This document shows positions 1 to 64,000 of a stretch of DNA of 64,000 nt, one piece after another. Within the stretch, counting starts at the first letter, position 1. Each line of letters starts with the position of its first letter. The DNA lies in assembly GCA_963845755.1 (NCBI GenBank), contig CAWJTV010000020.1, forward strand, positions 256,001 to 320,000. Direction: 5' to 3'. The position numbers and the translations under genes are program-made. Below the pieces are notes generated by a model. The model had not been told where the DNA came from. It made no database searches and saw only the letters and a list, made by a program, of their open reading frames with translations. The DNA is from an uncultured Planctomycetota bacterium. Its GTDB lineage: Bacteria > Planctomycetota > Planctomycetia > Isosphaerales > Isosphaeraceae.

Positions 1-380
1 CCCTGGTCGATCCACTCTTGAAAGCGGGTAATTTCGGCTTCGCTCAACGGCGGACGGTTCAAGGGCATCCGCTCGCCAGTGCCCTCGCCGCGCAGCGCGA
101 GGATCAGCGGGCTGTCTTCGCCGTGGCCCGGTCGGATCACGGGGCCGCCCTTGCCCCCCTGGAGTGCCGCCGCGGCCGTGTCGAGCCGGAGACCGCCCCG
201 GGGCTTGGCCGCGCCATGGCATGATACACATTGCGATGTCAGAATCGGCTTGATTTGACGCGGGTAATCCACCGTTCTCGATGGCGGAGGATCGGCGGCG
301 GTGACCGTCGAGAGAGTGAGCGCCGAAAGGCCCACCAAGGCCCCACGCTGCGCTCAATTGTATCCGATGCATGATAGGCA
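1..380 (-). CDS. 5' part of a planctomycete cytochrome c (PSCyt1) domain protein, probably DUF1549/DUF1553 type; runs off the window
   Basis: Manual minus-strand translation: ..TVDYPRQIKPILTSQCVSCHGAAKPRGGLRLDT..RMPLNRPPLSEAEITRFQEWIDQG, with a CxxCH haem motif. Start approximate; likely frameshift in the signal peptide. Confidence 0.8.
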
Positions 381-603
381 TTGGTCCAATCGCCCGCGCC
401 GCTCGACCCTTGACTCGGCAGGGTCTTAACCCGTGGTCGTATACAACCGTGCCCTGTTCGACCTGATGCCGAATCGTATTTCTCTCCTTTCATAATACCC
501 CAGGCCGCCGAAGCGACGCCAGGGAATTCCCCGGAAGGCCCCGGCGCTGGGACCGCGTCCCAGGCCGGGGTTGCAAAACTCGGGAGCCGCTTCACGGGCC
601 GAA

Positions 604-1687
604 TCAGTACTGGTCGGAACTCACGACTTCATTGCCCGCGCGCGTTGACAGCATCTGATAGACGCCAACCTGCGTGCCTGGCGCGAGCGTATAGAGACCG
701 CTGCCGCTGACCGTGACGCCTAGCGGATACCCGTTGGCGGGATTGAATTGCCAGGAGCTGATCGACTCCTTGATAAACCGCACTGAGCCGTCCGCGAAGG
801 CGAAGTTGGCGCCGCCGGGATGGAAACTCGACGCGCCCTCGACCCAGGAGATATCGTATTCGTCCTTGAAGAGCGGGACCTTCTTGAATGCGTTGAGTGG
901 GTACAGGGTCGTGAAGAGCGAATCACCCGAGACGCAATCGGCCCACCAGTTGTAGCAGTTCGAGTCGTTGGCGCCGCCGTTTGCGGCGTCATTCTTGGAG
1001 AACATGCCGTTGGCCTTCTCGCTGTAGAGGAACGTGTTGCTCGTACCGTCTGTGATCGCGGCGAGGGTTGGGGCATTGAAGGTGAAGACGCCGTTCATGA
1101 CATTCTGGAGGGGCGAAAAGGCCTGCGCAACTGCTCAGAGCAAGCGGGTAAGTGACCGTGCAGTAGAGCAGGGGCTCGGGATACCATTGACCGGCATTGC
1201 CGGTGTAACTCGTGTAGGCGACCGTCAGGTTCGGGTTGTCTCCGTACGCCCCGAAACTGTTCCTCTTGCCGGCGATCTGACCGTCACTGGGACACCATAG
1301 GGCCGCCAGACCCGCCGCGTACACCGTGCTGTTGACGCCGGAGTAGATGCTGCGGCTGAAGTTCATGGAGTTGTACAGCGGCTGTTGCTCGAACTGACCG
1401 AGCATGGCGACGAACGTGCTCGTGTCCTCTACCCATTGGTAGTTGAACATGACGTCGGGTTGCATATTGACGCCAATCGGGAAGGTCCCGTTGACGTCCT
1501 GATAATTGTGGGCGGCCAGCGCGAGCTGCTTGAGGTTGTTGACGCACTGGGCACGCCGGGCCGCCTCGCGGGCCGCCTGCACGGCCGGCAAGAGGAGTGC
1601 GATGAGGACTGCGATGATGGCGATGACGACCAGCAATTCGATCAGCGTGAAACCGCGGCTCGAAACACGGCGAAGCATCAAGCGCAT
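604..1687 (-). CDS. DUF1559 prepilin-type (SBP_bac_10, H-X9-DG) protein, one frameshift near 1100-1130
   Basis: [34 protein letters not shown] in ORF 989..1972; [32 protein letters not shown] in ORF 604..1098. Confidence 0.92.
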
Positions 1688-1805
1688 GGGTGCGCCTCCT
1701 TGGGATGAGTGACGTTGCCAGGGGTACAAGGTCGGAGAGGACATATCTCTCCGGGTCGATGATCTGGATGATGGAACAAGTTCGAACGATTCCCGATCAC
1801 TCGTC

Positions 1806-2006
1806 TTATTTCTTCTGCTTGGTCTTGATCTCGTCCGCCTTCTCCTGCAGCGCCTTGAGGCGCGAGCGATTCCCGTTCGCGGGGGGGGGCGTCGTGATCG
1901 TCTGCGTGCCCCCATCGTCACAACCGGCGGCACCGAGCATCCCGGCGACGATTCCCAGCCGCAGAAATCCACGACGATTTATGAGTGAAAACGAGGTGCT
2001 TGGCAT
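1806..2006 (-). CDS. Small putative Tat-type lipoprotein adjacent to DUF1559
   Basis: [29 protein letters not shown]: twin-arginine motif plus lipobox, 66 aa. Confidence 0.7.
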
Positions 2007-2110
2007 GGAAGATACTCGGGTGGAAAGATGACTACCGGCCTGGTCCGATGACCAGATCCCGGACCGATGACGGAACGTTGGGTGCCGATCGCGATCGCGT
2101 CGGCTCGAGA

Positions 2111-2176
2111 GGCGTCGGAGTGGCTGACTTCGCTCCCGGCTCGGGTCGAGAGCGCCTGGTACACGCCAGGACGAGT
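2111..2176 (-). pseudogene. Orphan 3' end of a DUF1559 gene
   Basis: Translates TRPGVYQALSTRAGSEVSHSDA; neighbouring DUF1559 ends [20 protein letters not shown]. Confidence 0.7.
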
Positions 2177-3064
2177 CCCGATCTCGCGGCTGTGGATGCC
2201 GCTCTTTGAGGTTGACTCCCGGCGGGTATCTCAGGAAAAAATCCCGGGCAAGGCCGACCATGCGGCGCGATCGGTTCGATCTGAGTGACTCTCCTTGGGG
2301 ATGAGGGTTCAAGAAGCACACTAACGGGGGATCAACCCTCCCTGTGTAGGCCGGTCCTGTCTTTCCGCAATCATCGCAACTTCGTCGAACGCTTGGGGTG
2401 CCTGCAACGGAGGAGCCCCCGCACGGGGAAAGAGTCGCCGACATCTGCTCTCTTCGCGGATCACTACTCCCAGTGCATCGAGGACGAGAGGAAAGTTCAG
2501 GATTCCGAGATCCTCTCAAACCTTCGACCTCGACAGTCGCCTGGGCCACTGGCTCGTTGGCGATCCCAGCCGTAACCTGCGAACGCGCGCACATCATCCC
2601 TTTCCGGGTGGTATCCCGGCTTTTTCTGGATTCGGTTTCCTCGTCTCCAGTCGCGAACGCCCTCCTTTTCCGGGAGTTGCCTTGACTGTCCCAGCACCTT
2701 CCTCTCGCAGTTTAGGATGCCAAAAACATCCCCCACCAGCAGGCTCACGAGAAGAAAGCGCCGATGGATGCTTGAACCGGAATGATGCAGTGTGTGGGAC
2801 GACTCGACGATTACTTACGGACGCGTTGGAACCAGCCTGGCAATACTTCATACCACATTCGCGTGGGGAGATAGGAGAGAGGTCTTCCACGCGAACGGCG
2901 TTGTTTTGTGAACGCCTGATCATACACACGGTCCAGCCCCGTGAATGGCAGATATTGTAGCGGCGCACTTTACCGATTGGAAGGGATTACCAGCGAAATG
3001 TGCCCAGACTCTGCCATCATCAAGTTGACGGCCACGCTTCGTACAGAAATGCGACCGATATCCT

Positions 3065-3083
3065 AGAAAATTAATCTCAATTC
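3065..3083. promoter_or_regulatory. AT-rich Fur-family-like operator candidate
   Basis: AGAAAAT-T-AATCTCA imperfect 7-1-7 inverted repeat in GC-rich DNA; ATCTCAATTC recurs at 4600-4609. Confidence 0.3.
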
Positions 3084-3384
3084 ATTAGTATATCGAAATC
3101 GGACGAGCCTCTGGTAAGCGCATCTTGCATGGTGTTCGGCCGCAACCCAATCGGGAATCCCCAAGATGCGCGGGGAACAGGGAGCTCACGGAGGAAGACG
3201 CGAACGATGAGATTGGACACGCGAAGGGCACTCCCTGGCCCTGGGTAGGGTGCTCCATGAGAAACAGAACGGGCCGGACGCGGGGATCGGTGCTCACGGC
3301 TGTGCAACGCCGTTGGCGTTTCGTGCCGGCCTCAGGGGGGGCAACTCAAACGTGACACCCTCCAGTGTACCACTCTGATCCCGG

Positions 3385-4260
3385 TCAGGAGGAAGTCCTG
3401 CGAGTCCGGCGGTTGGCGACGTCGCTCGCCGGTACCGTGCGGTCTCCGGCCAGCGGTTGTCGGGATCGGTCCAGGTCCGAAACAGCCGGACTGGCGGAGG
3501 GAGGGGCGGCCGTGATGGTGGCCGTAAAGCCGAACGACTTCTTGGAGACACCCTGGAAGGGATCGCGTGTCCGCACCCATTCCGGCGGGAGGGTCGTGTC
3601 CGGCGAGAAGTCGGCGACCGCGTGCGAGTCGCAGACGCCGCTGGCGCGCGTGTCGAGCACGAAAGTCGCCACCAGGGTGTAACGTCCGACCGGCAAGGCG
3701 GGCGCGGTCAAGGGTGGCAGGTGCTGGTTGCAAAGTTGGCCGCCCGTCCCTTCGACCGTGAGTGGCGGATAAGCCAGTGTCATCGACAGGTCCGGCAATG
3801 TGGCAGGCGTCAGGCTTACCTCCGCGCGGCGGACCCAGGCGCCCGCCCGCCCCTTGCTCCGCACGAAACCGGCCAGCGAGGTATCGAGCGTCAGGGACAC
3901 GGTCCGGACGGCCGGATCCTGGCAGGTGATCTCGAAGTCCTGCACCAGTTGAAAGGTCTCGGTGGCCGTACCGGTGCAACCGAGGTAGCTGTTTGCGGCG
4001 GCCGTCCCGGTCATCGTCGCCACCAGGGTATCGGGTGCCGAGGCGACGACGTCGATGGAGCCTCCCTCCGCCCGGGCAAGTTTGTGGGCATGAGGCGTGA
4101 CGCACGCATGCCTGGTCTGAAGGACAATCGTATAGGAAGGTGCCGTAGGCGCCGACAGCGGTGTGGGCAGGGCCGGCACGACTGGAGGTTGGGCCGATGT
4201 CCCGAAAGGCATCGCCAGGCCCAACAACATCAGGGTCGTCGCGGTTGCCAACCGTCTCAT
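3385..4260 (-). CDS. Exported hypothetical protein
   Basis: 291 aa ORF, GAGGAGG RBS, signal peptide MRRLATATTLMLLGLAMPFGTSA, several Cys/His pairs. Confidence 0.75.
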   Translation of the reverse strand: MRRLATATTLMLLGLAMPFGTSAQPPVVPALPTPLSAPTAPSYTIVLQTRHACVTPHAHKLARAEGGSIDVVASAPDTLVATMTGTAAANSYLGCTGTATETFQLVQDFEITCQDPAVRTVSLTLDTSLAGFVRSKGRAGAWVRRAEVSLTPATLPDLSMTLAYPPLTVEGTGGQLCNQHLPPLTAPALPVGRYTLVATFVLDTRASGVCDSHAVADFSPDTTLPPEWVRTRDPFQGVSKKSFGFTATITAAPPSASPAVSDLDRSRQPLAGDRTVPASDVANRRTRRTSS

Positions 4261-4730
4261 CGGCTCGTCCTCCTCGTGTCCCTGGGCTCGCTCGGTCCTG
4301 CGAACGGAAATGATCGGCCTAGCCCACGGTCCTCGCCACGTTCGGCGGTTGCTCGCGAGGCGCCGTCCTCTCTCGAAAGAGGAACCTGGAGTCGGAGCCC
4401 CTGGTCAATTGGCGGTCTCGAGTCGATTCGTTGATGGGATGGGAAACGGGACTCGGTCGTAACGGAGATCGGGGCTAACCTAGAGCCACGGGTTGGGCCG
4501 AATATTCAGGCCCAGCGCGATCTCGTGTAAGTATCGGCGTTCCGGGAGGCCGATCCGTAGGGAAGCTGGAAGATTTCGCTCCACCATTCATCCATGATTA
4601 TCTCAATTCTCGGATTTGGTTTGTTGTGAACGCGTGGATGAACCCGCTAATGAAATCATGAGCGGTCGGACCTCGCCCGATCATCCAGGCGTCCTAACCG
4701 AGTTTGCAGTCACAAAAGCCGTGGTCTCGT

Positions 4731-5708
4731 TCAAGGCCGGGACGACTCGGCTCTTCCGGATTCGGGCGGAACCCGGTGACTGCTCGCTCGGGACACCCAG
4801 GCTCGACGGGGTGATGGCTCCGGCGTGTTCGAGGGGGAGGCACCGTTTGCATCGATCAGTTCCAGGTGGGTGACCCGATTGCGGCCGCCGCGTTTGGAGA
4901 CGTAGAGCGCGCGATCGGCCTCGTCGACCAGCGTGGCAAGGTCCTCTGTCGCCGGGGTCCGTGTCGCCACACCGAAGCTCGCGGTGAGCGCCGGAGCGGC
5001 CAGGCGAAGGACTCGAGGGCAACCCGTTGCCGTTGCGCATGGATGAGAGCCTCGGCTGCATCGGTGTCGGGGAGGACGATCGCAAACTCCTCACCTCCGT
5101 AACGCGTTACGACATCGCTGGCGCGGGAAGAGATCACGAGTTGCCGGGCGATGATGCAGAGCACTTCATCGCCGGCCGCATGGCCGAACGCGTCGTTGTA
5201 GGACTTGAATTCATCGACGTTGACCATGACCACCGAGAGCGGCGACCCCTGCCGGGTCGAGCGCGCGAAGCACTCTCCGAGGATGGTTTCGAATCGGCGC
5301 CGATTGCCCAGGTCGGTAAGGACATCGGTCGAGGCCATCGCCCTCAGGTGGCGGATCACGCCGCGGTACCGGAGGTGCGCCTGGATCAGTCGCGCGACCC
5401 GCCGCTCGGACCTCGCGAGCTCGAGTCCGTACGGCTTCGAGCTCGGCGACCAGCAAGGAGGGCTCAACCGACGGGCCGATTGGCCGAACGTCACCTGCTC
5501 GATCGGGGAGCATGCAATGGATCCTCTTCCACGATGGGTCCACGACGTCGTGGTCGTCTTCACGTTGCGTGAGCCGTCCGGCGTCTTCAAACGTCTGGAT
5601 GCACTGAGGGCGATCTCGGTCCGAGTTTGTGTTGCTCAACTTAACTCTAGCTCGCGATCGCGACTTTCGCACCGGAGTCGCAGTATCAAGGATGCTGGGA
5701 TCGGTCAC
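4731..5708 (-). CDS. GGDEF-domain diguanylate cyclase, frameshifted
   Basis: TDVLTDLGNRR..FKSYNDAFGHAAGDEVL..RASDVVTRYGGEEF (RxxD I-site); C-terminal ADRALYVSKRGGRNRV in another frame; start uncertain. Confidence 0.85.
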
Positions 5709-5894
5709 ATCGGGCCGCTTAGGATTCGGGAAAACCACATTTCCAGGCACGATCCGATTCGTTCCGGAGACCGACGCCGCACCGGCGGCCACGTCAGGAC
5801 GACTGTCAAGAGCCGTTGCGGGATGTCGTAGGTGCTCGCAGAGCACTCTACAAAGGACTTCGACAACCGGTGATAGAGCGATGTGGCCGGCGAT

Positions 5895-7310
5895 TCACCG
5901 AGCATAGTGGGACAGGTAGGGGATCCCCACGCCCAGAAGCGTGACGAGGTAGATCAGCCCAAAGACGAATCCCAGGACCCAGAAGTCCCTTCGTGGGATG
6001 AACCCGCTGCCGAAATAGACCGGGGCCGGGCCGGTCGCGTAGGGAGTGATCACGCCCATCAGGCCGATCGAGTAGGCGAGCACCATCACGAACACCTTCA
6101 CGGGCATGCCGGGGAAAGTGGCCCCCGCTGCGATGAGTGCGGGGAATACGACCACGGTGTGGGCGGTCAGACTGGCGAAGGCGTAATGGACCACGAAGAA
6201 GAATGAGACCAGGACGATCAGCGCAACCAACGGCGGCACGCCGGTCAATTGCCGGGACACGCCCTCCGCGGCCCAGGTGACGACCCCCACCCGGTTCAAT
6301 CCGTCAGCCAGGGCCATGAGCGTCGCGAAGTAGATGACCGTGTCGAAGGCAGCCCGGTTCCCGACCACATCGTCCCAGTCGACGACGCGAAGCAACATCA
6401 TCAGCGCCACGACGGCGAGGATCGCGGTCGTCGCGTGAATCCACGTCCCCCCGAAGACCCAGAGAACGAAGGCCAGGAGGATCAACAATCCCATCAATGC
6501 TTCCTGAGCTGAGAACTTCCCCATCCGGACCAACTCGGCCGCTGCCCAGGCCGGGACATCCGGGCTCGAGCGGATCTCGGGCGGATAGACGACATACACG
6601 AGCAACGGCAAGGCCGCGATCAAGAGCCCACCGACCGGCAAGAAACCGAGCAGCCACTGGGACCAGGTGATGTCGAGAGCCATCTCCTTCCGCATCAAGC
6701 CGATGGCCAGGAGGTTCGGCGCCAGCGCGGTCAGGAACATCGAGCTTGTCACAGCCGTGGCGGCAAACGCCGTCCACATCAGGTAGGCGCCGAGTCGCCG
6801 GGCCGTCGGGCCGGGCGACGAGCCATAGAGCGCTGGGATGCCGCGGACGATCGGGAAGATCACACCGGCGCTCCGGCCCGTGTTGGACGGCGTGAACGGC
6901 GCGATGGCCAGGTCGGCGAGCGTCACGGCGTAGCCCAGTCCCAGCGTACTTCGCCCCATCACCTTCACCAGCGAGAGCGCAATGCGCCGTCCTAGCCCGG
7001 TCTTCTCATAGCCAGTGGAAAGCGTCAAGGCGCCAAAGATAAGCCAGACTGTGGCGTCCGAGAAGCCGCTCAGCCCCCACTTGACGGCGTCGGCCGGCTT
7101 CGCGGCGACATCGCCGACGATCATGGCCAGCGTGACTCCGATCATCCCGACAGCGGCCGGCGGCAACGGCTCCAGCACCAGGGCGACGATCACCCCGGAA
7201 AAGAGCCCAAGATAACCCCACCCGTTGCGAGAGAGGCCCGTCGGATGAGGCACCATGACAATCGCCAGCCACACGATGAGGGGCGCCATGAACCTCCAGG
7301 TTGACCGCAT
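5895..7310 (-). CDS. DASS family di/tricarboxylate-anion transporter (CitT/TtdT-like)
   Basis: TGLGRRIAL, TPSNTGRSAG, TSSMFLTALAPN, TPYATGPAPVYFGSG motifs; many hydrophobic helices. Confidence 0.92.
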   Translation of the reverse strand: MRSTWRFMAPLIVWLAIVMVPHPTGLSRNGWGYLGLFSGVIVALVLEPLPPAAVGMIGVTLAMIVGDVAAKPADAVKWGLSGFSDATVWLIFGALTLSTGYEKTGLGRRIALSLVKVMGRSTLGLGYAVTLADLAIAPFTPSNTGRSAGVIFPIVRGIPALYGSSPGPTARRLGAYLMWTAFAATAVTSSMFLTALAPNLLAIGLMRKEMALDITWSQWLLGFLPVGGLLIAALPLLVYVVYPPEIRSSPDVPAWAAAELVRMGKFSAQEALMGLLILLAFVLWVFGGTWIHATTAILAVVALMMLLRVVDWDDVVGNRAAFDTVIYFATLMALADGLNRVGVVTWAAEGVSRQLTGVPPLVALIVLVSFFFVVHYAFASLTAHTVVVFPALIAAGATFPGMPVKVFVMVLAYSIGLMGVITPYATGPAPVYFGSGFIPRRDFWVLGFVFGLIYLVTLLGVGIPYLSHYAR

Positions 7311-7392
7311 CGTGTGATCGGGCTCCCGGTTTTGAGAGTCACCTCCGTACCGAAGGTCCCAGTTTATTTGATCGCGACGCCGATTCAACCGC

Positions 7393-9926
7393 TCAGAAGA
7401 GACGCGGCCAGCCGAACTGGGAAAAATCCGCGCCTCGGAGCTGGAGATGGAGCAGGGTCTGGCCGCCAACGATGAAGATCGGCACCGCAGCCAGGCAGAC
7501 GACCGTAAGGCCGACAGTGAGCCAGAGGAACCGGACCGCCTGTGCGGGGGATTCGGCCACCGCGTCGAAGGGAGAAGTCTGCTGGGTATTCGACGTCAGG
7601 ACGACCTCGATGACGAGCATCGTCAGTCCCAGAAGCGTCAAGATCCAAATCAGATGATCCGGGGCAAACCACTGCTGGACGTCCTCCTTGATCGGATCGG
7701 GCACCCAACCCCAGAGCCGGACATTGATGCCCCCCAGGCCATCCAACACTCGACCGACGAGCGGCGGGAGACCGGGTTCCAACTGCGTTGACGATGGCAG
7801 GTACTTGAGCGCGGCGAACAACACGATGCTCAGGATCGAAAGTCGCAGGAGAACGGAGATACGAACCAGCCACCGTGGTCGTTCTCGAACCGGAAGACCT
7901 ACCATCGATCGGGCCGCCAGGCCCGCCGCGAAGAGCCCGAAACCACCGATCAGCATCGAGACCTCGATAGGCCCGAGTTCCGCACGGAATCCATCGGCGA
8001 TGTAGGGATGCATCATGCGAATCGACACGAGGCCCACATAGGTCCCCGCGGCCGTTGCCACGATCAGCCAAAACAGACGAAGAAGCCACCCGCGACGGCT
8101 CGTCGCCCAGGGCATACGTCGCCGCGCCCGCTCGAAGTCGTGCGCGACGATCAGTGCCAGTGTCAGACAGGCCAGGCCGGCGACGCCCGCGTCGATCCCC
8201 GCGCGCAGCAGGCGTGCCGAGAGGCTCGGGGTTTGGACGAGCCTGTGATGCATCGCGTTCGAGACCGCTTCTATCGCAACCAGGACGAGCTGCGGGATCA
8301 CCGACGACCCCCAGCCCGGCTGAGCCAGGAGGAGGAGGGCTACCAGAGCCGCCAGCGGCACGAATAGCCAGTACGGCCGGGGGCGCCGCGACTTCGGTCC
8401 CTCCAGAAGCCCACCCGCCCCAATGCCCAGGGTCAGGCCCAGCATCGCCAGGAGCCCGCAGATCGGAAACAAGCTCTCCCGGACCTGGTAGATGGGATCC
8501 CACCCGGAGCGCCACACGAAAGGGGCCGAGTAATCCGTCGGGCCCGGCTGCCGGAATCGGCCCTTCATTGCTTGATGCGACAACTTGGTGCCCAGACCTC
8601 TCAAGGGGCGGCCGAGGTCTGGCTGTGGTGCCGCCGCCGGGTCAAGATGGTCAACGGCAGCACGGCGATCATGGCCGATACCCTGGCCAACCAGAAGGCG
8701 TATCCCCAGCTCTCGTCCCAGAAGCCCGGGTTGGGCTTTCCGATCGCCCGGTTCGTGGTGATCTTCTGCCTGGCCACCGGGTCGGTGCTGGAGGCGGCCA
8801 TCGGCAAGTACCAGGGGAAGCAGACCGGGGAAAATGCCTTGTTTCGCGGCCTCCGGGACGAGTTGGAGCCGGGAGATGTGGTCCTGGGTGACCGTTATTA
8901 TGGATCGTATTTTGATATCGTACTGTTGCAGCAGCGTGGAGTGGATAGCGTGTTCCGGCTCCATCAACGGCGGAAGAGCGACTTTCGCCGGGGTCGGCGG
9001 TTGGGCCAGGGCGATCAGATCGTCAGATGGGACCGGCCGGCGACGTCCGGAGTGGATGGACGAAGCGACCTATGAGAGCGTCGCCGCGACGGTGGAGGTG
9101 CGGATCATCCGGATTCACGTCGAGCAGCGTGGCTTCCGCACGCGGGTGCTGGAGGTGGTCACGACGCTCTTGAATGCGGAGATCTACACCAAAAAAGATG
9201 TTGGGATATTGTATCGCAAGCGGTGGCACGTGGAGTTGGATCTGCGGTCGCTGAAGGTGGTGCTGGGGATCGACATGCTGGGGAGCAAGACGCCGGAGAT
9301 GGTGCGCAAGGAGATTTGGATGGCGCTGTTGGGATACAATGTGATCCGGGCGTTGATGGCGAGAGCGTCATTGGCCCACCGGCGCGAGCCGCGCCGGCTG
9401 AGTTTCAAGGGGGCGTTGCAGACGGTGCAGGAGTTCGGACCAGCCCTGCGGGAAGCGTCGGTGCCGGCTCGGCCGTGGCTCTGGCGCGTCGTCCTGAATT
9501 CGATCGCCGACGACGAGGAGGGCTATCGCCCCGATCGAGTGGAACCGCGACGAAGTAGGTTCCACTCCTCGGCCACGAAACACATCAGCAGCGCGATCGC
9601 CACCACGCGCCAGTCGATCGAGCGCACCCGGCCTGCGACGTCCCGATGCGGATCGACGCGATTGGCTCAGACCTAGGACGGCCCCGGCGAGGATGAAGAT
9701 CAGGAATACGGCCATGACCTCGAGCACGAGGCCCGCTGTGCGCTCCACAGGTACCGGGACGGCACTGGGTGACGTGAGGGCACGAGTCCCCCAGACGTCC
9801 CGCGACCCGCGCGATCCCCGCCGCGACCCCGGCCGCCAGCACCAGGACGATCAGGTTCGCCAGGTTGACCTGCCACCGCCGAGACTGCCCGGCCGAATCC
9901 TCCAGCCCGTCCGTTGTGCTCATCAT
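7393..9926 (-). pseudogene. Multi-pass membrane protein interrupted by an IS4 transposase fragment
   Basis: N-terminus MMSTTDG..RRWQVNLANLIVLVLAAGV at 9926-9560 (frameshifted); hydrophobic C-terminal part at ~8540-7393; transposase on the opposite strand in between. Confidence 0.65.
8540..9550 (+). mobile_element. Internal fragment of an IS4-family DDE transposase, no termini visible, frameshift near 9040
   Basis: RARLPES..RVKMVNGST..DTLANQKAYPQ..GDRYYGSY..LYRKRWHVELDLRSLK..KTPEMVRKEIW..YNVIR..RPDRVEPR; Y-2-R-3-E-6-K signature. Confidence 0.88.
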
Positions 9927-10138
9927 CACGCCCTCTGACACTCTCCTTCAAACCGTGCCATGACAAATGTAACAAGAGCGGCGGCAATGAGAAAGATGCG
10001 GGATTGGCAAACCCTTCCCGAGGGGCGATCATCCTGAAGGGTTGTCTGCCCGCGCGAACCCCGGGCCGCCGCGCGGTGTCGGGCGGGCGGCAGACCAGTT
10101 TACCCTACTCTCTCGACGAAGATCGGAGTTTCCCTGCG

Positions 10139-10617
10139 ATGAACCGTGGCATCATCGAATCGTTCGCCGCCGGGGCCGAGACGTTACGCCGGGCCGTGGA
10201 CGGCCTGACCCAGGACGAACTGCTTGGCCCGGCCCGGCCCCGGAGACTGGTCGATCCAGGAACTGGTCATCCACGTCGTCGACAGCGACGAGATCGCCAT
10301 CGATCGCATGAAACGAATCCTTACCGAGGACAATCCCACTCTGCTCTACGCCGACGAATCGGCCTACATCAGCCAACCTCCTGCCCCACGAACAATCTCT
10401 CGAGGATGCCCTGACGCTCTTCGAGGTCGGCCGACGGCAATGGAGTCGCGTGCTCCGCAAGCTGCCCGAGGCGGCCTTCTCTCGGATCGGCACCCACAAC
10501 CGAAAGGGCATCCTCACGCTCGCCTGCATGGTCGAGGGCTACACCAAGCACGTCGAGCATCACCTCGTCTTCCTGAATGCCAAGCGCGAGCGCCTGGGAA
10601 AACCGATCTCCTCTTGA
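10139..10617 (+). CDS. DinB/YfiT-like protein, two frameshifts
   Basis: Joined frames: LRRAVDGLTQDELL/ARPGPGDWSIQELVIHVVDSD../..HVEHHL. Confidence 0.8.
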
Positions 10618-10746
10618 TCACGTGCGCTCGCGCGCTCATTCCCCCGCCACCCAGCCATCACCCATCGAGAAAAACCAACTGCCCCGCGCGAACATTCTGT
10701 CCCATTGGGGTACAACCTGATTGGACATCATGGGGGCGCAGGGCCA

Positions 10747-11320
10747 GTGAACGGCAGCGAGCCAGAATACGTCCGGAGACCACACCTGGGCGACCGGGAA
10801 TCGCGCACGGATTTTGTACTGCGCCTCGTACGCCGAACTTGTTCCGCTGGTTCTGCCGCTTGACGGGCGTCCCGATCGGGCCGCGGACCTGACCCAGGAG
10901 GCCTTCATGGCCTTCTGGGTGTCGCTGGACCGGATCCACTCGGAGGTCTCGCTCAGGACCTGGCTGTACGCGATCGGCCGGAACCTCTGGCGCAAGGAGG
11001 CTCGCGACCGGAGGAATCCCGGGGGACAACTCCCGGAAGTCGTGGTGGACGGTAGCCCGTCCCCCGAGCGGATCGCCCAGAATCAGGAATTCCGCAAGGC
11101 GGCCGAGCGTGCGGTCATCGAGCTACCCGACGACCTCCGTGAGGCGTTCACCCTGCGCTTCTGGCACGAATTCGGCTACGACGAGATCGGAGAGATTCAG
11201 GGCGTGGCCCCCGGCGTGGTGCGCTGGCGGTTCTTCGCGGCGCGTCGGCGATTGCAGGAGAAGCTCGCGGCCTGGGACCCGGAGCGCAACCGGGCCGAGG
11301 AGGATCAACATGTGCGATGA
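10747..11320 (+). CDS. ECF sigma-70 factor, N-terminus frameshifted
   Basis: AADLTQEAF..SLRTWLYAIGRNLW..LPDDLREAFTLRFWHEFGYDEIGEI..GVVRWRFFAARRRL. Confidence 0.88.
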
Positions 11321-12246
11321 AAGACTCCCGGATGACGAGGCGGACGATCCGACGTCGCTCGATCGCCGGTTGCGAGCGATTGATTCCGGACCGGTCCCCG
11401 ACGATCTGCTCGTCCGTTGTCTGGGAACGATCCCCGATACGGAGGTTCGACCCGAGCCGCGACAACAAACGTCACGCCCGCTGGAAATCGAGGATCGCGA
11501 CCGCCGCCGCGGCCGTGTTCCTGATCGGCGCCATCGGCTTCCTCGCCCGGCCTCGCCGCGCGGACGCCGCGAGTCTCCTGAAGGCCGTCGAAGCGGCCTG
11601 GACCAAGGTTCCCTCGTCGCATTCCGTGATGCTGATGCGACGGCCAGGCGGCACGCGTCGTGAAGAAACCTGGTTCCTGCGCGACAAGGGTCGGCGTGAG
11701 GAGGTGCGGGACAACGATGAGGTGATCGCCGTGTTTGTCCGGAACCGGCGCTGGGATTTCCGCTGGGACGTTCGGGGACGGATCGTCGCCGCCTGGTTGA
11801 CCGAGTTGGCTACGGGTTATTCTCCGCCCGAGAAGGATGGTCTCGTGCAAAACAGCGAGACATTGCTTCGATGGGCCGAGGAACATCGCGCCGAGATCCG
11901 CGTCGAGCCGGACACGATCGACGGCCGCCGGGCGCGGAAGATCGTACTCCGATGGCCTGGACCACCGAATGGTGGGGCCATGCCGAGGGCGGAGACGATC
12001 TGGTTCGATCCCGATTCGTTTCGCCCGGTGAAGCGTCTCGTCGAATTCGACGACGGTCAGTCGATCGAGACCCGGATCGACTATCCGGCTCCCGAAGCCG
12101 TAGCCGATGACCTCTTCGCGTTCCGGCCGCCTCCGGACGTGTTGATCGAGATCAATGATCCCGACCTGGGGCGGCAGGTCTATTCCGAGGGTCAGCAGAC
12201 GGCGGACAACCCGGACCCGAGCCATCAAAAAGGGGGCGAGCGATGA
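11310..12246 (+). CDS. Putative anti-sigma factor (one TM helix plus LolA-like periplasmic domain), frameshift near 11455
   Basis: Overlaps the sigma stop codon; TM helix ATAAAAVFLIGAIGFL; IWFDPDSFRPVK..IDYP..DDLFAFRPP. Confidence 0.65.
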
Positions 12247-13410
12247 GACGACTGAACCCAACCCGTCGAGCGAACCTCATCCTTGGCACAACACTTCTGG
12301 CGGCAGGCCTGACGGCCTGGCTGACTGCCCGGGGGGCTGACTCTCCGGAGGCCCGCGAAATCAAGGCGAAGCTCTTACGACAATCCCGGCGCATCCGGAG
12401 CCTGGATGTCTCATACAAGCTCGAGGCCAAGACGCCCTTGAAACCGGAACAGTTGCTCGCGATGAATGGGTTCCGGAACCAGCTCTTCCTCCCCCAGGAC
12501 GAATGGAGGATCGCATCCAAAGGGACCAAGCGATACTCCCGCCAGCTCCGGCCCGAGCGCATGAACCTGCTGGGGCCCGCGGACGAGTTCGGCGGGATAC
12601 GCCTACAACCGGTCGACCCCAAGGCGCCGGCCTGGGTCCGCGAAAATCAGAAGAAGCTGATCGAGCAATACGAACGAGCGAAGGCCATGGTCGAGGCCCA
12701 GAAGGCTCGGGGACACGCTCCACGTCCCAGCGATCCCAACATCCGCCCCCTCATCGAGCGCGACGTGACCCGCGCCTTCAACGGCCATACCCTCTGGATG
12801 CGACGGCCGAGGTCGGAGAAGGTGATCGACTACCAGGTTTGGCCCGCCACATCGGAGGCCAACTGGTTCCAGGCCTCCGGATACCTGTCGGCAACCGGGT
12901 TGCACGTCACCGACCCGACGGCGACTGCGATGGTCCGGAACGTCCAGGCGATGTTTCAAGTGGCCGAATGGGTCAAGGACCACTCTTACGAGCTCGAGGA
13001 AAAGACCGAGGTCGTGGACGGATCGACTTGCGTGATCCTCAAGGGCAGTCTCAACTCCCTCTCTCAACCCGCCTTGTTGCTCTGTAACCTGACCGATCGG
13101 ATCTGGCTCGACCGCGACCACGGGCTGGCGCTGCGGCAGGCGAGAGTTCTCCCTTGACGGCCGCATCAGCATGCGGTGGGAGAACTCGGAACTCCGAGAG
13201 GTCGAGCCGGGCCTCTGGCTCCCCACTCAATGCCGGCACGACACCTTCGCCGACGACGCTCCGCCCGAGTGGAAGGGGAAGCCCGTCATGACCGAGGAGA
13301 TCCGCGTGTTGAAAACCGAGATCAATCGCGTCCCGGATGACCTGTTCGACATGATGCCCCAGAAGGGCGACCGCATCGAAGACTTGCGCGGGATCCTCAA
13401 GGGGAAATAG
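12243..13410 (+). CDS. Exported hypothetical protein, frameshift near 13140
   Basis: ATGA-coupled to the previous gene; signal peptide; IWLDRDHGLALRQ continues in another frame to MRWENSELREVEPGLWLP..DDLFD. Confidence 0.65.
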
Positions 13411-13613
13411 GACGCGGCTCCCGGATCGGCCCGCGGGGGTCCCATTCCAGCGCGCGAGCCGAGCGAGGGGTCTCAAATCCAGAATCTCTTTGACCGGCCG
13501 TCAGGCTGGCCAGGGATTGGTCGTCGATTCCGCCGGCCATTCTCGTGGTCATCGGGCTTCCAAGGAAACAATCCTGAGGGCCATCACGTCCCGAAGATAA
13601 TCCGAAAATTTAG

Positions 13614-13641
13614 TTGACGGACCATCCATTCTGGCTATAGT
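13614..13641 (+). promoter_or_regulatory. Sigma70-like promoter candidate
   Basis: TTGACG-N16-TATAGT preceded by an AT-rich tract. Confidence 0.4.
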
Positions 13642-13670
13642 TGTAGTCGTGCGACGTTCTCCGTAACCTT

Positions 13671-14131
13671 TAGAGTCCGTTTCAGGATCCCCGTCTCGGG
13701 GAGAAGGTCGATACGCCGAAGGCATGACACAGCCCAGTCCAGTGTCGCGCAGAGCACGCTGGGTCGGCGGGCGATTGCGGATATCCCGTCCACTGGAATT
13801 CTCCCGCACGCCAACGGGGTTCCCCCCCGCGAGCCCACTTGGGGTGCTGCGTTCAGGTGCGCTCAGGCTCGTGTGATCGCGACCCAAGGTGCACCTGCGG
13901 CGACCCTGGGTTGTGTTGCGCCTTTGGCCTGAGTCCCATTCCAGGGAAATGGGAATCGGAATTCGGGAGTGCGAGGCTCCGTTTGAGCCTCTTGGTAATG
14001 CCGGCTCGCACGGAGGCTCGCCCTCCCGAGGGAATTCGAAGCCGTTTCTCTGTGGAGCGGTACCAAGCCATGGTGGAATCGCGATCCCGCCGAGCGCTTC
14101 CTGGCCTGCGATTCTCTTGAAACAGACGCTT
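13671..14131. mobile_element. MITE-like non-coding element containing REP-like palindromes
   Basis: Imperfect terminal inverted repeats TAGAGTCCGTTTCAGGA and TCTTGAAACAGACGCTT (13/17 match); internal inverted REP-like pairs at 13712-13930 and 13964-14028. Confidence 0.5.
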
Positions 14132-14246
14132 GATTGAGGCGAAGCGCGAAGAAGGTGCGGCATTTGAAGCCGCCCGATGTCGAACGGATGATTCGGCAAG
14201 GAAGCGGCAACTCCCTCATCGAATTCCCGACCTGAGGAGCTCAGCG

Positions 14247-15362
14247 ATGCGTCGAAAATCGAATCCGTCGCCTGGACCTCTGAGTGAACGGCGAATCGGA
14301 CCGACGAGGACGGGAGTCGGATCGGCGCGAGTTTCCCTTTGCCAACCTGAGACGGTGTGGCTCGTCGCAGCGACCTTGATCATTCTGGTCTGGCTCGCGG
14401 ACCTAGGCAGTGTCAAGGAGGGTATGCCCGTCCGACTGGTCCCGGGCAAGCCCGGCGGCCACACCTCCTCGTTTGTACTCTCCGCTAACGGGACGAAGAT
14501 GGCGGTCACGGACCTGGATGGATCCGTGGCGCTGCGAGATGTCCGAAGCGGATGGAAGATCGAAAGTCTCCTTAGGAACCCGGGTTATACGCGGTCGGCG
14601 TCGTTTTTCCCAGACGGCCGATTCCTCGCGTGTGCGGGATCGAAGACCGGCATTACTCTGCATGACCTGGAGCCGGGTGGCGAGGTGCGGACGCTGCCAG
14701 TACCTCTCGAAGACATCCGATTCGTCGCAATCGCGCCAGACTGTCAAACGCTCGTGGTGACGACGAAGCGGGATGGGCGAATCCTCTTCTGGAACCTGGC
14801 CGAATCTCGGGTATCGAGGATGCTGCACTCCCCCAGCCCTGTCGTGAGCCTGGCCTTCTCACCCGACGGCCGTTACCTGGTCTCCGGACAACGCGACGCC
14901 GATTTCTCGATGAGCCTCTGGGACATCCATACGGGCCGATGCCGGCACAGGCTGACCGGGACTGGTGGCGGCGTCAGGGCCCTCGCGTTCTCGAACAGTG
15001 GCGACAGGCTCGCCTCCGCGGGATCATGGGAACACGGGGTTCGACTATGGGATCTGGGGTCGGGAAAGCTGGAGCGAGTGATTGAAGGACATGCCTTCGG
15101 GACCACTGGGCTCTCGTTCTCGCCCGACGGCACCACCCTGGCCACCGCCGGCAACGACGGAGCGGTCCGGCTTTGGAAGGTGTCAACCGGCCGACAGGAA
15201 GCCGTCCTCGACGGCGACGCCACCACGCTCGTCGGCGTTGTCTTCTCGCCCGACGGCCAATGGGTCGCCGCAGCATCGATGGACGATGACCACCTCCGCA
15301 TGTGGGACCTATCCGGGGCCAGGGCGGACCAATCGACGACCGTCGGCCATCGGTCGCGATGA
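14247..15362 (+). CDS. WD40-repeat protein with N-terminal TM segment
   Basis: Repeated AFSPDG..LAS..LWD units; GAGGAG RBS before ATG 14247. Confidence 0.9.
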   Translation: MRRKSNPSPGPLSERRIGPTRTGVGSARVSLCQPETVWLVAATLIILVWLADLGSVKEGMPVRLVPGKPGGHTSSFVLSANGTKMAVTDLDGSVALRDVRSGWKIESLLRNPGYTRSASFFPDGRFLACAGSKTGITLHDLEPGGEVRTLPVPLEDIRFVAIAPDCQTLVVTTKRDGRILFWNLAESRVSRMLHSPSPVVSLAFSPDGRYLVSGQRDADFSMSLWDIHTGRCRHRLTGTGGGVRALAFSNSGDRLASAGSWEHGVRLWDLGSGKLERVIEGHAFGTTGLSFSPDGTTLATAGNDGAVRLWKVSTGRQEAVLDGDATTLVGVVFSPDGQWVAAASMDDDHLRMWDLSGARADQSTTVGHRSR

Positions 15363-15583
15363 GGCCGGCGGGACCGAGCAGGGATGTGGAGGTGCGAGGG
15401 TGAGTCGTCGGTGCAGAGGGAAATCGACACCAGAGGACCTCGCTGGCCGGCATGCCGATGCCGATGGATTCGACAGGTGCACTCATGCGATTACGCAACA
15501 CGTTGGAACAATCGTGTCCAGGCATCGGCCACTCGGATGAGGGTCAGGTCTCACGAGAGCCAGATGGTCGATTCTTCGTGCGA

Positions 15584-15716
15584 AGGATCCCTGCGCCGCA
15601 CGCGCGCCCGGGGAATTCCCGATTCAACATACCCGATTTCAGAAGAGGCGATTTCGGTTCCTGGAATCGGGAATCCGGAATTCCTCCTTGGTTGCGGCCG
15701 GACGTCGCGTTAGGCT
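15584..15716. repeat. Dispersed palindromic repeat, copy 1
   Basis: AGGATCCCTGCG..GATTC/GAATC units..GGTTGCGGCCG; related to 27727-27873. Confidence 0.6.
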
Positions 15717-15784
15717 GAAAGAAGGTGGCCGGAGTTCCGCCCGGGTCGTAAGCAGGGGATTCATCGTCTTTCGTCAGAGCGGGC

Positions 15785-17619
15785 ATGAGCATGTCCTACA
15801 CAGCTTTGGTCCAGACCTATACCGCTCAGCGGAACCCGCTCTGCCGGCCGTTCGAGATCGATCGCCTGATCCATCGGTGTTTCCGCTCGGACATCCTTCC
15901 GGATCGGGCCGATTATCCCCGGTTCCAGGAATCCGAGATCTTCGGGGACCTTTACCTCACGCGCCGAGGTTGGAAGGACCGCATCGAGGAGCCCCAGACC
16001 GCTCATCCCCACGAAACGCTCCTCGACGCCCTCTTCTGGGACGACTCCTTCCCGCAGGCCCCTGTGCATCCTGGGCATGGTCGGGGCCGGGAAATCGACG
16101 TTGATCGACTATTACTTGAGGTGCTTCTGCCCGACCAAGGGGAACCGCAATGCGGAATTCGACAAGAAGCTGATCCTCCATTTCGACGCGCGGACGATCC
16201 GCGACAACACCGACTTCTACCACCGGTTCTTCCTGTTCCTCCAATCCGAGATGCGGAACAAATGCCTTGAACGGGGATTCGACCTGGACGAGGCGGTCCG
16301 CCGCCGACCGACCCCGCCACAGAACGTCCGGCAGTGGGTGCACGCCGCGCTCGAGGAGCTGACGCGAGCCCCGTCGAAATCACCGGTGATGTCGTCAATG
16401 TCGCCATTCTCGTTCGTCGTGCTGGTCGTGGACAACCTCGATCAGTCGTCGATCGACGTGCAGATTCGCGCGATCACCGAGGTCGAGCAATGGCTGAGAA
16501 CGCCCTCGATCCGGCTGTCGCGCGTCATCCTGCCGATGTGGCCGAGCACCTTCCGCAAGCTCCAGAACCACCAGTTCAATCTGCTCCACGGCGCGGGTCT
16601 TCGAGATCGGACCGATCGACACCCACGATCTGCTCGCCAACCGCGAGCGGGCCTCGCGCGAGTTCCTCGAGCGCCAATCCACCCCGGGCTCCGGCGCGGT
16701 CATCGAGTACATCGCCCACATGACGCGCCTGGCGAAGGAGCGACTCTTACCGCGGATCAAGGCCATCGCCCACGAGAACCTCCGGCTGATGCTCTCGCTC
16801 TGGGAATCGCTGCTGTGCGGTGACACGGCCTACAGCATCTGGAAGCAAAGCAAGCCGAATCCGGATTCCCGGCGCACGTTCGACTACGAGCTCCTCGACG
16901 CGCTCCTGGTTGGCACCAACGACGCGTTCGACCATGACGAACATCGCATCGCCAACCTCTTTGCGATGGGGGCCGGCCGCGTCCGGCCGCGAGACCTCCT
17001 GATCGGCCACCATGCCCTCCAGCTCCTGGCGCAGGACCGTCATACTCAGGTCGACCTACACCAGGCCTTGCGGAGCCTGGGCTACTCCGAGGCGAACATC
17101 GGCGTCGTCGAGAAATCGCTCCTGACGTTCAACTTCTTCCACGAGGAGCCGGCGGGCGGCAAGATGATCGAGTACGAGATCCATGAAGACGTCGTGCAGG
17201 AGTACCTCGCCCTGCGCTTCGAGCCCGCCTATGTGGACAACGTCGCTACGGTCACGCCCGTCGACCCGAAGTATCTCAACCGGATGTATCGGACGCGCGG
17301 CGACCGCCCCGACGATTTCACCCGCCGGGTCGGGACCACGCTCGCCTTCCTGGAATTCGTCCGCGAGTGTGAAGATCAGTTCCGCGACCCGAGGCTCGTC
17401 ACGAACACCGCGCCCGAGATTCTCATCAAGGCGCTCGAATCGCTCAAGCTGGTCTGCCTCTGGAGGCAGATGGCCCTGCGCTACCAGGACCGCCTCACGG
17501 GTCTACGGGAAAGCGGCTATCTCCGCACGATCGACCCGGTGTGGTGGGAATCGACGGTCGGAAACCCGTTGTTCGAGCAGGCTCGAGAGGCGCCGGAGTT
17601 CCTCAGGTCGTTGGCCTGA
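15785..17619 (+). CDS. P-loop NTPase (STAND/KAP-like) of unknown function, two frameshifts
   Basis: Walker A GMVGAGKST, Walker B VVLVVDNLD; ORFs 15785, 16077 and 16720 join into ~610 aa. Confidence 0.75.
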
Positions 17620-17753
17620 GGGACCCAGTCCTCTCGTCTTCAGCCCCTCCGTGTCGTCGTACGGTGAGCCATTCCCCGAGGTGCAGGAAGGGTTCGTGCG
17701 CGTATGATTCGCCCGCTCGATCGCCTCGAAAGGAGTCGATCGAACCGGACGAG

Positions 17754-19558
17754 TCATTCGTCCTCCTTGGGATCCCGCGCCACGCGAAATCCGAATTTCC
17801 AGGCGCTCATACTGGTATCGTTCGGCTCCCAGGCCACGCGCGCCGACGAGCACAGGCTGGGCGCGGGATCATACCACGACCCGCCGCGGAGCACGCGCGT
17901 CGTGCCCCATTCCGGGCCGATCGGATCGATGTTTGCGGCCGAGTCATAAGGTCCACTCCAATCCCAGCACCATTCCCAGACATTCCCGTGCATGTCGTGG
18001 AGGCCGAACCGGTTGGCCGGCCAGTGCCCGACTGGCTGGACCGAGTCCTTCGCGTTCTCCTGGAACCAGGCGTGCTGGGGAAGCTGCGCGGGTTCGTTGC
18101 CGAAGCTGTAGCGGTCCGGAGAGCCCGCGCGGCAGGCATACTCCCACTGCGCCTCGGTCGGCAGGCGGTATCCGGGCCCTCCCTGGCAGGTGACCTGTTC
18201 GCCATCGATCCGATAATAGGGCCGGAGCCCTTCGACCTCGCTCAGCGTGTTACAGAAATGGATGGCGTCGAGCCAGGTCACGTTCTCCATCGGGGCGGCA
18301 TCAATCCCGGCGAAATAGGGGGCGGACGCGTTGCCCATCAACTTGCGATACTGTGCCTGGGTTACGGGAAACACGCCGAGCAGGAAATTGTGAGTCAGGG
18401 TGACCCGACGCATCGGCGCCTCGTTCCCGAAATGATTCTCCCGGGAGCCCATCTCGAATGAACCCTGCGGGACACGAACCAGGATGAGATCGGTCGCGCC
18501 CGGTGCCAGCACCTCGGTCGGCGTTCGACACCCCGTCGGCCCGCGACTCGATCTGCTGGATTCGAAACGAAGGAGCCGCCGACGGGATGCCGAGGATCTC
18601 GCCGATCGCGTCGGCCATCGCGTTCATCGACGCGAAGCGGCCGGCCGGGTCCCGCTCGGTGGCCTTCTGAAACAGTGCGTCGATCCGGCCGTCGAGATCG
18701 GCGCGGACCGTTGAACGGGACGACGGTCAGTCCGGTCCGGATCTCCTGGAGGATCGCGGACCGGTGCCAGTCGTCGATCGGGTTCCGGTAGGGGAAACCG
18801 CCCGTGAGGAGCCGGAAGGTCAAGATCCCGAGGGCGTAGACATCGGTCGGTTTGTCGATGTCGTCCCGCGAGCCGGCGATTTGTTCGGGCGACATGTAGA
18901 GCAATGAGCCGAGGATCTGATGAGCGTCCGTGATTCGCGCATCGATCGGCCGATCGGTGAGCACTGCGAGTCCGAAGTCGGTGACGCGCGGCTGGCCGTC
19001 CGATCCGAAGAGCACGTTGGATGGCTTGATATCCCGGTGGACGACCCCATGACGGTGCGCGTGCTCCAGTCCCAGGGCCAGCGTCCGCATCAACTCCAGG
19101 ACCGCCTGCGGCGGGGACTCGCGATACGCGTCGGCCCGATCCTCCAACGAACCCCCTTCCAGATACTCCATCGTCAGGAACGGGGGGACGTGGTGGACAT
19201 CGTGGTCGAAGAGCTTGCACAGGTTCTCGTGGTTCAGCCGCTCGACGGCCTCGACTTCGATGCGAAAGCGATCGGGGATCTGGGGCACCCGATGGCCCAA
19301 TTCGAGCGGGACCTTGAGCGCAACCTGCCGGTCAAGCCGGTAGTCCCAGGCGCGGAAGACCTCGCCCATCCCACCGCCGCCGATCCGCTTCAATACATGA
19401 TACCGGATCGTCCGGTCGAGCTCGGCGGGACCGAAGGGTGCGACCGGATCGAACGGCTGGCGGCATGCCGGGCAGATGCTGTTGACCCCGAGCCGGTCAC
19501 CGTCAACCTCGATGTGCCGGCAGCACCTGGGATTCGGACATCGCACGCGGAACTGCAT
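17754..19558 (-). CDS. Zn-ribbon / Ser/Thr protein kinase / FGE-sulfatase (SUMF1) domain protein, frameshifted
   Basis: CPNPRC..CPAC; IGGGGMGEVF, VALK, HRDIKPSNV, DFG; YRLPTEAQWEYACRAG, DMHGNVWEWC, RVLRGGSW, FGFRV. Confidence 0.9.
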
Positions 19559-19915
19559 CGCGTGAAACCTGGGAGAGTGGCGCAAGGCTCGCTTGTCGAC
19601 TCGGGATCCTTCGTCCGGCAATCATTCTCGGGGAAATGATCCTCAGTTGCAACGAGTTGGCAGAAAAGACAAGTCCGTAAGGCACGACAGGAAAACTCTG
19701 GTGAATCCGCGGAAAGAAAAGGTCTGGATTCGAGTCGGCATCGAGTTTGCTACTGGAGATTCGATTAAGGACAGGTCAGAGCCGGTCCTACCAAGGAGGG
19801 ATGGGCGCTCGGTCTCGGATGGGCTCGAAGTCACTTCGACCTGACCGATACTCGAGGTGTCGTGAGGGCCGGTTCAACTTTTCTCCGGGAATCCACTGGA
19901 ACCGAGGAGCTGACG

Positions 19916-20928
19916 ATGACGATCCGAGAAAAGGTCGTGATCGGCGTGATGGCCGGCGCAGGCATGGCGTGGGGTGCTCGACGCCTCTTGCGTCTTTCAC
20001 GGCGAATCACGCTGAGGGATCGCGTCGTGATCATTACGGGGGCGTCGAGCGGCCACGGACTGATGGCCGCCCGTTACGCCGCCGGGCGCGGCGCGCATCT
20101 TGTGCTGGCCGCGCGCGATCTGGAGAATCTCGGCGCCGCCGAGATCGAAATGACCCATGCCGGAGCGCGGAGCGTCCTGGCGGTCCCCAGCGATGTCACG
20201 GTTCCCGAGCAGTGCCAGTACCTGGTGGATCTCACGATCGAACGACATGGGCGCGTCGACATCCTGGTCAATAACGCTGGCATCATGCTGGTCGGTCCGT
20301 TGGAGAACATGACGCTCGGCGATTTCGAGAACGCCATGGCCACCAACTTCTGGGGAGCCGTAAACTGCACGCTGGCCGTCTTGCCACAGATGCCGCGCAA
20401 CGATTCGGCCGGATTGCCAACGTGGTCTCCCTCGGCGGCAAGATGCCGGTTCCCCACCTCACCCCCTATACCACCAGCAAGTTCGCCCTGGCCGGCCTGA
20501 CCCAGGCGTTGCGGACCGAACTGGCCAAGGATGGGATCCTCGTCACGGGCATCTATCCCAACCTGATGCGCACCGGCGGACATACTCACGCGTGGATCAA
20601 GGGAGATCATCAGACCGAGTATACGCTCGTCGGTATCACGGATACCTTGCCGGTCCTCTCAACCTCCGCCGAATACGTCGCTCGGCGACTCTGGCAGGCC
20701 GTATGCGACGGAGATGCCGAGGTGGTGGTTGGCTGGCCAGCCCGACTCGCCGCCATGATCCACGCGCTGTTTCCCAATGGGAGCGTCGAGGGACTGGCTC
20801 TCCTCGGCCACATCTTGCCCCTCGCGTCCGAGACCGGCGAAGCCATTCAGGGCGAGAACATCCGCGGCCAGGTCCCCGAGTGGCTCAGTCAGCAAGTCCC
20901 TACATCCGCACGCCCTCAGTCCGTATGA
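19916..20928 (+). CDS. SDR family oxidoreductase, frameshift near 20400
   Basis: TGASSGHG, NNAG, YTTSK catalytic motif. Confidence 0.9.
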
Positions 20929-21025
20929 TGCCGGGCTCGCAAAGGCGATTGAGGCGCGGCATCGCCATGGCCGATCCGATAGAATAGCCGGTCGGCGACC
21001 TGCGATTCGAGTCGAGGAGACATCC

Positions 21026-21597
21026 ATGGCGATCACGTACGAGGATGCCGCAGCCAAGCTCCACGAGTGGACGGATAATCCCGCGTTGCGGAACCATGCG
21101 CGCGGGTCGAGGCCTCGATGCGGCGGGCGGCGTACCGCTATGGTGCCGGCGCGGCCGATGAGACTCGGTGGGCCATGACCGGGCTATTGCATGACGCCGA
21201 CTATGACCGATGGCCCGAGGAGCACCCGCGATTGATCGTCGCATGGCTCCGCGAGCAGGGTGAGCCCGAGATCGCCCAGGCCGTCGTCGCTCATTTCAAT
21301 CCCGCGGACGTCCCCGATCTGACCCCGATGGACAAGGCACTCCTGGCCTGCGACGAGTTGACGGGTTTCGTCATGGCATGTTGCCTGGTTCGCCCGGACG
21401 GCATCCGCTCGCTCGCTCCCTCGAGCGTCAAGAAGAAACTGAAAGACAAGAGCTTTGCGGCGAAGGTCAGCCGAACGGATGTCTACTCCGGCGCCGAGAG
21501 ACTCGGCGTGCCACTGGATGAGCAGATCCAGCTCGTCATCGACGCCCTGACTCCGCATGCCGAGGCACTCGGCATCGCCGGCGCCGAGCGAACGTGA
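21026..21597 (+). CDS. HD-domain (HDIG) hydrolase, frameshift near 21105
   Basis: LRNH..GLLHDADY..ALLACDELTG..KKKLKDKSFAAKVSR. Confidence 0.88.
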
Positions 21598-21790
21598 CCG
21601 CCGCAGGCCCCCCCACCTGCGAAGGGGCTCGACGAATGCCGTTGGCATTTCGGGATCCGGCGTGGTCCCAGCAGGAATTCCGTGGCCATTCTGGATAAAT
21701 GTTCGGATGGATGCGAACCCTGACGAGGAGATCAGTGTCGGGTCAGAGGAAAACTTCCGGCGGAATGAGTCGTTCATCCCATGAAAGGAT

Positions 21791-22549
21791 GTGTCGATGA
21801 TGACTGCGACCGTCGACTGGTGGCGGACCTTTTTCTCGGGCATGATCGTGGAGTCCTGGCTCAAGTCCACGACGGCCGAGCAGACCCGGCAAGAAGCGGA
21901 TTTCATCCGGGAGACTCTACGTGTCCCGCCGTCGGCCAGGCTCCTCGACGTCCCTTGTGGCGGAGGGCGTCATTGCCACGCCCTGGCCGAGCTCGGTTAC
22001 CACATGACGGGCGTTGACATCTCGGCAGAGTTCCTCGAGGCGGCGAACGCTCCAGCCGGGGTAGGGCCGGGCACCATAGCCTGGGAGCATCGCGAGATGC
22101 GAGACCTCCCCTGGCAGGGGGCCCTTGATGGAGCCTACTCCTTTGGCAACAGCTTCGGCTATCTCGATGACGAGGGCAACGCCGCGTTCCTCAAGGCCGT
22201 GGCCAACGCACTGAAGCCGGGGGCTCGGTTCGTCCTCGAAACAGGGTATGTCGCGGAAACCCTGCTCCCCGTCTTGCAGGAACGCGCCTGGTACCCGGTC
22301 GGCGACATGCTCATGCTGTCGCATCGGCGGTATGACCCGATCGAAGGCCGGCTACATGTCGAGTATCTCCACATCCGCAATGGCGAGAGGGACCGGCGAA
22401 CGATGTCGGCCCGAATCCACACCTGCCGCGAGGTCTTCCGCCTCCTGGCTGACGCCGGATTCACCGACATGCAGGCGTATGGATCGCTCGCCAAGGAACC
22501 ATTCCGTCTCGGATCGAACCGGCTGCTGATGGTTGCGACGAAGTCCTGA
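21791..22549 (+). CDS. Class I SAM-dependent methyltransferase
   Basis: LLDVPCGGGRH, GVDIS, NSFGY, LKPGARFVLE. Confidence 0.9.
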   Translation: MSMMTATVDWWRTFFSGMIVESWLKSTTAEQTRQEADFIRETLRVPPSARLLDVPCGGGRHCHALAELGYHMTGVDISAEFLEAANAPAGVGPGTIAWEHREMRDLPWQGALDGAYSFGNSFGYLDDEGNAAFLKAVANALKPGARFVLETGYVAETLLPVLQERAWYPVGDMLMLSHRRYDPIEGRLHVEYLHIRNGERDRRTMSARIHTCREVFRLLADAGFTDMQAYGSLAKEPFRLGSNRLLMVATKS

Positions 22550-22565
22550 GAAAACCGCTCCCGGC

Positions 22566-23441
22566 TCAATCGACCTTCGCCGCAACCTCGTCGTCCCTGA
22601 CGGCGCAGGCGGCCGTTGGGGATTGGCTCTGCTGGGGGAAGAGGCCGTAGATGATCGCCTGGAATCGGTTTGTCAGGGCGTCCACCTCGGCCTTCGGCAG
22701 TCCCCAGGTCACCAGCGAGAGATAGAGGAACTGGCCGTGGCCGGGGATGGACGACATCTCAAGGTTCAGGATCGACTTGTTCAGGCTCTCGACCATCGCC
22801 GCGAGCGTCTTGCCCGGAACGTAATTGCGCACGATGCCTGCGAGCACATCGCCCTGGCTGGTCACGAACCGGAACGGCGCACCGACGGAGAGGTCGTCCG
22901 AGCTTCCTTCCTGGACCAGACCATCAGGACTCATCAGGCGGGCCCAGGCTTCGGCCAGGGGGATCGCGAGGACCGCGAAGATCACGACGTTCCCGGCGGG
23001 CTGGCCGGGGTGGTTCTCGAGATAATGCTTCATCGTGCTGTGGAAGAGGTCCCAGCCGTGATAGGTCCCGTCGTATTCCTGGTCCCACTCGGGGCCTTCA
23101 CCGAACCCGGAAGCGACCATCCGGATGCGGGTGACGCCCCCCTCATGCTGGAGATACCAGTCGATCGCATAGGGCTCTGAGGTCGGGGATCCACTGAGAT
23201 CGGGCCTGACGGATTCGGTGCGGAGGTGGACGCCCGGCTCCCAGACGGTCACAACGTTGGTCGCCTTGGCTCCGCCACCCCAGTCGATCTCCCGCCGACC
23301 GCCCACGCCGGCCTCGCAGGTCGCCTCCTTGCAGAACCATCGCGTGAGCTCTTCACCCTCCGTGATCGCCTTCCAGACCGCCTCCACGGGAGCCGTCACC
23401 TCGAACGTCTTCTCGTACGACCGGCCCTTCGTCGCGCTCAT
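22566..23441 (-). CDS. SRPBCC (AHSA1/START-like) domain protein
   Basis: APVEAVWKAITEGEELTRWF..GW..LKHYLE pattern; possible second degenerate domain. Confidence 0.85.
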   Translation of the reverse strand: MSATKGRSYEKTFEVTAPVEAVWKAITEGEELTRWFCKEATCEAGVGGRREIDWGGGAKATNVVTVWEPGVHLRTESVRPDLSGSPTSEPYAIDWYLQHEGGVTRIRMVASGFGEGPEWDQEYDGTYHGWDLFHSTMKHYLENHPGQPAGNVVIFAVLAIPLAEAWARLMSPDGLVQEGSSDDLSVGAPFRFVTSQGDVLAGIVRNYVPGKTLAAMVESLNKSILNLEMSSIPGHGQFLYLSLVTWGLPKAEVDALTNRFQAIIYGLFPQQSQSPTAACAVRDDEVAAKVD

Positions 23442-24103
23442 GGTTTGGACTCCTTCGTCGGATGCGGAAGCCGAGGCGGCGACGCCGCCGATTCCATTGC
23501 GGCCTCCTCGTCCGTCTTGGTAATCGCCGGGTACGCACCCAGCACGAATCGGAACAGGCGCCCCTCGGGCGCCTCCTCGTCGTGATACTTCACGGCCAGT
23601 TCCGCCACTCTCGCCGACAGCTCGCGCGTGAATGAGTCGCGATCGCCGGCCGAGCGAAATCGGACCTGGGTCTCGAGAGTGTACGTCAACAGCCGCTTGC
23701 CGGCGCGATCGGCACGTCCCCTCAGGATCCCCAGGTCGCGCACAATCTTCGCCGCCGCGGCGACCAGGTAGGCCCACGAGAACCGGTCGCGGAGCCGGCC
23801 CGGGTCCGGCTCGACAACCCCCATCGCTTCGGGGCTGATCAAGTACGACTGCGCCGTCGCTCGCACCACGCGCTCCTTCATCCCTCCCCGTGGCCGCTCC
23901 TGGATGAACTCCACAACACCCGCTCGCTCCAACGTGCGGAGGTGATAGTTCACGACCTGTCTCGGCACCCCAAGAGAGCGCGCCAGGCCCGCTGCCGAAT
24001 CCGGCTCGACAAGCTGCTTCAAGATCCTCAGCCGTAGCGGATGACCCAGCAGGCTCGCTGCCTGCTCCGTCCCACGCACAACATCGAGCTCCGGTACGGT
24101 CAT
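23438..24103 (-). CDS. ArsR-like winged-HTH transcriptional regulator
   Basis: HPLRLRILKQL..SAAGLARSLGVPRQVVNYHLRTLERAG; coupled to the SRPBCC gene. Confidence 0.88.
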   Translation of the reverse strand: MTVPELDVVRGTEQAASLLGHPLRLRILKQLVEPDSAAGLARSLGVPRQVVNYHLRTLERAGVVEFIQERPRGGMKERVVRATAQSYLISPEAMGVVEPDPGRLRDRFSWAYLVAAAAKIVRDLGILRGRADRAGKRLLTYTLETQVRFRSAGDRDSFTRELSARVAELAVKYHDEEAPEGRLFRFVLGAYPAITKTDEEAAMESAASPPRLPHPTKESKP

Positions 24104-24325
24104 CGTCGATCCACGCCTCCTCATGCCGGGTGTTCGGAAGTCAGTATGGCCTTGAAAAAATAATTTGTCAAGAAGGCGCGGGAGGACCGAACCAGACGGG
24201 CCGGGTCTGCGATGCGCGTCGATCGAGGTTCTGTCAACTGGTTCGGTCGCGTGTTAATGTGGAGGTCCGGGTTGATCGATGGAGGTCGAGTTGACGGACA
24301 GGCGCGTCGCGAGGGACATCCAGAC

Positions 24326-25441
24326 ATGGCACCAGCGAAGGGCATATACTCCCGGATCGGGGTCAAGACCCTGATCAATGCCGAGGGGACGGTCACCGTT
24401 GTGGGCGGCTCGCTGATGCCGCCGGAGGTGGTGCAGGCAATGGCCGAGGCCGCCGGGTCGTTCGTGTCGATCCCCGAGCTGCACGAGAAGGTGGGAGCAC
24501 GGATCGCGGAGCTGATCGGGGTTCCGGCCGCGATGGTCACCGCCGGCGCGGCCTCAGCGATCGCGGTCGGCACGGCCGCCTCGATGACCTGGGACAACCT
24601 GCCGGCGATCGACCGCCTGCCCCAGACCGATGGCTTGAGGAATGAGGTGATCCTCCAGAAGGGCCATAAGAGTGGATACGAGGCCCAGATGTCCTCGACG
24701 GGCGCGAAGGTTGTCTGGGTGGAGACCCGTCACGAACTGGACCGAGCGATCAATCCGCGTACTGCGATGATGTTCTTCCTCAATCGGTTCGAGCCGTTGG
24801 GTTCGGTGAAGCGGGAAGACTGGATCAAGGTCGGTAAGGAACGAGGTGTCTTGACGTTTCTTGACGCCGCGGCCGATGTGCCGCCGGTATCGCGGTTCTC
24901 CGAGTACATCCACGAAGGGTTCGATCTGGTGACCTTCTCGGGTGGCAAAGCGATCCGGGGTCCCCAGGCGTCGGGACTGTTGATCGGCCGGCCCAACCTG
25001 ATCGCGGCCGGCCGCCGCGCCATCAGCCCGAGCATGGGGATCGGCCGCGGCATGAAGGTCGGCAAGGAGGAGATCGTCGGCCTGCTCGTCGCGCTGGAGC
25101 GCTACCTCAAGCTCGATCACGACGCGGAGTGGCGCACCTGGGAGGCCCGAACCTCGGAGGTCATCGCTCAGCTCGCCTCGATTCCCGGGCTGAGCGCACG
25201 GCGCGAAGTCGCTGAGATCGCCAATCGGGTCCCGCAGGTCGTGGTCGAGTGGAGCCGATGGCACTCCACGCTCACGGCCGCGGAGGTCGTTCGCAAGCTC
25301 TGGGATGGGGATCCACGGATCGCTGTCCTGGCTGAAGGCGAACGCGGATTACGAATCATGGTCTGGACCTTGCAAGGAGACGAACACCGCGTCGTCACCA
25401 AGGCCATCCGGCAGGTCTTTCAGGAAACGGCGCCCGGTTGA
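24326..25441 (+). CDS. SelA-like PLP-dependent enzyme (DgaE-like)
   Basis: INAEGTVTVVGGS, DAAA, FSGGKAIRGPQ (PLP lysine), GRGMKVGKEEI. Confidence 0.88.
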   Translation: MAPAKGIYSRIGVKTLINAEGTVTVVGGSLMPPEVVQAMAEAAGSFVSIPELHEKVGARIAELIGVPAAMVTAGAASAIAVGTAASMTWDNLPAIDRLPQTDGLRNEVILQKGHKSGYEAQMSSTGAKVVWVETRHELDRAINPRTAMMFFLNRFEPLGSVKREDWIKVGKERGVLTFLDAAADVPPVSRFSEYIHEGFDLVTFSGGKAIRGPQASGLLIGRPNLIAAGRRAISPSMGIGRGMKVGKEEIVGLLVALERYLKLDHDAEWRTWEARTSEVIAQLASIPGLSARREVAEIANRVPQVVVEWSRWHSTLTAAEVVRKLWDGDPRIAVLAEGERGLRIMVWTLQGDEHRVVTKAIRQVFQETAPG

Positions 25442-25500
25442 GCAGGGCGATGCTGCGATCGCGGACATCGCACCTATCCTTCGCGTCCGCGATACGATCC

Positions 25501-26073
25501 TCAACGCTTCTTGATGCCCTGGAAGCTGACGGAGACCCAGACATCATCGCCGAGCATCGGCGAGAACTTGCTGATCCCGAACTCGGATCGCTTGATCGCG
25601 AATTCCGCGGTGTAGCCGGTCTTCTGCATCCCCTTGAACGAGGCGGTCTTACCCCCCTTGACGTTGAATGTCACGGGCTTGGTCTGACCGTGGAACGTGA
25701 GGTCGCCGGTCACCTCGTAGCCGCCCGCGATCGGCTTGACCGACGTACTGTTGAAGCTCATCGATGGAAACTGGTTGGTGTTGAAGAAGTCGGGGCTGCG
25801 GAGATGCTTGTCGCGATTCTTGTTGTTCGTATCCACGCTCTCCGGCTTGATTTTCATCGTGAACGACGACTTCGACGGCTCGCTGGGATCGATGGTGAAT
25901 TCGCCCGAGAAGTCGTTGAACCGGCCGTAAATCCAGTTCAACTCGGAATGAGAGATCTTGAACACGACTCCCGAATGGGCCGTGTCCATGGTGTAATCGT
26001 CGCCGGTTGCGGCCATGCCGAGCGCCAGCAGGGCGGACGCCGCCAGGGCCATGGCGCAGAGGTTTCTTCGCAT
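25501..26073 (-). CDS. YceI family protein
   Basis: DTAHS, GRFNDFSG, RDKHLRSPDFF, GDLTFHGQTKPV. Confidence 0.93.
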   Translation of the reverse strand: MRRNLCAMALAASALLALGMAATGDDYTMDTAHSGVVFKISHSELNWIYGRFNDFSGEFTIDPSEPSKSSFTMKIKPESVDTNNKNRDKHLRSPDFFNTNQFPSMSFNSTSVKPIAGGYEVTGDLTFHGQTKPVTFNVKGGKTASFKGMQKTGYTAEFAIKRSEFGISKFSPMLGDDVWVSVSFQGIKKR

Positions 26074-26394
26074 CAGTTGTCTCCATTTTCAAATCGCCAT
26101 CGGGCCGTCACAGTCCGTCGTGAGTCAGGACTGCTACCCCGATTTTCGTCCTGGAAACCCGCATATGGTTTAGTTCTAAACAATCCCGCGTGGAAGTCAA
26201 GGGGCTGGAGGAGCGGAGCGGCTGGTCCGGCAGGGGCGCGTTCGTGTTAAGCTTGGGGATGGATGACCGATCTCAAGTGACGGTCAAGCCGGCAGCCAAT
26301 CGTGATCGTCTTGCCAGTGTCTTGACGGCACGGGGAACCGGCAGGTCCGTGACCATCACGGCGAGTCCCAACGCAGCCCAGGAGGAAGACGCAA

Positions 26395-26712
26395 ATGAAT
26401 GTCACAATCCGCGAGCGAGAGTCCGGCACCGCGCTGGCCGAGGCCGAGGTGGGCCCGAGCCTGGCGAAGTACGAAGGGAACTGGTACTTCGAGCCCTCCG
26501 CCGTGCAGGCCGACCTCCTGCGCATCACCGAACGCACCTACACCTGTCCCTACAAGGGGACCTGCAACTGGGTCGACTACGTCGGGTCAGACGGCCGAAC
26601 GATCCGCGACGTGGCCTGGATCTATCCCCAGGTCAAGGCCGGACACGAGGTGATCCAGGGGCGGTACGGCTTCTACGCCGGCAGCCGGGGCGGCACCGTC
26701 GAAGGGCACTGA
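26395..26712 (+). CDS. DUF427 domain protein
   Basis: EGNWYF..YTCPYKG..VAWIYP. Confidence 0.85.
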   Translation: MNVTIRERESGTALAEAEVGPSLAKYEGNWYFEPSAVQADLLRITERTYTCPYKGTCNWVDYVGSDGRTIRDVAWIYPQVKAGHEVIQGRYGFYAGSRGGTVEGH

Positions 26713-27548
26713 CCGGCCGACCCCATCCGGCTCAGCGCGGGCGAGGCACCGAGGAACGCCATGCATGCCTTGTACGCATCGCGTGCATTGACGAGGAGAT
26801 CGGTCGGGATCGGGATCTCGTCCGGATCCGCCACGGAGTCTTCCCTGACGATCCGGCCGGTGCGGATCGTCGTCGAGGTGTCGCCGACGTTGATCGAACC
26901 GGTCTTCTCGAAGATCGCGTACTCCTCACGGAGCGGCTCGTTCAGGCCCAGCTCGCGCTCGAGGAACCGGAAGGTCGCGGCCGTGTCGTCCAGGAGCGAT
27001 CTGGCAGGAAGGAAGATCCCTCGGCGCCCCAGGGCCTCGACGCGCGTGCACAGACCTTGCAAGCTGTCGAGCCGATGAATGTAGTACTTCACGGCCCGCC
27101 GCATGGCCGCCTGCCGATCGGTCCCCTCGGCCCAGACCTGCAGCCCCTGCTCATGCTCGTGAATCCTCATGCGTGTCAAGCTCGCGATCGTCGGCTCCGG
27201 CTCCCGGACCAGGAAGATCGGGATGATCCGGGGGAGTCCCAGCACCTTGTCCGACACGGGCAAGTAATCGTAGAGCAGCTTGTCCAGGACGAATTCGCAA
27301 TCCTTCCGATAATTGCCGGATTCGCCCGCCATGGCGTTCAACCGGTAGAGATCGGCGGCCGTCTCGTAAGGCATCATGGTCTCGGTGTATCCGGAAATCT
27401 GCCGATGGCTGCCGAGGATATGGCAGAGCAGCGTCGAGTAGCTCCTGGCGTGGCTGAAAATGAGGAGATATCGATGCAACTTGAACAAGGACGGATCCAT
27501 CAGGAGGATCTCCTGGCCCTGACCCCGCCTCACGAGCACCTTCTCCAT
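26673..27548 (-). CDS. Sulfotransferase-like protein
   Basis: SHARSYSTLLCHILGSH (5'-PSB-like), FLVREPEPTIAS (3'-PB-like); start may be 27501. Confidence 0.75.
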   Translation of the reverse strand: MEKVLVRRGQGQEILLMDPSLFKLHRYLLIFSHARSYSTLLCHILGSHRQISGYTETMMPYETAADLYRLNAMAGESGNYRKDCEFVLDKLLYDYLPVSDKVLGLPRIIPIFLVREPEPTIASLTRMRIHEHEQGLQVWAEGTDRQAAMRRAVKYYIHRLDSLQGLCTRVEALGRRGIFLPARSLLDDTAATFRFLERELGLNEPLREEYAIFEKTGSINVGDTSTTIRTGRIVREDSVADPDEIPIPTDLLVNARDAYKACMAFLGASPALSRMGSAGQCPSTVPPRLPA

Positions 27549-27726
27549 CGCCAGCTCCTCCCTTGGCCGTCATCGAGCCGCCCACTGCGAGATGTCTCTC
27601 ACGATCGGGGCACAGTCCAGAACCCGGCATTCTGTGTCACAAGGCGAGGAAAAATACCAGGCCGCCGAATTGTGGGAAGGCCAATTCTCCTTGAGCGTCG
27701 TACATCAAACCAGAGTCTCCCTCCGT

Positions 27727-27873
27727 AGGATCCCTGCGGCGAGCGCATCTGGGGGGTCCTTGATTCCGGATTCCCGATTCCGAATTCCCGAATCCTTCTT
27801 CATCCTGAATCCGGAATCCCGAACCCGGAATCTCGAATCCCTCTTGGGTTGCGGCCGAAGGCCACGTTGGGCT
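27727..27873. repeat. Dispersed palindromic repeat, copy 2, with GATTCCG/GAATCCG-like 7-mer arrays
   Basis: Same ends as 15584-15716; internal inverted heptamer arrays. Confidence 0.6.
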
Positions 27874-27914
27874 TGACTCGCGAAGTGACGTGACAGACTC
27901 GGTTGGACGGGACC

Positions 27915-28256
27915 ATGCGTGATCCGATCTGTTGTGAGGCATCCGAGGAACAAGCCGTGAGACGGCCTCGCCTACGGTTCACGGTCGGAACGATGATGGT
28001 TGTGGTGGCCGCAGTCGGGATCGCCCTCGGGGTCTCGAGATTGAGCCAACGCGATTTCCTCTTCGCCTACGGGTTGGGCGTCCTCGGTATCGTGGGTGCG
28101 TCCCCGATTCTGATTTGTTACCTGTGGCTGAAGGAGTCGCCCAAACGGAAGGCATCCATCCCGATCGAGGCCCTCATCGCCCGGTTCGCCGCGGTGATTG
28201 TTGTGGGTGTGATTCTCTGGGCCATGCTCGTCTTGCTGATCGCGCCTTTCCATTAG
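27915..28256 (+). CDS. Small membrane protein (planctomycete RFT-x-x-x-M N-terminal type)
   Basis: RPRLRFTVGTMMVVVAAVG; three hydrophobic segments; start uncertain. Confidence 0.6.
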   Translation: MRDPICCEASEEQAVRRPRLRFTVGTMMVVVAAVGIALGVSRLSQRDFLFAYGLGVLGIVGASPILICYLWLKESPKRKASIPIEALIARFAAVIVVGVILWAMLVLLIAPFH

Positions 28257-28513
28257 AGTGATCCTCGGCCCCGCTGCTCGGAGCACGACCTTCCGGACGA
28301 GTGCGGATCGAGAACAGGTACGCGTGAGTTTACGAACTCAGACTGCCTCTTGAGCGGAGGGCGCCGATTGTGAACAATAGGTGAGCTGAGCCGGTCCGCA
28401 CGGGCGCGACGGCGAGCCTGCCCGGAATGACGCCTTCCTGAACTGGACTCTGAGCCGGCCGGCGAGTATGGCCAACCCGTCCCGCCCCACGCGACACTCT
28501 TGCGAGAGCCCAA

Positions 28514-31118
28514 ATGATGAAAGTCCAGACGCACCAGGAAGTTGAGTGCAATGCATGCCAGCCTCGAGGCGCGAGCGATTGCTGGCTGCCACTTCTGGGT
28601 GTGTTCGTGGGCCTGGTGCTCGTTCCGTGCTGGGACGTGACCTCGGCGCCTGCCGCGGAACCGGGCTCATCGCCGAAGCGCAAGGTCGACTACAACCGCG
28701 AGGTCCGGCCGATCCTGGCGAAGAACTGCTTCGCCTGTCACGGCCAGGACGAGGCGAAACGGAAAGCCGGGTTACGCCTCGATCATCGCGAGGCGGCCAC
28801 CCAGCCGCTCAAGAGTGGCGAGACCGCGATCGTCCCCGGCGACGTCGAGGGCAGCGCCCTGCTGTTCCGGGCCACCGAGGATGACGACTCGGTCCGCATG
28901 CCGCCCGCGAAGACGGGCAATCGGCTCAACCCGGCCGACGTCGATGTGCTCCAGCGCTGGATCGAGCAAGGGGCCGAGTACGCCCAGCACTGGTCCTTGA
29001 TCCCGCCCGAGGCGCTACCGCTTCCCGCCGCCCGCGACACCGCCTGGCCCCGCAACGGGATCGACTTCTGGATCCTCGATCGATTGGAGAAGGCGGGCCT
29101 GGCGCCGTCTCCCCAGGCGGACGCTTATACGCTGTTGCGCCGGGCTAGCCTGGATCTCCGCGGGTTGCCGCCGAAGCCGGAGGAGGTCGACCGCTTCATC
29201 CGGGATCAGGCACCGGGCGCCTACGAGCGGGCCGTCGACCGCTTCCTCGACGATCCGGCCTACGGCGAACGCTGGGCGCGGATGTGGCTCGATCTGGCCC
29301 GCTACGCCGACTCGGCCGGATTCGGCTCCGATCCCTTGCGGCCCAACATCTGGCGATATCGCGACTGGGTCATCGAGGCCTTCAATCGCAATCTCCCGTA
29401 CGATCGGTTCACTCTCCTTCAGATTGCCGGCGACCTGATGCCAGGTCCCAGTCTTGACGATCGGATCGCTACCGCCTTCCACCGCAACACAATGACCAAT
29501 ACCGAGGGCGGTACCGACGACGAGGAGTTCCGCGTGGCCGCGATCAAGGATCGCGTTGACACCACGGCCCAGGTCTGGATGGGGCTGACCATGGGTTGCG
29601 CCAAGTGTCATAGCCACAAGTACGACCCGATCACCCACGAGGAGTATTACCGGTTTTATGCCTTCTTCAACCAGTCGGCCGACAACGACCAGCCGGACGA
29701 GGGCCCCGTCATCCCCGCCCCGACCGCGAAGTTCACAGCCGAGCTCGAGCAATTCGAGAGGCGGGTCGCCGCGTTGCGAGCGAAGCTCGAGGCATCCTCT
29801 CCGGCGCTGACGGTTCGCGCAAACCCAGTGGGAGGCGAGCCTCAAACCGGCCGGCGCGTCCGCACGGAAAGGCCTCCCGAAAGAAGTCCTGGCCATCCTC
29901 GACACCACGATGGAGAAGCGGACCCAGGCCCAGTCCAGGGCGATGGCCGCCTATTTCCACTCGATCGTGCCCGAGCTCAAGCCGGTGCGGGATCAGCTCG
30001 CCGCGATGGAGAAAACCCGTCCCAAGCCGCCGACCGTTCCCGTCATGGTCGAGCTGCCGGCCGATCGCCGGCGCGTGACGCACGTCCTCCGCAAGGGGAA
30101 CTTCCTCGACCCGGGCGCGACGGTTGAGGCCGGAGTTCCCGGGTCTCTTCATCCTTATCCGCCCGGCGCCCCGGCCAACCGACTTGGCCTGTGCGCTGGC
30201 TCATCGACCCCAGGAACCCCTTGACCGCCCGCGTGGCGGTCAATCGCTACTGGGCCCAGCTCTTCGGCATGGGACTCGTCGAGACCGAGGAAGACTTCGG
30301 CACCCAGGGCGAGCCGCCCAGCCATCCCGAGCTACTCGACTGGCTGGCCATCCGCTACCGCGATTCGGGCTGGGACACCAAGGCCCTGATGCGGCTCATC
30401 GTCACGTCGGCGACGTATCGGCAGTCATCAAAGGTCCGCCTCGATCTGCGTGAGAAGGACCTGCGGAATCGCTTCCTGGCGCGGGCGCCCCGGATCCGGC
30501 TCGAGGCGGAGATGGTCCGCGACCAGGCCCTGGCCCTGAGCGGACTGCTGAGCCGCAAGGTCGGCGGTCCGAGCATCTTCCCGCCCCAGCCCGACGGGCT
30601 ATGGCAGGCCGCGTTCAACGGTGAGCGCACCTGGACGACCAGTAAAGGCGATGACCGGTATCGGCGCGGCCTTTATGTCTTCTGGCGGCGCACCGTGCCT
30701 TACCCGTCGATGGCCACCTTCGACGCCCCCAGCCGCGAGATCTGCGCGATCAAGCGCGTTCGGACCAACACACCGCTCCAATCCTTCGTGACGCTCAACG
30801 ACCCGGTGTATGTCGAAGCCGCACAGGCCCTGGCGCGCCGGATCGTGAACGAGGGCGGCACCGATGTCACCGCCCGAGCCGCGTTGGGGCCTGAAGCTCT
30901 GCGAGAGCCGGCCGCCCCGTCCCAAACAGGTTGCGCCCATCGTCGCGCTGTACAACGCCGAGCTCGAACGATATCGAAAGGATCGCGCCGCCGCCACGGC
31001 CCTCGCCACCGACCCGCTCGGTCCCCTGCCGGCGGGGATGGATCCGGCCGAGCTCGCCGCCTGGACCGCGGTCGCCAACGTCTTGTTGAACCTGGACAGC
31101 GTCTTGACCAGGGGGTGA
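28514..31118 (+). CDS. Planctomycete cytochrome c / DUF1549 / DUF1553 protein, several frameshifts
   Basis: [65 protein letters not shown]. Confidence 0.92.
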
Positions 31119-31139
31119 GAGGGTGTACGAGAAGCCCCG

Positions 31140-31180
31140 GTAGGGTGGGTCGAATGCCGAATCACGGCGTGAGGCCCACC
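31140..31180. repeat. GTAG-type REP-like palindrome
   Basis: GTAGGGTGGGTC..GCCG..CGGC..GCCCACC intergenic hairpin. Confidence 0.5.
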
Positions 31181-31205
31181 GAGTTCCCGAACCCGAGTTG
31201 AGTCC

Positions 31206-32697
31206 ATGAACTTCAACCGCGAGCACGATCTTCCCCTGCTCCTGCAACACGCGCGGGCCCAAACCCGTCGCCAGTTCCTCAAGAGGTCGCAAGCCGGCCT
31301 GGGCGGCCTTGCGCTGGCGATGCTCCTGGGCCGCGAGGACACGGCACGTGGCGAGCCGGAACCGGACTCCGCCGAGAATCCCATGGTGCCCCGGCCGCCC
31401 CACTTCGCCCCCCGGGCCAAGCGGGTGATCTACCTGCACATGTCCGGCGGACCGCCCCAGCAGGACCTCTTCGACGAGAAGCCCGCGCTGGTCAAGCATC
31501 ACATGAAGCCATGTCCCGACGAACTGCTCAAGAACCAGAAATTCGCGTTCATCAAGGGACATCCCAAGCTGCTCGGCTCCCCGTACCACTTCCGCAGATG
31601 CGGCGAGAGCGGCGCCCTGATCAGCGACCTCTGGACGCATTTCCGCGGGGTCGTCGATGATGTCGCCATCATCAAGTCGATGTGGACTGACCAGTTCAAC
31701 CACGCACCGGCGGAGTTATTCATCTACACCGGCTCCTCGCGCAACGGTGGTGCGGCGATGGGCTCGTGGATCACTTACGGCCTGGGCACGGAGAACCAGG
31801 ATTTACCCGGCTTCGTCGTCTTGATCAGCGGCGGGACGGATCCGACCGGCGGCAAGGCGCTCTGGAGCACCGGCTACCTGCCTAGCGTGTATCAAGGGGT
31901 TCAGTGCCGGACCGTGGGCGATCCGGTCCTCTACGTCAGCGATCCGAAGGGGATGGACCGATCGGACCGACGCCGGACCCTCGACGCGCCTGCGCCAGCT
32001 CAACGAATTCGAGCTTTCGGAATTCGGCGATCCGGAGACCCTGACGCGGATCAGTCAGTATGAGCTGGCGTTCCGGATGCAGATGGCGGTCCCCGATGTG
32101 ATGGACATCCGTCAGGAGCCGGAATCGATTCGCGAGGAATATGGGGCCAACCCCGGCGCCTCGTCGTTCGCGAACAACTGCCTGCTGGCCCGCCGGCTCG
32201 TCGAGCGAGGCGTTCGGTACGTCCAGCTTTACGATTGGGGCTGGGACTGCCACGGCACCGGTCCTCACGACGATATCGTCAAGCACCTCCCGCAGAAGTG
32301 CAAGGAGGTGGATCGGCCGATCGCGGCGCTGATGGCGGACCTGAAACGACGCGGACTGCTGGAAGAAACCCTGGTGATCTGGGGCGGCGAATTCGGCCGA
32401 ACCTCGATGAACGAGGCGCGTGGCGGCTCGAAATCCCTCGGACGCGACCATCATCCGCACTGTTTCAGCATCTGGATGGCCGGCGGCGGCATCAAGCCGG
32501 GCATTACGCTGGGTGCCACCGACGAGCTGGGCTATCACATCGTCGAGAACCCCGTCAGCATCCACGACCTCCAGGCCACGATCCTTCACCTGCTCGGCCT
32601 CGATGCCTGGAAGCTGACCTATGCCTATCAGGGCTTGCATCAAAAGCTAATCGGCCCCGAGGGCGCGGCCAGGATTCGTAAGGAGTTGCTGGCCTGA
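31206..32697 (+). CDS. DUF1501 protein, frameshift near 31990
   Basis: [48 protein letters not shown]. Confidence 0.93.
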
Positions 32698-32705
32698 AAC
32701 GCACA

Positions 32706-32732
32706 ACGCGGCGGGCGCGATGCCCGCCGCGT
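32706..32732. terminator. Hairpin between convergent genes
   Basis: ACGCGGCGGGC-gcgat-GCCCGCCGCGT, 11-bp stem, no U-tract. Confidence 0.5.
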
Positions 32733-32757
32733 CGTCCGAGTGATCTTGATGTCACGT

Positions 32758-35700
32758 TCAATGCCGAAGACGCCACTTGTTCTTGGTACTCACGAGGGAG
32801 GCGATGGCCTCGTCGAGAAGACCGGTCGGGCTCTGCGCCGGGCTGGCATTGTGTTGTGACTGCACCACATTGATCACGCGCGGTTTGGCGACGGCTTCGA
32901 GCCGCGCAGCGGACCGATTCGCCATCGACGTTGCGGGCTTGGCATAGCCGGCCTGGATCGGGAAAGGTCCCAGGACCCTCCTCGGCATCGCCGTGATCTG
33001 GGCCACGAAATTGCTGCCGGCCCCGCCATTACCGCTCGGGAACGATCCGTAGAACCGCCCGTCCAGCGGGTTCCCCGCGATGTCGGTGATCCCGGCGGCA
33101 AGGACCTGGATGGTGTAATGCCCCCCGCGGAGCGGCTTGCCGTGGTTGAAGAGGATGGCCGCCTCGTCGATCCCCGTGGTACCGGCCCCCGGAGTCACCG
33201 AGATACTGGTGGGGATGATCACCTTGCGGACCGGGATCTGGTTATTCAGCGGCGTGGCCGAGAGCCGATAGTTGGCCCCGTTGCTCAGGTCCGTCAGGGA
33301 CACACCACTGAGGTTGTCCTGGAAGAAGACGTCCATCTCGCCGCCGAGGCGATGGAAGACGACGTTCGTGATCACCGGTGCGACGGTATCGATGACGACG
33401 GTCCCGAGCGAGATCGATACGTTGTCGCCGCCGTTGGACGCAACGGCACTGATCTGATACGAGCCGTCGGCCATCGGGGCGCTCACGACGGTGGCCGACC
33501 AGACGCCCGCGCTGTTCGCCACACCGGTGGCGATCGGTACGGGCGAAGCGGACGAGCCCGTGGGGGTCTCGAACACCTGGATGACCGCGCCGGCGTCGGC
33601 GTTGCCGACGAAAGTCGGCGTGGTCACATTGGTGATTCCGTCGCTGTCGCTGATCCCCGAGTCGCTCTGGGGACTCAGCCGGCCACCGGTGATCAGGGCG
33701 GGCGGTGGGGGCGGATCGGCGATGGCGACCGTCGCCGAATCCGTCCCGACGATGACGCCGGCTCCATCGCGGATCGCGACGCTCAGCGTATAGGTCCCGG
33801 GCGTGGCGTAGACGTGCCCGCTGGTCTGGACGTCGAACGCGGTGGCGCCAGCGATGCTTGCGGGGCTCAGGGTGGCCGGAACGGTCGGAGAGCCGTCGCC
33901 ATAATCGACGCTGGCGCTGTACCCCTGATAATCGAGTCCCGGCAACCCGAGGGCGAACGGCACGGAGACCGTCGCTACGGTCCAGTCGCCCGTCGGGACG
34001 TTGTCCTTTCCCGTCAGTCCGGTCGCGACCTGCACGCTCGGTGCCTGGACGGTGACCGAGTATTCGGCGTCGGCCACGACCAGGTAGGGCGCGTCATAGA
34101 CCGTGACCGAGACCGTGTAGGTGCCGGCTGCGGCGTAGTTGTGGCCGCTGGACCCGATGACCAGCGACGAGCCGCTGACGGTGACGTTGGCGGCCGCCGG
34201 GGTCGAGCCGTCGCCCCAGTCGATCACCGCCGTGTAGTTGCCGGGCACCGGCGCCGGGCTGCTCCCCTCCGCAACCCCGGTGGCGACCGTCAACGCGCCC
34301 GTGGCCGTGCCGGCGGTAGCCACCGGCCCCGAGGCGGGCAGCCCTTTCGTGAGGCTCAGACCGGTGACAGTCGCGCTCAGCGGGATCGACACGCTCTGTC
34401 CCGTCGACAGGTCGTGGAGCTCGATCGACCCCAGGTAGGTGCCCGGCGCCGGGTAGACGTGCGTGCCGCTGAGGCTGAAATCCCCATTGACGCTGAACGT
34501 GGCCCCGGACAGGCCGCTGCTATCGCCCCAGTTGATCTGGGCCGAGTAATCGCTGGGGTCCGTCGATCCGTTCGTGTTGCTGAACGTCGCCAGCACGCCG
34601 GCCCACGGGCTGCCGGCCGTGGCCGTGACTGCCGAGGTCGTGAGGACCTGGAGATCGGCGACCGAGGCGACGGCGGTGTTGTCACTGACGGCCGCGATCG
34701 CGTCGAGCTGCGCCGTCACCGGGACCACGACTCCCCCCGAGTTGACGAGGGTCGAGTTGAAAGTGCCGCCGAGATCGGTCAGCGTCACGGTGATCGGGTC
34801 GCTGCCCGTGGCCTGATACGCATGGCTGCCGGAGATGATGTACCGGCCCGGCGTGCTCGGGTCGGCGGTGATCGTCCCCGTCGTCGGCGCCGTGCCGTCG
34901 CCCCAGTCGATCGTCGCCTGATAGGAGCCCGCGTTCTCGATCAGGTCCGTGTCGGTGAAGATCGCGACGGGAACATCCACCAGGGGCAATCCCGGCTGTG
35001 CCGAGATCGTCGGCAAGGGCGCCGAGATTTGGATCGCCGGGGCGTGGTTGGTCGCGAAGTCCGCGATCGTGCTCATGTTCGTGAATGAGAAGCCTGTCCC
35101 GGTTCCGAACGCGGCCGACGCCGGATTCGTTGGCGTGCTGGGAGTCAAGGTCGCCGTCGACCCCGTGCCCTGCGAGTTGATCCGCAAGCTGTTGACGCCC
35201 GTGCCGCCCAGGATCGCGAGGTTGGAGGAATTGGTGCCGGCCGCGAGTTCCGCGCCGACAACGGTGACCAGATCGTTGCCGACGCCGCCATTGATCGTCG
35301 TCGTCACCGTTGCCGGGTTGGCTTCCACGTTGAGCGTACTACTGCCGGAGCCCAGCTTCACCATTGAGGTGGCCTGGCCGCTGGCTTTCGTGGGATTGTC
35401 CAGGATGAAAACATTGTTCTCATTGACGGCCGAGGCGTCGATCGTCACGTTCGTCTTGTTCGAGTAGGCAACCGACTCGAACGACGGGCTGGCCGATGGA
35501 TCGGAGATCAGCGTGAAACCGGCCGTCGAATCGTCGGTCACGGCGATCGTCCCGGCGGAGGGCGGGGCCGTGAAGGTGTAATTCGTCACCGGCGTCGAAT
35601 CTGTCGTCGGCGTGAGGTTCGAGAACTGGACGCCTCCCTGGAAGTCCGGCGTGGCGCCGTCGTAGAACGCGACCGTTCCGCTGCCGGGCCCGGTCGCCGT

Positions 35701-38700
35701 GTAGTCCTCGCTGGTGAAGATCGGAGGCGTCGAGCCGGATGAGTCCTCGAATCCCAGCGAGTCGCCTCCGCCGCCGCCGTTGAACGACAGGTTGATCGGT
35801 ACGGCCCCCCCGTCGGACCCGAACAACGGGTTCCCGTGGGCGAAATCGACGTCCAGATTATCGGCGCCCGTTCCGGTGGTGAGTCCGAAGGAAACGAGGG
35901 CACTGGGGTCGTAGGAGAGCCCACCGCCCGGCAGCACGCCGTCCAGGTCGGCCATATTCCCGTTCATCTCCAGGAGCATGTTACCAAACGAAGACGTTTC
36001 CGCCGAACCATCGACGTTCAGGATGGTGGAATCCGGAGCCCCGGTGACGGAGATGCCGGCGTCGAGGTTCGCGAGGCTGCCATCGTCGCCGATGTCGACC
36101 GTGTTGGGATCACCTTGCGCTCCCGGCTGGTCATCGATGACCAGCGAGCCATCGGCGGTGACGTTCTCGACAAGAACGGTGTTGCCATTGCCCCCAAGCT
36201 GGATGGTATTGACCGTCCCCGGCGTGGTCCCGTTGATGGTGAGAGTCTGACCGCTGGTATCGGGCCCGAAGTACCAGAATGTGAGACTCTGGAGTCCGGT
36301 CGCGTTCGTAGCCGGGGGCTGAACGTACGTCGGGTTGGTGACGTCCCTCAAATCGACCAGGACGTCGGCCTTGTTGGCGAAATCCATCGGCGTGAATACG
36401 GGCGGGATGTCGCCGCTGGAGATCTCGTCGGTTGACAGCGAGCCGATGGCCGGGCCGGTCGTGACGTGAATGACCTGGGCATTCGAGGGTGCGTCGAAGC
36501 GGTAACTGGATACCGGGACCGTATCGGTGATCGAGGCCAAATTGCTGAATTGCACGGTCGTGAACACCGAGCCTATTCCGAACGCCAACTCGGCGGCATC
36601 GGCACCCAGGTAGGCCCAGTCCTCGGCTCCGAACGGCGTCGGGCCGGGTAGCTCGCCCTGGAGGATCAGGGCGTTGTTCACTCCCTGCATTCCCTCGAAA
36701 TCGAAGATAGAGGGTACTGGGTTTCCCTGGCTGAAATCCACCATCATGGTGTTGGACGAGCCGGAGCCCGTCGCCAGGGTCACATAGCTGACCGTGCTCG
36801 GGTCGAAGCTGATCGTCGCGGCGGAAACACCGGTCAAGTCGCTGAGATTGGTCGTGCTGTTGTACTCCAGCAGCGGCGTCGTGGAGTTCGTATCACTCGA
36901 GTCGTCGATGGTCAGACTCGTGGTGCCGGACAGATCCCCATGCACCCTAACGGCACCCAGACCCGACGCGGGGTGGGATTCGTTGCCCAGCGTCATCCAG
37001 TCGGTCTTGCCCGTGCCGGGGTTGGTCTCGAGATTCGTGGTGGCCGTTGTGGGCGTGCCGGTGACGCTCCAGGTGTCGCCTCCGCTACTCCCCTGGATCG
37101 TCAGGCCGGTCAACCCCGTCAAACCGCTATAGCTGACACTGGGCGTCTCGCCGATGGAGAATCCCATGCTGGTGAGGTCGTAGGAGGCCGACGCCGTGCT
37201 GGCGGAATCGTCGATCGTGAGCGAGGCAGAACCGCTGCCCTGAACGTTGACATTGCCGGTCAGCCCGGATGCCGGGTCGATCTCGCTGCCCACCATGACC
37301 GAGTCGGGATTGTCGTTCGGTGCCGACACATTGATCACCGTCGCATCCGCGACCAACTGCGGCGAACCGGTGACGGTGATGTCATTTCCACCCGCGGTAC
37401 TGGCATCGAAGGTCAGCCCGCTGAGTACCGCGGTGTTGTAGACGAAACCCGGCCCGTTGATGAAGCTCAGCGACGTCGCATCGATGCCGACGGTTTGGGG
37501 ACTGGCGTCGCCCGAGTCATCGACGGTCAGGCTGGTCGAGCCGGGAAACTCGGTGAAGAAGTTGATACTTCCCAGCCCGCTGGCGGGGCTCAGGACGTCG
37601 CCCACGGTGACCGCATTGGTCGCCCCCGTGCCCATGTCGAGACTCAGCGGGTTGGACGCTCCGGGCGTGCCGGTCACGGTCACCAGGTTCGATCCCGCGT
37701 CGCTGGCTTTGAGCGACACGATCGAGAGGCTTGCGCCGCCGTAATTGAAGGTTGGCCCACCGCTAAAGCCGACAGCCGTGCCCGTCACACCGATGGTCTT
37801 GCCGCTGACATCGGCCGAGTCGTCGATCCACACGCCGGTCTGACCGACGACACCGGTCGTCACCGTGACATTGCCCAGGCCGTTGGCGGCGTCCGAGGCA
37901 TCGCCCAGGTTGACGGTGTTGCCGGTGGCCGTGCCCATGTCGAGCATCAGTGGGTTGGTTGTCACAGGTGTGCCTGTCACGATCACCGTGTTTTGATTCG
38001 CGTCGCTAGCGTCGAAGGTCAACGTGGTGAGGTCGGCATTCGTGTAGTCGAAGTCCGTCGCCCCGAAGATGGTGACCGCTGTCGGCGTCACGCCGACCTC
38101 CTGGCCGGATCCATCGTCCGAGTCGTCGATCGTCAGGCTGGTCGAGCCGCTGACCGGTGGTACGCCGACGGTTGATGTCGTGACCGTGACATTACCCAGG
38201 TCGGCGGCGGCATCGGTGGCATCGCCCAGGTTGACCGCGTTGCCCGTGCCTGTGCCCATGGCGAGGGTGATCGGGGCCAGCCCCGGCGACTCCGAGGGCG
38301 AGCCGGTGGCGTTGACCGTGTTCGAGCCCTGGTCGCTGGCGTCGAACGTCAAGCTGCCGATGGTCGCCGGGCTGAGGTCGAAGGCCGGTCCGCCGGTGAA
38401 GCTGAATTGAGTCGAGGAGATGCCGATGGTCGCAGTGCTCGCCGTGTCGGCCGAGTCGTCGATCGTCAGGTCGTACGGGGCGCTGCTACCGGACCCGATC
38501 GAGATGCTCCCCAGACCGCTGGCGGCGTGGGAAGCGTCGCCCAGGTTCATCGTATTGGTGCCACCAGCGAATGCTGAGATGACCATCGGGCTGGCCGGCG
38601 GCAGCGTGGGCATGCCGGTGACGTTGATCGTGTTCCCGCCATTGTTGTTGAGATCCAGTTCCAGGCTGGAGAGCGTCGCGCCGCCGTAGGTGACGGTCGG

Positions 38701-40579
38701 GCCGCCGATGAGGCTCACCGCCGACGCCGTCACGCCGTAGGTCCAGCTACCATTGCCGACCGAGTCGTCGATGGTTAGTCCGGTCGTGCCGCCCGCCCCG
38801 GTCGTCAGCGTGACGTCGCCGTAGGCGTCGGCCCGGGGGCCGAAATCGACGGAGTTCCCCGTCCCCGCGCCCATGGCCAGGGCCATCGCGTTGGTCGCGG
38901 TTGGCGTGCCTGTGACATCGACGGTGTTCGAGCCGGCGTCGGCGGCATCGAAGGTCAAGCCGGAGAGGGTTGCCCCGCCGTAGGTGAACACCGGCGCGGT
39001 GTTAATGGTGAGGGTGGAGCTGGCTACGGCGACGGTCTGGCCGGTCGTATCGTCCGAGTCGTCGATCGTCAGTCCGGTGGTGCCCGTGACCGTCACGTCC
39101 CCCAGGTTGCTGGCGGCGTGGGAGGCGTCGCCGAGATTCACCGCGTTGCTCGTCGAGCCGCCCATGGCCACCGAGGTGGTGGCCCCGGTGGGCGTTCCTG
39201 TCACCAACACCGTGTCGGCTCCGGAGCCGAACGCCGCCGTCAGCGAGCTCAGGTTCGCGTAATTGATCGCCGCCGGCGAGGTCCCGCTGAACTGCGTGGC
39301 GGTGAGGGTCGAGGTGCTGGAGCTGGCGTCGGCCGAATCGTCGATCGCCAGGGCGGTCCAGCCTCCGACGTTGTCGAGGCTGACAATCCCCGAGATGCCG
39401 CTGAGCAGGCCGACGTCGCCGATGTTGACGATATCGCTGCCGCCCTGACCGTGGATCGTGAGGGGATTACTTGTGGTGGTCCCCTGTGCATCGACCGTAT
39501 CGCCGCCCGTGCCGGTGTTCAGGGTCGTGGGGCCGGGCGTGCCGGTCACGATGAACGTGTTGCCCCCCGAACCGCCGCTGATGGTCAGCGACCCGGGGCC
39601 GGAGAAGTTCACCGCGGCCGGGGCCAGGCCCGCCGAGATCCCACTCGAACTGATGGTGGCGGTGGTGGCGGTGGTGTCGGCCGAGTCGTCGATCGCCACG
39701 GTCGTCGACGCGCTCGTGTTCGCGACGGTGACGGCCGCCAGGATCCCCTGGGCACTGCCGGCGTTGCCGACGTTGACGGCCTCGGCCCCTGACCCCTGGA
39801 CGCTCAGCGGCGCCCCTGCGGTCGTGGAGTGGACATCGACGGTGTCGCCGGTGCTATTCCCCTGGATCGTGGTCGACGTTTCGGTGCCGTCGACGGTAAA
39901 GGTGTCCGCACCCGTCCCCGCAAAGAGCGACAGGGCTGATAACGTCGCATTGGTGAGGTCGATCGAGGCCGGCGTGATGCCGGTCACGGACGTGCTCGTG
40001 ACGCTGACATTCCGCCCGGTGGCGTCGTTCTGGTCATCGACCGCGGCGGTCGAAGTTCCCACGGTCGAACCGATCGTAACGGTCCCGTTGATCGCCTGGC
40101 TGGTGCCGAAGCCAATCTGGAATAAGTCGCTGCCCCCGGTCGAGTCGTGGAGGGTGGTGGGATTGTTGTTGGAGATCAGGATCAGGGAGCTGTCGCCCCC
40201 ATGCATGTCGAAGTCCAGCGAGGTCGTGTTCGTGGTCGTGATGGTGTTCGTGCCGTTGCCGGTCACGATGCCGGTGCCGTTATTGGTGACGTTGATCACG
40301 TCAGCGAGGTCGGTGATCGTATAGACGCCGCTCGTGTAGGAGACGTCCACCGTGGTCGGCGTATCGGCCACGAAGGCGAAGGCGTCGCTCGCGTCGATGG
40401 TCACCGCCGCGGCCAGGAGGGTCCTCTCTTCGAGGGCATCGATCAGGAGGCGAGGCTCGACCGCGCGTTCGACGCCTTGCGTCGCGGGCGACCGGCTTGG
40501 TCCACGGCTGGCGAAGACTTCTGGACATGTCTCGTCGCGTCCCCAAGAGCCGGCCGTGGTTGCCAAAGGTCTCCGACAT
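32758..40579 (-). CDS. Giant surface/adhesin-like protein (~2600 aa) with beta-rich repeats, PKD-like and Ig-like domains
   Basis: LEERTLLA planctomycete export motif; ~100 aa LTIDDS..TGTP repeats; (D/N)WGD / DYGDG domains; DSGISDSDGITNVTTPTFVG Ig-like domain; frameshift near the N-terminus. Confidence 0.85.
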
Positions 40580-41257
40580 GGTGCAAATCTCCGAAGGAGG
40601 AAAAGCGTTCAGGGAGTTACAGCGACCCATGTGTCTCTTGGGTGCGCACTGCGGTCGGCCCGGCGGACGGCCGGTCTCGACGACTCCCGATGTTATTCGT
40701 CACGAACGAACAGTCCGATTCGCCCGATCGGCCATCTCTGGTCGGGGCCGACTCGTACGATGGCCGAACCGATGGGCGAAGGAAGCAAACCTGCCGCCCC
40801 GAGCGGGTGGGCGGAGTTTCTCGATCGGCGTGGTCTTTCGTCCTCTCCACACGGTAGGGCTCGACGTCCCGCAACAGGGCTCCCCGTCCAAGACGAGCCC
40901 GCGACCCGACTGGCCCCCTCTTCAAAGCGATAGGACGTCGCGCGTTCTTTGTCTACTTACCGTTGGATAAATACATTCCCTTTTTTTCTCTCAAAAGGTC
41001 GCGATGGACGGTCGATCCCGGACAATCTGAACCTTGGGCAAGGTCCACCTTCTTCCCTGACATGGCCCCACTCTGCCACGTCATGGAGGATTCCGACTTT
41101 CCCGGGCGTCCGATCCCACATTGATGGCCGGGATGGGCCCTTCCGGCGAGGTCGCGTCTCGTCGCGCCATTAACAAACAATGGTTCATCCGGATCCGTGC
41201 GCGCCCGGTCTTGAAAACGGTGGAGTTGTGATCCGGCCTCGCCCACGGCGAATCCTT

Positions 41258-41338
41258 GGCCCGAAGGGGCCGCAACATAACAGCCCGGGGCAACGCCCCG
41301 GGAACGGAGCCCCCAACGGGAAAATGCCCTGAAAGGGC
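41258..41338. repeat. REP-like composite palindrome
   Basis: GGCCCGAAGGGGC, CCCGGGGCAACGCCCCGGG and GCCCTGAAAGGGC hairpins. Confidence 0.55.
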
Positions 41339-41385
41339 GACACAGGTGCAGGCCGCCGGCCCGGTTTGTCTGGCCCCTACCTTCT

Positions 41386-41496
41386 AGACATATGTCCGAC
41401 CGCATCCTCGGCACGCAAAAAAGCCGGTCGGACAGCATGTTTCAGAAGGCTGATCCGGACCATATGTTGTCCAGCGGCACGACATATGTCCGGATC
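41386..41496. repeat. Two tandem inverted-repeat pairs sharing an ACATATGTCCG core
   Basis: 41386-41402 pairs with 41425-41442; 41452-41470 pairs with 41479-41496. Confidence 0.55.
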
Positions 41497-42117
41497 TCTG
41501 GGGCTTTTGGAACAGACTCTCAAAACCGGTAGGTGCATCGACCCAGGAGTGTCCCAGTCTCGCGTCCAAATCGTTCGAGGTCCAGCACCAACTGTACGCC
41601 TGAATCACCGATGATGAGAGTCAAAATCCATCAGAGAAGGTATCCCGCTCGCTAGTTCATCAAGCCGAAGCGACGGCCGAAGTCAGACATCTCACCACAG
41701 GCCCGATCATGTGTCCGGGAAGCACCAAAATCGGCCAGGAGAAGCCAGCCTGCTCATCCCGCCCGCCGGTGAATGAAGGGGCGTCACGACCGAAATGAGC
41801 CTCCAATCCGACTCGACCGTGGGACGAGCAGCTAATCCTCGGACCGGCGCCCTTGGGGTTGACGGCCAGGGCTCCCCGAATCCGGTCCGGGCCGAGTCAA
41901 GGATCCAGTACGGGGGCACCCGAACGACCAACGACAGATCAGTGCTCATGCTTGACCAGAGGCCAAGTGGACAAGCAATGTCCGTCCGTGGTGATTTTTT
42001 CGCCACAAATTCCGACTCGTCGGTGAGGATCCCCGGCGCCACTCTTGCGATGATCCGACTACGACTACCATCGTCGCATGCATGATGCGAATGAGCTTTC
42101 CGACATCTCCCAGCTAC

Positions 42118-42159
42118 CTCGCAACGCGGGCCGGTGGCGAGGTCGTCAGTTCCGACCAG
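42118..42159 (+). pseudogene. Orphan 3' end of a DUF1559 gene
   Basis: Translates LATRAGGEVVSSDQ with no upstream DUF1559 body. Confidence 0.7.
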
Positions 42160-42183
42160 GTCGAATTCCGCGTATTCACGCGA

Positions 42184-42981
42184 TTACGGATACCAACTGG
42201 GGTTGGTGAGGATCACTCCGCCGGGATACATGCCCAGGTAGGCGTCGGGCTTGAGCACGGACTTGGCGTGGCCATCGAGATAGAGGACGTTCGAGCTGCC
42301 GTGCCGATTCCAGGGGATCCATTTGTCGAGCGTGACGGTGCCGAGCCAGATGTCGTAGTCGTCCTGCCTCGGATCAGTGGCCGCGACCGGGTCGTTGATA
42401 TTGGCGTCCATGACCGCGCCGTCACGCTCGTTCATGCAGACGAAATTCGACGTTCCGATGTCATACTGGAAACGGGGAAACGTCCAGCGGCCATAGCGGA
42501 CGGTCTTGTGGCTGAGCTGCGAGTTCAGCAGGTAGCTCGTCCGGTTGGTGATGCCATCGATTAGCCCGGTCGAGGGGTCGATATAAGGCTGAACGACCGA
42601 AATGTCGGACATGCAGCGGAAGATTTTCTCATCGGCAATCTGGGTTCCGCCTTTGGCGATCGCGTCGTTGGCGAAGGTCGGGTTGACATAGGGCATGATC
42701 TTGTCTTCCCAATAGATCTCCGCGAACGACTCGGCGTTGTGTACCTCGGAGAGGCTGTCGGCGTTGAACGGGTGATGGAGGAAGAACTGCCCGTTCCAAT
42801 CGTCGAAGTATTGCATGATGCCCAGGCCGATCTGATGCAGATGGCTCTGGCAATCCATGCGGCGGGCCGCCTCGCGTGCGCCTTGCACGGCGGGCAGCAA
42901 GAGCGCGACCAAGACCGAGATGACGGCGATCACCACCAGCAACTCAATCAGGGTGAATCCCGATCGGATTCGATGATTCAT
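42184..42981 (-). CDS. Short prepilin-type DUF1559 / H-X9-DG protein
   Basis: [49 protein letters not shown]. Confidence 0.9.
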
Positions 42982-43625
42982 GGAGTCTAACTCTCTCGAG
43001 AAGGGTTGGCGGCGCCGCGTGTTACGAACGGTCAAAAGATACTACCCGTGCGACGGGTTCGCAAGAGGGTGACCCGAATGCGGGCCGCAGAGACAGTGCG
43101 TGATGGCTGCGATGCCGATTGATCGAACGCAATGTCGGCGTTTGTGGGAGCATTGCTCGCATGATCCTCCCGGAGTAGCGTCGGGCTATTCACATGCGCG
43201 AACGACGAGGCGGCAATCTATTCAAGCGACTGCGCCCTCCCGGCCTCGCGGGTTCAACTTTTTTCGGGGGCACGGCGGTGTGCGGGGCCTTCTTGCTTCG
43301 CCGACAGCGTGAAGCCGGTGATAGGGGACAGGCCGAGAAAGCTGTTTTTGGGCATCAATGAAGTGAACGCGGTCGACCTGAAAACCTCGGCCGGGAATCG
43401 GGAGACGGGCTGCTCGCCGGCCTTCCCACAAGTCTGAGTTGGCTCGTCCCCTCACGAGCGGTCCCTGCAAACGGCCGAATTCGTACGTTCGCGGATACCG
43501 GCGACTTCTCGCTCGCCCGTCGGGCGCCTGGCCGCGAGTTCTCGGCCCCGTTACGGCTGAAATCCGCCGACGAAAACCACCCTCTGGCGGAGGCTGTCTC
43601 GGCGCGTTATGATCCCCGGCTGTCT

Positions 43626-43656
43626 CGGTAGCACGATTTTCAGAATCGTATTATCG
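43626..43656. promoter_or_regulatory. NikR-like operator palindrome
   Basis: CGGTAGCACGATT-ttcag-AATCGTATTATCG (10/13 arm pairs), 40 nt upstream of the DUF1559 ATG. Confidence 0.6.
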
Positions 43657-43696
43657 GGCCGAGTTGCTCTCGAATGTCCACCTATGGGAGCGTTTT

Positions 43697-44731
43697 ATGA
43701 GACATCGACACGGCTTCACACTGATCGAACTGCTGGTGGTGATTGCCATCATTGCCGTGCTCATCGCCTTGCTGTTGCCGGCGGTCCAGGCGGCCCGCGA
43801 GGCGGCCCGCCGCATCCAGTGCACCAACAACCTCAAGCAGATCGGCCTCGCCTTGCACAACTATCACAGCGCCCTGGGCTCCTTCCCGCCGGGCGGGATG
43901 GTGGCCCCGCTGACCAACTGGTGGGTCGCGCAGGGCCTGACCTGGCCCGGCCACTTCCGTTACTCGACCCCCGTCATGATCATGCCGTTCATGGAGCAGA
44001 CCACCGGCTTCAACGCCATGAACTTCCTGATCCCGTTGTACGACCTCAACGGCGACGACATGCCCCAGAACACCACCGTCTACTCCATGCAGGTGAACGC
44101 GTTCCTCTGCCCGAGCGACGTGCGCAATTCAATCGAGATCGAATTCGAGATGCCGTGCAACTACGCCGCGAACTCGGGCAACGGATTGCCGGGCGGCTTC
44201 AGCCTCCCGGCCTCGTACGGAACGCCCAACGGGCCGTTCTACTCCAACTCGGGGACGACGATGGCCAACATGATCGATGGCTCGAGCAACACGGCGGCCT
44301 TCGGCGAGAGCATCATCGGCACGAATTCGAATATCCCCCCGTCGCCGGGCGCGCCGAACCCCCAGGAGATCGTGGTCCAACTGCCCTCGGGCATCAACAC
44401 GTTCGCCGATACGTTCACGTACATCCCCCTGGTCGCGTCCGATTGCCTCGCCTCGACGAACTACCGCTGGGACCGCCAGACGAACTGGATCGACGCGGAC
44501 TACCGGCACACGCTCTACGATCATTACCTGACCCCGAACAGCACGATGTATGACTGCCTTCGCGGGCCGATGCACGGCTGGCGGACGGCGCGGAGCCGCC
44601 ACCCGGGCGGGGTGAACATCCTCTTCGTCGATGGCAGCGTCCACTTCATGAAGAACTCGATCAACCTCGTGGCCTGGCAGGGCATTGCCACCGTCGCGGG
44701 CGGCGAGGTCATCAGCTCGGACTCCTACTAA
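43697..44731 (+). CDS. DUF1559 prepilin-type protein
   Basis: GFTLIELL..; [30 protein letters not shown]. Confidence 0.95.
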   Translation: MRHRHGFTLIELLVVIAIIAVLIALLLPAVQAAREAARRIQCTNNLKQIGLALHNYHSALGSFPPGGMVAPLTNWWVAQGLTWPGHFRYSTPVMIMPFMEQTTGFNAMNFLIPLYDLNGDDMPQNTTVYSMQVNAFLCPSDVRNSIEIEFEMPCNYAANSGNGLPGGFSLPASYGTPNGPFYSNSGTTMANMIDGSSNTAAFGESIIGTNSNIPPSPGAPNPQEIVVQLPSGINTFADTFTYIPLVASDCLASTNYRWDRQTNWIDADYRHTLYDHYLTPNSTMYDCLRGPMHGWRTARSRHPGGVNILFVDGSVHFMKNSINLVAWQGIATVAGGEVISSDSY

Positions 44732-44749
44732 GTGAAAGGGGCAAGACCG

Positions 44750-45863
44750 ATGCGCAGGACCAAGGTTCTCATGCTGGCGGTGGCCGCGGCGCTGCTGCGC
44801 GGACGTGGCGAGTGCTCACGAGCTCTGGTTTCACCCGGGCGCCGGAGGCCAGTCCTCCTCGGTGCGATTATCCTTCGGCGACTCGCCCGACCTCGGCGAG
44901 GCGGAACGCGTCGCGGAGATCGCCCACACGAAGGTCTGGGCCGACGGGCAACCGCTGGACGTCGAGCGTCTGCCGGATGGCCTCGAGGCTCGTCTGGGGG
45001 ATCGTCGCCCCGCCGTGATCAGCGCGTTCGCCGACCGCGGCATCGTCAACTACATGGGCGACTCGTTCATCATCTACCTGGCGGCCTATTCCCAGACGCA
45101 CGCGATCGAGGCCAATCCGGCCCGGAAGCTGGGCCTCGGCGACGATCAGGTCCGGCTCCTGTTGATCGCCAAGGGGGACGGGCCGCCGGTGGTGCAGGCC
45201 CTGTGGCGGGGGAAGCCCGCGGCGAACGCAGCCGTGAAGCTCTTTCACGGCCGCGAAACGCCCACCGAGCTGCGGACGGATGCCCGCGGCGAGATCCCGT
45301 GCCCGGATCTGAGAGAAGGCCCATGGTCGCTGCTCGTCGACGTCAGGGACAAGACGCCGGGCCAGCGAGACGGTCGGGATTACACACACGTCCGCTACAA
45401 GGCCACGCTGGCGATCGGCGCGGAAGCGGCCTTCGCCCCGGCCGTCGCCGCCTGCCTGGCCCGGGTCAAGGAGATCCACGGCGCGACCGGTCCCTGGGCG
45501 GTCGCCGGCTATCGGATTGGCGAGCGTGCGCTCAAGGAGCTGGGGCTTCCCCGGCAGAGCCATGACCTGGACGTGGTCCACCGATGCCCGGCCGAGGTGC
45601 AGTATTCCTGCGTCGCCGACGGCGTCCAGGCGGCGACCGGGGCCAGCCCCGGCAAGCTGAACCTGCACATCGAGCAAGCCACCCGCGAGGATCTCCGCAC
45701 CGTGATCCGCAACAAGAAGTCCGGGCGTACCCTGACGTTCACCCTCAAGCTGGAGTTCGCCCATTCGATCACAGACCTGCCGTTCGATCGGCTCGAAGCC
45801 GAAGGGCGGCGGGTCGCCGCGCTGGCCGATGACGTCATCTTCCGGATCGCCGAATCAAAGTGA
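44750..45863 (+). CDS. Exported DUF4198-like / FmdE-domain fusion protein; frameshift in the signal peptide
   Basis: ASA-HELW mature N-terminal His; GKPAANAAV..RTDARG; C-terminal IHGATGPWAVAGYRIG..SCVADGVQAATGASPGKLNL (FmdE-like). Confidence 0.7.
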
Positions 45864-45892
45864 GGGACGGACTTTCAGCCGGGAGGAGGCCG

Positions 45893-46357
45893 ATGCGTAC
45901 ATGCCGGAGGCGGCCATTGTCGCGGGGCCGCATTGTTGTTACGTCCTTGGCGAGCTGGGCCGTGTTGTCCCTGCTCGGCCTGGCCGGTTGTGGCGGCCCC
46001 GGCCCTTATACGGGCTCGCTCTATCCGGTCAAGGGTCAGGTGCTGCTGGCCGATGGCACGCCCCTCAATGGCGGCACGGTCCGATTCATCCCGACGCGGG
46101 GCGGACTGCCTGCATCGGGCACAATCGCAGCAGACGGTACGTTTTCGCTGAAGTCGAAGAGCCGCGACGGGGCCGCCCCGGGCGAGTACAAGGTCCGGAT
46201 CGAGCCGAGTGCGGAGTTGCTCGTGAAGAAAGGGAGAACGGCCCCGAAGCTGCCCTTCGCCTCGAAATATCGCGAGTACGACGGCAACACCGGTCTGACG
46301 GCCACGATCAACGCCGGGGAGACGCAGCTCGAGCCATTCCGGCTCGAGGCCAAGTGA
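45893..46357 (+). CDS. DUF1559-associated lipoprotein (carboxypeptidase-regulatory-like fold)
   Basis: LAGC lipobox; YPVKGQV..DGTPL..GTIAADGTF..GAAPGEYKVRI. Confidence 0.85.
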   Translation: MRTCRRRPLSRGRIVVTSLASWAVLSLLGLAGCGGPGPYTGSLYPVKGQVLLADGTPLNGGTVRFIPTRGGLPASGTIAADGTFSLKSKSRDGAAPGEYKVRIEPSAELLVKKGRTAPKLPFASKYREYDGNTGLTATINAGETQLEPFRLEAK

Positions 46358-46925
46358 CCCTCCACTGGCCTCCGGGAATTTGTCCCTGCACACTCCCGAT
46401 GCCGTGCTTGATCGTGAGATAGACGGCGAAGATCATCATCCGCAGGATCGTAAACTGGACATGGGGCACCTGCATCGCCGGGTGCTCTTGGCAAGGTTCA
46501 TCTCGACCCGCCTCCCACAGTCTAACGTGCAGGTAAGCCCTTACGCCCAAGCCTTATTCCGGTTTTCTGCTCCGATGCGACTCACGGCCAATGACCGGCC
46601 AGATGTGCGCCTGGACCCACGGTCCTGCACCACGAGACGGCCGCGTGGCACGTCGCCGCGCGGATCGCGAGGTCGGCGGTTCGGACGGTTTCCACAGGGC
46701 CCACATCGATACCGCTCTCCCCTCGACTGCTGGCAAAATCACCGGTTCGGAGGCCACAACATCCGAGTCCCGCCGTTGTCGTCAAGTCGGGTGTCGCCGT
46801 AAAATTATTCAAGGTTTTCGAAACCAGGCGGTGGATTGACAGCACAATTCTCATGTCGGATCATGAATCTAGCCCGATCTCCGGGCTCGGAATGATATGA
46901 CCTGCCCTCGGGGAATCGACTGCGA

Positions 46926-47399
46926 ATGCGTCGCCGCTCCCATCCATCCCGCACGAATGACATCGTCCGCCGGTTGCTGCCGGCGGTCGTGCTCTTCTGC
47001 GGCCTGGGAGTGGAGGGCAAGGCGGCCGAGATTTCGGTCTCTTCCGCCGGCGCGTTCGACGGCGATCACACCCAGCACTGTAGTTGTCGCGATTGCCGGA
47101 AGGGGTCCTGCTGCTGCGGCCCGCGCGGGCCGCAGACGAAAGGTGGTCGCACTAGACTACGGACCGAGCCGGTTCGGAATGGCGACGGTCCCTGCTTGAG
47201 AGCCGCCCCCTGCGGCGATTCGGGGTTGCCGGGTGCGCCGGTCCTCGGGCCGACCGGCAAGGTGGCATTCCACACGGCACAGAACTGTGTGGTCCCCTTC
47301 GCGACAGGCCACCTGCTCCCGCCGGACCGTCGTTGCGTTCTCCCATCCCGACGAGCCTCTCTTCTCGACGAGCCCCCGGAACACCTCGCCCTCGCCTGA
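46926..47399 (+). CDS. Cys-rich exported leader-like protein (CruR/DUF2946-like architecture)
   Basis: Signal-like N-terminus, [15 protein letters not shown]-terminal LLDEPPE. Confidence 0.65.
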
Positions 47400-47574
47400 T
47401 CCCAGGCCATTGCCATCGGCGTATCTCGAGCCCCGCCCGTGCGGTCGTTGTGTGCGCGCGGGACAAGGCACCGTCCGTTGCGTGATATCGCTGCGGTCCC
47501 CGATCTCCGCGGCCCTTGGGTCGTCGGCTTCACGTGGGATTGCGCCGAGCCTTCTCATTCCGGGAGTTCATCCA

Positions 47575-48582
47575 ATGCATCGTCGTCGAGCCTTCACGCT
47601 GATCGAATTGCTGGTGGTCATCGCGATCATCGCGGTGCTGATCGCCTTGCTGCTACCCGCCGTCCAGGCCGCCCGCGAGGCGGCCCGGCGCTCCCAGTGC
47701 ACCAACAACCTCAAGCAGATCGGACTCGCCCTCCACAACTACGAGGGAGTCTGGAACACGCTCCCCGCCGGACGTTACGGTTACCCTTACCTCTGGTCGT
47801 CGCTGGCCTCGCTGCTGTCCTACATCGAGGCAGCGAACATGTACAACGCGATCAACTTCTCCTTCGCCTCGGAGACCGCTCAACTCCCATATCCGGTCAA
47901 TTCCACCGTGGAGTCGGCGGCGATCGCGGTGTTCCTCTGTCCGAGCGACGGGCAGATGCGGGTGGACCCGACGAACTGGGGCGGGACGAATTATGTCTCG
48001 AATTCCGGGACGGGCACGCTCAATAACGGCAATTTCAACGTCGTCTCCGGGGCGCCCTTGCCCGACGGACCGTTCTACAACACCAGCGCCGTGCGGTTCG
48101 CCGCGATTACCGACGGTCTGAGCGGCACGGCGGGGTTCAGCGAGACGATCCTGGGCAACAATATCAATACCTCGCCCGGCAGCTCCCCGCCCTCGAACCC
48201 GAAGCGGCAATTCGCCCTGTTCAATACCTCTGAGATCCTGCTGACGTTTTCGCCGTCTTACTTCGTGCTGCCGAGCATAACAATCCCTCCCTGCGCGATT
48301 CCTGACCAGTGGTCAGGAGACCGGGGCCGCGAATGGTCGCGCGGCAGCTTCATCATGACGTCCTATAACCATTTCTACACGCCGAACAGTAAATTCCCGG
48401 ACTGCACCGACGCCGGCCGCAACGCCGCCGTGATCGGCCCGCGCAGCTTCCATCCCGGAGGAGTGAACGTCTTGCACCTCGACGGGCACGTGCAGTTTCT
48501 CAAGGACAGCGTCAATATCATCACCTTCCGGGCAATCTCGACCCGAGCGGGCGGCGAGGTCATCTCGTCGGACTCCTACTGA
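47575..48582 (+). CDS. DUF1559 prepilin-type protein
   Basis: AFTLIELL..; [33 protein letters not shown]. Confidence 0.95.
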
Positions 48583-48608
48583 TCGAATCCAAATCCTGGA
48601 GATTCATC

Positions 48609-49990
48609 ATGAGCGAGTACGACCGTCCTTCCGCGATGAGATCCTGGCCCGACTATCGGGCCGTCTGGCGATGGCACTTCTATGCGGGGTTGTTCTGCAT
48701 CCCGTTCGTCATCGTGCTCTCGATCAGCGGCTCGATCTACCTCTTCAAGACGGAGATCGAATCATGGATCGATCGCCCTTATGACCGGCTCGAGGTCACG
48801 AGGTATCCCGCCACGGCCGCCGATCAGGTCCGCGCCGCACTGGCTGCCGTGCCGGGTTCGACCCTGAACGCCTACGAGTTGCCGCAGGCCGACGATTCAG
48901 CAGTCCGCGTGATCGTGGACAGGGATGGTGAGGCGATCCGGGTGTACCTGCATCCGCAGAGCCTGGACGTCTTGAACACGGTCGCGGAGAACGATCGCTT
49001 CATGCGCATCCTGTTCCGCCTCCACGGCGAACTGCTTCTCGGCAATCGTGGCTCGGCGTTGGTGGAGCTGGCGGCCTCGTGGACGATCATCATGATCCTC
49101 ACCGGCCTGTACCTCTGGTGGCCGCGAGGGGCGATCGGTTTGCGTGGCGTGGTGTTTCCACGGCTCGGGTCCAGTTCGCGGGTGTTCTGGCGGGACATCC
49201 ACGCCGTCACCGGCGTCTGGATCTCCGCGTGGGTCCTCTTCATGCTCTTCAGCGGCCTGCCCTGGGCGAAGTTCTGGGGCGACTACTTGAAGACCGTCCG
49301 TCGGCTCACCGGCATGGCGGTCGCCCGTCAGGATTGGACGAACGGAGCCGCCTCAGCCGTGAGAACGCGAACAGCTCGTGGATCCGGAGAGTCGCACCAT
49401 GCAACCGGCCGATGGTCAGGCCAGGGGCGTGGCACGAGGAGTATTCCGAGCGACCTCACCGCCGTGGACCGAATCGTCGCAACTGTCCGCCCGCTAGGGC
49501 TGGACCCGCCGGTGGTCATCGAGCCTCCCGCCACGGGCTCCAACGACTGGGCCGCGAAGTCGATGACCCCCAACCGCCCGCGCCGGGTCGACCTCGTTGT
49601 AGACGGTAAGACCGGGGTCATCAAGGATCGCAAGGATTTCGCGGACCGGCCCTGGATCGACAGAGTCGTCGGCACCGGGGTCGCCGCTCACGAGGGCGCC
49701 TCTTCGGTTGGCCCAATCAACTCCTCGGCCTCGTCGCTGCAATCGGGCTGGTCCTTCTGAGTATCAGCTCGGTGGTCCTGTGGTGGCGCCGTCGTGAGTC
49801 CGGTGTCCTCGGCGCTCCCCAGCCGCTGGCGGCTCCCCGGTTCTCGGTCAGCCTTTTGACGCTGGTGGTGTTCTTGGGAATCTATCTCCCGTTGTTCGGT
49901 GCGTCACTCGTCCTTGTGTTGCTGCTGGAGGCGACCGTCTTGCGCCGGATCCCGCGGATACGCGAATGGCTGGGACTTTCAAGCCCTTGA
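48609..49990 (+). CDS. PepSY-associated TM helix (PepSY_TM) protein, frameshift near 49700
   Basis: VWRWHFYAGL, LHGELLLG, TGLYLWWP, RDIHAVTG, AAHEG, LWWRRR. Confidence 0.92.
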
Positions 49991-50066
49991 TACGATTCGT
50001 GGGGGCTTGTTGCGATGACGTCCGGTGAGCTGTCCGCACGACCGGATTCCGAGGCCCGGTGAATGA

Positions 50067-50264
50067 GAGCCCGTCCTGCCCGCTCCGATCACCGATTACC
50101 AACTCGCGCTTCCTGGCATTCGCCACGTGAAGGCGGCCACCTCCGTCGCGGGCGTCGTGGGGACCCTCGTTGTCTTCGGGGTCGCCTGGGGATTCGCAGG
50201 GGTATTCTCTCGGCGGTCGGCGGGGACTTCGGGCATCGCCGTCAGTGACGATTCCGGATCATGA
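50067..50264 (+). pseudogene. C-terminal remnant of a NikN/CbiN-like (PDGLE-domain) Ni/Co ECF transporter subunit
   Basis: Manual translation EPVLPAPITDYQLALPGIRHVKAATSVAGVVGTLVVFGVAWGFAG..; in-frame stop immediately upstream. Confidence 0.65.
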
Positions 50265-50311
50265 GGCAGGAGGCGGCGGGGGTGCTGTCTCTGAATTTCC
50301 TCGTGGAAAGA

Positions 50312-50341
50312 TTGACATATGTCGGACGGACGCCGTAGGCT
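50312..50341 (+). promoter_or_regulatory. Promoter candidate overlapped by a GACATATGTC palindrome
   Basis: TTGACA-N18-TAGGCT upstream of the DUF1559 at 50456. Confidence 0.4.
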
Positions 50342-50455
50342 CGTATACGGTTTCCGTTCGCCCGCCGCACGGGACGGGGTGTCAACTCCAACCCGAGCGA
50401 TCGGGTCCAGGGCCCCCCGGACAGCATCTGCGTCGTCGCATAAGAGGGACCTCTT

Positions 50456-51493
50456 ATGTTGAAGACCGGAACGCATCGCGGCTTTACGCTCATCGAGCTG
50501 CTGGTGGTGATCGCGATTATCGCCCTGCTGATCGCCCTGCTGCTACCGGCGGTTCAGGCGGCGCGCGAGGCCGCCCGCCGCATCCAGTGCACCAACAACT
50601 TGAAGCAGATCGGCCTGGCCTTGCATAACTATGAGACGGCCGCCGGGGCGCTACCCATGACGATGTCGTTGCTGGGGGCCGGCAACACGGTCTACTACGA
50701 CACCGGCTGGAGCGCCCAGGCCCGGCTCTTGCCCTACATGGAGGGGACCTCGTTGTTCAACGCGGCGAACCTCAGCGTCTTCAAGGAGGACCCCACCAAT
50801 TCCACGGTTATCTCGTTGACGGTGAACGCGTTCATCTGCCCGAGCGAGATCAAGCCGCAGGTTTCCTCGCACGATTATGGCCTCTCGGGTGTGATCAATT
50901 ACGGGGTGTGCGGGGGCGACTGGTTCGTCTGGGGTGGGTTCGGCGGGCCGTATAATCGCCAGGCGTTCGGCCCTAACCGGAGCCTGCGGCTGGCGGCGAT
51001 CACTGACGGGTTGAGCCAGACGTTGTTCGCCGCCGAGGTGAAGGCGTATCAGACCTCGTCGAACTGCCGCTTCACCACGCTGCCATCGGTCAACAACCCG
51101 AACAACATCCCGAGCCCGTACGCCGACCCGTTTCAGGTGGCGCCGGAATACGACAACGGGGTGTGCGTCACCGAGAATCAGGCGGAGTTCCACACCGAGT
51201 GGTCCGACGGGCACGTGCATGCGGCGGGGTTCACAACGGCCTGGCCTCCGAACAAGGCAATCATCGGCCGGTCGTTCTATCCGGGCATGGACCTGGACCT
51301 CAACGGCAAGAACGAGGAGAACGGCGGGCCGACCTTCTCGGCGATCAATGCCCGCAGTTATCACCCCGCCGGCGTCAACACCCTGCTGGGCGATGGCAGC
51401 GTGCGGTTCGTCAAGAGTACCATCGACGGGATGGTCTGGCGGGCCATGGGGACGGTTGCCGGCAGCGAAGTGGTCTCCTCAGATGCGTACTGA
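50456..51493 (+). CDS. DUF1559 prepilin-type protein
   Basis: GFTLIELL..; RSYHPAGVNTLLGDGSVRF..GSEVVSSDAY. Confidence 0.95.
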   Translation: MLKTGTHRGFTLIELLVVIAIIALLIALLLPAVQAAREAARRIQCTNNLKQIGLALHNYETAAGALPMTMSLLGAGNTVYYDTGWSAQARLLPYMEGTSLFNAANLSVFKEDPTNSTVISLTVNAFICPSEIKPQVSSHDYGLSGVINYGVCGGDWFVWGGFGGPYNRQAFGPNRSLRLAAITDGLSQTLFAAEVKAYQTSSNCRFTTLPSVNNPNNIPSPYADPFQVAPEYDNGVCVTENQAEFHTEWSDGHVHAAGFTTAWPPNKAIIGRSFYPGMDLDLNGKNEENGGPTFSAINARSYHPAGVNTLLGDGSVRFVKSTIDGMVWRAMGTVAGSEVVSSDAY

Positions 51494-52231
51494 TCTCGAG
51501 GCGGGAGGTGGTTCGATGGGGCGTACTCTCATTCTTTTCACCCTGCCGGTACTGCTAGGTGCCGGTTCTCAACCGACTCAGGCCCCCGACGGACCGGAGG
51601 ATAAGCGTTCGGCTCCAATCCTCGTGCGTACCTTTCCACTCGAGGCGGAAGTGCGAGAATATCGCTTCCCAGAATAAACATGATCGAACAGAGTCATGCT
51701 GTGACTCTGAAGACTGGGCCTCCTCTTGCTTGCGTCGATCCGACGACACCAGCGTGGGCCACATCCAGGGCGCGCGAGGAACCGACAGGGAGCCTCTCAA
51801 ACTGGCCCATGTCCAACAGCCAGGGACGGAAGTGATAAACCCGGCATGGTGGTTCCTCGCTCGATTGAAACGATGAACACGATCTACGCCTGCATGGCAC
51901 TTCGGTGGAGCGAGACAACGAAGAAGACGGTTTTGCACATCAGGATGGGAAGAGACTCAGTCAGGAAACACTGGTTGGTGGCGCCGGCCTGACGATCGAA
52001 CCTCGCTCTGATTTCTCGATCTGTGCCAGCCTCCCCGGGTGCTCCATAGCTCATCGATGGCGGGGATCCACACCTCTCGACAAGACGTATCTCGTTTCTT
52101 CATTAACAAACAATTACCCCAATTTAGGCCAAGCTGGCCTCGTCAACCGCGGGATTCCGACGATAATGCCCCCGGCCCCGAAAGGATTCGGTCGCACCTC
52201 AATTCGCCAGAATGCTGGAAGAGGTCGTGTG

Positions 52232-52627
52232 ATGAGAGTGGATTCAACGGCACTCCGAATCGGTCGTCACTTCCTCCTGATCGCCCTGGCGATACAGGGG
52301 TTCACCCCGGATTTCCGTGATCTCGCATCCCGCTGGCTGATCAAACTGCTCACGTGCAACTCAACCGCGTTCACGATGGACGTCGGATCCTCACGCCATC
52401 ATGGTGAGAATCATCGCGAAGGGCCGGATCACGTGTGCTCGCCTGCGAGCGTCGATGCAAGCTTGCGCACTCGGCTCGACAACGGCTCTCGCCCATTCGC
52501 GGCATTCACGCCGCTGAAACCCTGCGGGGGATGGGTTCCCTTGGTTCACGTTTTCTCGCGCCGCCTCGGCATCGCCACGCGAGAACGCCACGACCTGACC
52601 CGGTCTCTCTGCCGCTTCGTCTGCTGA
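52232..52627 (+). CDS. Small hypothetical protein ending LCRFVC (paralog of 56510..56908)
   Basis: LIALAIQGFTPDFRD..DHVCSPAS..LCRFVC. Confidence 0.7.
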   Translation: MRVDSTALRIGRHFLLIALAIQGFTPDFRDLASRWLIKLLTCNSTAFTMDVGSSRHHGENHREGPDHVCSPASVDASLRTRLDNGSRPFAAFTPLKPCGGWVPLVHVFSRRLGIATRERHDLTRSLCRFVC

Positions 52628-52892
52628 GATCCCGACTCCAGACCTCGGGGCGACCCACATCCACGCCGGCACGGACCCGAGACCGGGAGCGCCGTGAACC
52701 GATGCGTCGCGAAGCCGGATCGTCGCCGGAGGGATCGCGAAATCGGCCGACTTCGGTCGAGCGGGCTCGGGCCGCCGTGCCCCGAGCGATCGTTCCCCCG
52801 CGCGACCATGTGCGCCACCCGTCGTGACCGAGAAGACGATCTTTCCACCGGCCGAACAATATAAATAAGAATATTTATTGGAAAATTTGATT

Positions 52893-54322
52893 ATGCCGAT
52901 TGATATCGATCGTGGTCGGGGCGAGGCGGCGGCATCGGTGCGGCGCGGGGACGGCCTTGGATCGGGTCGCCGCCGGCGATCGGTTCCTCATCGCCGGTAC
53001 CTGCCGGTTTCTCGGACGATCTCGACCGGGCGTCCGGGATTGTATCCCGGTGAACCGGAGAACTGCCGGCGCCGGCTGCGCGAGTTCCTCGTGATCATGG
53101 CCCAGCTCGGGCTGATGCTGGCCGTCTTCGACGCCTACCGGCTCGAGACCCGATCGTTCCGGATCCTCGTCCTCCTCACGATCGCGACGCTGCCGGTCCA
53201 CTACCTGGCGACCTATCGCTGGAAGAAACCGCTATTCGTGGCCATCTCGATCCTGGGAATGGTCCTCGTCAATGGCCTGTCCACGTCGGGCGGCATCGTG
53301 GCAGTCTCGGCGGTGCTCCTGGCGCTCGCCGCGGCGCCGATCGCCTGGTGGATTCGCGTCGGATTGATCGCCGCTCTGGCCATGTCCCTGGCCGTGATCC
53401 GGTCGCGGGCCGGTTCCGCGCCGAGGCGATCGCGACGGGGGTCATCCCGGTCGTCGCGACGATGTTCATGTTCCGGATGATGGTTTATCTCTACGAGCGA
53501 AAGCATGCCCAAGGCCGCGAGCCCCTCGTCGATACACTCGGTTACTTCTTCCTCCTGCCCAATTATGTCTTCCCGCATTTCCCCGTGGTCGATTATCGGA
53601 CGTTCCAGCGCGGTTATTTCGCGCACGGCATCCACGAGATCCAGAGGGAGGGCCTGGCGATGATGTCGCGGGGGACGACACATCTGCTTCTCTATCGTTT
53701 GATCGACCGCCTGTTGCTGATTTCGCCCGATGCGGTGCACGACCCCCTGAGCCTCGCGGGCTACCTGGCCTGCAATTACTTGCTGTATCTCCGGGTGTCG
53801 GGCCAGTTTCATATCGCCTGCGGCATGCTCCACCTGTTCGGCTTCCGGCTTCCCGAGACCCACCACCACTTCCTGCTGGCGACCGGTTTCACGGACTACT
53901 GGCGACGAATTAACATCTACTGGAAGGACTTCATGGTGCGGCTCGTGTTCAACCCGGTGGTTTTCCGCCTCAAGCGGCGACCCCAACCCGTGGCGCTGGC
54001 GGTGGCGACAGCGGTGGTGTTCGTGGTCACCTGGCTCCTCCACGCCTACCAATCGTTCTGGCTGCGGGGCACCTGGGGCTTCAGCGCGCCCGACGCCCTG
54101 TTCTGGGGCATCCTGGGCTTCCTGGTGCTGATCAACGTCCAGCTCGACGCGCGGCGGGGTGCGCGGCGAGTCGGGGGGTCTTCACGGTCGCCGTTGTGGT
54201 CGGCGAAACGCGCGGCTCGGATCGCCGGCACGTTCACGACGATCGCCTTGCTTTGGTCGCTCTGGTCAAGCCCGAACGTCGGGGCCTGGGTGGATATGAT
54301 GCGCCGGGGACTTGGGATCTGA
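52893..54322 (+). CDS. MBOAT family O-acyltransferase (AlgI/DltB-like), frameshift near 53415; start uncertain
   Basis: FTDYWRRINIYWKDF, TWLLH catalytic His region, multiple TM helices. Confidence 0.85.
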
Positions 54323-54443
54323 GTTGGTGGCGAGGCGTTCGGAAATCCCCCCGCCGAGGGACCGACTGGCGTTTCTGTCGGAGCGGCGGACCATTGGCGC
54401 TCATCGCCGTCACCCTATCACTTCGGTCGATGGAGTACGAACC

Positions 54444-55577
54444 ATGTCTCATACGTCGGCGACGGCCCTGCGATTGCTCGTGACCGTGGCGATGCTGGGC
54501 TGGCGCTGTGTGCCGCGCGAATGTGCCCCGCACGCGGTGGATCGGGTGCGATGGGCGCTCGGCTGTGACGAGATCGAGAATCTCGACCGCTTGCTGAGCC
54601 AATCCGAGCCCGATCGGATGGATCAGGGCTATTACAACCAACTCCTCGACACCGGCCTGGAGGCCGGCCTGTCGCCGCCGATCTGCAAGCGCGTCCCGGA
54701 GTTGCGTGAGGTCGTGCTGAGATCGGATCTCTCGATCGTGCGAGCCGACGGGACGACATGGAGCACCAATGAGTTGGGGATGCGCGATCGGCCGTATGCG
54801 GCGTCCAAGCCATCGGGCACGTTCCGAATGGCGATGGCCGGGGACTCGATTGGCGTCGGGCTAGGCGTCGGCGACGGCCGGGGTTTCGAGCCGGCGCTCG
54901 AACGCTGGCTCGACGAGCACTCGCGCCGGCACGGCGGACCGACGGTCGAGATCCTGAATCTCGCCCTGCCCGGCCGCAGCCCCGGCCAGCGCTGGGATCA
55001 CTTCCAGAAAGTCGGCTGGGCGATGGAGCCCGACCTCATCCTGTTCGAGGCGACCGCCGCGGATGTCGGCTGGGACCAGCGCCGGCTCGCGGACCTGCTG
55101 CCCCGCGGGATCGGCTGGGACTCCACGCTCTACGGCGAGGTCTTGAAGCGTTCGGGCATCCGGCCGGGCGCGACGAGCGAGCAATACGCGCGGGCGCTGT
55201 GGCCGTATCGCTGGGAACTGGTCGCGGCGGTCTACCGCTCCGTCGCCGCCGACTGCCGGTCTCGCGGCGTGCCCTGCCTCTGGGTCTTGATCCCCCGGGT
55301 CGGTCGCGTTGTGGGGCCGGCCGAGCACCGGCGACTCCTCGACCTGGCCCGGGCCGCGGGTTTCGCGGCGGTCGTGGACATTTCGGATTCCTTCGACGGG
55401 TTCGATCCGGCCGATCTGGTGATCCACCCCAGCGACTTCCACCCCAACGCCGAGGGCCATGCCATCCTGGCCCGCCGACTCGCCGATGCCCTTTGGCCGC
55501 AACCTGTGCTGGGCGGGCTCCGGGGTCGCGATTCGAGCGAGGATGCGTCGCTTCAGGTGGGGGGCAATCTCCGATGA
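54444..55577 (+). CDS. SGNH/GDSL hydrolase-like protein
   Basis: TNELGMRD, AGDSIG, DFHPNAEGH (DxHP). Confidence 0.85.
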   Translation: MSHTSATALRLLVTVAMLGWRCVPRECAPHAVDRVRWALGCDEIENLDRLLSQSEPDRMDQGYYNQLLDTGLEAGLSPPICKRVPELREVVLRSDLSIVRADGTTWSTNELGMRDRPYAASKPSGTFRMAMAGDSIGVGLGVGDGRGFEPALERWLDEHSRRHGGPTVEILNLALPGRSPGQRWDHFQKVGWAMEPDLILFEATAADVGWDQRRLADLLPRGIGWDSTLYGEVLKRSGIRPGATSEQYARALWPYRWELVAAVYRSVAADCRSRGVPCLWVLIPRVGRVVGPAEHRRLLDLARAAGFAAVVDISDSFDGFDPADLVIHPSDFHPNAEGHAILARRLADALWPQPVLGGLRGRDSSEDASLQVGGNLR

Positions 55578-55726
55578 ACGAGGTTCGGCGCGGGATTGCT
55601 GAGTGCCCGTTCGCCGGACGCTTTCAATCTCCGGGTTTGGCCCGGAAGGTACCTGGCGGCGAGTCTCGGCGAGTGAGGCGGGCCGGTGTGCAGGTCCCCG
55701 GACAGCCGAATCCAGGACGCGCCGGT

Positions 55727-55984
55727 TCAGCCTCCTCGCCTGGGACCGCGAACTTTGCCGGAGCGTCCGTAGGTGAACAAGGCCGTTAGACCGATGCCAG
55801 CGAGCGGCACGACCACCCAGAGCAGGACGGATCGCCAGAACCCTGCCACGTCCTTGCCCAGAAGCCTCATGATGGCATTGGGGACGACGACGACCATGCC
55901 GCCGAGCGCGATCATCGCCCCGAAGATGAGCATGACGAAACAGCCGATGGCTTCCCGCGAGTCGTGCTGCGTCACCTTCGGCAT
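55727..55984 (-). CDS. Small two-TM membrane protein
   Basis: 85 aa, two hydrophobic helices, GAGG RBS. Confidence 0.55.
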   Translation of the reverse strand: MPKVTQHDSREAIGCFVMLIFGAMIALGGMVVVVPNAIMRLLGKDVAGFWRSVLLWVVVPLAGIGLTALFTYGRSGKVRGPRRGG

Positions 55985-56509
55985 CGCAAGACCTCATCTC
56001 TGAGCCGACTCGACCGGAGTGGCGATCGCACCGGGCCGGACCGCGACGATTCGTGATGTCACGCCCGTCGGGCCAGGGGGTACGTGCACCGACCCAGTGG
56101 CTGGCATGGATCGTCAACCACTCATCCCGGCGGCATTGTTCGGAGGATTCATACGTTGAGAATCGACCGTAGTCCAGCTCAAATTATTAGAGAATAATAT
56201 TTTTTACACTCTTTAATTTGTAGCCGACGAGTGACGTGTGGCAACCCCGCCTTCCGTGAGGGCAAGACCCGCGGTTTCGATCGATCGATCGACCGGCGGG
56301 AACGCGGCGGCCCGGGCAGGCCGGTGCACCGTCTCGGGGCCGATCGCCGCACCGGCGGAGGCGCCTGATCGTCCGGCTCCCAACCGATCGAAAGTCGCGT
56401 GTAAGGGGTCTGGTTCAGCCCGCCTGCGTCCCGTCAGGGAAGCCGGGACGACTCGGCCGCGGTATGGGAACGCTGGGGGTGGCTCGTGAGTGGCCGGAGG
56501 CGAGATTGG

Positions 56510-56908
56510 TCAGCAGGTGAGGCGGCAGAGGAGGAAGATCAACTCTCCGGTGCGGGCGATACCGCCGAAGGGTCGCGACGAGCGCAGGCAGCCGGGAGAC
56601 GGGGGACAGCCGGATGGCTGTGTCGCGTTCGCATTGTGACCCGTCGAGCCGTTGGCCGATCGTCGCAGGACAATCTGCGGTCCGGCCGAGGCGGGTGCGC
56701 AGACCTCATCGGCCTTCTCGTCCTGCGAGTCCTCTCCCGGTGGGACGGCGGCGTCTGTCGGCGGAAGTTCGTCCGCCACAAGCGATTGCAGGATCCGCGA
56801 GATCGAATTTGACGTGAAGTCACGAGAGTCGGGGGTGATCGCCTGGATCGCCAGGGCGACCAGGGCGAATCCGAAACAGCGAGTACGCAGCCGGAACCCC
56901 TGTAGCAT
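56510..56908 (-). CDS. Small hypothetical protein ending LCRLTC (paralog of 52232..52627)
   Basis: LVALAIQAITPDSRD..DEVCAPAS..LCRLTC. Confidence 0.7.
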   Translation of the reverse strand: MLQGFRLRTRCFGFALVALAIQAITPDSRDFTSNSISRILQSLVADELPPTDAAVPPGEDSQDEKADEVCAPASAGPQIVLRRSANGSTGHNANATQPSGCPPSPGCLRSSRPFGGIARTGELIFLLCRLTC

Positions 56909-57102
56909 TAAGACCTTCCGTCACGCTCGAGACCGACGATCCGCAATCCTGACATCACGCGTATCGTCAGGATCATCGACGCGAATCGACCCGCGACTAA
57001 ACCGAAATCGGTGGACTCCGTCCTTTTCGCGAACTCTCCCTCCCGCCGGTTTGCATGAGTCCAACATCGTTCGTCGTGGGCTCACATTCGGGGCCGTCGG
57101 GG

Positions 57103-58293
57103 TCACTGGTCACGGTAGGGCTTTTTCTCCCCGTAGAGCTTAAACCTCGCTACGCCCTCGGAGCGGTCGTCGGCGTTCGGTTCGTGGTTGTTGGCCTCGG
57201 CCTGCCATCTCGCGGCCGAGACGAAGTCGCCGGCCTCGGCATGGGCCGCGGCGAGAGCTGAGAGGCATGAGGCATCCTTCCATTCCGTCAGCTCGCAGGC
57301 CCTGGTGCCCGCCTTCACGGCATTCTTGCCATCGCGGAATCGCTCGACGGGGCAGGTGGCCCGGATCCAGGCGAGGCGTTCGTACGGGATGGCCTCCTTG
57401 GAGTCGAGCTGAATCGCAAGGTCAAGGTCGGCGACGGCTTTGGCGTACGCTTTCAAAGCCTGCCAGGCGCGGGCGCGTCGGGAGTAAGCCTCGGCGTTCT
57501 CGGGATCGAGCCGAATCACCATGTTGTAATCGACGATGGCTTTCCCGTTCTCCCTCTGTCCTTGCCAGTCCACGCCGCGCGCGAGGTAGGCGGGGATGCA
57601 GAGAGGATCCAGCCAGATGGCCTCGCTGTGATCCTCGACGGCCTTGTCGTAATCCTTCTTCATGGCCCGCGCCGCCCCCCGGCCGATATAGGCCAAGGTC
57701 AACCTGGGGTCGAGCCGGATCGCTTCACTGTAGTCGGTGATGGCCCCGTCCGCGTCGTGCAAGGCAAGACGGACGTCGCCTCGCCTGCGATGCAGGGGCG
57801 CATTCCGCGGATCGAGCCCAACGGCTCGGTCGTAGTCGCGGAGCGCGGCGTCGTAGGCTTTCTGGTCCTGCCGCACGACCGCCCTCATGGCGTGAGCGAA
57901 TCCGCTCCGAGGATCCGCTTTGACCAGTTCGTCGAAGAAGGCGACGGCCTTCTCGACGGGAACGACGTCCTCGGCGCTGGCCGAACCGCTCAGGCGCTGT
58001 CCTTCGGCCTGGAGCCAGAGTCGAGGACCATCGGCCCGCTCGACTCGATAGATCGCGATCGCCCTGCGGCTCGATTCGACCGGTCCATCGTCGTCCAGGA
58101 GAACAAAGGCACCATTCTTTGGGACGACGCGTTTGCCGACCCAGTCCTCGTCATCCCGAGCCGAGGCCCGAACGGGTGCGGCCAGGAGCAGGACGAGCAC
58201 CGCGGCAAGCAGAGCGACGGTGTCGGCCCGACGGCCGGCGAGTCCCATTCGCCCCCGGACGAGCCCGCCTGCCATCGCGTTGCTCGAGACCAT
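57103..58293 (-). CDS. Exported TPR-repeat protein
   Basis: Repeated A..DY..AIRLDP; LAWIRATCP..RDGKNAV..ACELT. Confidence 0.9.
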   Translation of the reverse strand: MVSSNAMAGGLVRGRMGLAGRRADTVALLAAVLVLLLAAPVRASARDDEDWVGKRVVPKNGAFVLLDDDGPVESSRRAIAIYRVERADGPRLWLQAEGQRLSGSASAEDVVPVEKAVAFFDELVKADPRSGFAHAMRAVVRQDQKAYDAALRDYDRAVGLDPRNAPLHRRRGDVRLALHDADGAITDYSEAIRLDPRLTLAYIGRGAARAMKKDYDKAVEDHSEAIWLDPLCIPAYLARGVDWQGQRENGKAIVDYNMVIRLDPENAEAYSRRARAWQALKAYAKAVADLDLAIQLDSKEAIPYERLAWIRATCPVERFRDGKNAVKAGTRACELTEWKDASCLSALAAAHAEAGDFVSAARWQAEANNHEPNADDRSEGVARFKLYGEKKPYRDQ

Positions 58294-58690
58294 CGATCGC
58301 CCCTTCCTCTCAAGTTCGAGCGGCCCACGACCAGTTTACATTCAGGACGACATTGATGTAGATATTAAAATCTATTATTTATTATATTGACACCGATGGA
58401 TTCGAGGTGAGGGCGCTTGACGGTTAGCTCCCACACGGCTCATACGAGCCCGACGCGCCAATGAGTGGATGGATGATGCCATGGCAGAACTCACTCGATG
58501 GCGATTCGGGCACTTATTCAATCGATTCTGTTATTGTGTGCAGTATGAGCGTTCGGCGCACTCGACCGTCACACCTGTTATTCCACCTGTTCTCAGAAGA
58601 GCGGCGATGGGACCGTGCGTGCACCACGGGAGCGCCGTGTTGGGTGCAAGTCCTCCGTTCGGCGCCCTGATCACGAGGGTGCTCCGTGCT

Positions 58691-59014
58691 TCAGGCTCGT
58701 CCATTCGGCGCACCAGGAGAGCAGAGATCAGTGCAAGGCTCGGGGGCGTCGGCGTCGGCCATCCGGAATCCTTCTCGCGCCGTGGCGGCCGTCACGCCGG
58801 CGTTGACCGCCGAGACCACGTTCACCAGCGCGTTGAGCACGTCGTCGACAATACCGGCCGCCCGCGCCTTCTCGATCCGGTTCCGGGTACAGACCTGGCA
58901 ACCTCGCGTCATGGTCACCGCCAGCCCGACCAGGTGCTTCTCCCGATCGGTCAGCAGCGCTGTCTCGTGCGACTGGCGCACATATCCCACGATCGGCGTA
59001 TCGTCATAGGGCAT
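58691..59014 (-). CDS. Carboxymuconolactone decarboxylase / AhpD-like protein
   Basis: REKHLVGLAVTMTRGCQVC (CxxC)..ARAAG. Confidence 0.8.
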   Translation of the reverse strand: MPYDDTPIVGYVRQSHETALLTDREKHLVGLAVTMTRGCQVCTRNRIEKARAAGIVDDVLNALVNVVSAVNAGVTAATAREGFRMADADAPEPCTDLCSPGAPNGRA

Positions 59015-59060
59015 GAGAGCAACTCCGTTCGGATGATCGCGAGTCGGTCGTAAGTGCGGC

Positions 59061-60593
59061 TCACTTCTTCTTCGCCCAGATTGCGGAGAGGTCTTCGGAA
59101 GCCTGCTGGCGAACGCCGTTGTCGGAGAGGACGTCCTCGGTCGCCTTGAGTGCTTCCTGATGGTCGAAGACGATCGTCTCGGAGGCCCGATCATCGAAGA
59201 CAATCCGGGTGTATTTCTCCTTCGAATTGCGCAGTAGCTCCACCATGTGGCGGATGTTCTTGATGCGGACTCCGTTGATCTCCTTGACCACCTTGTACTG
59301 GGGGCTGTCGTACCCCTGGCCGATCTTGTGCGGGAATTTCGGCGCGGTGACGACGACCAGCTCCTCGCCTTCGAACCGCGGGTAGTCGCCCCGACGTGTG
59401 ATCAGCGGATTGCCCGTGACCGACAGGATCGAGGCATACCGTCCGAACGCCGCGGCGAACTCGCTGGTCACGGGCGAGAAGACCAGCGGGCCGTAGATGA
59501 AGTAAGACGGATACTTCCCCTTGAGCGATTCGATCAGCATCGGGTTGTGTGCCTTGACCGGCATGTCGATCTTGAGGGGCTTTCCCTGACGCACGACGGT
59601 CAGGGGTACCTTCCCGTCCTTGCCCACCTTCTGGATGAAGTACTGGAACCTCAATCGGAGGCTCTCGCTGATCTTGATCATGCCGGTATTGTCGATCTCC
59701 TGCTCGCCGATCTTCGTGATCAGGTCGAACGGCTTGAGCGGGTCCTGGGAATCGCCGGGGGTCGGCGCGTGGACGACCATGCCCTGGGTCTTCCTGTCGA
59801 GGTGGAGGAAGCTGCGCAGGGCGTCGTTCTCGAGGGTCTGGAGCGAGTCATGCATCGCGGGCTTGCCGTCGTAGGTGCCGTCGGCGACATCCTTGAGGAA
59901 GAGATCGATCTCCTCACTTGGGATGATGTAGCCGATGTTGTCGGACTGGGTGAGCTTGCTGAAGATGAGTCCGACCATCCTGCCATCGATCAGGGCGGGG
60001 CCACCGCTGTTACCCGGGTTGATGGCGGCGTCGATCTGGACGCGGACCCCCTGGGCACCTTCACCATAGCCGGTGAACTCGATCCGAGAGACGATCCCCT
60101 TGGTGATCGAGAGGGTCGAGCCGCCCTGCGGGAAGCCGTAGACCAGGACCGTCTCCTTCACTGGGGGAAGGGCCTCGGTGCGCGCCATCGGGGTTCTCTT
60201 GTCGAAGAACGATTCGTCCTCCAGCCTGATCACGGCCAGGTCGATCCCCGGGCTGACTGCCTCGACCCGTGCCGACAGCTTGTCGCTCGATTGATTGCTT
60301 TCGACGTAGAGTTGGGTGGCGTAGGTGACCATATGGGCGTTGGTCAAGATCCGCTTCCCATCGATGACGACTCCCGTACCACTGGCCTCGCTGGGCGCGT
60401 TCTTAGTCCAGGGGCTCGTGAAGTTGGGGTAGCGCATCGTCGCCGTGATCTTCACGACCGAGTTGCGGATCTTCCCTTCCTGCGTGTCGTCTTCTACGGC
60501 CGCCAAGGCCGATCGTGGGACACTCCAGGCCAGTAGCGTAACCGCGACGGCCGCGGCCGTCATCGAAGCCGAGATCATCCGTGGCATGTTCAT
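59061..60593 (-). CDS. Trypsin-like serine protease with PDZ domains (Deg/HtrA-like)
   Basis: ILTNAH, DLAVI, AAINPGNSGGP. Confidence 0.93.
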   Translation of the reverse strand: MNMPRMISASMTAAAVAVTLLAWSVPRSALAAVEDDTQEGKIRNSVVKITATMRYPNFTSPWTKNAPSEASGTGVVIDGKRILTNAHMVTYATQLYVESNQSSDKLSARVEAVSPGIDLAVIRLEDESFFDKRTPMARTEALPPVKETVLVYGFPQGGSTLSITKGIVSRIEFTGYGEGAQGVRVQIDAAINPGNSGGPALIDGRMVGLIFSKLTQSDNIGYIIPSEEIDLFLKDVADGTYDGKPAMHDSLQTLENDALRSFLHLDRKTQGMVVHAPTPGDSQDPLKPFDLITKIGEQEIDNTGMIKISESLRLRFQYFIQKVGKDGKVPLTVVRQGKPLKIDMPVKAHNPMLIESLKGKYPSYFIYGPLVFSPVTSEFAAAFGRYASILSVTGNPLITRRGDYPRFEGEELVVVTAPKFPHKIGQGYDSPQYKVVKEINGVRIKNIRHMVELLRNSKEKYTRIVFDDRASETIVFDHQEALKATEDVLSDNGVRQQASEDLSAIWAKKK

Positions 60594-60870
60594 CGGGGGA
60601 CTCACCTCAATAATTGCCAGACGCCGATTCCCGAACGTCAACGATTAGCCGCCTGGTCGAACGATCGGACCGATGGATCGCAACCATCTTATCCCCATGC
60701 GAGCCGACTGGATAGTACCGTGATGCGCAATGAGGCAGTAGGCTGTGGCAGCCAGCGCTGGCGGGTGAGATAGTAAAGGGCCAGTGATGAACTGCGAAGT
60801 TAGCCCGGCGAGTCTCCATTCCCCGATCGGCCTGCCACCGACTGCCTACCGTTCAGAAGGAGCCGTAGCG

Positions 60871-62649
60871 ATGTCACGACGCGCACTGATCGTTGCCCTG
60901 GGATTGTGTGCGATGCCTGGAGTCCGCGAGGCGATGGCCCAGGAGGCCCCCGCCCGTGGCGGAGGGGCACCGACAACGCCTGCCACGCCGCCACGATACG
61001 CCGATTGGAAGGACAGGGGGACCGGGGGGGCCGTGTCGGCAGGGGGACGCGAGGCGGTCGCCGCCGGCATCGAGATCCTCAAGCGCGGCGGGAACGCGGC
61101 GGATGCGGGAGCGGCCACGATCCTGGCCTTGAGTGTGACCGACGCGCGATCGTTCTGCTTCGGCGGCGAAGTGCCGATCCTCGTCTACGACGCCCAGACC
61201 AAGGGCATCACGGTGATTGCGGGACAGGGCGTCGCGCCCCGACTGGCGACCCGGGAGGAGTTCGTACGTCGTGGCGGAATCCCGCTCCGGGGAATCACGG
61301 CGGCCGCGGTCCCGGCCGCGCTCGACGCCTGCCTGACCCTGCTCGATCGGTTCGGGACGATGACTTTTACCCAGGTCGTCGGGCCCACGCGACAGATCCT
61401 CGCCCGGCCGTCGCGTCGCGAAGCCTGGCACGCCGACTTCATCCGGACGCTCGAAACGCTGATCGCCGCCGAGGCCATGGCCTGTCCTGTCGGCTCACCG
61501 AGTGACCGCTCGCGGGGACTCCGCTTCGTCGCTGACGCGTTCTATCGCGGGTCGATCGCTCACCGCGTCGATGCCTGGTCGCGGGCCAACGGCGGTCTGA
61601 TCCGTTACGTGGATCTCGCGACCCACACGACGCGGATCGAGGAACCGGTCTCCGTCACTTACCGCGGCCACACCGTCTACAAGTGCGGAGTGTGGACCCA
61701 GGGACCTTGCCTGCTCCAGGCTTTGCAGATCCTCGAGGGATTCGACCTCAAGTCCATGGGGCGAGATCAACCCGAGACGATCCACACCATCGTCGAGGCG
61801 ATGAAATTGGCCATGGCCGACCGCGACACCTATTACGCCGATCCCCTGTTCGTCGACGTGCCGCTGGCGGAGCTCCTGATGCCGGATTATGCCGCCAAGC
61901 GTCGCGCGCTGATCGACCCGAAGCATGCGTCCTTGGAACGCAGACCGGGCGATCCCCGCGCGGGTAAAGCGGTCCTCGATCCGTCGGCCGATCCGGCAGC
62001 GCGGCGCCCGGCGCCTCCGGTGGCCGCGGTCCAGGACACGACCACCTGCCTGGTCGCCGATCAAAGCGGCAACATCGTCGCGGCCACGCCCAGCGGCTGG
62101 TCGGGGGTCGTGGCCGGTGACACCGGCGTCTGGCTGGGCAGCCGGCTGCAAAGTCTCAACACCTGGGAGGGTCATCCGGACGTCATCGAACCCGGCAAGC
62201 GGCCGCGAATCACCCTATCGCCGACCATCGTCCTCGATGATGACCAGGACCCCGTGCTGGCCGTCAGCGTCGCCGGGGGCGATAACCAGGACCAGATGAT
62301 CTTGCAGCTTGTGATTGACCATATCGACTTTCGCCTGGGGCCTGCCGACGCGGTCGTCGCACCACGGTTCATGAGCGACCACTTCATCAGCTCGTTCGGC
62401 CAGAAGCCGCCCGCTCTGGGCCAACTCAGGATCAATCCCGAACATGGCCAGGAGCGGCTCGACGCGCTCAAGAAACTGGGCCACAAGCTCGTGGTCCGTT
62501 CGGGACCGCTCAGCGCGGCGCCCTGCGTCATCGGCCTTGAAGAGCTCCAACTGACTGGTCGCATGCTCGACGCCGCAGGCGATCCCCGTGCCGGCCGCCA
62601 TGTGAAATCGTTAGGCGCGTCCCAGGACCACAACCTTGATCACCGTTAG
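60871..62649 (+). CDS. Gamma-glutamyltransferase family protein
   Basis: GGNAADA, KLAMADRD, DTTT nucleophile region, PGKRPRITLSP, DPR. Confidence 0.92.
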   Translation: MSRRALIVALGLCAMPGVREAMAQEAPARGGGAPTTPATPPRYADWKDRGTGGAVSAGGREAVAAGIEILKRGGNAADAGAATILALSVTDARSFCFGGEVPILVYDAQTKGITVIAGQGVAPRLATREEFVRRGGIPLRGITAAAVPAALDACLTLLDRFGTMTFTQVVGPTRQILARPSRREAWHADFIRTLETLIAAEAMACPVGSPSDRSRGLRFVADAFYRGSIAHRVDAWSRANGGLIRYVDLATHTTRIEEPVSVTYRGHTVYKCGVWTQGPCLLQALQILEGFDLKSMGRDQPETIHTIVEAMKLAMADRDTYYADPLFVDVPLAELLMPDYAAKRRALIDPKHASLERRPGDPRAGKAVLDPSADPAARRPAPPVAAVQDTTTCLVADQSGNIVAATPSGWSGVVAGDTGVWLGSRLQSLNTWEGHPDVIEPGKRPRITLSPTIVLDDDQDPVLAVSVAGGDNQDQMILQLVIDHIDFRLGPADAVVAPRFMSDHFISSFGQKPPALGQLRINPEHGQERLDALKKLGHKLVVRSGPLSAAPCVIGLEELQLTGRMLDAAGDPRAGRHVKSLGASQDHNLDHR

Positions 62650-62810
62650 TAACACTGCCACGGCCAAGGTGTCGTCGGCGGGTGCCCGGAGTCGGTTGGG
62701 CCCGATTCCCGGTTCGCACCTGCCCTCAAGCTGGCGATCCAAAGTTCCTCTTCGAGTTCCCGCGGTGCGGGTTGATCCCGCCCCCTCCGACGCACTCACG
62801 GAGCAAGGTC

Positions 62811-64000
62811 ATGCCCTTTCAGGCCTCCGCCTCCCCCTGGTACGCGACCGCCTACCGCCGCGCCGTCATCGACATGCACATCCCCGATTGGGACGATGCG
62901 TTCCTGTCGCGGTTTGACGCCGGCCAGTACGTCGCCATGTTGGTGAAGGCGCGCGCCCAGTCGATCGTCGCTTATGCGATGTCGCACGTCGGGTTGTTCA
63001 ACTACCCGACCAAGGTCGGCCGACAGCACAAGAACCTCAAGGGGCGGAACATCGTCCAGGAGATCCTCGACGGCTGCCATACACGCGGGATCGCCGTGGT
63101 CCTGTACAACAGCCTGATCTTCGACCGCACGACGGCCGACCTCCATCCCGAATGGCGGATGCAGGCCGTTGATGGCAAGCCGCACGGCGGCGGCGGTCGG
63201 CACGGACTGGTCTGCCCGAATTCCCCCTATCGCGAGTACGTCCGCGCCTGGGTCGAGGAAGAATGCCGGCTGTTCGAACCCGAGGGGTTCCGATTCGACA
63301 TGACCTTCTGGCCGTCCGTCTGCTATTGCGATCATTGCAAGAAACGGTTCGCCGACGAAGTCGGCGGCGCGATCCCGACTACCGTGAACTGGCACGACGA
63401 GCGGTGGGTCACCTTCCAGCACCGACGCGAGGCCTGGCTGACCGAGTTTGCCGCAATCCCCACCGGAACCGTACGGAAACTTCGCCCCCGGGCGAGCGTC
63501 GAGCATCAATCGTCAACCTATCCGCTACACTGGCAATTCGGTGTCAATGTCGCCGTTGATCCCGCAGAACGACTTCCTCCAGGGCGATTTCTACGGCGAC
63601 TCGTGGCAGGGGTCGTTCGTCCGTAAGCTGCTGGAGGACCTGACGCCTCATCGTCCGTTCGGGTTCGAGACGAGCTTCTCGGCCGAGCTGGCCGATCACA
63701 CCGCTATGAAGTCCGAGGCGCTCCTGGAAGCCAAGGCGTCGGCGGCCGTGGCCGACAATGCCGCTTTCATCTTCATCGATGCCATCGACCCGATCGGCAC
63801 GCTCAACCCCAGGGTCTACGACCGCATGGGCGGGATCTTCGAGCGGCTGATGCCGTACTACGCCGAGCTGGGCGGCACGCGGGTCGCGGACGTCGCTGTG
63901 TACTACAGCCTCGACTCCAAGTTTGACTTCGCCGGGAACGGGCGGTCCGTGCCAGGCGCCGACACGACTGATGCTCACACCAGGAGCGTCACCTCGGTCA
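62811..64000 (+). CDS. Putative glycoside hydrolase (GHL6 / alpha-L-fucosidase-like); frameshift near 63545; runs off the window
   Basis: IDMHIPDW, YAMSH.G..NYPT, CPNSPY, DMTFW..CYCDHC. Confidence 0.75.

Follow-up and report, generated by a model that had tools for sequence, protein, structure and literature searches.

Prepilin-like DUF1559 genes as candidate stand-ins for TonB-dependent receptors beside metal-handling genes of an Isosphaeraceae planctomycete

How do metals enter a soil planctomycete in which TonB-dependent receptors cannot be detected? The 64,000-nucleotide stretch of Isosphaeraceae DNA analysed here (the window) raises this question through a 9.3 kb region in which prepilin-like DUF1559 genes lie among predicted metal-handling genes. 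The first-pass annotation proposed that DUF1559 paralogs capture metals or metallophores on the outer side of the cell, possibly displayed on a pilus. The literature that we found naming DUF1559 assigns the family no function, and a role in metal uptake would give this huge family a testable one.

Gene content of the region

The region contains the following features:

D1, 42184-43035, minus strand: divergent short pilin-like gene with a prepilin motif; probable start 42981
D2, 43664-44731, plus strand: DUF1559 prepilin-like gene, probable start 43697; leads the D2-fusion-lipoprotein operon (operon B)
DUF4198-like/FmdE fusion, 44750-45863, plus strand: secreted; mature-part ORF 44805-45863
Small lipoprotein, 45860-46357, plus strand: LAGC lipobox; probable start 45893
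Promoter-like site TTGACA-17-GATCAT, 46836-46864, plus strand: upstream of the Cys-rich ORF; consensus match only
Cys-rich exported leader-type ORF, 46926-47399, plus strand: 157 aa; would open operon A, followed by D3 and PepSY_TM
Leader ORF-D3 spacer, 47400-47574, plus strand: 175 nt; candidate regulatory region
D3, 47575-48582, plus strand: DUF1559 prepilin-like gene in the slot immediately 5' of PepSY_TM
PepSY_TM, 48609-49990, plus strand: predicted membrane haem-reductase-type gene
D4, 50456-51493, plus strand: DUF1559 gene, a duplicated copy of a gene on contig C42
Beta-propeller stub, 51516-51677, plus strand: first ~35 residues fused to the last ~9

Three of the four DUF1559 genes originally counted are full members of the family: D2 (170.9 bits, with a further 43.8 bits to H-X9-DG), D3 (163 bits) and D4 (161.7 bits). 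The fourth, D1, is divergent, with an N_methyl match of 31 bits, a DUF1559 match limited to profile positions 1-32 of 268 and no H-X9-DG match in its domain listing. The genes named alongside them are present. The fusion scores 61.1 bits to FmdE, its DUF4198 part staying below the cut-off (23.1 versus 34 bits); the lipoprotein gene encodes its lipobox and a CarboxypepD_reg match under that profile's cut-off (22.5 bits); PepSY_TM reaches 190.1 bits; and the Cys-rich ORF is without a Pfam match, yet conserved in relatives. Two nickel-related features did not hold up. None of the six ORFs in 46036-46854, the supposed NikN-like remnant, matches a Pfam family at E ≤ 1, and this spacer is unique in the genome; the supposed NikR-like palindrome, GTATGA-N16-TCATAC with up to three mismatches, occurs 6 times in the window against 8.7 expected. 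With both unsupported, so is the suggested link to nikMNQO and NikR. The promoter-like site matches the consensus at 10 of 12 positions, and the region has three such sites against 2.0 expected. An Rfam search of the window returned no family at the gathering score.

DUF1559 matches number about 148-163 in the 14.27 Mb genome, or one per ~90-96 kb, and four such genes in 9.3 kb are far denser than a random spread. One explanation is that the clustering is functionless, with DUF1559 abundance and tandem duplication having put four copies near metal genes by chance. The roughly 150 copies in the genome and the other DUF1559 clusters elsewhere in it are in keeping with this, as are D1 and D4. D1 belongs to a subfamily of its own, in which PepSY_TM is adjacent in only 1 of 24 loci outside this genome and 15 of the 24 have neither DUF1559 nor PepSY_TM within 1.5 kb; no conserved link in these loci ties it to a metal system. 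Independent membership of D4 is not supported either, D4 being a duplicate whose neighbour is broken: its protein is 99% identical to the C42 gene product, and D4 together with the stub is a diverged copy of the C42 locus (90.5% DNA identity over 1369 nt), where the D4 counterpart is flanked by genes for a secreted FmdE protein and for a beta-propeller. The stub (MGRTLILFTL...EVREYRFPE), a remnant of the beta-propeller gene next to the C42 copy, was recognised by comparison with a 465-aa ORF (L001:6862-8259) and has no Pfam match; no metal gene lies alongside D4 within the window.

DUF1559 and TonB receptors exchange position beside PepSY_TM

Of the 201 genomes of the class, 50 encode a PepSY_TM ortholog. 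Among the best 23 loci from outside this genome (families f1, f2, f76 and f91), a D3-type DUF1559 gene, meaning one whose best match in the window is D3, lies on the same strand immediately 5' of PepSY_TM in 21, a count of loci that share ancestry and so are not independent events. The baseline for same-strand DUF1559 adjacency in the window's own genome is 98 of 11,368 ORFs (0.86%), and the linkage exceeds the expectation from copy number, the comparison that the first-pass annotation had asked for. This adjacency and that of DUF1559 to DUF4198-type genes (below) span 36-83% protein identity and four families. The other two orthologous loci (L064 and L068) lack an adjacent DUF1559 gene, indicating that a PepSY_TM reductase can exist without one. 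Distant PepSY_TM paralogs have DUF1559 upstream in 3 of 5 loci, and in 3 of 3 in genome G141, where one DUF1559-PepSY_TM locus contains an enterochelin esterase gene and another an isochorismatase gene.

PepSY_TM proteins are described as haem-dependent metal reductases in the available part of PMC13038864, and four His residues are invariant in this group. For the protein encoded here we propose periplasmic reduction of Cu(II) or chelated Fe(III). Its gene has an apparent frame break near 49693, with the C-terminal part running on in the frame of 49694. A contig of run X1, identical over 49649-49889, carries an extra G behind 49693 that joins both frames, so the frameshift is an assembly error.

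No TonB-dependent receptor is detectable in the window or in the genome as a whole (87.9% complete), where a profile search gave no match to PF00593, PF07715 or PF03544 (receptor, Plug and TonB_C), and none of 48 genomes from the window's family gave a PF00593 match. In G152, G167, G198 and G246 a TonB receptor is present, but it is encoded on a different contig or at a distance above 200 kb. Among PepSY_TM loci from other classes of the phylum, DUF1559 is nearby in 0 of 5, and a TonB receptor or Plug gene lies immediately 5' of PepSY_TM in 3 of the 5. DUF1559 and TonB receptors thus exchange position beside PepSY_TM. These three loci carry the FoxA-FoxB type of pair itself, a TonB-dependent receptor with a PepSY_TM reductase, which the accessible portions of bioRxiv 10.1101/2021.01.28.428567 and PMC13038864 connect with ferric siderophores. 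In that type the PepSY_TM gene is directly 3' of the gene for outer-membrane passage, as it is here of D3, the candidate for that step. Unlike FoxA-FoxB, the genome studied here offers no receptor, Plug or TonB match, and its PepSY_TM resembles FoxB weakly (structure 7abw, E 6e-4).

Operon B, DUF1559 clades and candidate roles of D2 and D3

Operon B would consist of D2, the fusion and the lipoprotein gene. D2 orthologs sit immediately 5' of the fusion gene in three related loci (L034-L036), and a gene with the DUF4198-type N-domain is preceded directly by DUF1559 in 21 of 24 loci, which bears out the proposed linkage of the two families. The DUF1559-linked partners combine DUF4198 with Kelch, DUF3386 or FmdE, and the same N-domain passes the DUF4198 cut-off of 34 in relatives (43.2, 38.8 and 35.2 bits). 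The fusion's signal peptide, starting at ATG 44750, is in a different frame from its mature part (that of 44805), a putative break. Three fusion orthologs have a signal peptide followed by A|HELWFH, and cleavage after this A would leave an N-terminal His. A His likewise comes first after the predicted signal peptide in the DUF4198 proteins Zcp (Neisseria gonorrhoeae) and IsDUF4198 (Ideonella sakaiensis); the excerpts available report Zn binding via three His for the former (PMC12663993) and, for the latter, Ni binding via the N-terminal His, which is kept in 79% of members (PMC12537917). The fusion, which may bind a divalent metal of the Ni, Zn or Co type through such a His, differs from both in its sub-cut-off DUF4198 score and in being joined to an FmdE domain. 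That domain resembles 2gvi (E 8.6e-5), and the motif HGHxCP reads HGATGP here. The lipoprotein start overlaps the fusion stop by 4 bases. The genome encodes 12 more paralogs of the lipoprotein, at least 8 of them adjoining a DUF1559 gene, and the same type is found between DUF1559 and PepSY_TM in L031, L095 and L096; it is a generic partner of DUF1559 genes.

Trees (FastTree on 132 rows, IQ-TREE on 78) place the linked genes in particular DUF1559 clades. One clade of 32 of the 132 rows (FastTree support 96; IQ-TREE SH-aLRT 86) unites all 22 PepSY-adjacent genes, D2 with its 3 orthologs and 2 FmdE-adjacent genes, and includes only 3 of 84 paralogs from this genome; in the IQ-TREE tree one DUF4198-Kelch-linked row also falls within it. 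D2 groups with the L034-L036 orthologs (support 100) inside the clade of PepSY-linked genes. In each of the two neighbouring operons a DUF1559 gene from this single clade would accompany metal-handling genes. Clade membership does not predict neighbours everywhere: PSCyt2, PSD1 and DUF1501 genes come after own_C36_447275, a member of the DUF4198-linked clade, and no metal gene lies close to own_C11_464868, which falls in the metal clade. DUF1559 and lipoprotein-type genes adjoin many non-metal genes, so the family overall is not metal-specific. For D2 and D3, chance clustering is contradicted by adjacency in 21/23 and 21/24 loci, across such divergent proteins and four families, against the 0.86% baseline, and it sits poorly with the clade-specific partners; we regard it as highly improbable.

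What, then, might D2 and D3 do? An AF2 model of D3 (pLDDT 88.6) has an N-terminal helix packed against a beta-sheet head, and 22 of its 24 fold matches at Z ≥ 2 are type IV pilins or pseudopilins, albeit weak ones (Z ≤ 4.8); Foldseek matched the N-terminal helix only. The helix-and-head build recurs in pilins and pseudopilins such as PilA4 (6xxd), EpsG (4lw9), PulG (5wda) and the DNA-binding minor pilin ComP (5hz7), with which DUF1559 proteins also share the class III signal motif and Glu5. Unlike pilins, DUF1559 proteins have a head two to three times larger, a C-terminal H-X9-DG motif, about 150 paralogs per genome and a filament that is predicted only. Filament assembly requires Glu5 and the class III signal motif, and retracting competence pili, in DNA uptake, are the known case of a pilin carrying its ligand inward. 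Searches of the genome gave 4 loci for secretins, 3 matches to prepilin peptidase and 15 to T2SSE-type ATPases.

The position of DUF1559 genes in the receptor slot, beside a predicted metal reductase and metal-binding genes, points to a likely role in metal uptake. We put at about one in two the probability that D2 and D3, as subunits of a type IV pilus-like filament, stand in for the missing outer-membrane receptor and carry a metal or its chelate across the envelope. Metal capture by DUF1559 and pilus display would both belong to this role. Besides the family-wide C42, C122 and H293, the PepSY-linked clade adds no invariant Cys or His, and direct metal-ion binding by D3 is therefore without sequence support.

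A possible but distinctly less probable arrangement would keep D2 and D3 in the inner membrane, anchored by the N-terminal helix, as periplasmic substrate-binding or docking partners that might, for example, hand a chelate to PepSY_TM, with the outer membrane crossed via porins or another route. Adjacency and clade evidence fit this equally well, the D3 head of ~280 residues is far larger than that of major pilins, D3 and many orthologs carry Ala at cleavage-site position -1, and Pfam named the family a solute-binding protein, according to the part of PMC2754498 available. Against it, the 24 matches at Z ≥ 2 include no periplasmic-binding-protein fold, 54 paralogs show no variation in Glu5 or in any part of the class III signal motif, and the arrangement gives no account of the outer-membrane step in a genome where TonB, Plug and receptor barrels went undetected.

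Export rather than import is an unlikely role, in which DUF1559 proteins would serve a type II secretion-like machine as pseudopilins, each specific to one cargo, exporting the neighbouring protein or placing it on the surface; the metal link would then come from the cargo and not from the pilin. Operon B-type partners are indeed secreted proteins or lipoproteins (DUF4198+Kelch, DUF4198+FmdE, small lipoproteins), EpsG and PulG among the fold matches are pseudopilins, and the secretins and many T2SSE ATPases of the genome would suit such a machine. The best-conserved partner, PepSY_TM, cannot be secretion cargo because it is a polytopic inner-membrane protein; other classes fill the slot with an importer, a TonB receptor; and the siderophore-degrading esterases beside DUF1559 in G141 point to import.

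The Cys-rich leader of operon A

The proposed receptor replacement by D3 also finds a parallel in the copper operon cruR-crtA-crpH (bp2923-bfrG-bp2921) of Bordetella pertussis, as described in the available sections of PMC9426467, PMC13038864 and PMC12914433. Operon A has the same three-gene order, D3 taking the position that a TonB-dependent transporter has there. Both open with an exported Cys-containing leader in which the spacing between a Cys motif and a C-terminal Pro-Pro is fixed, and the last gene of both encodes a PepSY_TM protein in which four His are conserved. AhpC/TSA genes, which the accessible text of PMC9426467 also reports for cruR operons, flank the operon A counterpart in one relative (G203).

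The leader ORF contains CxC..C..SCCC, PCxxxPCG and a 10-residue motif seven residues ahead of the stop. Its homologs, at 6 same-family loci and 2 further sites in this genome, are all 5' of a DUF1559 or PepSY_TM gene, and the distance from PCG to xPP is 54-55 residues in 8 of 8 homologs bearing both motifs. The first-pass annotation had linked the ORF to DUF2946 leaders, but it matches no Pfam family at E ≤ 10, DUF2946 included. It lacks RAPP, and CxxC is not conserved among the homologs; where CruR has CXXC and RAPP about 45 residues apart (PMC9426467, available part), the leader here has PCG and (D/E/K/R)PP. In its fixed motif spacing the architecture is CruR-like all the same. A near-threshold DUF2946 ORF on contig C11 (CLIC and RAPP, 43 residues between) precedes another DUF1559 gene, and one leader paralog adjoins cupredoxin and cytochrome c genes.

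We suggest that the leader may sense a thiophilic metal, most likely copper, during its own translation, and may control D3 and PepSY_TM via its C-terminal PP stalling motif, whose spacing from the Cys motif is constant. The spacer between leader and middle gene is 175 nt here, ~198-292 nt in relatives and 162 bp in the cruR operon (from the same partially available sources); the inverted repeats seen in the spacers of the region are short, GC-rich or imperfect. In a short-read contig an additional GC follows position 47541, within the leader-D3 spacer.

Gene content of the DUF1559 region

We established the gene content of the window from an ORF listing combined with Pfam and NCBIfam scans. 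DUF1559 genes were recognized by their family profile (SBP_bac_10, PF07596, cut-off 23.3 bits) and by the H-X9-DG C-terminus (TIGR04294). The genome that carries the window comprises 14.27 Mb in 49 contigs and is 87.9% complete. Two same-strand gene sets are of interest here: operon A, in which a Cys-rich leader ORF is followed by the DUF1559 gene D3 and a PepSY_TM gene, and operon B, in which the DUF1559 gene D2 is followed by a fusion gene and a lipoprotein gene.

Features of the DUF1559 region (window coordinates)
42184-43035, minus strand: D1, prepilin motif; DUF1559 profile positions 1-32 only; H-X9-DG not among the matches listed
43664-44731, plus strand: D2, DUF1559 170.9 bits; H-X9-DG 43.8 bits
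44805-45863, plus strand: 352-aa fusion ORF, FmdE 61.1 bits; DUF4198 23.1 bits, under the cut-off of 34
45860-46357, plus strand: lipoprotein, LAGC lipobox; weak CarboxypepD_reg match
46836-46864: promoter-like TTGACA-17-GATCAT, consensus match only
46926-47399, plus strand: Cys-rich ORF, assigned to no family
47575-48582, plus strand: D3, DUF1559 163 bits; H-X9-DG 37.7 bits
from 48609, plus strand: PepSY_TM, 190.1 bits
50456-51493, plus strand: D4, DUF1559 161.7 bits; H-X9-DG 39.9 bits

The first-pass annotation had counted four DUF1559 genes in this region. D2, D3 and D4 are full length, cover profile positions 1-266 and carry the H-X9-DG C-terminus, whereas D1 is confined to the start of the profile. 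Two nickel-related elements of the same annotation were not borne out. The ORFs of 46036-46854, taken earlier for a NikN-like remnant, match no Pfam family at E <= 1, with no Nik or Cbi component found, and the supposed NikR-like palindrome (operator consensus GTATGA-N16-TCATAC) has 6 matches in the window against 8.7 expected. We take the window to contain no riboswitch, since an Rfam scan of its whole length returned no family at threshold; inspection of the spacers found only short or imperfect inverted repeats.

Reading frames are interrupted in both operons. The PepSY_TM frame is broken near 49693, and the last transmembrane part (profile positions 263-295) resumes in the frame of 49694. 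A contig from a soil-metagenome run is identical to the window over 49649-49889 except for one extra G behind 49693. With this base the codon that begins at 49692 is complete and the two frames run together; the PepSY_TM gene is thus intact, with ~461 codons, its break being due to an assembly error. The contig of the same run at 47541 is likewise an exact match apart from two extra bases (GC) behind that position. Elsewhere in the genome many DUF1559 and COX1 matches are divided between frames, which fits an assembly that carries indel errors. A good signal peptide, MRRTKVLMLAVAAALL, starts at ATG 44750 of the fusion gene, and its frame differs from that of the mature part; in three orthologs the signal peptide and the A↓HELWFH junction (arrow, cleavage site) share one frame. 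Three soil-metagenome DNA runs cover the stretch patchily, and the fusion break (~44790-44805) is putative because it falls outside the covered parts.

Genomic neighbours of DUF1559 genes

The PepSY_TM family (PF03929, cut-off 28.8 bits) includes reductases of the FoxB/CrpH type. Four histidines (H23, H139, H198 and H362) are invariant in 17 orthologs of the window protein, and the matching motifs WRWHF, RLHGE, RDIH and AHEG are readable in the window copy; by analogy, these histidines would bind haem. The window PepSY_TM is matched in 50 of the 201 genomes of the class, and we took 15 kb around the 23 best matches outside the window's own genome (seven from family f1, eight from f2, seven from f76 and one from f91). 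A DUF1559 gene lies directly upstream of PepSY_TM on the same strand in 21 of these 23 best loci, and in every one of the 21 its best match in the window is D3. In the two exceptions (L064 and L068), a homolog of the Cys-rich ORF occupies the upstream slot. More distant PepSY_TM paralogs have an upstream DUF1559 gene in three of five loci, as do all three further paralogs of a single genome (G141). The annotation of the 23 best loci (L063-L085) combines a Pfam scan of the first 120 of 236 called genes with, for L075-L085, window-gene queries only, and GC3-based gene calling was poor on the low-GC loci L066, L081, L082 and L085. Complex prediction for PepSY_TM and its DUF1559 neighbour in L063 scored 0.00 in two runs without controls and has no bearing either way.

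The wider content of some loci is worth recording. Three loci of G141 carry siderophore-type genes and read, in order, esterase, DUF1559, enterochelin esterase and PepSY_TM (L097, G141:C1:781600-790700); isochorismatase, DUF1559, lipoprotein and PepSY_TM (L096); and DUF1559, lipoprotein, a small DUF4198-like protein, a beta-lactamase-fold protein, PepSY_TM and an FtsX permease (L095). In L067 (G203:C2:1466700-1481900) two AhpC/TSA peroxiredoxin genes and a thioredoxin-trypsin fusion gene border the orthologous leader-D3-PepSY_TM operon.

In operon B, the protein first described as a DUF4198-like/FmdE fusion is secure in its FmdE half (PF02663, cut-off 22.9 bits), which spans residues 224-318 and matches structure 2gvi at E 8.6e-5; the HGHxCP motif of 2gvi and 2glz reads HGATGP in the window fusion. 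The match to DUF4198 (PF10670) covers profile positions 151-208 only and stays below cut-off. A relation of this N-domain to DUF4198 is nonetheless likely, though distant, because homologous N-domains exceed the cut-off where the window copy falls short (L061, 43.2 bits over positions 2-208; L059, 38.8; L058, 35.2). With cleavage sites placed by eye, His is the first residue after the predicted signal peptide in three orthologs, A↓HELWF(H/Q), and the window sequence reads ...ASAHELWFH, with its signal peptide in the other frame. This predicted N-terminus fits the case of IsDUF4198, whose N-terminal His, present in 79% of members, mediates Ni binding at 18 nM (PMC12537917). Another DUF4198 protein, Zcp, binds Zn through three His (PMC12663993).

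We found the full fusion in three genomes only, each from the window's family: G203, G227 and G223, the last with two copies. Its N-domain alone is widespread in the class. DUF1559 is directly upstream in 21 of the 24 loci from other genomes that contain the N-domain. All ten of the longer partners scanned from these 21 loci are DUF4198+Kelch or DUF4198+DUF3386 proteins, three of them over the DUF4198 cut-off. Stand-alone FmdE genes adjoin a DUF1559 gene in three of six loci (on contig C42 of the window's genome, L038 and L040). The lipoprotein type has 12 further paralogs in the window's genome, at least eight of which adjoin a DUF1559 gene by coordinates, and is a generic DUF1559 companion.

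DUF1559 genes are numerous, and we compared these adjacencies with a chance baseline from the window's genome, where 98 of 11,368 non-DUF1559 ORFs (0.86%) have a same-strand DUF1559 gene ending within 1.5 kb upstream. Against this baseline, the linkage of D3 with PepSY_TM (21/23) and of DUF1559 with DUF4198-type genes (21/24) goes beyond copy number. D1 does not share in it: it forms a subfamily of its own that adjoins PepSY_TM in just one of 24 loci from other genomes, and we rejected it as a system member since its linkage is not conserved. D4 has a near-twin on contig C42 (protein 99% identical; DNA 90.5% over 1369 nt including flanks), with a beta-propeller gene on one side and, on the other, a gene for a secreted FmdE protein of the stand-alone kind. 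Behind D4 in the window, the propeller is reduced to a 53-codon stub (51516-51677). Both D1 and D4 should be left out of the proposed metal system. At the border of the C42 FmdE-DUF1559-propeller locus (L001, C42:390001-406996; border at 10016-15012) are ORFs that we named by eye from their translation as transposase-like and group II intron reverse transcriptase-like.

A FastTree phylogeny of 132 DUF1559 proteins (84 full-length paralogs of the window's genome plus those of the loci) groups all 22 PepSY-adjacent genes in a 32-row clade (support 96). The same clade holds D2 with its three fusion-adjacent orthologs, both FmdE-adjacent genes and three genes near PepSY_TM, and the only paralogs of the window's genome inside it are D2, D3 and own_C11_464868. 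A separate clade (support 82) unites the 14 genes that lie upstream of DUF4198+Kelch. A quick IQ-TREE run on 78 rows recovered the first clade with 28 rows (SH-aLRT 86), including one DUF4198+Kelch-linked row. The notion that particular DUF1559 clades travel with metal genes is upheld by this grouping of PepSY-, fusion- and FmdE-linked genes, but the tree did not predict neighbours in two cases: own_C36_447275 is followed by PSCyt2, PSD1 and DUF1501 rather than a DUF4198 gene, and own_C11_464868 has no metal-handling gene nearby.

We also looked for TonB-dependent receptors, which the first-pass annotation had reported missing from the window. This absence extends to the whole available genome, with no match to PF00593, PF07715 (Plug) or PF03544 (TonB_C) in an assembly of the stated completeness, and PF00593 barrels were found in none of the 48 genomes of the window's family. 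Within the class, 55 of 201 genomes encode receptor barrels. Four genomes (G152, G167, G198 and G246) have a receptor and a PepSY_TM ortholog, the two on separate contigs or more than 200 kb apart. Five full-length PepSY_TM loci from elsewhere in the phylum, outside the class, all lack DUF1559 within ~3.4 kb; three of them have a TonB receptor or Plug gene directly upstream, and two of those three also have ExbB downstream. The upstream neighbours of PepSY_TM thus differ by class: DUF1559 takes the slot in the window's class, and some lineages have a TonB receptor there.

The Cys-rich leader ORF

Six loci of the window's family have a homolog of the Cys-rich ORF ahead of PepSY_TM or a D3-type gene. 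Two more homologs, on contigs C43 and C9 of the window's genome, precede other DUF1559 genes. The C9 paralog lies in a one-strand array, behind genes for a cupredoxin and a cytochrome c and ahead of its DUF1559 gene (C9:132929-137322; L087:1929-6322). Every homolog begins with a hydrophobic stretch and carries the motifs CxC..C..(S/P)CCC and PCxxxPCG; in eight of nine sequences there is also a (D/E/K/R)PP motif, 5-10 residues short of the stop. These eight sequences have PCG and xPP 54 (six sequences) or 55 (two) residues apart, across a poorly conserved stretch, and the leader ORFs are followed by spacers of ~175-292 nt.

These features recall CruR, the DUF2946 ORF that opens the Bordetella copper operon cruR-crtA-crpH. 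CruR has an export signal, a CXXC motif, RAPP three residues from its end with ~45 residues between the two (within one or two), and a 162-bp spacer behind it; stalling is relieved when the nascent chain senses copper, which allows Rho to end transcription (PMC9426467). Like CruR, the leader ORF is first in its operon, begins with a hydrophobic stretch, keeps a fixed spacing from Cys motif to PP and is followed by a spacer. Unlike CruR, the leader family lacks RAPP, does not conserve CxxC and spaces PCG from xPP by 54-55 residues instead of ~45. The earlier assignment to DUF2946 (PF11162) did not survive: three members match no Pfam family at E <= 10, and a DUF2946 search of the window's genome at the same threshold matched none of the three Cys-rich paralogs. 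Because there is no such match, we regard the leader family as an analog of CruR and not as a member of its family. A CzcI label for the ORF (ESM Atlas, 0.90) was set aside as a kind of match that is often chance; its other hits there were unnamed clusters only.

A separate ORF comes closer to DUF2946. It encodes 135 residues on contig C11 (C11:86595-87002; L098:2595-3002), scores 21 bits against the cut-off of 23.7 and contains CLIC and RAPP with 43 residues between. It lies directly ahead of a frameshift-split DUF1559 gene (L098:3393-4497), after which a HEAT-repeat protein follows, and from its sequence we class it as a putative CruR-like leader before a pilin-like gene, without PepSY_TM.

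Pilin-like DUF1559 proteins and a proposed role in metal capture

N_methyl (PF07963) and TIGR02532 match all four of D1-D4, consistent with the class III signal peptide of the type IV pilin and pseudopilin superfamily (a short basic leader, G/A↓FTLIELL and Glu at +5). This glutamate (E11) is invariant in 54 sequences, and residues invariant across DUF1559 paralogs are Glu5, D180/G181, E190, H293 and D303/G304. The PepSY-linked clade has no Cys or His of its own beyond the family-wide ones. An AF2 model of D3 on a 54-row alignment (pLDDT 88.6, pTM 0.86; an earlier 19-row alignment gave an unusable pLDDT of 40) has a 52-residue helix at its N-terminus and a large head of mixed structure. PDB sequence searches returned pilin N-termini only, and Foldseek against the PDB matched the pilin N-terminal helix only, with nothing at E <= 0.001. 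VIA-align against structure representatives gave 24 rows at Z >= 2, 22 of them type IV pilins, minor pilins or pseudopilins (PilA4, best at Z 4.8; EpsG, 3.9; ComP, 3.7; PulG, 3.4). The fold signal of the modelled head is consistent with a pilin but weak, since the Z scores are low; a periplasmic-binding-protein fold is absent among the 24 rows despite the Pfam name. The window's genome encodes filament or secretion machinery (three prepilin peptidase matches, four secretin loci and 15 T2SSE ATPase matches) as well as four haem-copper oxidase loci. The DUF1559 proteins may function as part of a filament, may act while seated in the inner membrane, or may serve as pistons that export the products of neighbouring genes.

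The first-pass annotation had proposed DUF1559 paralogs as an outer capture module for metals or metallophores, with different paralogs for different metals. From the gene content, two conserved clade-specific adjacencies, the positional exchange of DUF1559 with TonB receptors, a leader that resembles CruR in architecture and the pilin-like character of DUF1559, we infer a role for D3 and D2 in two metal-handling cassettes, at the step of capture or of envelope crossing. For operon A, our first guess at the metal is copper and our second chelated iron, the latter because characterised PepSY_TM proteins reduce ferric siderophores and because siderophore esterases occur in such loci of G141. The ion handled by operon B would be of the Ni, Zn or Co type.

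A bolder reading, to which we give roughly three chances in ten, is that the window's family of Planctomycetia has given up TonB transport and imports scarce metals by retractile type IV pilus-like filaments, with ligand-specific DUF1559 subunits (~150 paralogs per genome) as the receptors. The window would then contain a reductase-bearing cassette of Cu/Fe type and a Ni/Zn-type cassette that includes a DUF4198 binder. Control of the Cu/Fe-type cassette would lie with a new family of leaders that sense metal, stall ribosomes and evolved independently of CruR.

Among the paralog families of Planctomycetes DUF1559 is the largest, with 68 copies, two of them essential, in Planctopirus limnophila (PMC10632474) and 74 in Rhodopirellula baltica (PMC2754498). 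The parts of these two published accounts that we draw on (PMC10632474, PMC2754498) give copy numbers, stress-related expression and the essential copies, and not a function. A conserved, clade-specific operon place beside known metal chemistry makes the family testable and bears on how chelated metals pass the outer membrane in diderm bacteria without TonB receptors, and the leader ORF would broaden a recently described class of metal-sensing arrest peptides.

Several further elements surround these operons. A repeated element of ~200-320 nt at 41182-41505 has copies 96-98% identical on contigs C33, C29 (two), C9, C15 and C42, together with numerous weaker copies; the C9 leader paralog has one immediately upstream, and a lipoprotein paralog on C15 has another beside it. 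Downstream, 53348-55577 (plus strand) contains a 324-aa multi-pass membrane ORF without a Pfam match and then a GDSL-like lipase/acylhydrolase ORF (30.9 bits, under its cut-off). A 2602-aa ORF (32758-40566, minus strand), whose end lies 1.6 kb from D1, is made of repeats rich in Thr, Gly, Ser and Asp, and its C-terminal repeat units look Ig-like by eye.
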